Source: a virus
Lineage: Duplodnaviria > Caudoviricetes
Virus record (IMG/VR): IMGVR_UViG_3300032312_000634
Coordinates: 1 to 46,351 of that record
Length of the DNA stretch: 46,351 bases
Direction: 5' to 3' (one strand)
The translations under genes were made by a program, and so were the position numbers. Positions 1 to 46,351 of the stretch are shown here, in pieces; position 1 is the first letter of the stretch; each line of letters opens with the position of its first letter. The notes under the pieces were generated by a model, which did no database searches, was not told the origin of the DNA, and saw only the letters and a program-made list of their open reading frames with translations.

Positions 1-1
1 C

Positions 2-3000
2 ATATATTCCTGAATTTCTACCTGTCAATAATAGTGATGCACTATTAGATAGTCTCGTATTCGATATTGATAATGGCGATGTGGGTACTATATTACTATT
101 TGCATTTGTGTATAAACCTCTACCTTTTAATAATATAATATCTGACATATAACCTGTCACATGAGTGCTACCAGTAGCATCTTTCCCTATTGAAACTGGG
201 TTTGCTGGTCCATAATTTTGACTATCTGAATAGGTTACACCGAATTGTTGGCCATTAATAAACATTCTAGTGCTACCTGAGACCTTTGATACTGCAATAT
301 GTGTCCATTGATACAAAAATCTAGCTAGAGGGCTAGCTGTAATTGCACCTACATTATTAACAAAAAGTGTAATGTTAGTTCCGTTATGATACACTAGTAG
401 ACGTTGGCTTCCTGATGTATATAAATCTATCCAATCCTGTCTAGTGCTGGGTGATGAAGTTGGATATACCCAAAATTCAATGTGCCAATCAGATGTACCA
501 AAACCAAATGTTGTGTTTGAAGCTATATTTAAAAAATCTCCGGTCCCATCCAAATAAAATGAAGAACCATGTAATGAAGGATCGTATGAAACTGTAGGCT
601 TAAAAGGTGAATAATTTATTGCTCTCGCTTGACCTGCTGGTGTTATTAAAAATCCAGAACCAGAATTGGCGGTAGAATTATCTATGAATCTATTAGATTG
701 ACATGTTAATAATACGGTGTTTGTTACTGCTGTTAAATTATTTGATTGTATTGTAGTATTTGCTGTATATAATGCATTGCCAATAACAAATCTAAAATTG
801 GAAATGTAACCATTAATTAAAGATGAAGGAGTGCCTGAATCATTATTTCCTCCAATAATTATAACGTTATTTGAAGATATATTGTTAGATACGGTAGCAC
901 TGGTTAATTGTGTTCCATTCACAAATAATCTTAATGTTGAACCTGATCTTGTGGCAGCTAAGTGATACCAAGTTTCTCTTTGAAACGTGTAACTTCCAGA
1001 TACAATTAAACCTGCTCCATATGAAAAGTTTAACGTTGTTCCTGTGCCTGAGATATATAATAACCAATTTCTACCTGAAGATGACCTATAATCTCCAGCA
1101 ATACCTATATCCGAACCAATTGCAGATAAATAAACCCAACCCTCAACAGTAAAGTCTTTTGTTCCTATTATCTGTTGTGAACTATTTGCAACTGATAAGT
1201 AATCGCCTGTTCCATCAAAATAAGCAGACCAACCACTTTGACTGAAAGGTGAAAAAGAACTTTGTGTAATATTACCATTACGAATTAAAATGTTTCTATG
1301 TCCAGATTCATCGATAAATCTAGAAGTATTGTCTCCCATTCGGTTTTGTAGAGTCAATAACGCAGTATTCGATACAACTTGAAGTGGCGTACTTGATATT
1401 GTTGTATTTGCTGAATAGACTGAAGATCCGTTTACAAATCTAAAATTGCTTATATGACCATTAAGCACTTGACTTCCATCAAATCTTGAACCAATATACA
1501 TTCGACCATCTACATAATTATTATTATCTGTATAATTTGAACCAATTTGTTGACCGTTAAGGAACATTTTAGTTACACCAGAAGTTCTCGATACTGCAAG
1601 ATGAGCCCATGTTCCAACTACAGGAGCCAAAGAAACAACTATAGCATTAGTTGAACCAACAGAATAGGCATGCTGTGTTGCTGTTATAAAGATATGTGGT
1701 GCAATGGTTGCTGTCGCAGTTCTTTGATCCATAAAATTCGTGTTGGCAGAAGGAGCAGCGTATAGATAATACCAAAATTCAATTGTAAAATCAGCTGTAC
1801 CAATTGCTAAACTTGTCGTATTTGAAACTAAAACATAATCACCTGTTCCATCAAAATAAGCAGAACCAGTAGATAAATCAGTTTCGGAAAAAGGACCAAA
1901 AGCTTTGATTGATGTATTAGCGGTTTTAGTAATAGTGTATGCGTTATTACTTTCATCTATAAAACGGTTATCTTGTGCAACTAATAATTGAGTATTTTGA
2001 ATAACATCTAATGGTGATGTTGGCACAGTTGGTGCAGCAGTGCCGGTTCCATTAAGGACTCTAAGGTTTGAAATAAATCCATTGAAGAAATTAGAAATCG
2101 AATTACCATTAGTACCTATAACTGGCCTGCTTGCGCCGTTTATATAATTTGTACTATCAGTATAAGTTGATCCAGCTTGAACACCATCAAGAAACATTCT
2201 AGTGCTTCCGGATACTCTAGATACAACTAAGTGATACCATCGGTTAGGTAAAATCGTACCTGAAGTTATACGATTTGATCCATTAACATAATAAGCAACA
2301 GTAGAAGTTGCATTTGGTATATATATCACAGGTGCTAATTGAGGGTCAGTTGTTCTGGAGTCATAAATGAATCCCAAGCTTGTTACATTATTGGCATTGA
2401 AAAAACACTCAATGGTAAAATCATTGTTACCAAATGCTAAATTACTATTTCCCGATACGGTTATGTAATCGGATGTTCCATTGTAAAAAATCGACCAGTT
2501 TGTATTGAATGGACTAAAAGCACTAGGCTTAGCATCTGCTACAACAGTTGACATCAATTTATTTGCACTAGTATCTGTTATCCAAGTGCTGTTGTTTGTT
2601 TTTAGAAGTAATGGAGTTACATACAAGTATATGTCACCAATACTTACTGTGACACTAAACACTTTTGAAGTATCTTGAAATTCTAAGTCGGTTGCAATTA
2701 AAGTAAATGAGTATGTGGTTTCTGTTGTTCCTGCAACAGTTCCACTTAGTAGTCCTCCAGTTGTTAGTGATACACCACCAGGCAAACTACTTCCATTATC
2801 TAATGAATAAGCAACTGTTGAATCTGAAGTCGCTAACAATTGAATACTAAATGCAATGTTAGCAATTTGTTCAGCCAAAGGTGATACTGTAATCCATGCA
2901 GGAGTACCACTGGCCACGATTCCAGATAGTCTAATTGCAACACTATTATCCGGATTTACTACATAAACTTGTAGAGTTCCACTTGACAATACAGGAGTAA

Positions 3001-3382
3001 CCACTCTCAATTCTGTTGGACTAACATATGTTGTCGATGAGGCCGCAACTCCTTGTATATAAACGACAGCACCAGACTGAAAACCAATACCAATTAATTT
3101 TAAAAACCCACCAGATGTACTAATAGCAGTATCATCCAGATTATTAAAATTAGAATCTGTTACAAATATGTTGGTAATTTCTACAGCTTGAGCACCTCCG
3201 CCAATGGGATAAGCATTTGTTGTATCTACTGCACCAACACTGACATTCGACCAAGCAGTTGGAAAATTTAAAATGTGTGTTACTGTTGCAGGCGCAATAG
3301 ATATTTTATTACTTGTGCCTACAGCTGCAGCAACAGAACTTCTATTTCTGCCTGTCTCTGATGATGTCAGTTTGATACTCAT
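2..3382 (-). CDS. Large virion/tail-fibre-associated lectin-like protein (IPT/TIG-like and Ig-like domains, then at least 4 LamG/concanavalin-A-like domains); 3' end lies beyond the window
   Basis: Not in the ORF track because it has no stop codon in the window. The ATG at 3382-3380 overlaps the TAA of the upstream ORF (TAATG). Manual translation gives MSIKLTSSETGRN..., 'TTYVSPTELRVVTP' (IPT-like), 'SLPGGVSLTTGGLLSGT' (He_PIG-like Ig), and four copies of 'S(A/I/F)(Y/F)..GT.D(Y/F)...D(F/W).(I/V)E..' followed by 'G.ISN.R'-type LamG motifs. Frame checked at 1840 and at position 2. Confidence 0.85.
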   Translation of the reverse strand, partial: MSIKLTSSETGRNRSSVAAAVGTSNKISIAPATVTHILNFPTAWSNVSVGAVDTTNAYPIGGGAQAVEITNIFVTDSNFNNLDDTAISTSGGFLKLIGIGFQSGAVVYIQGVAASSTTYVSPTELRVVTPVLSSGTLQVYVVNPDNSVAIRLSGIVASGTPAWITVSPLAEQIANIAFSIQLLATSDSTVAYSLDNGSSLPGGVSLTTGGLLSGTVAGTTETTYSFTLIATDLEFQDTSKVFSVTVSIGDIYLYVTPLLLKTNNSTWITDTSANKLMSTVVADAKPSAFSPFNTNWSIFYNGTSDYITVSGNSNLAFGNNDFTIECFFNANNVTSLGFIYDSRTTDPQLAPVIYIPNATSTVAYYVNGSNRITSGTILPNRWYHLVVSRVSGSTRMFLDGVQAGSTYTDSTNYINGASRPVIGTNGNSISNFFNGFISNLRVLNGTGTAAPTVPTSPLDVIQNTQLLVAQDNRFIDESNNAYTITKTANTSIKAFGPFSETDLSTGSAYFDGTGDYVLVSNTTSLAIGTADFTIEFWYYLYAAPSANTNFMDQRTATATIAPHIFITATQHAYSVGSTNAIVVSLAPVVGTWAHLAVSRTSGVTKMFLNGQQIGSNYTDNNNYVDGRMYIGSRFDGSQVLNGHISNFRFVNGSSVYSANTTISSTPLQVVSNTALLTLQNRMGDNTSRFIDESGHRNILIRNGNITQSSFSPFSQSGWSAYFDGTGDYLSVANSSQQIIGTKDFTVEGWVYLSAIGSDIGIAGDYRSSSGRNWLLYISGTGTTLNFSYGAGLIVSGSYTFQRETWYHLAATRSGSTLRLFVNGTQLTSATVSNNISSNNVIIIGGNNDSGTPSSLINGYISNFRFVIGNALYTANTTIQSNNLTAVTNTVLLTCQSNRFIDNSTANSGSGFLITPAGQARAINYSPFKPTVSYDPSLHGSSFYLDGTGDFLNIASNTTFGFGTSDWHIEFWVYPTSSPSTRQDWIDLYTSGSQRLLVYHNGTNITLFVNNVGAITASPLARFLYQWTHIAVSKVSGSTRMFINGQQFGVTYSDSQNYGPANPVSIGKDATGSTHVTGYMSDIILLKGRGLYTNANSNIVPTSPLSISNTRLSNSASLLLTGRNSGIY

Positions 3383-3711
3383 TAACTAATCTCCGAACCA
3401 AATAAAGTAAAACTCATTGTTGAACTGTTCGCATATACGGAAATTACATCTGTATTACCTAGTGATGCACCTATAGTCAAATGTATGGTGTCATTGCTAG
3501 GTATTGGTGTGTCATAAGCAATATAATGTTTAGGATCGATTGATGCACCAGCAGGTCTCACCGCAACTCTAAATGATTGACTTGAAGTGGATTGATTACA
3601 TATACACAATGTAGAGATAACTGCACTTGTGCTTGCAGGTACAGTATATAATGTGCTTAATGATTGCGATGATGGATTAATTTGTCCTAATACTTTATAT
3701 GAAACTGTCAT
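3382..3711 (-). CDS. Small beta-rich virion protein (possible fibre adaptor)
   Basis: 109 aa with 'YKVLGQ..P....TLYTVPA...ISTL.ICN' pattern typical of small phage structural proteins; GAGG RBS upstream; translationally coupled to the next gene. Confidence 0.7.
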   Translation of the reverse strand: MTVSYKVLGQINPSSQSLSTLYTVPASTSAVISTLCICNQSTSSQSFRVAVRPAGASIDPKHYIAYDTPIPSNDTIHLTIGASLGNTDVISVYANSSTMSFTLFGSEIS

Positions 3712-3720
3712 TATTTCCTC

Positions 3721-5547
3721 TTACATTCCTGCTAGTAAAAATGGATTAAAAGAATTACTCTCTGTGATACTAGTATTTGCTCTATCAAATGCGGCCTGTG
3801 CTTTTACATCAACAGTATTTGCTTTATCGTAAGCATTTGATGCCGTGACACTAATTAAAGTGATATTAGTATTCTGTGTATTATTAACACCCTGAATATA
3901 GACGGTGTTAGCTGCAGCGCTGTTTGCTGTATCTCTAGCAAATTGATCTGTGCTACTTCCAGCACCACCCGTATTAGCCTTATCAAATGCCGCTTGCGTA
4001 TAAGCATTTAAGAATGTGATGTTCGTATTTTGTGTCGCATCTACACCTTGAGTGTATATAGTATTTGCTGCAGCAGAGTTTGCAGTATTTCTGGCATATT
4101 GATCCATATTACCAGCTGCAGCATTATTGGCTGTATCAAATGCTGCTTGCGCTAGCACATTTGCTGAGTTTGCTTTATCATAAGCACTTGATGCAAATGT
4201 ATTAACACTAGTAATATTGGTGTTTTGTGTTACATCCACACCTTGAGTATAGATGGTGTTAGCTGCAGCACTGTTTGCAGTATCTCTTGCAAATTGATCT
4301 GTACTTGTTGTAACACCAGTATTTGCTTTATCAAATGCAGCTTGTGCTTTTACATCGGCAGTATTTGCTTTATCGTAAGCTGAACCAGCAAACATATTAA
4401 CACTAGTAATATTATTGTTCTGTGTTGCATCAACACCTTGAGTATATATGGTGTTAGATGAAGCTGTATTGGCTACATCTCTAGCATATTGATCTGTACT
4501 GCTTGTGATGCCTGTATTAGCCTTATCAAAAGCAGCCTGAGTATATGATAATAGATTAGTTCCTTGAGAGTAAATATTAGTGGCCTGTATATCGCCTTCA
4601 ACACCAATACCACCAGCAACTTGTAATGCACCAGTTGTTTTGCTTGATGATGGAATCGTAGATTTTACAACAACGGTATTTGCTGATGTAATACGCATGA
4701 CAACATTTGCATCTTCTATACCGTTAGTAGCAAATACAATATCATTTGTTTTACCTGTAGCAATGATTGCATTACCACCACCAGTAGTTGTGTTACCATA
4801 AACAATCCAATAACCATCATTTGGTTTAATCAACCCATAACCTGGATAACTGTATGTGCTACTTGCTAAACCCAAATCTAAAAATGTATCTAGAACAGTA
4901 CCGTTGTCAGCAATTATAAACAAATCTGCGGAAGATAGGTTACCTTGGTTAATATTTTGCATATTAAGACCAGCATAACCAGCATAATTTGCTGTCATTT
5001 GAAATACTGTTTGTGGTTCTACCAAATACCCAGTAGGAATACCAGCATATAATGCGTTGAAACCATTAGATGCATATCCAAAAAATTGACCAGTATTACC
5101 TGTAACACTTACTGAGGTCACATTACCTGTGTAAGTAACATTACCACTAACACTCAAACTACCTTGAATAGAAACATTTCCTGCAATCGTACCACCACTA
5201 TTAACAAAAGTTGCACCTACGTTGGCTCGATTATATGCAGCATTTGCTTGACTAAATGCCTCTCTAGCCAAATCATCAGCTGAAGTGATTCTCGCATTTT
5301 GTGTGGTATCAACACCTTGTATTATTGAAATCTGAGTATTCTGTGTTGCATCTACACCTTGAGTATAGACGGTATTAGCTGATGCCGTATTGGCTGTGTT
5401 AAATGCCGCTTGTGCTAATATATTTGCAGAATTGGCCTGTAGAAAAGCAGCATTAATCTGTGAGGCAACATTCATACTACCGATAACTACTTCGGTATTA
5501 GCGTATAATGTTCCGTAAATTCGTGTGCCGTCTTTTAGTAATGCCAT
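3721..5547 (-). CDS. Repeat-rich tail fibre protein
   Basis: 608 aa; repeated 'AQAAFDKANT...DQ(Y/F)ARDTAN.A.ANTIYTQGVDATQNTNI' units shared with ORF 6466..10437; 'SSSKTTGALQVAGGIGV' fibre motif. Confidence 0.75.
   Translation of the reverse strand: MALLKDGTRIYGTLYANTEVVIGSMNVASQINAAFLQANSANILAQAAFNTANTASANTVYTQGVDATQNTQISIIQGVDTTQNARITSADDLAREAFSQANAAYNRANVGATFVNSGGTIAGNVSIQGSLSVSGNVTYTGNVTSVSVTGNTGQFFGYASNGFNALYAGIPTGYLVEPQTVFQMTANYAGYAGLNMQNINQGNLSSADLFIIADNGTVLDTFLDLGLASSTYSYPGYGLIKPNDGYWIVYGNTTTGGGNAIIATGKTNDIVFATNGIEDANVVMRITSANTVVVKSTIPSSSKTTGALQVAGGIGVEGDIQATNIYSQGTNLLSYTQAAFDKANTGITSSTDQYARDVANTASSNTIYTQGVDATQNNNITSVNMFAGSAYDKANTADVKAQAAFDKANTGVTTSTDQFARDTANSAAANTIYTQGVDVTQNTNITSVNTFASSAYDKANSANVLAQAAFDTANNAAAGNMDQYARNTANSAAANTIYTQGVDATQNTNITFLNAYTQAAFDKANTGGAGSSTDQFARDTANSAAANTVYIQGVNNTQNTNITLISVTASNAYDKANTVDVKAQAAFDRANTSITESNSFNPFLLAGM
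4277..4347. repeat. 71-bp perfect direct repeat, copy 1 (copy 2 at 8495-8565)
   Basis: gcagtatctcttgcaaattgatctgtacttgttgtaacaccagtatttgctttatcaaatgcagcttgtgc is identical at both sites. Confidence 0.92.
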
Positions 5548-5575
5548 TTTTTACTTTTTCATTTAAATGATTAGA

Positions 5576-5583
5576 TATTTATT
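5576..5583 (-). promoter_or_regulatory. Putative T4-type late promoter (AATAAATA)
   Basis: One mismatch to TATAAATA, in the intergenic gap upstream of the ATG at 5547. Confidence 0.55.
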
Positions 5584-5587
5584 ACTA

Positions 5588-6466
5588 TTAAAAAGGTGTA
5601 TATTCATCAAAGTAACCAGGTACTTGATATGTTCCATCAGATTTTCTTCTTTCGGCAACACTACTATCCAAATTAACTTCATCAAATTGTATTGCATATA
5701 TTCCTGTAGTAGAAACCCGCATCATAGGAAAATAAAGTGGTGTCAAACTATTATAAGTAACACCATTAATATTACTGACTGTAAAATTATTAGAGCTACT
5801 ATCTTTTAATAATGATGCACTATTAGATTGTAGCAATAGTAATCTTGTATTCGCAATAGCAGTTGGTGGAACGGTTGGTGGAGTAAAGTTACTTGTGTAT
5901 AATGCGGTACCATTAATAAATCTAAAGTTTGAAATATATCCATTAATCGAACCCGCTGTCGTTCCTGAACTACCAATGAGCATTGCTCCTGGTTGTGTTG
6001 TAATGCTTCGTGTCGAGACATTAACTGTGCCTTGACTTGTACCGTCAACGTATAAAGTAAGATTGGCACTATTACGAACAATCGCATAGTGGTGCCAAAC
6101 ATTTAAACTTGGTGGATTAGCCGCAAGATTTGTTGTTGTTTGAAAAGCACTACCATCTCCTATTATCAACTGAAATTGACTTGTACCACAGTTAAAGTAA
6201 TAGGCATTTGCTGAAAAAAGTGTGTAATTATCTCCATATGTCCAAGCAGTTGCAAACTGTCCACGATTAATCTGATACATCCAAAATTCAATAGTATGAT
6301 TGTTTGTACCTAATGTAAATGCACTATTTGCTGCAACACTCAGTCGAGTTGATGATGAAGATATAAACCTTGCACTTCCGCTTGGAGTTTGCAACACTGT
6401 TTCATCGAGGTCAACCGCTGACTGTAATACACCAGTTGAAAATAATTTAGAAATGGTCGTTGCCAT
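5588..6466 (-). CDS. LamG/concanavalin-A-like domain virion protein
   Basis: 'FTLGTNNHTIEFWMY', 'NVWHHYAIVRNSANLTLYVDG' and 'NGYISNFRFING.ALYTSNFTPPT' are LamG-like lectin motifs. Confidence 0.85.
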   Translation of the reverse strand: MATTISKLFSTGVLQSAVDLDETVLQTPSGSARFISSSSTRLSVAANSAFTLGTNNHTIEFWMYQINRGQFATAWTYGDNYTLFSANAYYFNCGTSQFQLIIGDGSAFQTTTNLAANPPSLNVWHHYAIVRNSANLTLYVDGTSQGTVNVSTRSITTQPGAMLIGSSGTTAGSINGYISNFRFINGTALYTSNFTPPTVPPTAIANTRLLLLQSNSASLLKDSSSNNFTVSNINGVTYNSLTPLYFPMMRVSTTGIYAIQFDEVNLDSSVAERRKSDGTYQVPGYFDEYTPF

Positions 6467-9400
6467 TATTCAAACACCGTATCTAAACTATTTGTGGCTG
6501 CATTATAATACTGATATACCATACTCACATTAGATGTGTTTGAAAAACCAACTCTATTTCCTACATAGATGCTATCTGAAACACCAACACCACCTATAAC
6601 TAATAGTGATCCAGTGTTAGGTTTGGTTGATGATATATTTGAATTAACATTTAATGATCCCGTTATGGTATCACCAGTTTTTAAGACTCTATTGTTTGCT
6701 GCCGTAAATGCAGCATTAGCTTGATTAAAGGCTGAAGCAGCGTAGTTATTTGTAGAACTAATATTAGTATTCTGTGTTGTGTTGACACCTTGTAATATTG
6801 TAATATTAGATGTAGCAGTATTAGCCGTATCTCTAGCAAATTGATCTACACTACTTGAAACACCTGTATTGGCTTTGTCAAATGCTGCCTGTGCTAGAGA
6901 ATTAACATTGGTGATGTTAGTATTCTGTGTTGTATTAACACCCTGAAGAATTGTAATATTTGAGGTTGCTGTATTAGCTGTATCTCTAGCGTATTGATCC
7001 ACACTACTTGTGGTAGCAGTATTTGCTTTATCAAATGCAGCTTGTGCTAGGTTAGTAGCACTAGTAATATTGGTGTTCTGTGTTGCATCAACGCCTTGTG
7101 TGTATATCGTATTCGCTACAGCACTATTTGCGGTATCTCTAGCATACTGGTCAGCAGTTATAGAAGTATTTGCTTTATCAAATGCAGCTTGAGCTAAAAC
7201 ATTTGATGAGTTTGATTTATCAAATCCAGCTTGAGCTAAAACACCAACAGTGTTAGCTTGGTTAAAGGCACTTCTGGCTAAATCATCAGCTGATGTGATT
7301 CTGTTATTCTGAGTTAAATTAACATCTTGTAGAGATGTAATAATATTGTTTTGTGTATCATTAACACCTTGAAGAATTGTAATATTGTTATTTTGAGTTA
7401 AATCAACATTTTGTAATGCTGTGATACTATTGTTCTGTGTTGTATTAACACCTTGAAGAACTGTAATACTATTGTTCTGTGCATCATTGACACCTTGTAA
7501 TGATGTGATACTATTATTCTGCGTGGTATTAACACCCTGAAGAATTGTAATATTAGATGTAGCGGTATTAGCTATATCTCTAGCATATTGATCTATATTT
7601 CCGGCTGCAGCAGTATTAGCTTTATCAAATGCAGCTTGCGCTAGAATATTGGCTGAATTTGCTTGGTTGTATGCTGAACCAGCAAAAGTATTAATGTTGG
7701 TAATGTTGGTGTTTTGAGTCGCATCTACACCTTGAGTGTATATTGTATTAGCTGAAGCATAGTTAGCTGTATTTCGTGCAACATTGTCGATGCCGTAACC
7801 AATAAACGCAGTGCTTTGAACTGCATTATCTGGAAATGTTAATGTACCATCGTCACCAAATGTCCATTGTTTTGATGTTCCTCCAGTATTGGTCCTAATG
7901 TTAATATTTGTATGAGCGTATAAATCAACAGATACCAACCCCATAAACAATGCAGTAGAATCATCACTAGTAGTTGTTAGATATGCGGAGTTGGCTCCGT
8001 AAGTATTAAAATCTAGTTTAGAGTTTCCTAATCCATTAATAATGGTGCGAGTATTTGCGTTATTTGCAGTATTAAACGCACCATTAGCTGTGTTAAATGC
8101 TGCTTGAGCATAATCATAAGCTGTCTTAACAGCCAATGGAGTTGCGGCATTTGCACCTGATACACCTAATGTAGAAGAAATACTATCACTTAATTCAACA
8201 ATACCTTTTACCAATCCAGATGCTGTTTGTGGTGAAGCAACACCTGCTGATATGATACGACCATTGGCCGCATAACCAATAACGGGAATTTGAGTAGAAC
8301 TACCAACTGATGAACCTACTAAAGAAATGTTAGTTACATCTGTATTCGCAACATTAAAAGCTGCCTGTGCTAAAACATTTGCTGAATTCGCTTTGTCAAA
8401 TGCACTTGAAGCAAATGTATTAATAGAAGTAATACTTGTATTCTGTGTATCATTGATAGTTTGCAAATATACTGTATTAGATGCGGCCGTATTAGCAGTA
8501 TCTCTTGCAAATTGATCTGTACTTGTTGTAACACCAGTATTTGCTTTATCAAATGCAGCTTGTGCCAGTACATTTGCTGAGTTTGCTTTATCGTAAGCAC
8601 TGGATGCGTAAGCATTAACCGATGTTATATTTGTATTCTGTGTATTATTGATAGTTTGCAGATATACAGTATTTGCTGCGGCTGTATTTGCAACATCAAA
8701 ACTTGCTTGAGCCAAAATACCAACAGTGTTCGCCTTTGCAAAACCACTAGTTGTATAGTTATATAATTCTATTTCATTTACAACTGCTGTAGATCCAATC
8801 AGATTGCCTTTGAATACTCCAGCATTTAAATTAGCTTTATTAAATGAGGCATTATTAATATTAATGTTGCTATTTGATGTTATCTCAGGAGTATATCCAT
8901 CAAAAACAAAAAATTCTTTTACAGATGCATCTCTAATAATACCTGTATGTGCATTTGTTCCAGCATTATAGTGGCCAGCAAAACCAATATCTAATAAGTC
9001 TGTTGTATAGTTGCCAACACCTAATGTAATTATTGAATCTTGTACAGAAAGTGATGAGGTATTAATTGTTGTTGCATTACCTAAAACAAACAAGTTGCCA
9101 GTAATCGACAAATCTCTAGTGATTAATACATTACCCGTAATAGTACCACCAGTGTTAACAAATGTGGCACCAACATTAGCTTGAGTAAAGGCCGCATTTG
9201 CTTGACCAAAAGCACTTCTGGCTAAATCATCAGCAGAAGTGATTCTTGAATTTTGAGTTACATCAACACTTTGTATTACTGTAATACTATTATTCTGCGT
9301 TAAGTTTGTTGCATACAATATAGAAATATCAGTATTCTGTGTTGTGTTAACACCTTGCAATACTGTAATACTATTATTCTGTGTTGTGTTAACACCTTGT

Positions 9401-10437
9401 AGAACTGTGATGTTATTTGTTGCCGCATTAGCAGTATCTCTGGCATATGAATCTGTGCTGGTTGAAACACTAGTATTGGCTTTATCGAACGCTGCTTGTG
9501 CTAATATATTTGTTGTGTTAGCTTGATTAAATGCATCTTGAGCATAATCATATGTTGTTTTAACTGCTAACGGTGTGGCAGCATTTGCACCAGACACACT
9601 TAATGTTGATGATACACTATCATTTAATTGTAAAACACCTCTTACTGAACCTGTACCAATTTGTGGTGAAGTTACACCTGCTGAAATGATACGACCATTG
9701 GCCGCATAACCAATAACTGGAATTTGTGTAGAACTACCAATAGAACTACCCAGTAATGACACATTTGTTACATCTGTATTGGCTCTATCTCGTGCAAATT
9801 GGTCAATCGCTGAACCAGTTATTGAACTGTTGGCTGTATTTCTGGCGTATTGGTCTACTGCTGAACCACTTGAAGAATTGTTGGCCAAATCTCTGGCAAC
9901 TTGGTCTACTGCTGAGCCAGTTATTGAACTATTGGCCGTATTTCTGGCGTATTGGTCTGTTGCAGTTCCGGTAAATGCAGTATTTTGTACTGTACTATCG
10001 GGAAATGTTAATTTACCATCTGCACCTAAACTTAATTTGTAAATACCATTAACTAAGTTTGCTGTATCTGGTTGTGAAAAATTTGAATTGCTGACAGCGG
10101 TGATAAGGCCATTTGCAGAAACTTGAATAACTGGAATAGCAGTTTGACCACCATAATAACCAGGAGTTAAACCGTTTACATTACTTAATACGGCACCATA
10201 AAATTGTCCGTTGGCGTCACGTTTTACTAATGTATTTGCTGTGGCATTAGGTGTTGCAGAATCGATAGTCTGCGTATAGAATCTTCCACCTACATTTAGA
10301 ACACCGTCACTAGTAGGAGAACCAATAAAAAAGGTATTAGATAAATATGAGTACGCTAATTCACCTGGTTCAAGATAAGGTGGAATTGCTGTAATAAACG
10401 AACGTTTAATTATAACGCCGGTGTTTGATGTAGCCAT
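6466..10437 (-). CDS. Long tail fibre protein with an Mtd_N-like N-terminus and coiled repeats
   Basis: N-terminal 'VIIKRS....PPYLEPGELAYSY..NTFFIG' (major-tropism-determinant-N-like); two 'G.V.L.DS.SST......AATPLAVKT.YD.A' phage fibre repeats; many 'LQGVN.TQNN.IT' and 'AQAAFDKANT' repeats. Confidence 0.8.
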   Translation of the reverse strand: MATSNTGVIIKRSFITAIPPYLEPGELAYSYLSNTFFIGSPTSDGVLNVGGRFYTQTIDSATPNATANTLVKRDANGQFYGAVLSNVNGLTPGYYGGQTAIPVIQVSANGLITAVSNSNFSQPDTANLVNGIYKLSLGADGKLTFPDSTVQNTAFTGTATDQYARNTANSSITGSAVDQVARDLANNSSSGSAVDQYARNTANSSITGSAIDQFARDRANTDVTNVSLLGSSIGSSTQIPVIGYAANGRIISAGVTSPQIGTGSVRGVLQLNDSVSSTLSVSGANAATPLAVKTTYDYAQDAFNQANTTNILAQAAFDKANTSVSTSTDSYARDTANAATNNITVLQGVNTTQNNSITVLQGVNTTQNTDISILYATNLTQNNSITVIQSVDVTQNSRITSADDLARSAFGQANAAFTQANVGATFVNTGGTITGNVLITRDLSITGNLFVLGNATTINTSSLSVQDSIITLGVGNYTTDLLDIGFAGHYNAGTNAHTGIIRDASVKEFFVFDGYTPEITSNSNININNASFNKANLNAGVFKGNLIGSTAVVNEIELYNYTTSGFAKANTVGILAQASFDVANTAAANTVYLQTINNTQNTNITSVNAYASSAYDKANSANVLAQAAFDKANTGVTTSTDQFARDTANTAASNTVYLQTINDTQNTSITSINTFASSAFDKANSANVLAQAAFNVANTDVTNISLVGSSVGSSTQIPVIGYAANGRIISAGVASPQTASGLVKGIVELSDSISSTLGVSGANAATPLAVKTAYDYAQAAFNTANGAFNTANNANTRTIINGLGNSKLDFNTYGANSAYLTTTSDDSTALFMGLVSVDLYAHTNINIRTNTGGTSKQWTFGDDGTLTFPDNAVQSTAFIGYGIDNVARNTANYASANTIYTQGVDATQNTNITNINTFAGSAYNQANSANILAQAAFDKANTAAAGNIDQYARDIANTATSNITILQGVNTTQNNSITSLQGVNDAQNNSITVLQGVNTTQNNSITALQNVDLTQNNNITILQGVNDTQNNIITSLQDVNLTQNNRITSADDLARSAFNQANTVGVLAQAGFDKSNSSNVLAQAAFDKANTSITADQYARDTANSAVANTIYTQGVDATQNTNITSATNLAQAAFDKANTATTSSVDQYARDTANTATSNITILQGVNTTQNTNITNVNSLAQAAFDKANTGVSSSVDQFARDTANTATSNITILQGVNTTQNTNISSTNNYAASAFNQANAAFTAANNRVLKTGDTITGSLNVNSNISSTKPNTGSLLVIGGVGVSDSIYVGNRVGFSNTSNVSMVYQYYNAATNSLDTVFE
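8495..8565. repeat. 71-bp perfect direct repeat, copy 2 (copy 1 at 4277-4347)
   Basis: Identical to 4277-4347; both encode AQAAFDKANTGVTTSTDQFARDTA in frame. Confidence 0.92.
9785..9960 (-). repeat. Tandem 51-nt (17-aa) coding repeats
   Basis: DQYARNTANSSITGSAV / DQVARDLANNSSSGSAV / DQYARNTANSSITGSAI / DQFARD; DNA near-identical at a 102-nt offset. Confidence 0.85.
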
Positions 10438-10461
10438 TTATGCTTCCCTAATAATATACGG

Positions 10462-10469
10462 TATTTATA
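10462..10469 (-). promoter_or_regulatory. T4-type late promoter TATAAATA
   Basis: Exact TATAAATA on the - strand, 24 nt upstream of the ATG at 10437, with a GGGAAG RBS-like sequence in between. Confidence 0.8.
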
Positions 10470-10479
10470 CAACGTACCG

Positions 10480-10722
10480 TTAGAACTCTCCTCCATCAAA
10501 CTTACCGGGAATTTCACCTGTTGTTGCGGCCAAAGAAGTCTCTGCGGTAACCAATGCCGTACCTGAATCAGTAACGGCTTGTGCAGACGCAGCTAAGGCT
10601 TCATTTACTTTTGACGCAAGACCAGAACCAACAAAAGTTGTAGTTCCTGTTACTGTTTGTTGTTGGCCTTGATTAACACGAACACTTATTGATTGTATTG
10701 GGCTTACTGTTACGTTTGGCAT
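10480..10722 (-). CDS. Small virion protein ending in a DGGEF motif
   Basis: 80 aa, tightly packed in the fibre operon; C-terminal 'FDGGEF' resembles the DGG-x-F/Y ends of phage fibre-associated proteins. Confidence 0.6.
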   Translation of the reverse strand: MPNVTVSPIQSISVRVNQGQQQTVTGTTTFVGSGLASKVNEALAASAQAVTDSGTALVTAETSLAATTGEIPGKFDGGEF

Positions 10723-10723
10723 C

Positions 10724-11068
10724 TTATCTGGTTACCGATGGAGAGATGAATATTTGCCCCTCAAGAACTCTAGTCACCGTACCAAATGTTTGATCTCTAA
10801 TAATAACGTCATAAACCAATTTTTGAGTAGCGCTTATTGCTGCTGTAGTATTTGAATTTGCTGTGAGTGTTACGATGCCACTGTTAGCGTTTGCAATAAC
10901 AGTACCAAAATTAATTACAACATTTGAAGAATAGTATGATTTTCTGGCCTGTCCTGTTATTGTGAAATCATTTAGATCATAAGGAAAACCATTACTATCC
11001 GTCAGAGTTAACTCTGTACTAAATGTGGTACCTTGTTCTAAAAATAAATCTTGATATGCTGCAGCCAT
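10724..11068 (-). CDS. Conserved Ig-like virion structural protein (BppU-N-like)
   Basis: 'LFLEQGTTFS..LTL.D.NG.PYDL..FT..GQ.RKSY' and 'VYDV.I.......VTRVLEG.I.ISP.VTR' pattern common in aquatic T4-like phages; AGGA RBS. Confidence 0.7.
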   Translation of the reverse strand: MAAAYQDLFLEQGTTFSTELTLTDSNGFPYDLNDFTITGQARKSYYSSNVVINFGTVIANANSGIVTLTANSNTTAAISATQKLVYDVIIRDQTFGTVTRVLEGQIFISPSVTR

Positions 11069-11076
11069 TTATTTTC

Positions 11077-11307
11077 CTATTTTGCAAATTGTTCTACTAA
11101 ATGTTTTTTAATTTGTTCTTCGTCTATAATAGTATCAAGCCACACTTCATGTCCTTCTGGTGTCAATTCAATAACAGAATATGGTTGTTTATGTGTATGT
11201 AACATATACAGATCAAAGGCTCTTTCGGATACTAACTCTAAACACTCATCAAGAGTTTCTACAGTGGTATATAGACCATCTAATGGATTAAAAACTTTAT
11301 ATTTCAT
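11077..11307 (-). CDS. Hypothetical acidic protein, possibly a fibre/adhesin assembly chaperone
   Basis: 76 aa directly after the adhesin; composition unlike the Asn/Thr-rich fibre proteins. Confidence 0.55.
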   Translation of the reverse strand: MKYKVFNPLDGLYTTVETLDECLELVSERAFDLYMLHTHKQPYSVIELTPEGHEVWLDTIIDEEQIKKHLVEQFAK

Positions 11308-11309
11308 AT

Positions 11310-12935
11310 TTAAACTACAGCACCATATAAAGTTCCTGGTGCAGCAATAATTAATTGTTTACCATTTTTTTCGATTGCTTTTCCACCAAGTCCGACTGAA
11401 ACTAAGTCAGTTGCTGGAGTAATAGAACCTACACCTCCAGAAGCACCCCATCCTCCACCGCCACCTCCACCATCGGCAGTTGAAACAGGTGAACCATTGA
11501 CACCTACTTGATCTAAACTTCCACCATTACCACCATTAGCTTGTGCTGGACCACCATTTGCGCCTCCGCCACCTCCGCCGGCACCACCACCAAATCCTCG
11601 AACATCAACACCTGGATTTCCACCATTGCCGCCAGTACCATTTATGATTCTTCCGCCACCGCCACCTGAACCATATTGGCCTCCTGTGTCTGATGTAACT
11701 ATGCTTCCGTTAGAACCAGTATTACCTATTGAACCACCAACACCACCAGCTGCTGTAGATCCACCACCAGAAGATCCTCCCGTAAATGATGCAGAAGCAA
11801 ATATCATCGCATTAGTATCAGATGCTGTGATCTGATGTAAAGAACTAAGTGGTTGAGCACCTTTTAGGCCAATAAAAACAAAAGCTCTTCGACTTTCAGT
11901 ATTAATTCTTGTCCAAGTTTTTGGATTTGTTGTGCGTCCTCCATAATTATTTATTAACTCATTAGCAATTGCTTCTTTCATCTCAGAAGCATCTAAACCG
12001 GCCATTACAATAATTCTACCTATAGGAACATTTTGTAGAGCTAATAATAATGCATTATTATCTCCTGTTTTAAAATCTTCCCATGTGTCATAACATATTG
12101 CAGATTCTACTGCTAAATTTTGTGGATTTAATACTACCATATTAATACCCCTACTAGATAGTGGAGTATCTCCGGTATTTCCTACTTTTGGTGGTTTAAA
12201 TAAAAGTCGTCCTGTTCTATCTAGACAAGTTATTTTAGTGCCATTGATCTTGATATAGGCATTATTTGCAAGAGGAGAAGTGCCACCACTTTCTACACCA
12301 TATGTGGTAGCACCACCACCTACACTACTAACAACGATGCTAGCTGAAGGATTTAAACCAAAACTAGAAGGTGGATTAAGTGGATCAAATCCTCCTGTCA
12401 TAAAAGTTATATTGCTGAGAGTAGCTGGTATCTCAGTTCCTCCTCCTACTCCACCACCAAATACTGATCCGCCATACCCACCACCAGCACCACCGCCACC
12501 TGATCCAGTTGTTGCTCTGTTTGCAGCTGCACCACCACCGCCACCGCCAGCGATGCTGTTAAAATTGAATAGTGTTGTATTAGAACTTATTGACATGGCC
12601 GTTCCGCCATTCGTAGCTGCAACTGTTCCTAATTGACCACCGTAAGTACCACCATCACCACCACGACCCATTACATAACCTTTATTAATGATATAGATGG
12701 TATCGTTAGCATTCCAACCACTAACAGTTAATGCTGGAGTGGAAATACTATTCGAATAAAGATAAATGTTATCAGATATTGTTAATGTTGCTGTAGTATT
12801 TCCAGCTATGTATCCAGCAACTTTTGCTGGATTAAAAGTATATGTTTCTGTATTTGATGTTATATTAGCATACAACAATGGTCCGCTGGTGGGATTAGTT
12901 GAACCACCACTCATTAACATGGAGATTATACTCAT
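11310..12935 (-). CDS. Glycine-rich gp38-like receptor-recognition adhesin with an inserted GG-type (ILEI/PANDER-like) lectin domain
   Basis: 'IYIINKGYVMGRGGDGG...NGGTAM...NFNSIAGGGGGG' and 'GGGGGGGWGASGG...GLGGKAI...GTLYGAV' match the T2/S16 gp38 polyglycine architecture; central 'RGINMVVLN....V.....YDT.......L...L..VP.GRIIVMA..D...RRAFVFIGLKG' matches the GG domain. Confidence 0.75.
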   Translation of the reverse strand: MSIISMLMSGGSTNPTSGPLLYANITSNTETYTFNPAKVAGYIAGNTTATLTISDNIYLYSNSISTPALTVSGWNANDTIYIINKGYVMGRGGDGGTYGGQLGTVAATNGGTAMSISSNTTLFNFNSIAGGGGGGAAANRATTGSGGGGAGGGYGGSVFGGGVGGGTEIPATLSNITFMTGGFDPLNPPSSFGLNPSASIVVSSVGGGATTYGVESGGTSPLANNAYIKINGTKITCLDRTGRLLFKPPKVGNTGDTPLSSRGINMVVLNPQNLAVESAICYDTWEDFKTGDNNALLLALQNVPIGRIIVMAGLDASEMKEAIANELINNYGGRTTNPKTWTRINTESRRAFVFIGLKGAQPLSSLHQITASDTNAMIFASASFTGGSSGGGSTAAGGVGGSIGNTGSNGSIVTSDTGGQYGSGGGGGRIINGTGGNGGNPGVDVRGFGGGAGGGGGGANGGPAQANGGNGGSLDQVGVNGSPVSTADGGGGGGGWGASGGVGSITPATDLVSVGLGGKAIEKNGKQLIIAAPGTLYGAVV

Positions 12936-12936
12936 A

Positions 12937-14184
12937 TTAATTTAATCCTGCACCACTGATTACAAAGTTATTTGGTGAGAAACACAATACAGTGGCCAAA
13001 CCAAATTGACCTAATGATGTATTACCTCTTGTACCACGACCAGCAAAGATTACATTTGCATTAGGAGCATTAGCAATATTCATTGCAGAAGTTGAGTTAT
13101 TAAAGATAGTAATAACTTGACCTACACCAAATACATTGTTTGGTACGACAACGTAACCATTGGTGATTGAAACATGTCGGCCATTATCTTCTGATGTCAA
13201 GACATAAGATGTGGTTTGACCATTTTGTGGAATAGACCTTATATTTCCGTAACGATCTGAAACTGAAAACATTACCAAGTTTGGTTCAATATTTGATGAT
13301 CTAATATTACCAGTAATCTGTGTGTTAGCAACATTAGAAATTTGTGTATTTGAAATCAAATTAATAATATTAGCCGCATATACATTAGATAGTTGGTTTG
13401 GACCCAATTTACCAATAATCTGACTATTTGATATATTGGCAATTTGTGTATTAGCAATCAAGTTAATAATATTGACTGCATACACGTTAGAAATCTGATC
13501 TGGACCTAATTTACCAATAATTTTAACATTACCAATATTAGCAATCTGCGTATTAGCAATCAAGTTAATGATATTGGCAGCATACACATTTGAAATTTGG
13601 TCAGGTCCTAATTTACCAACGATTAAGTTATTGGCAACATTGGCAATCTGTGAAGATGTAATTAAACCCTGTATCGAAATATTATAAACATTACTGATTT
13701 GTGTTGCTATAATGTTACCAGAAATTTTTGTATTAGCAAGACTTATAATTTGACTTGATGGAATTAAAGTTAGTTTATTACTATCTATATTAAATGCAAG
13801 TTGTGCATTAGTAATTAAACCAGTAATTTGAGTTGAATGTATATTTGAAATCTGTGTATTGGAGATATTACCTGTTAACACATTACTGTTTACATTTGAG
13901 ATTTGAGCTGCATTAATGGTACCAATAATTTTTGTATTGGCAATATTGATGATTTGTGTATTTGATATCTGTCCAATAATACTATTACCATACACATTTG
14001 CAACTTGGTCAGCTGATAGTCTTGTACTAATTTGAGTGTTGGCAATACTAATGAGAACATTAGATGCTGAATAAATTCTACCTTGTGAATCGATAGCTAT
14101 TTGAGGAACACTATTTGCTAAACCATAGACTGTGTTACCAACCGAGGTGTTTGCTAAAACTGATCCTGTTACTTTTGTTGTCAT
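12937..14184 (-). CDS. Fibre protein with 17/34-aa Ile/Asn-rich repeats
   Basis: Three near-identical 102-nt units (IIGKLGPDQISNVYAANIINLIANTQIANI...) within a longer 17-aa periodic region; C-terminal 'SYVLTSEDNG.....VVVP...F.VGQVITI.N' fibre-tip-like domain. Confidence 0.7.
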   Translation of the reverse strand: MTTKVTGSVLANTSVGNTVYGLANSVPQIAIDSQGRIYSASNVLISIANTQISTRLSADQVANVYGNSIIGQISNTQIINIANTKIIGTINAAQISNVNSNVLTGNISNTQISNIHSTQITGLITNAQLAFNIDSNKLTLIPSSQIISLANTKISGNIIATQISNVYNISIQGLITSSQIANVANNLIVGKLGPDQISNVYAANIINLIANTQIANIGNVKIIGKLGPDQISNVYAVNIINLIANTQIANISNSQIIGKLGPNQLSNVYAANIINLISNTQISNVANTQITGNIRSSNIEPNLVMFSVSDRYGNIRSIPQNGQTTSYVLTSEDNGRHVSITNGYVVVPNNVFGVGQVITIFNNSTSAMNIANAPNANVIFAGRGTRGNTSLGQFGLATVLCFSPNNFVISGAGLN

Positions 14185-17100
14185 TTATTGTTTCCCTTTT
14201 AGTACATCCACTTCATGTTTCAAATCTATAATTTTTTGATTCAATTCTTTGATTGCTTCAATTAATAATACAGTTAAGTGTTCGTAACGAACGGCCTTAC
14301 TTGATTGTTCTGCACCTAATGGTGTAAAGTCATAGACAACTTCAGGAACAATTGGTTGTATTTCTTGAGCAATAACACCAAGTAGTCTAGTTTTGTTTGT
14401 GTCTGATTTATAGTTATAGTAATAACCATTGATATTTGTTATCTTATCTAGTGCAGTATCAATTCTTACAATGTTCTCTTTCAGGCTAACATCTGAAGGT
14501 GAACCAAACGCAGTCATGTTACCTAATGATACTAAGTTACCTGTTGCATCAAGTGACATTAAGAGACCATTAGTAAATGAATTATTTGTACTCTTATACC
14601 AGTTATGAGTATTACCAGACATCTGATACATAGCACCAACACCGGTCGTCTCTGCTGTCCAACCACTACCATTATACCATGTATTGTTTGAAAAATGTGC
14701 ATAGTTAAGTGCAGATGTTCCACCAGATGATATGTGTGTGTTACCAATCTTTGCAAAACTATTCTGTACTATATTCAACGATCCAGCAGTTGCACTTGCA
14801 GCAACACCTAAACCAACTGAATTAAATTGCGGTAGAGATGTTGTTCCTAATTGTCCAGCAGTAATTATGCCTGTAAGGTTAGCAGTAGGTAAACTTATAG
14901 GTGTATTGGCCGCAGCTGTTACACGACCAGCGGCATCTACTGTAAATGTAGGAACATAACCTGCAGCACCATAAGAGGTTGCAGTTACACCACTACTGTT
15001 TAAGTTTGCTGATGTAAATAGACCAGTAACTCTTGTATTTGCAACTGAGATCAGAGTGTTTGTTACAGAAATAACTCGACCAGCAACATCTACAGCAATG
15101 ACAGGAAGAGTATTGGCAGAACCATAAGTTGTCGCTACAACACCTGTATTGCTTAAGTTTGCTGATGAGAATAAACCGGTAACTTGTGTATTTGCGATTG
15201 ACAGGAAAGTGTTTTGTACAGATGTAATACGACCAGCTGGATCTACAGTAATAACAGCATGGTAAGTAGTATTACCAAAAGTAATACTTGATAAGTTACT
15301 TGTAGCTGTTGCTACACCAGTGTTTGATAAATTTGCAGATAAGAATATACCAGTAACCTGTGTGTTAGCTATGCGTATGAGTGCATTTTGGATTGCTGTG
15401 ATTCTACCTTTGACATCCGTTGTTAAAATAATTGAACTATTTGTGGTAACTACTGAATTATTTGAACTACCATATGTATTGTTTGCAATCAGATTTGGTA
15501 AATCCGCCGTAGCTGCTGTGTTTGAAACAGCAACAATACGACCAGCAGGATCAACTGTTATTACTGGAATAAATGAAGTGTTACCAAAAGTCATACTTGA
15601 AGTATTACCTGTGGCGATTGTTACACCAGTGTTTGTTAAGTTTGCTGATGAGAACAGGCCAGTAACACTAGTGTTTGCAATTATTAAACGATTATTTGTT
15701 ACAGAAAGGATACGACCAGCTGGATCTACCGTGAATGTAGGATAGAATGTGCTGTTACCAAAAGTAATGCTTGATAAGTTAGCTGTAGAAGTAGCTACAC
15801 CTGTATTGCTTAAGTTTGCTGATGAGAATATACCAGTAACCTGTGTATTTGCAACAGATATTAATGTGTTTGTTACACGAGTGATACGTCCTGCTGGATC
15901 AACAGTTATAACTGGAACAGTATTTGCTATACCAAAAGTTATAGGTGATAAGTTAGCTGTAGAAGTAGTCACACCTGTGTTGGACAAGTTGGCTGACGTT
16001 AATACTAAACCGCTAACTGCTGAAGCTTGAATTGTAAATGCTTGATTTGATACAGCAGTAATACGACCAGCAGGGTCAACAGTAATGATAGGGTATGTAC
16101 TTATACTACCAAAAGTAATGGGTGATGCATTTCCTGTGCTGGTTGTTACGCCTGTATTTGATAGGTTTGCTGATGAGAATAAACCTGTAACTCTAGTATT
16201 TGCAACAGTTACAACAATATTGTATGAATTACCAGAATTCAATACATTTTGTACGAATGCCGTAGTGGCAATCATTGTATTTGAAGTTAAATTGGCCGCA
16301 GTTGGTGCTCTTGGAATACCATACAAAACAGTGCTATTTGCCCATGCTACATTACCAATCAGTGCATCAATAACTAGTTGAATAGTATTTGCATTTGCAC
16401 CTGTCCATAATGTATTTGGAGTAAAGGCCGTATTGTTTGCATAATAAGTTGTATTTGCAAACCCATCAACTTCAAATAGTATTTGTGTTCCAACTTTAGG
16501 TGAATTTGTAAACACTCCACCCGTATTAAATGTTACTATCGTATTACTTGTTTCTATATACTCTGTTGGAAACTGTCTTACACCATCTATATAAACTCTT
16601 AATTGTCCTGAACCTGGAGTATACAATGGCACCACATAGGAATTTCCTGCTCCGTTACCTGTAACGAGTGTTCTAGATGTTCTAATTATAGTGCCAGGAG
16701 TTGTACCTGGTGCTGAAACATTATTTGATGATATCCAAAAATAACTTCCTGTTCCATTTGTTGTTAATACTTGCCCAACTCCGGTGGATGGAGGTAACAG
16801 TGTATCTAAAGCACCAGCTGAAGTTGTAGCACCTGTACCACCTTGAGTTACTGCTAATGGATTAGTTAAAGTTAAACCATTAAATGTTGGGCTAGCTGTT
16901 ATTCTCAAATCTTGAGAAGTGTTAACAGTTAATACGTTACCTGAACCTGCAATAGTAACTCCATTATTACTAACAAAAGATATTATTCCATTATTTGGTG
17001 AAGCGGAACCTGTTGTACCAACAACAAAATTTAATGAAGTATTAGCTCTTGCAAATCCAGCATTAGAATAAACACCTACTGTGTTTGCATAGTTGAATGA

Positions 17101-18363
17101 TGCTTCGGCTATATTGTATGCAGCGTTAGCTTGTCCTCTTACCCAAAGATCGAGAGCACCATTCGCAGCGTTAAATGCTAATTGCGCTGTACTTATACCT
17201 AAATTTGCAGCATTATATGCGGCTTGCGCTAGTACATTTGCTGAGTTGGCCTTATCAAATGAAGCATTGGCTTGAATTCTAGCAAAAGTATCGATAGCAT
17301 TATTTGCTATATTTGATCCTGAATTTGCCACATTGGCTGCAGTATTCGCCGCATTAAATGCCGCTTGCGCCAAAGCTTGATTTATTTTGATAGAATTATT
17401 CAGTGTGTTTGCAGCATTAGCACTTGCAGCATAAGTTGCAGTAGAAGATGCACTAAAATTTAAATCAACATCATCAGTTAAAAGTTCTGATGTTAAAATT
17501 CTATAAAAGCTATCGTTTGTATATATTGTTGGAAAGTTTGCTGTTGGACCTAGTGAACTAATTTCCCAATATAATTTAGTGGAATTGTATTTTATTTCTG
17601 CATTAGTACCGCCTGGTCTTACTTTTTTAATAGAAACATTTGATCCGACTGTACCACCTGCAGCAGGAAAAGTAATTGCGGCGTTACCTACAGTTACACC
17701 ATCAAGTGTAAGACCACCAGAACTTGAACCGGATCCTCCAACACTGAAACCACCATCACCAACAACGATACCCTTAACATAGGCCATTGCATTGTTAGCG
17801 TCAATTAGAGAAGTTACATTTGCTGTAACAGTATTCAGTCTTGTATTAATACTAGAGAATGTTGCTGTATTTTTAGCATCAGTATAATCTTTTGCAGCAG
17901 TTAAAGTTAACGCATCATTTGCTTGTAGGAATGTATTTGCTGTATCTACATATGTTGTTATATCACCGCCTGATTGACTGAATAGTTTTCCAGTAATCGT
18001 TAAGTTACCAGTAATTAATGCATTGTTTGAAACAACTAGACCAGTATTTGCAGCATTGGCATATATCACACCACTAGAGGTTAATGCAACTTCTGTATTT
18101 GTTAGTTCAATCTTTCCACCAACACGTAGATTATTCTGTATATAAGCACCAGAACCAATACCTTGTACCTGCATTTGAGATGCAAAAATGGCATTACTTG
18201 TTACCTGTAAACCGAGAGTTGCATCATTCAGGTATAATGTACCTGAATTTTTATTGTATATACCTGTTGCGAAATTATTATTTTCCCTGACGAGTTGGTT
18301 GGTCGTAACCATCCAATCGCCATATGTATTAGCATAACTTAATAGGTTAACTGTATTAGCCAT
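14185..18363 (-). CDS. Long tail fibre with a C-terminal peptidase S74 intramolecular chaperone
   Basis: 'SDVSLKENI..I..ALDKI..ING..Y.YK...LGVIAQEIQPIVPEVV...VRYEHLT.LLIEAIKEL' at 14496-14185; eight ~58-aa 'SANLSNTGV...FG....P.ITVDPAGRI..V.N' repeats; N-terminal 'NTYGDWMVTTNQL'. Confidence 0.88.
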   Translation of the reverse strand: MANTVNLLSYANTYGDWMVTTNQLVRENNNFATGIYNKNSGTLYLNDATLGLQVTSNAIFASQMQVQGIGSGAYIQNNLRVGGKIELTNTEVALTSSGVIYANAANTGLVVSNNALITGNLTITGKLFSQSGGDITTYVDTANTFLQANDALTLTAAKDYTDAKNTATFSSINTRLNTVTANVTSLIDANNAMAYVKGIVVGDGGFSVGGSGSSSGGLTLDGVTVGNAAITFPAAGGTVGSNVSIKKVRPGGTNAEIKYNSTKLYWEISSLGPTANFPTIYTNDSFYRILTSELLTDDVDLNFSASSTATYAASANAANTLNNSIKINQALAQAAFNAANTAANVANSGSNIANNAIDTFARIQANASFDKANSANVLAQAAYNAANLGISTAQLAFNAANGALDLWVRGQANAAYNIAEASFNYANTVGVYSNAGFARANTSLNFVVGTTGSASPNNGIISFVSNNGVTIAGSGNVLTVNTSQDLRITASPTFNGLTLTNPLAVTQGGTGATTSAGALDTLLPPSTGVGQVLTTNGTGSYFWISSNNVSAPGTTPGTIIRTSRTLVTGNGAGNSYVVPLYTPGSGQLRVYIDGVRQFPTEYIETSNTIVTFNTGGVFTNSPKVGTQILFEVDGFANTTYYANNTAFTPNTLWTGANANTIQLVIDALIGNVAWANSTVLYGIPRAPTAANLTSNTMIATTAFVQNVLNSGNSYNIVVTVANTRVTGLFSSANLSNTGVTTSTGNASPITFGSISTYPIITVDPAGRITAVSNQAFTIQASAVSGLVLTSANLSNTGVTTSTANLSPITFGIANTVPVITVDPAGRITRVTNTLISVANTQVTGIFSSANLSNTGVATSTANLSSITFGNSTFYPTFTVDPAGRILSVTNNRLIIANTSVTGLFSSANLTNTGVTIATGNTSSMTFGNTSFIPVITVDPAGRIVAVSNTAATADLPNLIANNTYGSSNNSVVTTNSSIILTTDVKGRITAIQNALIRIANTQVTGIFLSANLSNTGVATATSNLSSITFGNTTYHAVITVDPAGRITSVQNTFLSIANTQVTGLFSSANLSNTGVVATTYGSANTLPVIAVDVAGRVISVTNTLISVANTRVTGLFTSANLNSSGVTATSYGAAGYVPTFTVDAAGRVTAAANTPISLPTANLTGIITAGQLGTTSLPQFNSVGLGVAASATAGSLNIVQNSFAKIGNTHISSGGTSALNYAHFSNNTWYNGSGWTAETTGVGAMYQMSGNTHNWYKSTNNSFTNGLLMSLDATGNLVSLGNMTAFGSPSDVSLKENIVRIDTALDKITNINGYYYNYKSDTNKTRLLGVIAQEIQPIVPEVVYDFTPLGAEQSSKAVRYEHLTVLLIEAIKELNQKIIDLKHEVDVLKGKQ
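14900..16200 (-). repeat. Eight ~58-aa (174-nt) coding repeats in the S74 fibre
   Basis: The TVD(P/V/A)(A/K)GR(I/V) motif recurs 8 times; DNA copies at about 15540, 15714 and 15888 are 174 nt apart. Confidence 0.85.
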
Positions 18364-18583
18364 TCTTATTCTTATCCAATAGTTGTAACATTAATTGCTT
18401 GATCTCACCCATATCTTCCTTAATATTGGCGATCTCTGCCTTCACAGTATTTATCTCATCTTTTTGGGTCTTTAATAGTCGAACTTTAGAAAGATATTCG
18501 TTCTTGGCCACATCATCTGTATTCATTAACGCCATGCTTTCAGTATCTCTGATGAAATTAGTTCCTGTTACTTTAACGAACAT
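18356..18583 (-). CDS. Small coiled-coil virion-associated protein
   Basis: Probable start is MFVKVTG at 18583, just after the upstream stop, with a CAGGA RBS. 'KV.G....RD..S.A..N.D...Y.........EI..VK.EI..IK.DM.EIK.L..QLL' resembles the small gene that follows VrlC-like genes in aquatic T4-like phages. Confidence 0.75.
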   Translation of the reverse strand: MFVKVTGTNFIRDTESMALMNTDDVAKNEYLSKVRLLKTQKDEINTVKAEIANIKEDMGEIKQLMLQLLDKNKNG

Positions 18584-18584
18584 A

Positions 18585-20768
18585 TTAAATTCCTGTTCCT
18601 GATGGTAAAGCAAGAGCACGAATGTCGGTTAAGAATGGGCAAATTGTACCGTCAGCTGCCGACATAACGACTTTGATTGCAAATTGACTAAACTGTGTAT
18701 ATGTTTGGCCGCTTGTACTAGTATATGAGATATAATTATCTGGATCATTATTTGTACCAGGTGCCCATTCAAATTCAATTAAATTATCTTTTGAAGATGA
18801 GTATATATTAGACCCTTTGATTTGTGTCATTAATTGCCAGTTTTGGTCATCAAAAGGTTGGTCATCATTTCTATTTAGAATCTTATAGTAAACATAGGCC
18901 TCTGTACCAAATGGTTTGTAAGCAGTGTAGAACACTCTTAGGTCACCAGAGTCATTGTTTGGTGCCAAAACTACTTTCTTAGTGAAGTATTTAGCGAGTG
19001 AGTTACCACCACGTGATGATGTTTCACCATAAACAACTACATTTGCAGGTGTTGTGTTTGCACCATACACTGTGATCGTTGGTGATTTTATGTAACCGGA
19101 ACCACCATATGTAACATATACAGATGATACCACATTTGAAGTTCCATTATTTGCAACCGTTACACTAACAACTGCACTGTCTGTTCCAACGTCTGGTGCT
19201 GAGATAGTTGCATAAGTATTTGCAGCATCATTATAACCTGAACCTGTATTTGCAACAGAGATTACAGCATTTGATAAACTCATATTATTGATAATGTACT
19301 GTATGTTATACATCGTAGTACCATCATCCGAAATAATAGGACTTAAATTTGGATCACTAGATTGTAATGTTGCATACATTGAGAATGTAGCTGGAGAATT
19401 TTTTAACAATACACGCTGGCCTTTACCATCATCAAACTCAATATTATCTGGTGTTGGTGAACCGTATTTACCTGGAAAAGCTTGTATTGGTCCAATAGGT
19501 GTGTTTCCGTCAGCAAGTATTGCTTCATATGAATATTGTATTGATGTTCCTGATGGTGTAAAATCTGTTGTGGTAAGATTAATAGCATCAGACCATGTTG
19601 TTTCTACAAAATTATCTGTTAGGTTAGTAACGTTGTTCGCATCGATTGAATGTTGAATGTCATTAGTACCAAGTTTTCTACGTGGCAACCCTTTAGGTAT
19701 TGAGAATTGAACATATGGTGTAATAGATGTATCGAATACACATCTATCAATAATAAACATCATTGATTTTGTTTGGTCGGCAGTCCAAGTAATAGAGTTC
19801 TGCGATTCAAACAATGCACCAACATAAGGTGCACCACCAACTTTAGTAGGTGATGCTGGATCTGGATCTGTAGGTAAAGCTTTTGCAGTTGAAGGCACAG
19901 CAATCTTATTTTGTTGTGCATAATACAATACGTAATCAGGTGTAGTTGTTTCTACCAGAATCGCATACATAACTCCGCCTTGAATATAGACGGGTGACTC
20001 GAACATGAACTCTGTGTAAGTTGAAGAATCTAAAAAGTGGGGTTTTTTGGAAGTGTTAACATTTTCAGGTGATAACACCACAGTAGAGTGATCTAACTTT
20101 ACACCATTTGGATATCCATTTAGTGTACCAATAATAGAAACTTTAACTGGAATGCTTGTATCTGGTTTTGAAAAGAAAAATAATTTAACAGAAGAAATAA
20201 ACAAACCATTAGGATAATTATCTTTATCTAATATGAATGTTTGAGCTACTGGATCCCATGGCTGATATGTTGTTATCGTACTTATTAATTGTTTTTCTCT
20301 TTGTCTAACTTGTGTAAATGCAGTTGAAGCTGAGTCTATTGAAGGACCAAATTCTAATTTTTGTGATGTTGTAGAAAGACCTGATGCTGTAAATGTTCCT
20401 TCAGCATAGGCCGTTGCTGTCATAGGGTCTGCATCAACAGTTCTGTTGTCAACTCTAAATATTCTTTGTCCTGTTTGAAATGTTCCTCCAGGAACATTAA
20501 AAATGCCAACAAAATTACCTGCTTCATCTGTTGATAATTTAGGTAAACCTTCACCTGTTTTTACTGCTGTGGTAAGGTCTGTAATATCACCAACAAGATT
20601 GTATTGAGAGGTTACATCACCGACAGCCTCATTATAACCCAATGATACATTAATTGGTGTTTGTAATGTAACGATTTTCGTGGATGCATCATAAGCAATA
20701 ATATTTGCAGTTCTATTGTAATACTCAGTTATTATTCGTGTTGGTGATGTTGTATAAGTATATGGCAT
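18585..20768 (-). CDS. C-terminal half of a split VrlC/DUF4815-type baseplate structural protein
   Basis: 'L.TDEAG...G.F.VP...FQTGQR.FR', 'WDPVAQTFI...YPNGLFISSVKLFF.SKP', 'T.F.F.SPVY', 'G.LFESQN..TWTADQ' and 'F.QFAIKVVM......P...D.RALAL' are hallmark C-terminal motifs of this family. It has its own GGAAG RBS. Confidence 0.82.
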   Translation of the reverse strand: MPYTYTTSPTRIITEYYNRTANIIAYDASTKIVTLQTPINVSLGYNEAVGDVTSQYNLVGDITDLTTAVKTGEGLPKLSTDEAGNFVGIFNVPGGTFQTGQRIFRVDNRTVDADPMTATAYAEGTFTASGLSTTSQKLEFGPSIDSASTAFTQVRQREKQLISTITTYQPWDPVAQTFILDKDNYPNGLFISSVKLFFFSKPDTSIPVKVSIIGTLNGYPNGVKLDHSTVVLSPENVNTSKKPHFLDSSTYTEFMFESPVYIQGGVMYAILVETTTPDYVLYYAQQNKIAVPSTAKALPTDPDPASPTKVGGAPYVGALFESQNSITWTADQTKSMMFIIDRCVFDTSITPYVQFSIPKGLPRRKLGTNDIQHSIDANNVTNLTDNFVETTWSDAINLTTTDFTPSGTSIQYSYEAILADGNTPIGPIQAFPGKYGSPTPDNIEFDDGKGQRVLLKNSPATFSMYATLQSSDPNLSPIISDDGTTMYNIQYIINNMSLSNAVISVANTGSGYNDAANTYATISAPDVGTDSAVVSVTVANNGTSNVVSSVYVTYGGSGYIKSPTITVYGANTTPANVVVYGETSSRGGNSLAKYFTKKVVLAPNNDSGDLRVFYTAYKPFGTEAYVYYKILNRNDDQPFDDQNWQLMTQIKGSNIYSSSKDNLIEFEWAPGTNNDPDNYISYTSTSGQTYTQFSQFAIKVVMSAADGTICPFLTDIRALALPSGTGI

Positions 20769-20793
20769 TTGTTTCTTCCAGTAAGACTATTGT

Positions 20794-23700
20794 TTATTTA
20801 TTCTTAATAATATAAGCTATTTTACCTACAATATTGAAGGTTGTCATTAAGAACTTCTTAGTTATTGGACTTTTATCATCTCTGAATCCTTTACCAATTA
20901 AATATTTACCTATCCATATATTCATATCTCCACATAATTTATTTAATATGTAAGCACCATACGTTATATGTTTACCTGAAGATGTTATTTCTAACAATAT
21001 ATCAGAGATAGTTTGTTTAGTAAATACTCCTTTTTCATAGTTCAATCTCATTACACCACCATCACCAACAATAGATGTTGTTCCATAACCATTAACGATG
21101 TATGTACCATCACCATCAACCCACAAATTGTAAACCATATCACCTTTAGCTGGTGTTTTGACTGCATCATCCAATTGATTCATGTGTCCTAACCATGGAT
21201 ATAAATTCATCATTTCATCAGCAATAGGACAACTTAATTGTCCATCAATGTAAATTGGATGGTTAATTGTTGCGAATGGTTTTAGTTTTTTGTTTGGTGA
21301 ATATAGTTCCATAAATGTAGAATCTAATGTTTCTTCTACAAACATTACAACATTCAACATTTTCTTATTGTGGTTGAATACTACATCACCAACTTTAACG
21401 TCTTTGATTTTCTTTTCTGTTCCATCGGCCATTAATATCAAAGTGTCTTTGGTGAAACATCTTCCACGGCGTCCCGGAGCAGGTGGAGGTGGAACATAAG
21501 TTGCGGTTTCTACTGTATATGAATAACAATATTTTGATTGTATTGCAAGTTTGGCACCAACATAATAACCATCAACATCTGAAGCGTTAGCATCTAATGC
21601 AAGTCTTGTTACACCAGTGAACCATGCACCACCTTTTGGCATAACTATTTGTTGTGCAACATCATCATAACTTGATGCTGGTGGTGATGTAGATTGGTAA
21701 ACTATTTCACCCGCAGAATTTTTACCTACAACGGCAACTGCACCTGGACTACCAGCTGTTGTCGTTGCAAACACTCTGATAATGTGTGAACCAGCAGTTA
21801 AATACTTGGTATTAGATGTTGTTGTTTTTGCTGCATTTTGACCAGTGTGGGTAATAATAGTATTTCCCGCATCAATTCCACCAACTCTAAGTGTTCCTGT
21901 ACCACTAGCACTCATTACGAATGTATATGTGCCGGCCTCTTCAACAGATACAACAAAAGTTAAATCAAATGTTCCTGTTTTTTGCAAATCACCCCAAACA
22001 CCATATTGATTTAAGAAAGTTCCCCAATCATTTGCAGATTGTATTTTGTAGATATTTGATTCTGGACCACCACCAGCTGGGTTATATTTTCCACCAACAC
22101 CAGTAATTACACCTGATGTGTGTAATGGAGTTACAGAAGCTGATGCATTAATGAATCCGTATGCTGTATTAGATGCTGCTGCATTATACTGGCCTGCTGA
22201 GTCAAACACAGCATTTTGAATTATATTGGTTGTTGTTGATTTTTGAGCACCTAATAATGCAGAGATATACAATCGAGCACTTGTACTATTTGGATAGTTG
22301 TACATACCAACAACTCTACCAAGTTTATTGAATTGATTTCCTGCATAGAATCCTACAATATCATTTTCTTTGAATTTACCTCCAACATTTACAAGTTCAA
22401 TAGTGTTTGGTGAAGTCATATAATCATTTGCTTTTATACCATCAAACCAACATGACACTTCACTATTGATTAGTAGGCCTTTAGCTCTTACTATAATTTG
22501 TTGTGGTCTAATGTATGGTAATATAGCAATGTTTGTTAGATAACCATTGTTACTACCAACAGTAGATGATACTTGACTGTAACCAGCTTTAGTAACATTA
22601 CCTAATTGACTTGCGTATGTGTCGGTTGTTGTTGCAATAAATCCACGACCAGTAGTTACTGTTGATGTAGATTCTGAAGTTCCAGGAATTGTTGCAAAGT
22701 CTCCTGAATTCAGTAAATTAACACCATTTGTTTGTTGATAAACCTTTAATGATGGGTCTGTAACAAGAATAGCTGGTGCTTGGTTGTTATCTACCCAGTT
22801 ATCCATTGGAGGATTTAAACTAACAATACCTTGTGCTACAGCGACAGCAAATGGGTTTACACTTACCGTACTTGTTGCAATTGGTTGTACAACAACATTT
22901 GTTGTTGTGTATGGTAGAGTAAATATGTTTGTTTGAGTACCACCAATACTAGATACTGAGAAATAGTTTGTTTTACTTAATGTACCCAATGAATTTAATA
23001 CAACTGGATTTTGTAATGCAAAGTTTTCTACAATATTTAAAGGTCCAAGTCTTTTCCTTCTTGTATTCAAATTGGCTTGAAAGTCTGGATTAGCCGTATC
23101 AGCAGTTGAGTATGATGAGAAGTCATCAACTAAGATACCATTTTTAAATCTATTCAGACCATTAACATCTTGCACTTGTAATGCTTGTGCATTTGTTTCC
23201 AACAAACTCAATGCAGAATAATACTCTAAGTTATTAACACGAGTTTGTAGATCGGTGATATCTCTCTTAATCCAATTTTTGTGTAATACTTTTTCGATTG
23301 AGAGATTTGCATCATCTTGTCCTGGTGCTTCACCTGGAATATAAGCTGTATATGGATCCAATGTAAGGTTAGACAATACTAATGCACCATCAGGTTCGGC
23401 CGGAAAAAGAGGACTAGTAGAGGGAGTACCTTTTATGATTTTGAATTCTTTATCTTTTGTCAGAATCAGTTTATCTTTTCTGGCCAAGTAATAATTATAA
23501 TCACTCGTATATTCGGATAATGGTATTGGTATCAATATACCAGCATCTGAAGATAATGGATTGCCCGTGTACTCAAATTCCATTTCTGCTTGTGCAGATT
23601 TTCTAACAGGTCTGAAGTCTAGACAGTCCGACAATCTATAAACTGTACCACCTTTACTTGTATATGTTGGAATAGATTGATATTCTTCTGGTGAAATTGA

Positions 23701-26253
23701 TACGCCGCCAGATGAAGCAGGAAGATAAGAGTTTACACTGAAATAACCATCTCCACCAGTGTGTTCATAGTAATCAAACACAATCAATATATTACCATTT
23801 GGTATAGATGCACCAGCCACCAACTGAACGGCCGCATGGTCATACATCGTATCTCTTTGGCCATTGTCTAATACAAATAATGATGTGATGTCATATGATG
23901 GATCAATCATCATAGCACTAGTTACTGCTGTTCCAGGTGCTCTTGAATTAACTACTTTAACAATTTTCTTAACATCAGAAACATACAATGAATTAATTGA
24001 TTTAATTGCATTGTGTTTGATGTAAACTTGGCCTTTATTCAAATCAATATACGTACTGGAATTGATTGTGTTGCTTACACCAGTTGTACTTGCAAATGTA
24101 GTATTACCAAGAACAAGATTTTTTGTCTTTAATATAGTAGTTGAATCATCTGCATTGGAGATTACAACATCAGCAATAACATCAACAACAGTACCACTGG
24201 CATAAGTTGTTGAACTTAGTGTGGCAGCTTTCTTATCATTGGAAATTGTTATTGTATTTCCTGAGGTTGCAAAATCTAGAATCGCACCTGTTGATTGATT
24301 AATAACAATGAAGTTTTGTTTCACTACATCAGAGGACAATTGGCCTGTTCCTAAGAAAACTTGTGGTGTGCCTCCAGGTATAGTTATTTGTGAAGAAACA
24401 CCACCACCACTATTAGTTAATGTTCTTGATCTGAATACTTTTGTTGAGTTGTAATCACTATTTGAAATGTTCGCAACATAAGGATAACCAATTGGAAATA
24501 TAAGTTCTGGTACCTTAGGATTGGTTAATATTGTATCACCAGTTATTAAGCCATCAGTCTTGCCAGAATTGGAAATATTGGCCGATGCAATAATAGTGTT
24601 ACTACTATTTCTTATCACAAAAGAATCAATGTCTTTAACTTTAAAGGCAAAAGAGAAAGTCGATGTATTGGTAACAGGTACAGTAAATGGTGAATCTACG
24701 GTTGCTGTTTTTGTTGTTCCGTTATATGCTACGATTCTTCGTCTGTCTCCTACACTTGCACCACCGGTGATGGTAATTGTTGAACCATAATAGGCGTTAG
24801 ATACATTCGAGAATGTAGCATTAGTATCTGTAAATTGAATTGTTGTTGCTGTACCCGTTGCTGCGGTTCCATTTAGAGTTGTTGTGAATATATCAGTAAC
24901 ATAGGCCTTATAAGTATAAGTTGATGTGTCCGTATCTGAAGTGCTTGATTCATATTGTAAGTTTCTAATATATGCTGAACCAACTAAGGTAGAGGTATAT
25001 GTTCTAGCATTTCCTGATTGTATGTTGGCACTAGTTACACAATGCAGATCAATCTTAGGCATTGTAGTAATATCAATCTTACCTTTTACATTGTTTACGG
25101 TGAAATAACTACCATAATCAAAAAACACTGGATTGTTTGTAATCGAATCGGTTGTTCTAGCTCTATCATTCTCTAGTAATAGGTCTGATTGATTTTCGAT
25201 TCTGTAACCGTGTACATATGCAACACCTTTACCAATTCTAAGGTCAAATTTGGTGTCGTCTACATTTACTACTGGTGTAACTTTAAATTCATTGACAACA
25301 TAGTCACCATTGGATTCATAGTCACGTTTGGCAAAGTAATCATCAATAACAGAATAAACTGTGCCGTCTACTTGTTTAACTATAACACCGTTTTCAATTC
25401 TTAATAATTCAACAAATGAATCATCGTCACCAAGTTTTAATTGTTTAGAAACAAGTGTTAAAGTTATCTGATATCTGTCTGCACCTGGTGCTTGATAGTT
25501 GGATGCACCAACAGCCGGATCAAGCAAAGAAGTATCACCCAAATAGGTAACAATATTTTCAGAAATATCCAAACCAACACGAAACGATGGCGTATTGCCA
25601 TAAGGGTCTAAGATTGTGGTTTGTGGTAATACTGATACAAAGTTACCAACTGAATATTTGGAATAAGAACCATCTGGATTTGGTGTAGATGAGTTACTGT
25701 ATCCATTTACGATGTAGAACACACCTTCAGAAATCGATGCGGTTGAGGCCTTACCTGAACATGTAGTTCCGCCTGGAACACCAATAGTTAATGCAACTGT
25801 GCTTGATCCATCAACGCAGGACACGGTATTTGCATCAGTAAACTGAGCACCTGAATAGTAATTAATGATAATGGTAGGTGGTTCGTTCGTATCGATTAAT
25901 GAACCCTCTTTATATGCCACAACTTTTGCACGAACTGTGCCAGTTGAATCGGTAACTTCTTTGTTTAAGAAATCTGAAACGTTAATATCCACATTTTGAA
26001 ATTGTGGTTGTAATTTGACGTAGGAACACTCCAGATTAGTGGTAACTTTACCACCGGTAACTGGAGTGTTCTGAGAGAAAATGTGGTCGGCAAAGTTGGA
26101 GATTTGATTTTGTAGAATACTTTGTGACTGAGTTAATTCTCTAGCTTGAACGGCTGAACCTGGTTTGAATAGTATACGATGAAAATTTTTACTTGGATCA
26201 AAATCATCATAGTATGGATCAACATTAAAATTGATTGCTTCTTTAATAGCCAT
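20794..26253 (-). CDS. N-terminal half of a split VrlC/DUF4815-type baseplate protein with a PA14-like domain and a C-terminal Hint domain plus tail
   Basis: 'NFNVDPYYDDFDPSKNFHRILFKPG.AVQARELTQ.QSILQNQI', 'NYQAPGADRY', 'RVNNLEYYSALSLLE...RFKNGILVDDF'; Hint starts at Cys1599 'CFTKDTLILMADG..K.I.DV.VGD.V'. Confidence 0.88.
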   Translation of the reverse strand: MAIKEAINFNVDPYYDDFDPSKNFHRILFKPGSAVQARELTQSQSILQNQISNFADHIFSQNTPVTGGKVTTNLECSYVKLQPQFQNVDINVSDFLNKEVTDSTGTVRAKVVAYKEGSLIDTNEPPTIIINYYSGAQFTDANTVSCVDGSSTVALTIGVPGGTTCSGKASTASISEGVFYIVNGYSNSSTPNPDGSYSKYSVGNFVSVLPQTTILDPYGNTPSFRVGLDISENIVTYLGDTSLLDPAVGASNYQAPGADRYQITLTLVSKQLKLGDDDSFVELLRIENGVIVKQVDGTVYSVIDDYFAKRDYESNGDYVVNEFKVTPVVNVDDTKFDLRIGKGVAYVHGYRIENQSDLLLENDRARTTDSITNNPVFFDYGSYFTVNNVKGKIDITTMPKIDLHCVTSANIQSGNARTYTSTLVGSAYIRNLQYESSTSDTDTSTYTYKAYVTDIFTTTLNGTAATGTATTIQFTDTNATFSNVSNAYYGSTITITGGASVGDRRRIVAYNGTTKTATVDSPFTVPVTNTSTFSFAFKVKDIDSFVIRNSSNTIIASANISNSGKTDGLITGDTILTNPKVPELIFPIGYPYVANISNSDYNSTKVFRSRTLTNSGGGVSSQITIPGGTPQVFLGTGQLSSDVVKQNFIVINQSTGAILDFATSGNTITISNDKKAATLSSTTYASGTVVDVIADVVISNADDSTTILKTKNLVLGNTTFASTTGVSNTINSSTYIDLNKGQVYIKHNAIKSINSLYVSDVKKIVKVVNSRAPGTAVTSAMMIDPSYDITSLFVLDNGQRDTMYDHAAVQLVAGASIPNGNILIVFDYYEHTGGDGYFSVNSYLPASSGGVSISPEEYQSIPTYTSKGGTVYRLSDCLDFRPVRKSAQAEMEFEYTGNPLSSDAGILIPIPLSEYTSDYNYYLARKDKLILTKDKEFKIIKGTPSTSPLFPAEPDGALVLSNLTLDPYTAYIPGEAPGQDDANLSIEKVLHKNWIKRDITDLQTRVNNLEYYSALSLLETNAQALQVQDVNGLNRFKNGILVDDFSSYSTADTANPDFQANLNTRRKRLGPLNIVENFALQNPVVLNSLGTLSKTNYFSVSSIGGTQTNIFTLPYTTTNVVVQPIATSTVSVNPFAVAVAQGIVSLNPPMDNWVDNNQAPAILVTDPSLKVYQQTNGVNLLNSGDFATIPGTSESTSTVTTGRGFIATTTDTYASQLGNVTKAGYSQVSSTVGSNNGYLTNIAILPYIRPQQIIVRAKGLLINSEVSCWFDGIKANDYMTSPNTIELVNVGGKFKENDIVGFYAGNQFNKLGRVVGMYNYPNSTSARLYISALLGAQKSTTTNIIQNAVFDSAGQYNAAASNTAYGFINASASVTPLHTSGVITGVGGKYNPAGGGPESNIYKIQSANDWGTFLNQYGVWGDLQKTGTFDLTFVVSVEEAGTYTFVMSASGTGTLRVGGIDAGNTIITHTGQNAAKTTTSNTKYLTAGSHIIRVFATTTAGSPGAVAVVGKNSAGEIVYQSTSPPASSYDDVAQQIVMPKGGAWFTGVTRLALDANASDVDGYYVGAKLAIQSKYCYSYTVETATYVPPPPAPGRRGRCFTKDTLILMADGTEKKIKDVKVGDVVFNHNKKMLNVVMFVEETLDSTFMELYSPNKKLKPFATINHPIYIDGQLSCPIADEMMNLYPWLGHMNQLDDAVKTPAKGDMVYNLWVDGDGTYIVNGYGTTSIVGDGGVMRLNYEKGVFTKQTISDILLEITSSGKHITYGAYILNKLCGDMNIWIGKYLIGKGFRDDKSPITKKFLMTTFNIVGKIAYIIKNK
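20795..20802 (-). promoter_or_regulatory. Putative late promoter (AATAAATA) overlapping the stop codon of the Hint-containing gene, driving the second half
   Basis: AATAAATA on the - strand, 26 nt upstream of the ATG at 20768, followed by a GGAAG RBS (20775-20779). Confidence 0.55.
21073..21459 (-). other. Hint (Hedgehog/intein) domain, splicing-incompetent
   Basis: Block A CFTKDTLILMADG; block B ATINHPIY (TxxH); block F VYNLWVDGDGTYIVNG; the terminal positions read T-S-I where inteins have H-N-[C/S/T]. Confidence 0.88.
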
Positions 26254-26262
26254 TTTTTTCCC

Positions 26263-27654
26263 TTAGTATCCTAATACAAACTTAAATTGTTCTATGCCGT
26301 CTGTGTTTCTTTGAACACCTGATCTATTCTCAACGAACATAATATATCCGGAGAATGTTACATATTCAGGTGGATTAACATTGTTAATTGTTCTGACAGT
26401 TTTAGATGTGTCACCAAAAATTGGTTCATTTGGAATAGCTTGTCCCGTCATATTTATAACTCGTACTACATTGTTTATTGAATCGAAATTCAAAACATTT
26501 GCTTTAAATGTGAAATCATCTACAGAATTTCCTTGATATACAAATTCATCTTCAAGATAATCACCAAATCCTAATGCAACTGATATTGATGTTGAACAAT
26601 CGTATACTGTACCATTTGCAATCGCTGAGTTTTCTGGTTCTCCAACTTTAACTGTAGGATCAACTACAATACCCACTTGGTGAAAGTCAATGTCTGTTGA
26701 TATCTTACCACCTTCTGTTCCATTAAATTGTGCGATTAACATTACATGTTCACAACCCAACTCGGCTAATAGATCACTGCCATGGCCACCAATTGGAGAT
26801 ACACCAGCATAAACATTCGCACCTGAACCTAAATCTGAAGTTATAGAAATGTTTGCATATGTATAACCTGTGCCTTTATTGATAACTTTAACATCTATAA
26901 TTTCTCCATCTGAATCAGAAGCTGTTGCCGATGCACCAGTACCATCGCCAGTAATCGTTACAAATATTGCGGCATTTGATGAATCATATCCCGATCCGCC
27001 ATTTAATACATTAATAACTTCAATATTGCCTGCACCAGCTGGACTACCTAGTGTGGTTTCTGTTGTTGTAAAACTATCAGGTGCTCTATTCTTAATCTGT
27101 ACTGGAATCCAAACACTGTCCATAAAATTAACTTTTAGGCCAGTATCTATGGTGTACATATACTTCCATTTGTAACCGTCAACATCAATGAATATACCAT
27201 CATCACTGAAAGTTCCTGGTTCAAAATATGGCTCTACGGTAGAAGGTGCTCCATTGCCATTCCATAGACACTTGAATACTTGGTCGTACTTGTTCTTCAC
27301 ATAGAACTTATACACTAAAAGACCACTAGAAGATTTTTGATAGATGTCTAAATCTTCTTGATAATATGTGTAAACGGTACCAGAAGTCCAATCTACTCTC
27401 TGTATTACTGGACTAATATTGTTAACACTAATCTTTTTAACCGCAAAGATGTTCTTGCGGATTTGTTTCATAGAGTAAGGACTGAAACTTGGAATAGGAG
27501 GATACTGATCGTTTGGCCAAACATCAACCTTAGATAGGAAACAATAATAGTTTGTAACCGGTATTGTTGAGTTAGGTATAGTTGCAACAGAAGAATAGTA
27601 ACCTTGAGTTACTGCTGATATCTTTGCGCCATGTGTTAATATATTTTGGTTCAT
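26263..27654 (-). CDS. gp8: Baseplate wedge subunit gp8-like
   Basis: 'KKI....ISPVI.R.DWTSGTVY..Y', 'FYV.N...QVFKCL.N.NGAPSTVEP' and 'DGYKWKYMYTI'; ends 'SG.I.FVENRS.V.R..D.IEQFK.VL.Y'. Confidence 0.88.
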   Translation of the reverse strand: MNQNILTHGAKISAVTQGYYSSVATIPNSTIPVTNYYCFLSKVDVWPNDQYPPIPSFSPYSMKQIRKNIFAVKKISVNNISPVIQRVDWTSGTVYTYYQEDLDIYQKSSSGLLVYKFYVKNKYDQVFKCLWNGNGAPSTVEPYFEPGTFSDDGIFIDVDGYKWKYMYTIDTGLKVNFMDSVWIPVQIKNRAPDSFTTTETTLGSPAGAGNIEVINVLNGGSGYDSSNAAIFVTITGDGTGASATASDSDGEIIDVKVINKGTGYTYANISITSDLGSGANVYAGVSPIGGHGSDLLAELGCEHVMLIAQFNGTEGGKISTDIDFHQVGIVVDPTVKVGEPENSAIANGTVYDCSTSISVALGFGDYLEDEFVYQGNSVDDFTFKANVLNFDSINNVVRVINMTGQAIPNEPIFGDTSKTVRTINNVNPPEYVTFSGYIMFVENRSGVQRNTDGIEQFKFVLGY

Positions 27655-27658
27655 GATT

Positions 27659-27666
27659 TATTTATT
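27659..27666 (-). promoter_or_regulatory. Putative late promoter (AATAAATA) 4 nt upstream of the gp8 ATG
   Basis: AATAAATA-AATC-ATG on the - strand; no SD sequence in the spacer. Confidence 0.6.
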
Positions 27667-29353
27667 AAGCGTGTTGAATTGCTACGAAGGTATTTGCATT
27701 GTCCCCATCAATACTAAAATATCTCAGATATGCGGAACTGGTTGCTGGCATTGTAAATGTAGTAGAATTTTCGGATGAATTTGTTGCGGTACAACCGTGT
27801 GTAACTGTTCTTGCAATTCCACTAGTGTTTGTTAACCAAACTTCAACAACTTTACCATAAACATAATTTGAAAGTGTGATAGTTAAGTCTGCGGCAAGTG
27901 ATGCTTTAATTAATGATGTTGTTGCAAAATCAATTGTAAATGCTGTCTGAGCACCAACCAATACGGTTGGTGTATAAATGAATCCTTTATCTGGTTTAAC
28001 TGTACCAGTAAATTCAACATCGTTAGCATTAAATGAAGCAATTTTTGTAACTGTATTTGATCCGTCAGAAACATTATAAAATTCAATTCTAGAACCACGA
28101 GCAGCGTCTGTAAAATTCTCAGAAGCTACAATGTCAATTCTGGACACACCTAGTGGTGCAAATCCTGTGGTGCCATAACCATTACCTGCTAATCTTAATA
28201 ATACATCATTGTTTTGTGTTGCTGTTGGAGCTGCCGCAGTACCTCTGGCAGAACGACCTGCCAATAAACCATATGTATTTGCACCAAAACTATCTAAAAC
28301 TACTCTAGTTGGTAAATTTGGTTTACCTGTAATTTGCAACATATAACCATCATTTTGTGGTTCAACCACAGCTGCGTTGTTACTTCCTGTAATACGAACA
28401 GCAGATTCAGATGCTGAAGTTAAAGCGGTATTTACAGTTAACTGGCCAGTTGCTGCAACACCAATCATTGTTACATTGCCCTGTATATTTAAATTACCAC
28501 CAAAGATAGCACCTGAAGTGTTTGCTAATGCTGCATTGGCCTTGGCAAATGCTGCTGATGCATAAGTGTTCTGTGCATCATTAACACCAGTAATATATGT
28601 TATAGAAGCGTTTTGTGTGACATTAACACCAGTAATATATGTTATTGTGGTAGAGTTTGTGTTAGCAAGATTAAAAGCTGCCTGAGTTTGGCCAGTTAAT
28701 GTTGAAATAGAATTTGAATTAGTATTTGCTAACGCAAAGGCAGCCTGTGAATAATTTGCAGGTGAAGCTGCTGTATTTTGTGTTGTATTGTCTGCAAATA
28801 TAATAGGTTTCTGTGTCAGTTTGAAACCATTACCATAAGAGAACTTGGCCACAATATTGGCCTCTGCTGAACCACCTTGTATAAAATTAATATCTCTATT
28901 CTGTGTAACAACACCCATAATAAGGTTACCACCAGCATTTGCGGAACTTTCACCACCTTTTACAAATAGGTAACCATCTAAAGCTTTAATTGATGTATAG
29001 GTTGGATTATTATCAGTTGAATTGGCCAAACCTAGATCAATATAATGTGTTTCATCTGTACCTATATCAGCTGTAACAACATAGTCGGATGAACCATTAC
29101 TTGCATCATTTTGTATACTAACTTGAAGATAATTTTCTGCTACACCAGCAAATTGAGCAACAGCATTAGGAAGAATTGCAGTATGATTACCAACATTTAG
29201 GTAATTGTTTGCATATAATTGTTGTGCAAGAGTGGTTGCAGTAAACTTACCTGTAATACCCGTTGGTAAATCCACACCTAAAAATATTGAATTAGATGTG
29301 TTTGCACTGATTAGTGGCAATTCTATTAGTTCTGAAATCTTTACTGTAGACAT
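27665..29353 (-). CDS. Baseplate-associated fibre/structural protein
   Basis: 562 aa between gp7 and gp8; N-terminal 'VKISEL..L' motif; shares the 'N.SSAD..V.AD.GT....Y.DLGLA.S.....Y..IK..DGY..V.G.....GGN' module and 'QAAF..ANT' repeats with ORF 3721..5547. Confidence 0.7.
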   Translation of the reverse strand: MSTVKISELIELPLISANTSNSIFLGVDLPTGITGKFTATTLAQQLYANNYLNVGNHTAILPNAVAQFAGVAENYLQVSIQNDASNGSSDYVVTADIGTDETHYIDLGLANSTDNNPTYTSIKALDGYLFVKGGESSANAGGNLIMGVVTQNRDINFIQGGSAEANIVAKFSYGNGFKLTQKPIIFADNTTQNTAASPANYSQAAFALANTNSNSISTLTGQTQAAFNLANTNSTTITYITGVNVTQNASITYITGVNDAQNTYASAAFAKANAALANTSGAIFGGNLNIQGNVTMIGVAATGQLTVNTALTSASESAVRITGSNNAAVVEPQNDGYMLQITGKPNLPTRVVLDSFGANTYGLLAGRSARGTAAAPTATQNNDVLLRLAGNGYGTTGFAPLGVSRIDIVASENFTDAARGSRIEFYNVSDGSNTVTKIASFNANDVEFTGTVKPDKGFIYTPTVLVGAQTAFTIDFATTSLIKASLAADLTITLSNYVYGKVVEVWLTNTSGIARTVTHGCTATNSSENSTTFTMPATSSAYLRYFSIDGDNANTFVAIQHA

Positions 29354-29356
29354 TTT

Positions 29357-32239
29357 TTATCCTAAAATGATGATTCGTCCATCTTCTGTTGTTAATATTC
29401 TTCCATCTTCTGTAGCTAACTCAGGGAAATACTGTACACCAACTGGTCCATAGAATGTAATTTGATCTGCTTTGCCTATAGTGCCACCAACCGAAAATGA
29501 TGATCTTCTAACAGTCATATATCCATTAGAATTTGCTGTTATTGGTGAACTCACAGTTAATCTACTGTTTGTGTAGTCAATACTCTGAACAGTTCTTACT
29601 GTATTATTTGGAATTAAAATTCTATCACCAACATATACAATATCTTTTAATGGATATGCAGTGTTACTATAAACACCATCATTAATTACATTATAAGTTC
29701 CAGTTAGACTTGTTATATTTATTGTGCTTGAATTAGCATTAGCTGTAACTTTTGCAACACTAGAGAACGTGAGTATTACACTGTCTTGAATTGTTATTGA
29801 ATTCGCCAGATAATTCACACCCGTAATCTTAGAATATATATTTGGACCAATAGTTGGTGTCAAACGAATAAAAGTGTTCGGAAATATAAATGTTGCAATA
29901 TTTGTTCCTGTACCAATATTATTCAATCTCATAATATTGGTATGTTTTTGGTTGAAGTCTGTAAACATCTCTATATTTGCAGATGCATCATTTGTGTAAT
30001 AGTATAACGTCTGTCCTTGTGATAATGCGGAAGTCATATGCGCTTGAATCTCACCGTTAGACCGCATACGGAATTTACCTATAGCTCTTGTACCTGATGG
30101 GTGCAATAAGTTTAATAGTATATCTTTATAAGATTGTATTGACTTCTCAACAATAATTTGATAAGTGAAGTTATTGAAAACACTATCTTGCAATACATCA
30201 AAAGAACTTAATTGGCCTTTTGAATCTACATATCTTCCTTTACCAACAACTACACCATCCAAATAAACAGATTGTCCTTTTGCAGTACCATCACCGAAGT
30301 TTTTGATACCTTTGTTATCATATGCAGGACTACCTGGATAAAATCTATCTTTAGCAAATTTCTGATTCACCATACTCATGACAATATCTTTGTCTTTTAC
30401 TTTTATTGGTTGTGTTGGATCAGTTGTTGATAGATATTCAAATACTCTGAGGTTGTATTTTGTGAGTAGTGGATCCTGACGATTTGTTTCTAATATTGAT
30501 ATGGAATTAACTGTTGCTTTATAAGCAGATACATTGTCAAGAGTATATTGATATACTGTATCACCTTTTTCAGGTAGATTAATTAGTGTGACGTTTGACA
30601 CCACAATATCTTGTACACGCATAGACACATTTGGTGCAGCAATGTAATCTGTTCCACCATATACTACATCAATCGTTCTAATGCCACCTGCACGTTGCAC
30701 CATTGTTGAAAATTCTGTGCCATCACCCAATATACCTGTAACAAATACTGATGCATTAACAGCATTAGCATTAGCTGACTGTACTGTCAAAGTTGGTAAT
30801 TCTAGTGGACCATATCCCATACCACCTAAAGGATATATTCCAGAAGGATCACTATTATAGTAAATGCTAGTTATTCCACCAGTATTTGAAACGGTTCTTA
30901 CTGATGCGTTAGCACCATAACCTGAACCTCCAGTAAAAATAATTTTGTCGTTTACTTGATAACCTACACCAGTGTTTGCGATTTGTATTGGTGCAAGTAT
31001 GCCTAAGTTTTTAAGTATAGCGTTATTATTTTGATAGTCACCAAATGCAACCGAATCAGCATCTACAGAAACATCCGGTACAATACCTGTTCCACCATCT
31101 GTAACCAATACTGATACAATAGGGAAACCAAATCTTGTAATAAAACTTAAAGAATTTGCTAATGTTGTATTTGCATTAGCACTTTTGTTGTTACCTTGTA
31201 AGAATGTATACCTTGTATTTCCAATTGTTGTGTTTGCCGCAGTACCAATCATATTAGTTGGGAAATATGTGATGTTGGCTTGTGACTGGGAACTTGTTGA
31301 AGGATTAACTGCAATTACGCTTGCTCTAGCACCTTTACTTTCACCATCACCATCTATTATAGTGATAGATGAATTGGATAGTGTTCCAAAACCATATCCA
31401 CCTCTACCAGGTAAGACATTAATTCTTTGTATGAAACCTGTGTATACTTGGCCAATTCTGGCTATAGCACTATTGGCCTCAGTGGAGTCATCACTTAATC
31501 CGCCATAAAGAATAACTGGATCACCAGTTTTATATAATAATCCAGTTTTATTTGGATCAGGCAATGTGATTGCAGAAATTTCACCAACAATTTTTGCTCT
31601 TAGTGGTTGACCATCAACTAAGTAATCTTGATTGTCAGAATCGAGAATCTTTACAAATTCTCCTGATTCAAATGATCTATTAATAGTTGATATGAATAAC
31701 TGTATTCTATTGAGACCAATTATAGTGGCATTTTCAACCACTGCAAAGGCTTTAGAATCTTCACCAAAAACTCTTAGGTTTTGAGTGTTTAAAAAATTTA
31801 AATTAGATGTTAATAACTTTAAACTCTTTGATCTATACCAAGTACCAGAAGATGCCCTTAAAATTGCATCACCAGTGTTGAATACATCGAAATCGGAATT
31901 ATAAAGTATTCTGAATAAGAATTTATAAGAAGCAGGAGTACCTTTGGTGTCATAGATAGTTTTGGCTATCTTGATAGCGTTCTTCTTATTAATCAATGCA
32001 TCTTCAGGAAAATAAGGAAGAAAATCATTAATGAAATAATTTAAAAATCTATCTATTGTAGTATCAATATCTCTATAACTTAATAGGTTTTTTGTATAGT
32101 CAGCAACATTTCCTTCTTGTTCCATCCATTCATAGTAGGCTTCAACGAATGAAACAAACTTGGCATATTCTTCCTCATCTCTAATGAATTGTGGAAGTTG
32201 TGATGCAACTAGTAGTGATAGTTTTTTATCTGTAGACAT
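29357..32239 (-). CDS. gp7: Baseplate wedge initiator gp7-like
   Basis: 'SQLPQFIR.EY.KFV.FVEAYYEWME', 'Y.TKGTPASYKFLFRILY' and 'LQDS....F.YQI.......YKD.L.NLLHPSG'; follows gp6. Confidence 0.78.
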   Translation of the reverse strand: MSTDKKLSLLVASQLPQFIRDEEEYAKFVSFVEAYYEWMEQEGNVADYTKNLLSYRDIDTTIDRFLNYFINDFLPYFPEDALINKKNAIKIAKTIYDTKGTPASYKFLFRILYNSDFDVFNTGDAILRASSGTWYRSKSLKLLTSNLNFLNTQNLRVFGEDSKAFAVVENATIIGLNRIQLFISTINRSFESGEFVKILDSDNQDYLVDGQPLRAKIVGEISAITLPDPNKTGLLYKTGDPVILYGGLSDDSTEANSAIARIGQVYTGFIQRINVLPGRGGYGFGTLSNSSITIIDGDGESKGARASVIAVNPSTSSQSQANITYFPTNMIGTAANTTIGNTRYTFLQGNNKSANANTTLANSLSFITRFGFPIVSVLVTDGGTGIVPDVSVDADSVAFGDYQNNNAILKNLGILAPIQIANTGVGYQVNDKIIFTGGSGYGANASVRTVSNTGGITSIYYNSDPSGIYPLGGMGYGPLELPTLTVQSANANAVNASVFVTGILGDGTEFSTMVQRAGGIRTIDVVYGGTDYIAAPNVSMRVQDIVVSNVTLINLPEKGDTVYQYTLDNVSAYKATVNSISILETNRQDPLLTKYNLRVFEYLSTTDPTQPIKVKDKDIVMSMVNQKFAKDRFYPGSPAYDNKGIKNFGDGTAKGQSVYLDGVVVGKGRYVDSKGQLSSFDVLQDSVFNNFTYQIIVEKSIQSYKDILLNLLHPSGTRAIGKFRMRSNGEIQAHMTSALSQGQTLYYYTNDASANIEMFTDFNQKHTNIMRLNNIGTGTNIATFIFPNTFIRLTPTIGPNIYSKITGVNYLANSITIQDSVILTFSSVAKVTANANSSTINITSLTGTYNVINDGVYSNTAYPLKDIVYVGDRILIPNNTVRTVQSIDYTNSRLTVSSPITANSNGYMTVRRSSFSVGGTIGKADQITFYGPVGVQYFPELATEDGRILTTEDGRIIILG

Positions 32240-34311
32240 TACGTTTTAGCTATTACGTTTACTGTTATGGCTGTTGGGTCAAATGGATCAACAGTAATAA
32301 TCCTATTATACGATGATGAAATAATTGAAGTCAATGGATTGGCTGTAATAGTGAGTTGACCTTGTTCATTATTCACACCAACTGGGCTGAAAGGTCCGAG
32401 TGTGACTAGCCCCTCATTATAATTGATCGTTCCAACATTATCTTTAATAATGTTTTTCACACCTTTTGTATCATACCAATATAGTCTTAATGTACCAACT
32501 CTGCCTTCTAATTGTGCAGTTGCGGCACCTAAAGCACCAGTTGTGTCATTGGCCGCCGGTGTAATCTTAACGACTGCGCTGGTATAACCTGAACCTTTAT
32601 TCACAACTGTGATCTTTGTAATTTTTCCTGCAACTATAGTTGCTTGTGCTGTTGCACCTGATCCATCACCTAAAATTTCAATAATTGGTTCATATTGATA
32701 ACCATAACCTGTATTGATTACTGTAACACCTTCTAATCCACCAGTGGATGATGGTACTTCTTCAACATAAACTTCATTTAAAGTTTGTGTAATATTATTT
32801 GGGTCTTTATAACCTATACCAGGAGAACTACTCACACCACTTAAAAATAAACCTTTCTTTAGAGGTGCACCGTAATATAATTTATAAGTTGAACCTGTTA
32901 CTAAATTAGGATAAAACTTTTTCTGTACTTGTATTGATACTTCATTTGTTATTATGGATGTATCAACTTTTTTAATTGTTTCAACTAAATCTGAAAGTAA
33001 GAATGTAGAATTAAAAGTGTTTAGTGTTGTTCTTGCAAACGCACTGATAGAATTACTGACTTCAAATCCTATTTGTTTATTTGTTAATGTAGTTTTCTTT
33101 GGATCATAATACACATTCGTATTAATTTTAATATATGTGTAATCAGGATCAATAATGTTTGGAACAATAGACATCATTGATACCGGTTTTATTACTTCTT
33201 CTATCAGTCGTTTTTTTTGTATATCTGATAAAGAATATGCACCTTTTGGTTTAATCGATAAGAATACCTGACCATATACTGGTGGATCATTCTCTTGGCC
33301 ACCCCATGCAGATACCGCATCAAAAGAAAAACCTAATCTATTTTGTTGTACAGCTGTAATGTAATCTTCTTTAGTTACTGCTCTTCTCTGTGATGAAAAG
33401 GCCTTAGTAGCTTGAAAACGAATAGAATCCATCGTTTCTTTATCACCACCATCAGCCGCAGGTTTAACAGATTCAACTAATGAAGAAGAACCTATGTCTA
33501 TTGTTACACTAAAATTATTTGCACCAATAGATTCTGTACCAGAAGTGGTCAAATAATTAACAATAATTCTACTGCCATCTGTTAGTTGTTTACCTAGTAT
33601 TCCATCTCCAAAATAAATTTGATAGTTCTCATCAGTGCTTTCTTGCAAGAAATATACTCTTGATTCGGGAGTTAAATTAATATAATCATCAGACAACACA
33701 TAAGTTTCATAATAATTTACACTAGGATTTTCATATACAATAATTTCAATCGTTGTACTATCTATATTTGGATTCGTGAGCTTAAAGATTGCTGAAGGAT
33801 TCGTGGTTACATCTAGTGTAAATGTCTGTTTTACTGGAATACCCTGTTTAATTATAATATTCTCAAATAAAGCTTCGCCTGTGGTTGATATAGTAGTTGT
33901 ATAACTATCTGTCGTGACGAAATTGTAATGTCTACTACCCACCAATTCTGATAAAAAACTTGTGTATTTTGGTATCGTTAACTGAGTTCCTGTTACACCT
34001 GAGACGGAAACATTTACGGTAGCAGAAGGTGCAATAGCTGTTTTTGGAATATAACCTAATTCTTTTGCATGAGATACAACTGAACTTCTTTTTAATGCAG
34101 TATCCATAAACATCTCGTTGGACACCATATTCAGATAATATGAGTTGTATTGTGTATTATAAGCAAGAATATCGAGTAGTACAGAAAGACCTGACCCTGA
34201 GAAATTATAGTCTTTAAAAGTATTTTGACTCTTTAAAAAATTAGTTAGATTTTCTTTGATTGTGGCAAAATCTAAATCTGCAACTTGTGTGTTATTGTTG
34301 GCTATAGCCAT
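32239..34311 (-). CDS. gp6: Baseplate wedge subunit gp6
   Basis: 'LDF..IK.NL..FLKSQ..FKDYNF.GSGLSVLLDILAYNT.YN.YY.NM..NEMF.DTA..RSSVVSHAK.LGY.P', 'Y.IYFGDG.LGK' and 'Q.RAVT.EDY'. Confidence 0.95.
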   Translation of the reverse strand: MAIANNNTQVADLDFATIKENLTNFLKSQNTFKDYNFSGSGLSVLLDILAYNTQYNSYYLNMVSNEMFMDTALKRSSVVSHAKELGYIPKTAIAPSATVNVSVSGVTGTQLTIPKYTSFLSELVGSRHYNFVTTDSYTTTISTTGEALFENIIIKQGIPVKQTFTLDVTTNPSAIFKLTNPNIDSTTIEIIVYENPSVNYYETYVLSDDYINLTPESRVYFLQESTDENYQIYFGDGILGKQLTDGSRIIVNYLTTSGTESIGANNFSVTIDIGSSSLVESVKPAADGGDKETMDSIRFQATKAFSSQRRAVTKEDYITAVQQNRLGFSFDAVSAWGGQENDPPVYGQVFLSIKPKGAYSLSDIQKKRLIEEVIKPVSMMSIVPNIIDPDYTYIKINTNVYYDPKKTTLTNKQIGFEVSNSISAFARTTLNTFNSTFLLSDLVETIKKVDTSIITNEVSIQVQKKFYPNLVTGSTYKLYYGAPLKKGLFLSGVSSSPGIGYKDPNNITQTLNEVYVEEVPSSTGGLEGVTVINTGYGYQYEPIIEILGDGSGATAQATIVAGKITKITVVNKGSGYTSAVVKITPAANDTTGALGAATAQLEGRVGTLRLYWYDTKGVKNIIKDNVGTINYNEGLVTLGPFSPVGVNNEQGQLTITANPLTSIISSSYNRIITVDPFDPTAITVNVIAKT

Positions 34312-34703
34312 TATCTAGTCCTCTGTAGTAGAAGATTTACTGGAGTTGGTGTTGTGTTGTTTCCTATGAAAAAACTCAAACGAACGTTATACCCTTGTTC
34401 ATTTGATGTCGTGGAAACGTCAACATACTGTAATGTTACTCTAGGTTCATAATTATTAATACAGTCCTCAATTTCCCTAGCAATAGTTCTTTCCATCAAC
34501 GGTGAAGCATTCTCAAATAATAAAGCTTCTAAGTTTGAACCAATACCTGGTTGAAACGGTCTTTCATAATGATTAGTTGATAGTAAATTTGTCACAGACC
34601 TTATAACGGCCTGATCGTCATAACTAATGGCAACATCACCCGTAATCGGTGAACGATTAAAGGTGAGGTCTAAGTCTGAGTATATATTTTTAAGAGTTGC
34701 CAT
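34311..34703 (-). CDS. gp25: Baseplate wedge subunit gp25
   Basis: 'YSDLDL.F...P.TGDV......AV..SV.NLL.TN.YERPFQP..GS.L..LLFE...I...I.NYEPRV'; true start likely MATLKNIY at 34703. Confidence 0.93.
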   Translation of the reverse strand: MATLKNIYSDLDLTFNRSPITGDVAISYDDQAVIRSVTNLLSTNHYERPFQPGIGSNLEALLFENASPLMERTIAREIEDCINNYEPRVTLQYVDVSTTSNEQGYNVRLSFFIGNNTTPTPVNLLLQRTR

Positions 34704-34708
34704 TTTTA

Positions 34709-34716
34709 TATTTAGT
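34709..34716 (-). promoter_or_regulatory. Putative late promoter (ACTAAATA) 5 nt upstream of the gp25 ATG
   Basis: ACTAAATA-TAAAA-ATG on the - strand. Confidence 0.65.
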
Positions 34717-34778
34717 GCGAAAGTAAAACGCTTTTTTGAACTCCTGAGCTGCGTCTGAAAAATTCTCGGGCCGGAACG

Positions 34779-34796
34779 CAAAATTTCGAATTTTTG
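34779..34796. repeat. Near-perfect 18-bp palindrome in the intergenic region
   Basis: CAAAATTTCGAATTTTTG, one mismatch, centred on TTCGAA. Confidence 0.7.
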
Positions 34797-34801
34797 AAAA
34801 T

Positions 34802-35662
34802 CTAAGGATACAACCTTGCCTTGAGTTTATCTGAACCTATGTAATCATTTATTAATAACGTCTGAGTGTTACTCATAGCACCTTTTGAGAATCTATGTAA
34901 AAATGCATTTTCTGTTGCTACCTGAAATGATTTTCTAAAAAATGACCAATCTTCTGTTCTTCTCGTAAGTACAAAATTATATACACTGTCTAAACTGTTA
35001 ACCATTTGTTGTAGTCTGGTGTTAGACAGTTGACAAGTGTTGGCACCAGTAGGAAATCCAGGAACGAATATTGTATTATCAATGATTTCTTGATTAAATA
35101 GTGAAATTACATCATTATTTGCTTTTAAATCGGGTTCGATAAACAAACTGGTCATTGCACCCAAGGCACCCACAGTATTTTGAATACCGTTTGTTTGATT
35201 TAAAAGAACAATCATCTGATTACCTAAAGCCATAATAGAATCTTGTGTGGGTATATTAGGGTCTTGAAATACATTTGCAGCCGTACCAGAAACATTTGCG
35301 GTATGAGAAATAAATCTATTCATTTCTGCAATTCTGAGAGAAGCAGCTGTTTTTGTCAAATTATTGGCAATATCACTGTTTGCAAAACTAATAAAATATG
35401 GACCGCTTTGAGTATTTGCTGTTAATGCCAACGTGGCCATACTAGAAATTATGTCGTTTGATACATTTAGAACAGGATTTCTGTAATAACTAGTTGAATC
35501 TATAGGACCATCGGCCATATCAGTAATCATCCACTGATCTGGAGCATCTATTTTTGAATAATTAGTTAAACTATTTTTAGCATCTGGTGATAGATTGATT
35601 ACATCTCCAAATTTGGTACTATCAAAATTAAAACCTATTCTTCCAAAAACTGTATTAGCCAT
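34802..35662 (-). CDS. Hypothetical protein (likely helical), between the gp5 C-terminal gene and gp25
   Basis: 286-aa ORF with a GGAG RBS; no motif recognised. Confidence 0.7.
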   Translation of the reverse strand: MANTVFGRIGFNFDSTKFGDVINLSPDAKNSLTNYSKIDAPDQWMITDMADGPIDSTSYYRNPVLNVSNDIISSMATLALTANTQSGPYFISFANSDIANNLTKTAASLRIAEMNRFISHTANVSGTAANVFQDPNIPTQDSIMALGNQMIVLLNQTNGIQNTVGALGAMTSLFIEPDLKANNDVISLFNQEIIDNTIFVPGFPTGANTCQLSNTRLQQMVNSLDSVYNFVLTRRTEDWSFFRKSFQVATENAFLHRFSKGAMSNTQTLLINDYIGSDKLKARLYP

Positions 35663-35676
35663 TATATCTCCATTAT

Positions 35677-36537
35677 TTAAACATCAGGTAACAAATTGCC
35701 ACCAGCATCAGGATGTGAGTGAGCGTTATATTTCATTCTCAACATTGCCAAGGCGCCATGATAATCAAGAACCATAATTGTCTTAACTATGCCTATTGAA
35801 GCCGATACACCAATAAAATTTGGTGCAGTAACGGTTCCTGTAGCTGTAATGCATCCAGGTGGCGCAAGTCCACCCATGTCATATGTAGTCATTCCCGGAT
35901 ACACTGCACCAACGTTAATTCCACCTAGAGTTTCAAAACCACCCATTGTAAAACATTTTCCACCCGCTGTCAAGTATGTTGTAGCCATGATACTTGAACC
36001 ACCCATGATTGTGCCACTAACTCTTAAATCACCTGTTATGTTTACTGTACCACCGGTAATCAAATTGATATTTGGTGGAAGTATACTTAATGGACTACCT
36101 GCACTAATATTAATATCTGAACCAGCAGTAACGTCTAGTTGTCCTTCAACAACAACGTTTGCATCACCATTAACAGTAGCTCTTAAACTTTCACCAATCG
36201 AGGCGTAAACAGTACCCCAAACATCAAGTTTAGCATCAGCTTTAACAACAATTGAGCATACTCCACCAATCGTTACTTCATTATTATTGATGACTACAGT
36301 AAAGTTATTACCGGCAGTAACTTGTTTAGTTGATCCATTTGGTTCCATCATCCAATATGTTTGATTCTCACCAAAGGCTTTACCGTGTTGAATTCTAATT
36401 GACTCATTACCAGGAGTATCATCCATCATAACAAAATGGCCTGATTCTGTTTGTTCTACATTGATATAGGGAAAATTTCCTGAATCATCTATACCAGTAG
36501 ATGCATAACTACCAAAGGGGAATCTAAATGTTGACAT
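35677..36537 (-). CDS. gp5: gp5 C-terminal part: central tail spike beta-helix with an HxH apex
   Basis: 'PYINV.QTESGH...MDDTPGNE.IRI.H...TY....PNG' followed by V.G 8-residue-type beta-helix repeats; ends 'YNAHSHPD'. Confidence 0.8.
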   Translation of the reverse strand: MSTFRFPFGSYASTGIDDSGNFPYINVEQTESGHFVMMDDTPGNESIRIQHGKAFGENQTYWMMEPNGSTKQVTAGNNFTVVINNNEVTIGGVCSIVVKADAKLDVWGTVYASIGESLRATVNGDANVVVEGQLDVTAGSDINISAGSPLSILPPNINLITGGTVNITGDLRVSGTIMGGSSIMATTYLTAGGKCFTMGGFETLGGINVGAVYPGMTTYDMGGLAPPGCITATGTVTAPNFIGVSASIGIVKTIMVLDYHGALAMLRMKYNAHSHPDAGGNLLPDV

Positions 36538-36545
36538 ACTGTTCC

Positions 36546-37469
36546 TTAAAATAAACTCACGTTTACAACTGGTTTTGGTGGACTGTTTGTAATGTTTGAA
36601 AATGTTGATGATAATAAATCTGTAGCCACATCAATACCTGTTGTTAAATTTCCTACATCTAATTGTATTTGTTCAAAACCGGCAACGACTGCATTGGTTG
36701 CTTGTTCTGCTAATGTTAAGTTTTTTTGTAGATTACTTATTTCTCTTAAAAGCCTAGCAGTGTTATCTTCAGGCAATAAAGCAAAAGTTAACGCATTTTG
36801 AATAGCATTTCTCAATGCAGTTGCACATTCAGCAAAAGCTTGTGCAAATATTACTGGTAAAGAAGCTATAAATCTAAGTAATACACTAACAAATTGTTGT
36901 ACTTGTACTATCAACAAAGCAAGAACAACATATGTTTTAATAATTCTATTAATTTCTCTAATTTTTTCTAAAATATATTTTGCAGCATTTTTAATTGTAT
37001 CTACTAAAGGACCACTAGCAACAGAAAAAGCACCTTCAATTTTTTGTCTAATATCAGAAAGAAATTTTTGTACTTCAGCACTTTTAAATAATATTGCCAA
37101 TTCTAATGCTGGTGAACCTAGTGCTAAATTCGGAACTTCAATTCCATTCATGGTTGTAATTGTTCTTCTTTTTGGTTGAACTACACCAACAGGTTCACAA
37201 ATATGGTGTTGATTTCTATTTGCAAAATTAATACCAGTAGCAATAGTTTTACCTCGAACATTATAACTCTGTACTCCACGAGCAATGTTGGACACCATGG
37301 ACTCTCCTGCGGCCGCAACATCACCCAAATAACTAGCTTTAGGAGGATCTGTTTCGACTGCACCTGCATTATGCGAATATGTTTCTGGTGCTGGTCTAAC
37401 TAATGAACCAGTTACTTCATCAGTTTTAAATAATATGGTTTCCTGTAGTGATGTATCCGTATTTGCCAT
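36546..37469 (-). CDS. Helical protein with a long hydrophobic segment, lying between the two gp5 parts
   Basis: Probable start MANTDTSL at 37469 with a GAGGT RBS; 'YVVLALLIVQVQQFVSVLLRFIASLPVIFAQAFAEC' followed by coiled-coil-like helices. Confidence 0.72.
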   Translation of the reverse strand: MANTDTSLQETILFKTDEVTGSLVRPAPETYSHNAGAVETDPPKASYLGDVAAAGESMVSNIARGVQSYNVRGKTIATGINFANRNQHHICEPVGVVQPKRRTITTMNGIEVPNLALGSPALELAILFKSAEVQKFLSDIRQKIEGAFSVASGPLVDTIKNAAKYILEKIREINRIIKTYVVLALLIVQVQQFVSVLLRFIASLPVIFAQAFAECATALRNAIQNALTFALLPEDNTARLLREISNLQKNLTLAEQATNAVVAGFEQIQLDVGNLTTGIDVATDLLSSTFSNITNSPPKPVVNVSLF

Positions 37470-37480
37470 TTTAACTACCT

Positions 37481-37822
37481 CTATTTTGTGTTGATACCAA
37501 GGCCTGACGTTTGTGCATTTAGACCGTTGAATACTCCTAACATACAAGGAGCTTGCCCACCCATACCGTCAAGAAAAAATCCCATCACCCAATCACCAAC
37601 TCTAGGTGAAGAAACTTTACCTCTGGAATTTATTGGTAGTATTGCTTGAGCCCATGGTAAATCTTTTTCTGGAATTTTTTCAAAGGATTCTTTTCCACCA
37701 TCACCATGCCAACCAAATATTCTAACTTGACATCTGCCTGCACCTAAAGGATCAACTCGATTTACAATTTCACCAACCCACCAGACAAAACCATCTTTGC
37801 CTGCAAAATTAATTTCTTTCAT
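37481..37822 (-). CDS. gp5: gp5 N-terminal OB-fold domain as a stand-alone gene
   Basis: 'GF.WW.GE...RVDPLG.GRC.VRI.GWH.......IP..DLPWA....P.........P..GDWV.GFFLDG...Q.P..LG' matches the T4 gp5 OB domain; stop after 113 aa. Confidence 0.9.
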   Translation of the reverse strand: MKEINFAGKDGFVWWVGEIVNRVDPLGAGRCQVRIFGWHGDGGKESFEKIPEKDLPWAQAILPINSRGKVSSPRVGDWVMGFFLDGMGGQAPCMLGVFNGLNAQTSGLGINTK

Positions 37823-37825
37823 TTT

Positions 37826-39229
37826 TTAACCCTTAGCTTTGTCTATTTCTTCATTTTGAACAAATGGTATATTTGGTGCAGAAAGACTGTCTGTAACTGC
37901 TAGCACAATACACTTATAAGAACCTTCATAATCTAGAACGTGTCTTATAGCTGCTACCATATATTTACCAGAATAATATTTATCTATGTTACTAGTATTT
38001 TTGTTTTTAGCGACAGCCAATGATGGTATATTTAATTTGACTATATCACCAACTCTCATCATAGGGTCACCAGCTATACTAAATTCAACTTTTATATAGT
38101 TGGCCAGCCCAAATTGTGCTATTCTATAAGGTATTCTGGTTTCAGCATCAATATTAGGAGGTACTGATTGAAAAGCCTGTTTACTACCTTTAATCAGAGG
38201 GTTTTGTCTTTGTTTGGTATTTGTAATAACTAATTTAACAGATGCATCAGTCATCTCACTTACGGTTTTTTCAAACCTATTTTTAAAATCTGCGGTAAGT
38301 GGGTAAGGATTCAATGTCAATGGTTTTTTACCACCTTGTGCAGCCAATTTACCTTGAATATAATCATCATACTTAAATCCTGTTATAAATTTCTCTTTCG
38401 TTAAAGTATCGATGCCTATAAATTTGTTTGCGAATAGACCTCCAATTGATGCTTCAAGAGTATCAAAGTGTTTAACTATTCTACACGTTAACATACTCCT
38501 CAATCCTCTAGACATATTCTCCGAACTTTCTGGTTGATATAAGTTTTGTGGACTATAATCATACTCAGCATAAATGTCTTGTTTATATAACGATTGTAAC
38601 GATCTTAAATGAAATCCCCTTCTAGTTTCATAAAAGAACATATCGGCACCAACATATCCACCATCATTCTTTGATGGTTTGGCATAAGTGGCCAACCAGT
38701 TTATTGCATCAAAAGGCGTTAGATTTGGAATAATCATACTATATAAACCTTCTGTTAAATCCAAATCTATTGGTTTAGTAGACCTCAATTCTTCATATAA
38801 AATATTGTCTATCATGTCACGTATAGTCATATTGGTGTATGATCTAGCAATTCTTTTTTGATTTGATAAGAACAATTCTTCAGAAATAAATTGTATCATA
38901 TACTGAACGTTAGTTCGAGTATTTTGATTTACTGCTTCAATTTTATAAACCCTGAAGGTGATATCAAATTCGTTCACATCATCTGGTGTTGACTTACTGA
39001 AAGCTATTCGAATAAAATCGAAACCATTAATATTAAAATTTTCAATAAATCCGGATGCATCGGTTACAATCAAATAACCAGAAAATGTTGGCATATACAG
39101 CTCTTCAAAAATGGATAATTCCATCATTGAAGGTTTAAAAGAGATTTTAGAACCAGTACCAGTTATTAACTCTACATCATTAATACTATATTGTTGTGGT
39201 TCACTAATGCCCTTATTTTTAGTTACCAT
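37826..39229 (-). CDS. Baseplate hub protein (gp27/GPD-like)
   Basis: 'IIPNL.PFDAI.WLA..A', 'FFYET..GFH.RSL.SL' and 'I.GD....VGD.V.L.IP......DKYYSGKY.V.AIRH'; position between gp53 and gp5. Confidence 0.75.
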   Translation of the reverse strand: MVTKNKGISEPQQYSINDVELITGTGSKISFKPSMMELSIFEELYMPTFSGYLIVTDASGFIENFNINGFDFIRIAFSKSTPDDVNEFDITFRVYKIEAVNQNTRTNVQYMIQFISEELFLSNQKRIARSYTNMTIRDMIDNILYEELRSTKPIDLDLTEGLYSMIIPNLTPFDAINWLATYAKPSKNDGGYVGADMFFYETRRGFHLRSLQSLYKQDIYAEYDYSPQNLYQPESSENMSRGLRSMLTCRIVKHFDTLEASIGGLFANKFIGIDTLTKEKFITGFKYDDYIQGKLAAQGGKKPLTLNPYPLTADFKNRFEKTVSEMTDASVKLVITNTKQRQNPLIKGSKQAFQSVPPNIDAETRIPYRIAQFGLANYIKVEFSIAGDPMMRVGDIVKLNIPSLAVAKNKNTSNIDKYYSGKYMVAAIRHVLDYEGSYKCIVLAVTDSLSAPNIPFVQNEEIDKAKG

Positions 39230-39231
39230 AA

Positions 39232-39837
39232 TTAAATATTTCCATAAAGAAGTTTAAATTGTGATTTCAATTCATTTGCCACATTGATATTGATGAGATT
39301 AATTGTCTGCTTAGAATCATTTAACTCTATTTCATAATCATAGTTTGTTACAGTAGATTTAGTCAAAGAATAGTTTACGATCTCTCCAGATGGCAAAACA
39401 CAATTTTTAGAGAATTCAATTAGATTATCATATTCTTCTTTACCAATTTCTGTGGTTGTTTCTTGTTTTTCATTGGTTAAAGGATCAGTATATGTTATTG
39501 TTTTTGCGTAATGATGTATTTGATATGCATTTTCAATTGAACCATATTTGTTAATTATATATTTGTTTATATTGTATTGACTTAATGGCCAATCCCATTG
39601 TGGATCACTTAATAGATTTGATACCATAACCAACCAATAATCGTCAGCAGAACCGTAGTATTTCTCAGCAACAATTTCTGGACTATCTTTTTCTTTTAAT
39701 GTGTACTCATAATATGACAATGGACTTTTTATCAATTGTGAAACGATATAAACCCTTGTCGTTAAATCTTTCATATAGATGTTGTTTCCACGACCATCTG
39801 GATATGAAATTACTGGTAAATTTTTAAAATATAACAT
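39232..39837 (-). CDS. gp53: Baseplate wedge subunit gp53
   Basis: 'YF..LP.I.Y', 'Y.....DSPE.VAEKYYG....YWLV...N...DPQ.DWPL......YI..KYGS....IHHY' and 'TNYDYE..LN..K'. Confidence 0.9.
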   Translation of the reverse strand: MLYFKNLPVISYPDGRGNNIYMKDLTTRVYIVSQLIKSPLSYYEYTLKEKDSPEIVAEKYYGSADDYWLVMVSNLLSDPQWDWPLSQYNINKYIINKYGSIENAYQIHHYAKTITYTDPLTNEKQETTTEIGKEEYDNLIEFSKNCVLPSGEIVNYSLTKSTVTNYDYEIELNDSKQTINLININVANELKSQFKLLYGNI

Positions 39838-40838
39838 TAGTAACCTTGTCTAATTTTATTTTTATCGATAATAGACATTTCTTTAAATGATAGTGTCAAA
39901 CGTGTTTGAACTGGTGAACCATCAGGAAACGTAATCCATCCATTTGTTGCATAGTCAACCTCTATGCTCTCTAAAACACACTCATCTATTTTATTTACAA
40001 AATTATTCCTAGTACCTTGATATAAAAATTCAATATCAAATGTTGAAGGTAATATGAAAAATTGACCACCAATTCCAGCTGCAGCATTACCTACTTCTGG
40101 TGCTGCATGAAATTTAAACATATCTATAATTTTTTTTACGTTTTTTGATTCTCTTTCACTATATGGAGTAAAAAGAAATGTCATTTGAAAAGTTCTTAGT
40201 GCAGTTGCTTTGAATAATAATTGTACTTGTGGGTTGATTGCATATCCTCTACCTCTTAATAATACATCAACAGGTATAGCACCACCAACTGCTTCTTTAA
40301 TTAAAGCTAACAGATTAGGATTAGTTGCGGCTGATGCAAAATTAAACTTATTGTTTTTTAAATCCGACATGTAACTAGAAACATCACCACCTAACCCAAC
40401 AATGGCCTGACCTAATCTTGGAATGGTATAATCATTTAAATCATCTTCTTGATAAGCATTTGTATAAGAAGTTTGCATTGTATCCGGCATATACAATTGA
40501 ATTGATGCAGCTAATCTTCTTTTTTCTGGAGTTATTTTAATACCAGTATCTTTACCATTAATGATTCCTATCTTAACCGTTTCAGCAGATTTCGAGACAT
40601 TTTCAATGTATTTACTACTACTTTTATCTTCTGTATATGATGACTGTTCAATTTCATTGATGAAAAATTGAACCTGATGTTGCCTACTACGGTCTACACC
40701 CAAACCATCTGGATATTGCAAAACACTGAAACTATAATTATCTCTATCCAAATCGGCTAGTGGTGGAGGTACGTCCAATGTTTTGGAAGCAATGTCAGAT
40801 TGTTCAGAGTTATCTTGAATTGATATTCTTGTGGCCAT
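39837..40838 (-). CDS. gp48: Baseplate tail-tube cap gp48-like
   Basis: 'L.YP', 'I.LYMP', 'G.AINP...LLF....LR.F...F.F.P.S..E...V..II..FK....P', 'P..F.I.F' and 'C.LE...VDY...G...F.DG.P....L.L.FKE..I'. Confidence 0.82.
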   Translation of the reverse strand: MATRISIQDNSEQSDIASKTLDVPPPLADLDRDNYSFSVLQYPDGLGVDRSRQHQVQFFINEIEQSSYTEDKSSSKYIENVSKSAETVKIGIINGKDTGIKITPEKRRLAASIQLYMPDTMQTSYTNAYQEDDLNDYTIPRLGQAIVGLGGDVSSYMSDLKNNKFNFASAATNPNLLALIKEAVGGAIPVDVLLRGRGYAINPQVQLLFKATALRTFQMTFLFTPYSERESKNVKKIIDMFKFHAAPEVGNAAAGIGGQFFILPSTFDIEFLYQGTRNNFVNKIDECVLESIEVDYATNGWITFPDGSPVQTRLTLSFKEMSIIDKNKIRQGY

Positions 40839-40867
40839 TTTATTTTTTTGTTGAGAAAAGACATATA

Positions 40868-40875
40868 TATTTATA
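40868..40875 (-). promoter_or_regulatory. T4-type late promoter TATAAATA for the leftward baseplate operon
   Basis: Exact TATAAATA on the - strand, 29 nt upstream of the gp48 ATG, overlapping the first base of the gp4 ATG. Confidence 0.78.
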
Positions 40876-41297
40876 TGGCTTACTCAGGACGTTTTATACC
40901 AAAAAATCCTCGAAAATACATGGGGGATCATAGTAATATCATATATCGGTCATCTTGGGAGTGCAGGGTGATGGATTGGCTTGACCGGAACCCAGAGATT
41001 ATTCAATGGGGCTCAGAGGAACTTATTATACCTTATAAATCTCCTGTAGACGGACGGTTTCATCGATATTTTCCAGATTTTATCGTCAAAACCAAAAAAG
41101 GTACGATGATTATTGAGGTCAAACCAGAAGCACAAACTAAACCACCGAAACAAAAGAAAAGAATCACCAAACAATACATTCAAGAAGTGGCCAACTATGG
41201 TATCAACCAAGCCAAATGGCAGGCCGCAACCGAGTATTGTTTAGACCGAGGATGGTCTTTTAAGATCATAACTGAAAGTCATCTAGGACTCAACTAA
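40875..41297 (+). CDS. gp4: Head completion nuclease gp4 (TnsA-like PD-(D/E)XK)
   Basis: 'MAYSGRF.PKNP.KY.GD..NI.YRSSWE', 'WGSEE..IPY.SP.DG..HRYFPDF', 'IEVKP..QT.PP' and 'NQAKW.AA..YC...GW.F.IITE'; start likely 40875 rather than 40848. Confidence 0.95.
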   Translation: MAYSGRFIPKNPRKYMGDHSNIIYRSSWECRVMDWLDRNPEIIQWGSEELIIPYKSPVDGRFHRYFPDFIVKTKKGTMIIEVKPEAQTKPPKQKKRITKQYIQEVANYGINQAKWQAATEYCLDRGWSFKIITESHLGLN

Positions 41298-41300
41298 ATA
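41293..41300 (+). promoter_or_regulatory. Putative late promoter (ACTAAATA) 5 nt upstream of the gp2 ATG
   Basis: ACTAAATA-TTGTA-ATG; overlaps the gp4 stop codon. Confidence 0.65.
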
Positions 41301-41305
41301 TTGTA

Positions 41306-41902
41306 ATGACATCCAAACTTACACAATTAACTGAACAAAAGACGGCAGCTCAACTAAAGAGTATGTCGGTGGAATCGTATCGATGGTTACAAACTAAGAT
41401 ATCACAACTTAGAAATCCAGGAACTATTGCAAAGCAGATTGCCAGAGAAAAAGATAGAATTGCAACAAGGTTTAAAATTGGTGGGTTGTATTTTTTCTTT
41501 TATGATCCAAAGACGAAATCTGAATTACCATATTATGATACATTTCCTTTGGTATTGGTATTGGAGAGATATCCAGATGGATTTTTAGGATTGAATCTAC
41601 ATTACCTACCGGTAAAATACAGAATTGCGTTTCTGAACAAATTGATGCCCCTAGCGGTCCTAGACGATTCAGATGAAATCAAACGTATGCGTGTGACATA
41701 CGACATTTTAGACGCCTCCAGACGTTACAAGGCGTTCAGGCCATGTGTTAAAAAGTATTTGTACGGACATTTTAGGTCTAAGTTACTTACCGTTCAGCCA
41801 AATGAATGGGATGTAGCAACAATGATACCGGTACACCAATTCAAGAAAGCCAAACCATCGCAAGTTTGGCATGAATCCATAGAACAAATTAGGAACAATT
41901 AA
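41306..41902 (+). CDS. gp2: DNA end protector protein gp2
   Basis: 'G.LY.F.YDPKTK..LPYYD.FPLV......GFLGLNLHYLP...R', 'PCVKKYL..H.RS' and 'EW..A...PV.QF.K'. Confidence 0.93.
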   Translation: MTSKLTQLTEQKTAAQLKSMSVESYRWLQTKISQLRNPGTIAKQIAREKDRIATRFKIGGLYFFFYDPKTKSELPYYDTFPLVLVLERYPDGFLGLNLHYLPVKYRIAFLNKLMPLAVLDDSDEIKRMRVTYDILDASRRYKAFRPCVKKYLYGHFRSKLLTVQPNEWDVATMIPVHQFKKAKPSQVWHESIEQIRNN

Positions 41903-41903
41903 A

Positions 41904-42476
41904 ATGCCATTCGCAGTGAATCGATTTTTAGATAGTTTCAATACCGAATTAGCCAGACCATCTAGGTTTGAGGTGTTTTTCAATATACCAGCAGCATTAA
42001 GCAATAATGGATTAAGATCAAATTCTTCAAGAACTAATGGTTTAACTTCTTTAGATTTAGCATTAAGGTGCGAAAGTGCTCAGTTGCCTAGCAGAACTCT
42101 TATGACAACAGAACAAAAGATATATGGCATCACTGAAAAATATCCTTATGAAAATTCTTACAATGATGCTGAGTTTGTGTTCTTAGTTTCTGGTGACATG
42201 AGAGAAAAAAAATTCTTTGATAGTTGGATTAACTTGGTAAGTCCTAAATTATCATACAACATGAATTACAAATCTGTTTATGCTACTAGTGTGATTGTCA
42301 AGCAATACGATCAACAAAATAGGCCTCAGTACGAGGTTGAATTGAGGAAATCTTTCCCTATATCAGTTAATCAATTGGATTTAGATTGGTCGTCTGATGG
42401 TCACCATAAACTCGCAGTAGTGTTTGCCTATAGTGATTGGATCAGTGGAACTTCAACAACAAATTTAGTAGGATAA
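41904..42476 (+). CDS. gp54: Baseplate tail-tube initiator (gp54/gp19-like)
   Basis: 'LARP.RFEV....P', 'CESA.LP.R', 'F..W...V....YN..Y...Y...V.V.QYD' and 'FP.SV..L.L.W......KL.V.F.Y..W'. Confidence 0.72.
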   Translation: MPFAVNRFLDSFNTELARPSRFEVFFNIPAALSNNGLRSNSSRTNGLTSLDLALRCESAQLPSRTLMTTEQKIYGITEKYPYENSYNDAEFVFLVSGDMREKKFFDSWINLVSPKLSYNMNYKSVYATSVIVKQYDQQNRPQYEVELRKSFPISVNQLDLDWSSDGHHKLAVVFAYSDWISGTSTTNLVG

Positions 42477-42518
42477 GTTAAAAAGTTTTTAAGTATTATT
42501 ATATTATAAGGAGTTATT

Positions 42519-43241
42519 ATGGCTTTACCAAAAATTGATGTGCCTGTGCATGAGATTACATTACCAATAGCCAAAAAGACGTTACGTTATAGACCTTTTT
42601 TGGTTAAAGAACAAAAAATATTATTAATGGCTGGTGAATCAAACAATGCGGATACTATAGAAAAATCAATTAGACAGATTCTTCAAAATTGTTGTTTGGA
42701 TGAATTTGATGTAGATACTTTAAGTTTGTTAGACGTAGAATTTTATTTTCTTCACCTAAGAGGAGTATCAGTTGGTGAGATGGTAGAAAATAAATATAGA
42801 TGCCAAAATGTTGTGAATGAACAAATTTGTAATAATCTTATGGATGCAAACTTAAATGTTACAGATTTAAAAATAACTGGTATTGAAGATTATAAAGATG
42901 TCATATATGTGACCGATAATGTCGGTGTGAAAATGATATTACCAAAATATAGTTTGTTGCAGAAGGCCAGAGATATGGTTAATGCAACAGATTTCGTATT
43001 CGATTTAATCATAGATTGTATAGAATACATTTTTGAAGGAGATCAATTTCACTATGCGAATCAAATACCAAGAGAAGAACTTTTGGAATTTGTTGATAGT
43101 TTAAATCAAACACAATTTGCAAAATTGCAGTCATTCTTTGATAAGATACCAAAAATAGAAAAGAAAGTTGAAGTAACCTGTAATAAGTGTGGGTTTGAAC
43201 ATAAAATTGAATATGAAGGAATCGAAAGTTTTTTCGGATGA
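42519..43241 (+). CDS. gp26: Baseplate hub subunit gp26
   Basis: 'MALPKI..P.....LP......YRPFLVKEQKILLMA.E', 'D.E..FL.LR..SVGE' and 'F.K...FF...PK......C..CG......EG..SFF'; AGGAG RBS. Confidence 0.9.
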   Translation: MALPKIDVPVHEITLPIAKKTLRYRPFLVKEQKILLMAGESNNADTIEKSIRQILQNCCLDEFDVDTLSLLDVEFYFLHLRGVSVGEMVENKYRCQNVVNEQICNNLMDANLNVTDLKITGIEDYKDVIYVTDNVGVKMILPKYSLLQKARDMVNATDFVFDLIIDCIEYIFEGDQFHYANQIPREELLEFVDSLNQTQFAKLQSFFDKIPKIEKKVEVTCNKCGFEHKIEYEGIESFFG

Positions 43242-43429
43242 TATTTGGTCATGATTCGTTGCAAAATTATTATACAACCAATTTTAATTTAATGCAACAC
43301 CATAAGTACAGCTTGACGGAAATTGAAAATATGCTGCCGTGGGAAAGAGAAATTTATATTACACTCTTAATCCAATATATGAAAGAAGAAAACGAAAGAA
43401 TCAAACAACAACAAATGCAAAATAGGTAA
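43238..43429 (+). CDS. gp51: Baseplate hub assembly catalyst gp51
   Basis: 'L.NYY.TNF.LMQHHKYSLTEIENM.PWER.IY..LL.QY..EE'. Confidence 0.92.
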   Translation: MIFGHDSLQNYYTTNFNLMQHHKYSLTEIENMLPWEREIYITLLIQYMKEENERIKQQQMQNR

Positions 43430-43432
43430 AAA

Positions 43433-45358
43433 ATGGCAATTTTAAATAGAGGATCTGGATCATTATTTCCATTAATAAATGATATCAAAAACAGTAATTC
43501 GAAAAATGAAGCGCCAGAACCAGCACTAAAAAGAAGTTCTGGTTCAAAATCTGACGTTAGAGTCGGTGATGGCATGACCGTTATTTTATCTAAAATTTGG
43601 GGAGCATTAAAGAAACAAGAAGATTTTGCAAAAGTGGCCAAAAAGAATATTGAAGCAGATAAAAAATTCAAAAAAGAATCAAAAGACTTGATGAAGAAGA
43701 ATCACCAAGTTATTTTAAATTCTTTAAATGTTTTAAACAAAGATGTCACAAAAGTTTTAACTAAACTTTTAGATGTTAATGAAAAAAGTGCAAAAGAAGA
43801 AACCAAAAGATTAGAAGATGCTGAAAGATCGGATGAGCTAAAACAAGACTTTGCAAAAGAAACATTTAGAGAAAGTGAATCTGATGCTGAGAGGAGACAT
43901 AAGGAACTTTTAGAAGCATTGAAGTTAATCGGTGGTGGTGGTAGTGGAGAAGAAAAAACAAAAAGACAAAGGAAAACTCCTTTCGAAAAATTATTAGGTG
44001 ATTTAAAAAAAGACTTTCTAGGATTATTTGAAGGTGCATTATCAAGAGTTTTTGGTAAATCATTAGCTAAATTTTTAACCGCTACTGTACCATCTTTAAT
44101 TGCGAGTGCCGTTACTAGTTCATTAAGATTAGTATTAGCACACCCTTTGGTTGCTTTAGGTGTTGCTATAACTGGATTGACTGCTTGGTTAGGATCAAAA
44201 TATGGAGATATGTTATCAGATTTAGAAAAAGGTAAAAATGCAGCTGCAGCAAAAGGTGATGTGAAAGAAACTGAAAGAAAAAGTCAACAGCTTAATAACA
44301 TGTATGCAGCTCTTAATCCTATGGGTCCAGGATTCGTTGATACATCTAAAGCAAAAAAAGACACTGCAATGGCATTAGAGAAAGCTGGTACACCAGCGGC
44401 CGCATCTGCATTAGAAAAACTATATTTCGAAAATCCAAACCTCAGACCACAAGTTAAGTCAAATGTAAACACAGGCAAAGTTGAAAAAGCTTCACCACAA
44501 TCAACTCAACTTACTTTACCTGTTAATCAAGGAACATTCACAAGTGATAAAGGATCAAGAACTTTGAATGGAGTAACAAAAGAACATAATGGAGTGGATA
44601 TTGCACTTCCCGAAAATTCACCTGTTTTAGCAGCTGCAGGTGGTACTGTTTCTACGGGATACAATCAACAAAGTGGTAAATATATAAGAATAATGCATGA
44701 TGATGGTTCAGGATTGATATCCTCTTATGCACACTTAAATGAACCTCTTGTAAAAACTGGTGCCAAAGTTGCGGCAGGCCAACAAATCGCACTCAGTGGT
44801 GGCGCCACAAATAAAGGCGGTCATACGACAGGACCTCATTTACATTTTGCATTAAAACGAATAGCTGATGATAAATGGTTAGATCCTAAAGATTTCATTC
44901 CTGAATTGAGGGGTGCAGCAAAATCTGCTGAAGTTAAAACTGGTTCTGCACCAAGTGCTGTTAGAGTTGCTGGATCATCAGAATCACAAAGTGCTGGAGG
45001 TATGAGTGATGTATCATCTAATACACAAGAATCTTCAATGTTCCCAGATGTAAATTCTTTAATTGCTGCTGCACTTAGTGGCGCAGAAAGCTTAGTTAAA
45101 GGCACTGCATCTATGTTCCAAGATACAAGCATTAAAACATCTCAAGCTGATCCGTTGAATAAAATGAATGAAAGTATAAGAACAGCTTTAATGGATAGAA
45201 ATAATCAACCACCAATCACTAATGTTGTTAATAACAATGTTGCATCAGCTGGTGGATCTTCTGGTAATGTTGGACAATATATGAGTCCAAGAAGTAGAGA
45301 TAGCACAAAATCTCTGGCCGAACTGATGATGTTCAGACCAGTAACAGGAATCGGTTAG
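43433..45358 (+). CDS. Tape-measure/gp29-position virion protein with coiled coil, a hydrophobic segment and an M23 peptidase domain
   Basis: N-terminal charged coiled coil; 'LVLAHPLVALGVAITGLTAWLG'; M23 zinc motifs 'HNGVDIA', 'SSYAHL' and 'TTGPHLHF' at about 44516-44896; follows gp26-gp51. Confidence 0.78.
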   Translation: MAILNRGSGSLFPLINDIKNSNSKNEAPEPALKRSSGSKSDVRVGDGMTVILSKIWGALKKQEDFAKVAKKNIEADKKFKKESKDLMKKNHQVILNSLNVLNKDVTKVLTKLLDVNEKSAKEETKRLEDAERSDELKQDFAKETFRESESDAERRHKELLEALKLIGGGGSGEEKTKRQRKTPFEKLLGDLKKDFLGLFEGALSRVFGKSLAKFLTATVPSLIASAVTSSLRLVLAHPLVALGVAITGLTAWLGSKYGDMLSDLEKGKNAAAAKGDVKETERKSQQLNNMYAALNPMGPGFVDTSKAKKDTAMALEKAGTPAAASALEKLYFENPNLRPQVKSNVNTGKVEKASPQSTQLTLPVNQGTFTSDKGSRTLNGVTKEHNGVDIALPENSPVLAAAGGTVSTGYNQQSGKYIRIMHDDGSGLISSYAHLNEPLVKTGAKVAAGQQIALSGGATNKGGHTTGPHLHFALKRIADDKWLDPKDFIPELRGAAKSAEVKTGSAPSAVRVAGSSESQSAGGMSDVSSNTQESSMFPDVNSLIAAALSGAESLVKGTASMFQDTSIKTSQADPLNKMNESIRTALMDRNNQPPITNVVNNNVASAGGSSGNVGQYMSPRSRDSTKSLAELMMFRPVTGIG

Positions 45359-45361
45359 TAG

Positions 45362-45393
45362 AAAAAAGAAACCCACCTTTCGGTGGGTTTTTT
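45362..45393. terminator. Bidirectional rho-independent terminator
   Basis: AAAAAAG-AAACCCACC-TTTC-GGTGGGTTT-TTT: 9-bp stem, GAAA tetraloop on the - strand, T-rich tracts on both strands, between convergent genes. Confidence 0.9.
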
Positions 45394-45394
45394 A

Positions 45395-46276
45395 TTAGTC
45401 CTCTGAAGCAAGTCTTTCAAAGTATTTCATGTCATCATCTTCATCCAAGTCAGGTTCTTTGACTGTCTGAGGTTTTGATTTCACTTGTTCTTTGATCTGT
45501 TCAACAGTAGTCTTTGAAACAGGTTCACCACCTGCAAGACCGAGAACTTTATCCAAACGTTCTTTGAGTTTGTCATAAGACTTAAACTCTTTATCACCAG
45601 TCAATTCTGATAGTGAGTGTTCAGACTTCCAAACTTTTTCAAGTTCATCATCATCATCTAATAGTGGCTCTGAGGCCTCAAATAAAGAACTATCATAGTT
45701 TTGGTAACCATCTACCTTACGAATCTTCAGTTTAAAGTTAGCACCTTTCCATAAGTCAAATGGATTAATTGGTGTTTCATCTTCAAACTCAGGATTCATT
45801 GCAGCAGTAATCTTGTCAAAGATTTTTTTACCAAACTTGAATAAGAATACCTTGCCATTGTTTTCTGGATGTTTGGGATCAGAAACAACATAGATGTTAG
45901 CCACATAATTTAGTTTACGTTTTTGTTTACGAACAATTTCTTTGTTCGCTTCAATACCTGAATTCCACAAAGAAGAATTGTGTTCACAGATAGGACACTG
46001 TTGATTTTTGGTTGTTAAGCAATTATCAATTAACCAACCACCTGGTCCTTGAAAACCATGTGAGAAGATTTTAACCCATGGCAGTGCATCATCACCATCA
46101 CCAGGTGATGCAGGTAGAAAACGAATAGTAGCCATGCCATTACCTGACTTATCTACTTCTGGTTTCCAATAATTTTCTGCACGGTTTGGAAGTTCGGTGT
46201 TACCGATTGATTCTAGAGCCTTAGACAATTTGTCTAGGTTGCCTGATTGGCGTTTGAGGTTCGCAAATGAACTCAT
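45395..46276 (-). CDS. gp32: Single-stranded DNA-binding protein gp32
   Basis: 'WKP.VDK.GNG.A.IRFLPA', 'SHGFQGPGGW.I.NC.TT....CP.CE.N' (zinc ligands), 'FGKKIFDKI', 'NPFD.W.GANFKLKIRKV.GY.NYD.S.F' and acidic tail 'DEDDDMKYFERLA.ED'. Confidence 0.97.
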   Translation of the reverse strand: MSSFANLKRQSGNLDKLSKALESIGNTELPNRAENYWKPEVDKSGNGMATIRFLPASPGDGDDALPWVKIFSHGFQGPGGWLIDNCLTTKNQQCPICEHNSSLWNSGIEANKEIVRKQKRKLNYVANIYVVSDPKHPENNGKVFLFKFGKKIFDKITAAMNPEFEDETPINPFDLWKGANFKLKIRKVDGYQNYDSSLFEASEPLLDDDDELEKVWKSEHSLSELTGDKEFKSYDKLKERLDKVLGLAGGEPVSKTTVEQIKEQVKSKPQTVKEPDLDEDDDMKYFERLASED

Positions 46277-46294
46277 AGTATTACCTTTCGTATA

Positions 46295-46316
46295 AACGGA
46301 GTATTAACGGAATATT
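46295..46316. repeat. Tandem 11-mer repeat in the gp32 leader (candidate translational operator)
   Basis: AACGGAGTATT / AACGGAATATT, immediately upstream of the AAAGGT RBS of gp32. Confidence 0.6.
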
Positions 46317-46351
46317 TCAATGTACTTCTCATAATCAACTGCTAGTATATC

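What the first reader, a model, noticed from the sequence alone, without database searches (positions are those of the whole stretch)
18585..26253. VrlC/DUF4815 protein split mid-motif into two separately expressed genes at the Hint insertion
Seen: the 1819-aa ORF carries the family's N-terminal motifs and the 727-aa ORF its C-terminal motifs (WDPVAQTF…RALAL). ORF1 has an intact internal motif 'SNVSNAYYGSTITITGG…RRRIVAYNGTTKTATVDSPF'. A second copy is cut in two: 'SDVDGYYVGAKLAIQSK' just before the Hint in ORF1, and 'RTANIIAYDASTKIVTLQTPI' near the start of ORF2. The flanking segments 'YCYSYTVETATY' and 'PYTYTTSPTRIITEYY' both look like alternating beta-strands. ORF2 has its own AATAAATA box and GGAAG RBS. 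Inference: the two chains rebuild one domain by strand complementation, probably a long hairpin opened at its tip so that the Hint-generated C-terminus sits at the end of a protrusion. An alternative is Hint-mediated ligation of ORF1 to the N-terminus of ORF2.
Basis: partly seen in the sequence, partly recalled or inferred. Interest (0 to 1): 0.82.

Follow-up and report, generated by a model that had tools for sequence, protein, structure and literature searches.

The report
Self-cutting cap on split baseplate protein
A T4-like phage encodes its giant VrlC baseplate protein as two genes cut at the tip of a predicted hairpin, and the first piece ends in a Hint domain that likely clips itself off; relatives cut the same protein at this and two other places and put other end-caps, or none, there, so the Hint is one exchangeable cap and not the cause of the split.

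Summary
ORF1 (1819 aa) and ORF2 (727 aa) are the N- and C-parts of one VrlC/DUF4815 baseplate protein. They are cut inside the second copy of a small repeat and separated by a real 25-nt gap with a late-promoter-like box and an RBS.

The Hint is not the cause. Of 64 distinct stop-ended ORF1 tails cut at this site, 48 have no Hint: 30 carry an undescribed helical cap, 5 an S74 chaperone, 13 another tail with no recognised domain (mostly short). Unsplit relatives show the cut is a variable hairpin tip. Other lineages cut VrlC at two further sites, some at both, with the same caps.

The Hint keeps Cys1 and TxxH but lacks His-Asn, so it likely only cleaves itself off. Nothing supports ligation to ORF2.

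The helical cap has a Cys at one of two positions in 216 of 216 aligned sequences, has no structural match, and also ends unrelated virion proteins.

The scan found the split and swappable caps before on other DNA (e1-5739353, e1-5739359). The short notes shown did not mention the three cut sites, re-fusion or this Cys pattern.

The parts
20794..26253 (-). ORF1: N-part of VrlC/DUF4815 baseplate protein plus C-terminal Hint cap, 1819 aa
24649..24888 (-). first, intact copy of the small beta repeat (aa ~456-535)
22783..23595 (-). DUF4815 core (aa 887-1157); aa 909-1158 match the 1152-aa ORF65 chain of phage 812
21532..21615 (-). N-half of the second repeat copy (aa 1547-1574)
21493..21531 (-). 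outgoing strand of the predicted hairpin (aa 1575-1587)
   Evidence: pairing inferred
21460..21492 (-). Pro-rich, Gly/Arg spacer (aa 1588-1598); predicted C-terminus of mature ORF1
   Evidence: cleavage inferred
21073..21459 (-). Hint domain, Cys1599 to ~1727; Cys1 and TxxH kept, terminal His-Asn absent
20797..21072 (-). 92-aa helical tail of the Hint cap (five predicted helices, no transmembrane-level hydropathy)
20795..20802 (-). AATAAATA late-promoter-like box overlapping ORF1's last codons and stop
20769..20793 (-). 25-nt gap with GGAAG ribosome-binding site (20775-20779)
18585..20768 (-). ORF2: C-part of VrlC, 727 aa
20715..20768 (-). ORF2 aa 1-18, returning strand of the predicted hairpin (conserved M-x-Y-x-Y start)
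   Evidence: pairing inferred
20646..20714 (-). ORF2 aa 19-41, C-half of the second repeat copy

Best explanation
The phage encodes its VrlC (tripod-like) baseplate protein as two genes whose chains likely reassemble by pairing ORF1's last strand with ORF2's first strand, and the Hint at the end of ORF1 likely cuts itself off at Cys1599 to leave a short Pro/Gly/Arg tail at the hairpin tip. Shown: the split, its position inside the second repeat copy, the conserved upstream box and RBS, and the exchange of caps among relatives. Inferred: (1) ORF2 aa 1-41 completes the repeat and the hairpin non-covalently; (2) the Hint does an N-to-S acyl shift at Arg1598-Cys1599 and the thioester is resolved by water or a small nucleophile, releasing Hint plus helical tail in one piece, since the C-terminal cleavage residues are missing; (3) the cut turns a variable surface loop into a free, variable C-terminus, and the cap is an accessory that shields or positions that tip during assembly and is then shed.
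For: Unsplit relatives join the two strands directly (L004, L008, L120: short turn) or through variable loops. In 55 of 55 distinct split junctions a 13-residue ORF1 strand goes with a 22-residue ORF2 lead and a 12-residue strand with a 15-17-residue lead. Both ORFs map colinearly on one solved chain: aa 909-1158 to 390-609 and the ORF2 profile to 734-944, E 5e-16. The Hint model has pLDDT 91.7 and best matches BIL2 6Y75 and Vint 8R2C. Cys1 and the Thr and His of TxxH are invariant in 15 of 15 aligned caps, which end in NG(Y/F)GT(T/S) where inteins have His-Asn. TxxH is present in 114 of 114 further carriers. A known self-cleaving module, Peptidase_S74, fills the same slot (4 of 4 tested over the Pfam cut-off). 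L178, in the same clade as the S74 forms, stops at about the point where S74 would cut. Three near-complete genomes (G001, G003, G005) have neither Hint nor helical cap anywhere, so these two caps are dispensable.
Against: No cleavage or assembly has been observed; there is no protein data. The strand-length coupling rests on only 2 changes on the tree (sign test p 0.5). The region around the cut has no counterpart in the solved 812 chain, so its place on the baseplate is unknown. A cap that is only shed does not explain why the helical tail behind the Hint is conserved (41-86% identity over the module). Thirteen of 64 tails have no recognised processing domain, so processing is not needed for the split to work.
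Confidence: 0.6

Rival explanations
1. Hedgehog-like adduct transfer: the Hint thioester is attacked by a specific nucleophile (a lipid, a small molecule or a side chain of another virion protein) held by the helical tail, so the hairpin tip is covalently modified.
For: Hint followed by a conserved helical region is the Hog/adduct-recognition layout (PMC2362128, passages). The tail is conserved and amphipathic. Atlas features match Vint-type Hints at 0.94-0.95. The Hint-less helical cap always keeps a Cys near its start (216 of 216).
Against: The residue before Cys1 varies (G, R, N, S, F, C). S74, which is known only to cleave (recalled), and plain stop codons fill the same slot. No acceptor has been identified. 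The post-Hint tail was not matched to the helical cap (hhalign probability under 1%).
Confidence: 0.22
2. The caps are semi-selfish or neutral cassettes that recombine into Gly-rich linker DNA at the ends of virion genes and persist because they remove themselves; the split needs no function beyond tolerance.
For: Cap classes need 19 changes on a 99-row tree. L028 is 89% identical to the window over ORF1 aa 1-1300 yet has a different cap. L040 has four Hints in tandem. The Hint cap sits on 11 clusters of non-VrlC proteins.
Against: There is no homing endonuclease or other mobility gene at the site (25-nt gap). VrlC was cut at three separate sites and the new ends carry similar Pro/Gly/acidic tails even without caps, which suggests selection for free tips.
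Confidence: 0.12
3. The Hint ligates ORF1 to the N-terminus of ORF2, restoring one chain.
For: A thioester at Arg1598 would lie near ORF2's N-terminus if the hairpin forms (inference).
Against: Of 64 tails at this site, 48 lack a Hint. ORF2 residue 2 is P in the window and A, P, S, T or G among Hint-bearing forms, never C. The same Hint cap ends non-VrlC proteins such as gp5 hubs.
Confidence: 0.04
4. Assembly error, pseudogene or RNA splicing across the gap.
For: None found.
Against: 122 of 197 loci (61 distinct tails) are split at the same place. Independent contigs cross the gap without an indel, and no joint across the gap appears in any of the four runs, the one RNA run included (contigs only, so weak on splicing). 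No Rfam hit.
Confidence: 0.02

Closest known systems
VrlC/DUF4815 (PF16075, phrog_358); phage 812 ORF65, 1152 aa (PDB 9EUF, 9EUK, 9TIC), taken here to be the tripod protein gp119 of PMC13433997
   Same: Both ORFs match this one chain in order. The gene lies after the gp6/gp8-type wedge genes and before tail-fibre genes.
   Different: The window's protein is about twice as long, is made as two chains, and has a repeat, a hairpin and a cap that the 812 chain lacks. Equating ORF65 with gp119 is my inference from the entries' contents; the passages I read give no length.
Hedgehog/Hog autoprocessing domain (Hint plus sterol- or adduct-recognition region) and Vint
   Same: C-terminal Hint with Cys1 and TxxH, no His-Asn, followed by a helical region; fold matches 8R2C (E 1.4e-7) and 1AT0 (E 1.4e-3).
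   Different: Scores are below the Pfam cut-offs for Hint (21.2 of 29.7) and Vint (22.8 of 27). No VWA or Vwaint domain precedes it. It sits on a phage virion protein and no adduct is known.
Bacterial intein-like (BIL) and pretoxin Hint domains
   Same: Best fold match is BIL2 (6Y75, E 4.9e-8). The first three Hints of L040 end in His-Asn and the L040 tail scores over the PT-HINT cut-off.
   Different: The window's Hint has lost the C-terminal His-Asn and carries a fixed helical tail, not a toxin.
Peptidase_S74 intramolecular chaperone of tail fibres and spikes
   Same: A self-removing C-terminal module of virion proteins (function recalled); it fills the same slot in 5 of 64 distinct tails.
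   Different: Different fold and chemistry; absent from the window's ORF1.
Fractured genes with split inteins (PMC2677866, search listing only)
   Same: A phage gene in two parts with an intein-type domain at the break.
   Different: No C-intein on ORF2, no endonuclease between the parts, and most split relatives have no Hint.

Membership tests
VrlC/DUF4815 | PF16075 above curated cut-off | tested here: met
   210.6 bits against 30 on ORF1
VrlC/DUF4815 | N- and C-terminal family regions in order | tested here: met
   phrog_358 4-1258 on ORF1 and 1299-1614 on ORF2; both on the 812 chain
VrlC/DUF4815 | trimer on the baseplate | not testable with these tools
   known for phage 812 tripods (PMC13433997 passages); no virion data here
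Hint superfamily | Hint fold with N-terminal Cys and block B TxxH | tested here: met
   PF05203 32.7 bits against 32.1
Cis-splicing intein | terminal His-Asn followed by Cys/Ser/Thr and the rest of the host protein | tested here: not met
   ends NGYGTTS, then a 92-aa tail and stop
Split intein / fractured gene | second gene starts with the C-intein | tested here: not met
   ORF2 begins with the repeat's own strands; no Pfam match on ORF2
Hedgehog/Hog domain | Hint without His-Asn followed by a helical region | tested here: met
Hedgehog/Hog domain | PF01079 above cut-off | tested here: not met
   21.2 bits against 29.7
Hedgehog/Hog domain | transfer of a sterol or other adduct | not testable with these tools
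   needs biochemistry
VWA-Vint proteins | VWA and Vwaint domains before the Hint | tested here: not met
   no such Pfam match on ORF1; definition from PMC2362128 passages
VWA-Vint proteins | Vint-type Hint | tested here: inconclusive
   PF14623 22.8 bits against 27; Atlas 0.95; 8R2C rank 3
CFI-box-CTERM (considered for the relatives' helical cap; resemblance recalled) | match to NF041770 | tested here: not met
   no hit in 13 tails, 55 weak homologues or 3 genomes; a remote link was not tested profile against profile
Peptidase_S74 (relatives' cap) | PF13884 above cut-off | tested here: met
   4 of 4 tested, 25.5-27.4 bits against 22

The most novel reading that the evidence does not exclude
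Phages have a general end-capping system for virion proteins. Genes are cut again and again at loop tips to create free Pro/Gly-rich C-termini, which are processed by exchangeable caps: a Hedgehog-like Hint, an S74 chaperone, or a previously undescribed all-helical domain whose invariant N-terminal Cys makes it a new kind of self-cleaving or thioester-forming module. At least the Hint form would attach an adduct to the baseplate tip.
Probability: 0.25. Interest if true: 0.85.

Novelty: new variant of a known kind. Interest (0 to 1): 0.62.

Why it matters
VrlC/tripod proteins are thought to contact the host and trigger tail contraction. Repeated cutting at loop tips, re-fusion and fast cap exchange point to an unrecognised way of varying and processing these tips. 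The helical cap is a widespread family with no Pfam, NCBIfam or PDB match that fills the slot of two autoprocessing domains. That makes it a concrete candidate for new self-processing chemistry, testable in two cultured phages that carry it.

Tried and rejected

My first guess that the post-Hint tail is the same domain as the Hint-less helical cap: not supported (hhalign probability under 1% against all three classes; shallow profiles).

CFI-box-CTERM identity of the helical cap (recalled resemblance): no hit and no paper holds the term.

Fold search of the helical cap model (pLDDT 85.8): best VIA Z 4.0 among 48,161 chains and no BFVD hit at E under 0.001; this does not show a new fold.

I first read the 430-aa capped proteins as unrelated carriers; they are middle pieces of VrlC. 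A DUF4214 label for L173's tail was not confirmed.

The 130-190-aa middle genes of the L226 lineage had no phrog_358 hit (2 of 2 tested), so their VrlC origin is unproven.

The IQ-TREE run did not finish; only FastTree was used. One search had parsing errors and was redone. The Cys count was biased by its pattern and was replaced.

The sigma-70 scan gave fewer sites than shuffles (7 against 17.1). No cultured phage among 50,697 records carries the window's Hint cap.

Literature searches listed nothing on split VrlC or Hint caps on virion proteins; I saw listings with abstract openings and, for seven papers, passages only. The library lacks most subscription journals; the HMO-2011 genome paper was not held; no supplements were read.

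Full report
Setting. The window is a 46-kb fragment of a T4-like phage (CheckV 27% complete). It holds gp32, hub, tube, gp48, gp53, gp5 pieces, gp25, gp6, gp8 and tail-fibre genes. Its gp32 is 57% identical to marine cyanophages at best. Two of the runs laid on it are freshwater metagenomes of other studies.

Observation. ORF1 (20794-26253, 1819 aa) and ORF2 (18585-20768, 727 aa) match phrog_358 at profile 4-1258 and 1299-1614. Both map in order on the 1152-aa DUF4815 chain of phage 812. I take that chain to be the tripod protein, described as a baseplate trimer with putative receptor-binding domains whose change of shape helps trigger contraction (PMC13433997, passages; the identification is my inference). 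VrlC is reported as an abundant virion protein tied to double-ringed baseplates (PMC4621102 and PMC7029224, passages). The internal repeat is real: a profile of the first copy hits an intact second copy in 9 unsplit relatives and ORF2 aa 20-41. The gap is real. A TAAATA box precedes ORF2 in 29 of 53 distinct upstream regions, against 1.3% of coding windows and 8.8% of shuffles. Its likeness to the T4 late promoter is recalled.

The split does not depend on the Hint. Scans of viral and metagenome contigs gave 197 classifiable loci including the window; one further locus had no match. Of these, 122 are split, 57 unsplit, 12 end with the contig and 6 stop with no ORF2 on the contig. Many are repeats of the same contig, and all were found with window-derived queries, so the shares are not population frequencies. 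Among 64 distinct stop-ended tails, 16 carry the Hint cap, 30 a helical cap (18 CCVVAT, 8 KIIC, 4 RVIC type), 5 an amphipathic stretch plus Peptidase_S74, and 13 another tail with no recognised domain, mostly short and several Trp-rich. L028, 89% identical over ORF1 aa 1-1300, has the helical cap. On a FastTree of 99 rows the unsplit state needs 5 changes (at least 4 forced by starred branches) and the seven states 19. L102 and L004/L008/L120 are unsplit yet nested among split forms, and L102 keeps the Pro/Gly spacer, which reads as re-fusion (the tree is unrooted and FastTree only).

The cut is a hairpin tip. Unsplit relatives close the same two strands with a short turn, or insert loops of up to about 170 residues. 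In split forms the length of ORF1's last strand and of ORF2's lead go together in 55 of 55 distinct junctions, but this reflects only 2 changes on the tree (p 0.5).

The Hint. The model is confident (pLDDT 91.7) and matches BIL2, Vint and inteins. Cys1 and TxxH are invariant; the His-Asn end is absent in 15 of 15. From established Hint chemistry (recalled), this allows N-terminal cleavage but not splicing or C-terminal cleavage. ORF2 offers no conserved nucleophile. The same Hint-plus-tail module was found on 114 longer proteins, 101 within 15 residues of the C-terminus. Of the 114, 46 were not matched to VrlC and form 11 clusters; these include gp5 hub proteins and Gly-rich tail proteins, though at least one of the 46 (P0314) has a weak phrog_358 hit.

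Other cut sites. On the phrog_358 axis the window's cut lies between 1258 and 1299. L199 is cut after about 1201 with a Hint cap. L200 is cut between 1410 and 1424, so that its second gene starts at the DP-x-AQ motif region. Relatives cut at that third site carry Hint, helical or acidic/Gly-rich ends. L203, L206, L215, L219 and L220 are cut twice, with a middle gene ending in a Hint (3) or a helical cap (2). In one search, of 74 distinct first ORFs 29 were unsplit, 25 split, 12 stopped with no downstream match to my profile and 8 were open.

The helical cap. CCVVAT, RVIC and KIIC types link by profile (81% and 95%). There are 257 longer homologues and 109 representatives at 50% identity. Of 96 with a full start, 94 are C-terminal and 71 follow a Gly-rich run. 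Of 229 examined, 216 aligned over the start motif. All 216 have Cys at column 8 or column 11 (70 first only, 135 second only, 11 both), with an almost invariant GY further on. The model is all-helical with no PDB match. At least three non-VrlC carrier groups take either this cap or the Hint. Two cultured phages carry it, on other proteins: SynMITS9220M01 gene 028 and HMO-2011 gene 49. Whether it cleaves is untested.

Verdict. The best reading is a two-chain VrlC rebuilt by strand pairing, with an accessory Hint cap that sheds itself (0.6). Adduct transfer (0.22) and neutral cassette (0.12) remain open; ligation to ORF2 is unlikely (0.04). My paper searches listed no description, with the limits of that library. 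The scan reached the same core reading earlier on another genome; I had recorded my reading before seeing those notes, and they are not independent support. Class: new variant of a known kind; interest 0.62.

Noticed in passing
L040:7973-10630: Four Hint domains in tandem in the same slot; the first three end in His-Asn-Lys like splicing-type Hints, the last is the window-type cap.
   Followed up: partly
L061, L062, L172, L186, 113-nt gap after ORF1: RVIC-type caps lack a hydrophobic helix, and a 38-aa hydrophobic ORF (hydropathy 2.55) overlaps their stop codon.
   Followed up: partly
L127, L174, L176, L184, L192, L178: A long amphipathic stretch precedes S74; L178 has the same kind of stretch and stops without S74.
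   Followed up: partly
L050, L053, L054, L115, L116, L182 (split); L022, L024, L045 (unsplit): Trp-rich tips recur in both short tails and closed loops, suggesting a surface- or membrane-contacting tip.
   Followed up: no
P0052: A His-Asn-ending Hint directly followed by a KIIC-type helical cap.
   Followed up: no
P0264, P0281, P0306: gp5 hub family proteins ending in the window-type Hint cap.
   Followed up: partly
window 34802-37547 (-): Only a 286-aa gp5 piece (35677-36537, phrog_430 331-464) was recognised, flanked by two ORFs with no Pfam or PHROG match; ORFs between 37826 and 37481 were not all scanned.
   Followed up: no
window 14185-18363 (-): 1392-aa tail fibre ending in its own Peptidase_S74.
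   Followed up: no
window 11310-12935 (-): gp38-like adhesin region joined to an ILEI domain.
   Followed up: no
window 43433-45358 (+): 641-aa protein with a Peptidase_M23 domain next to the baseplate hub gene.
   Followed up: no
L293:5627-7519 and L294:3066-5354: Cultured phages with the helical cap: after a long poly-Pro/poly-Arg run in SynMITS9220M01, and on the gene two after the portal in HMO-2011.
   Followed up: partly
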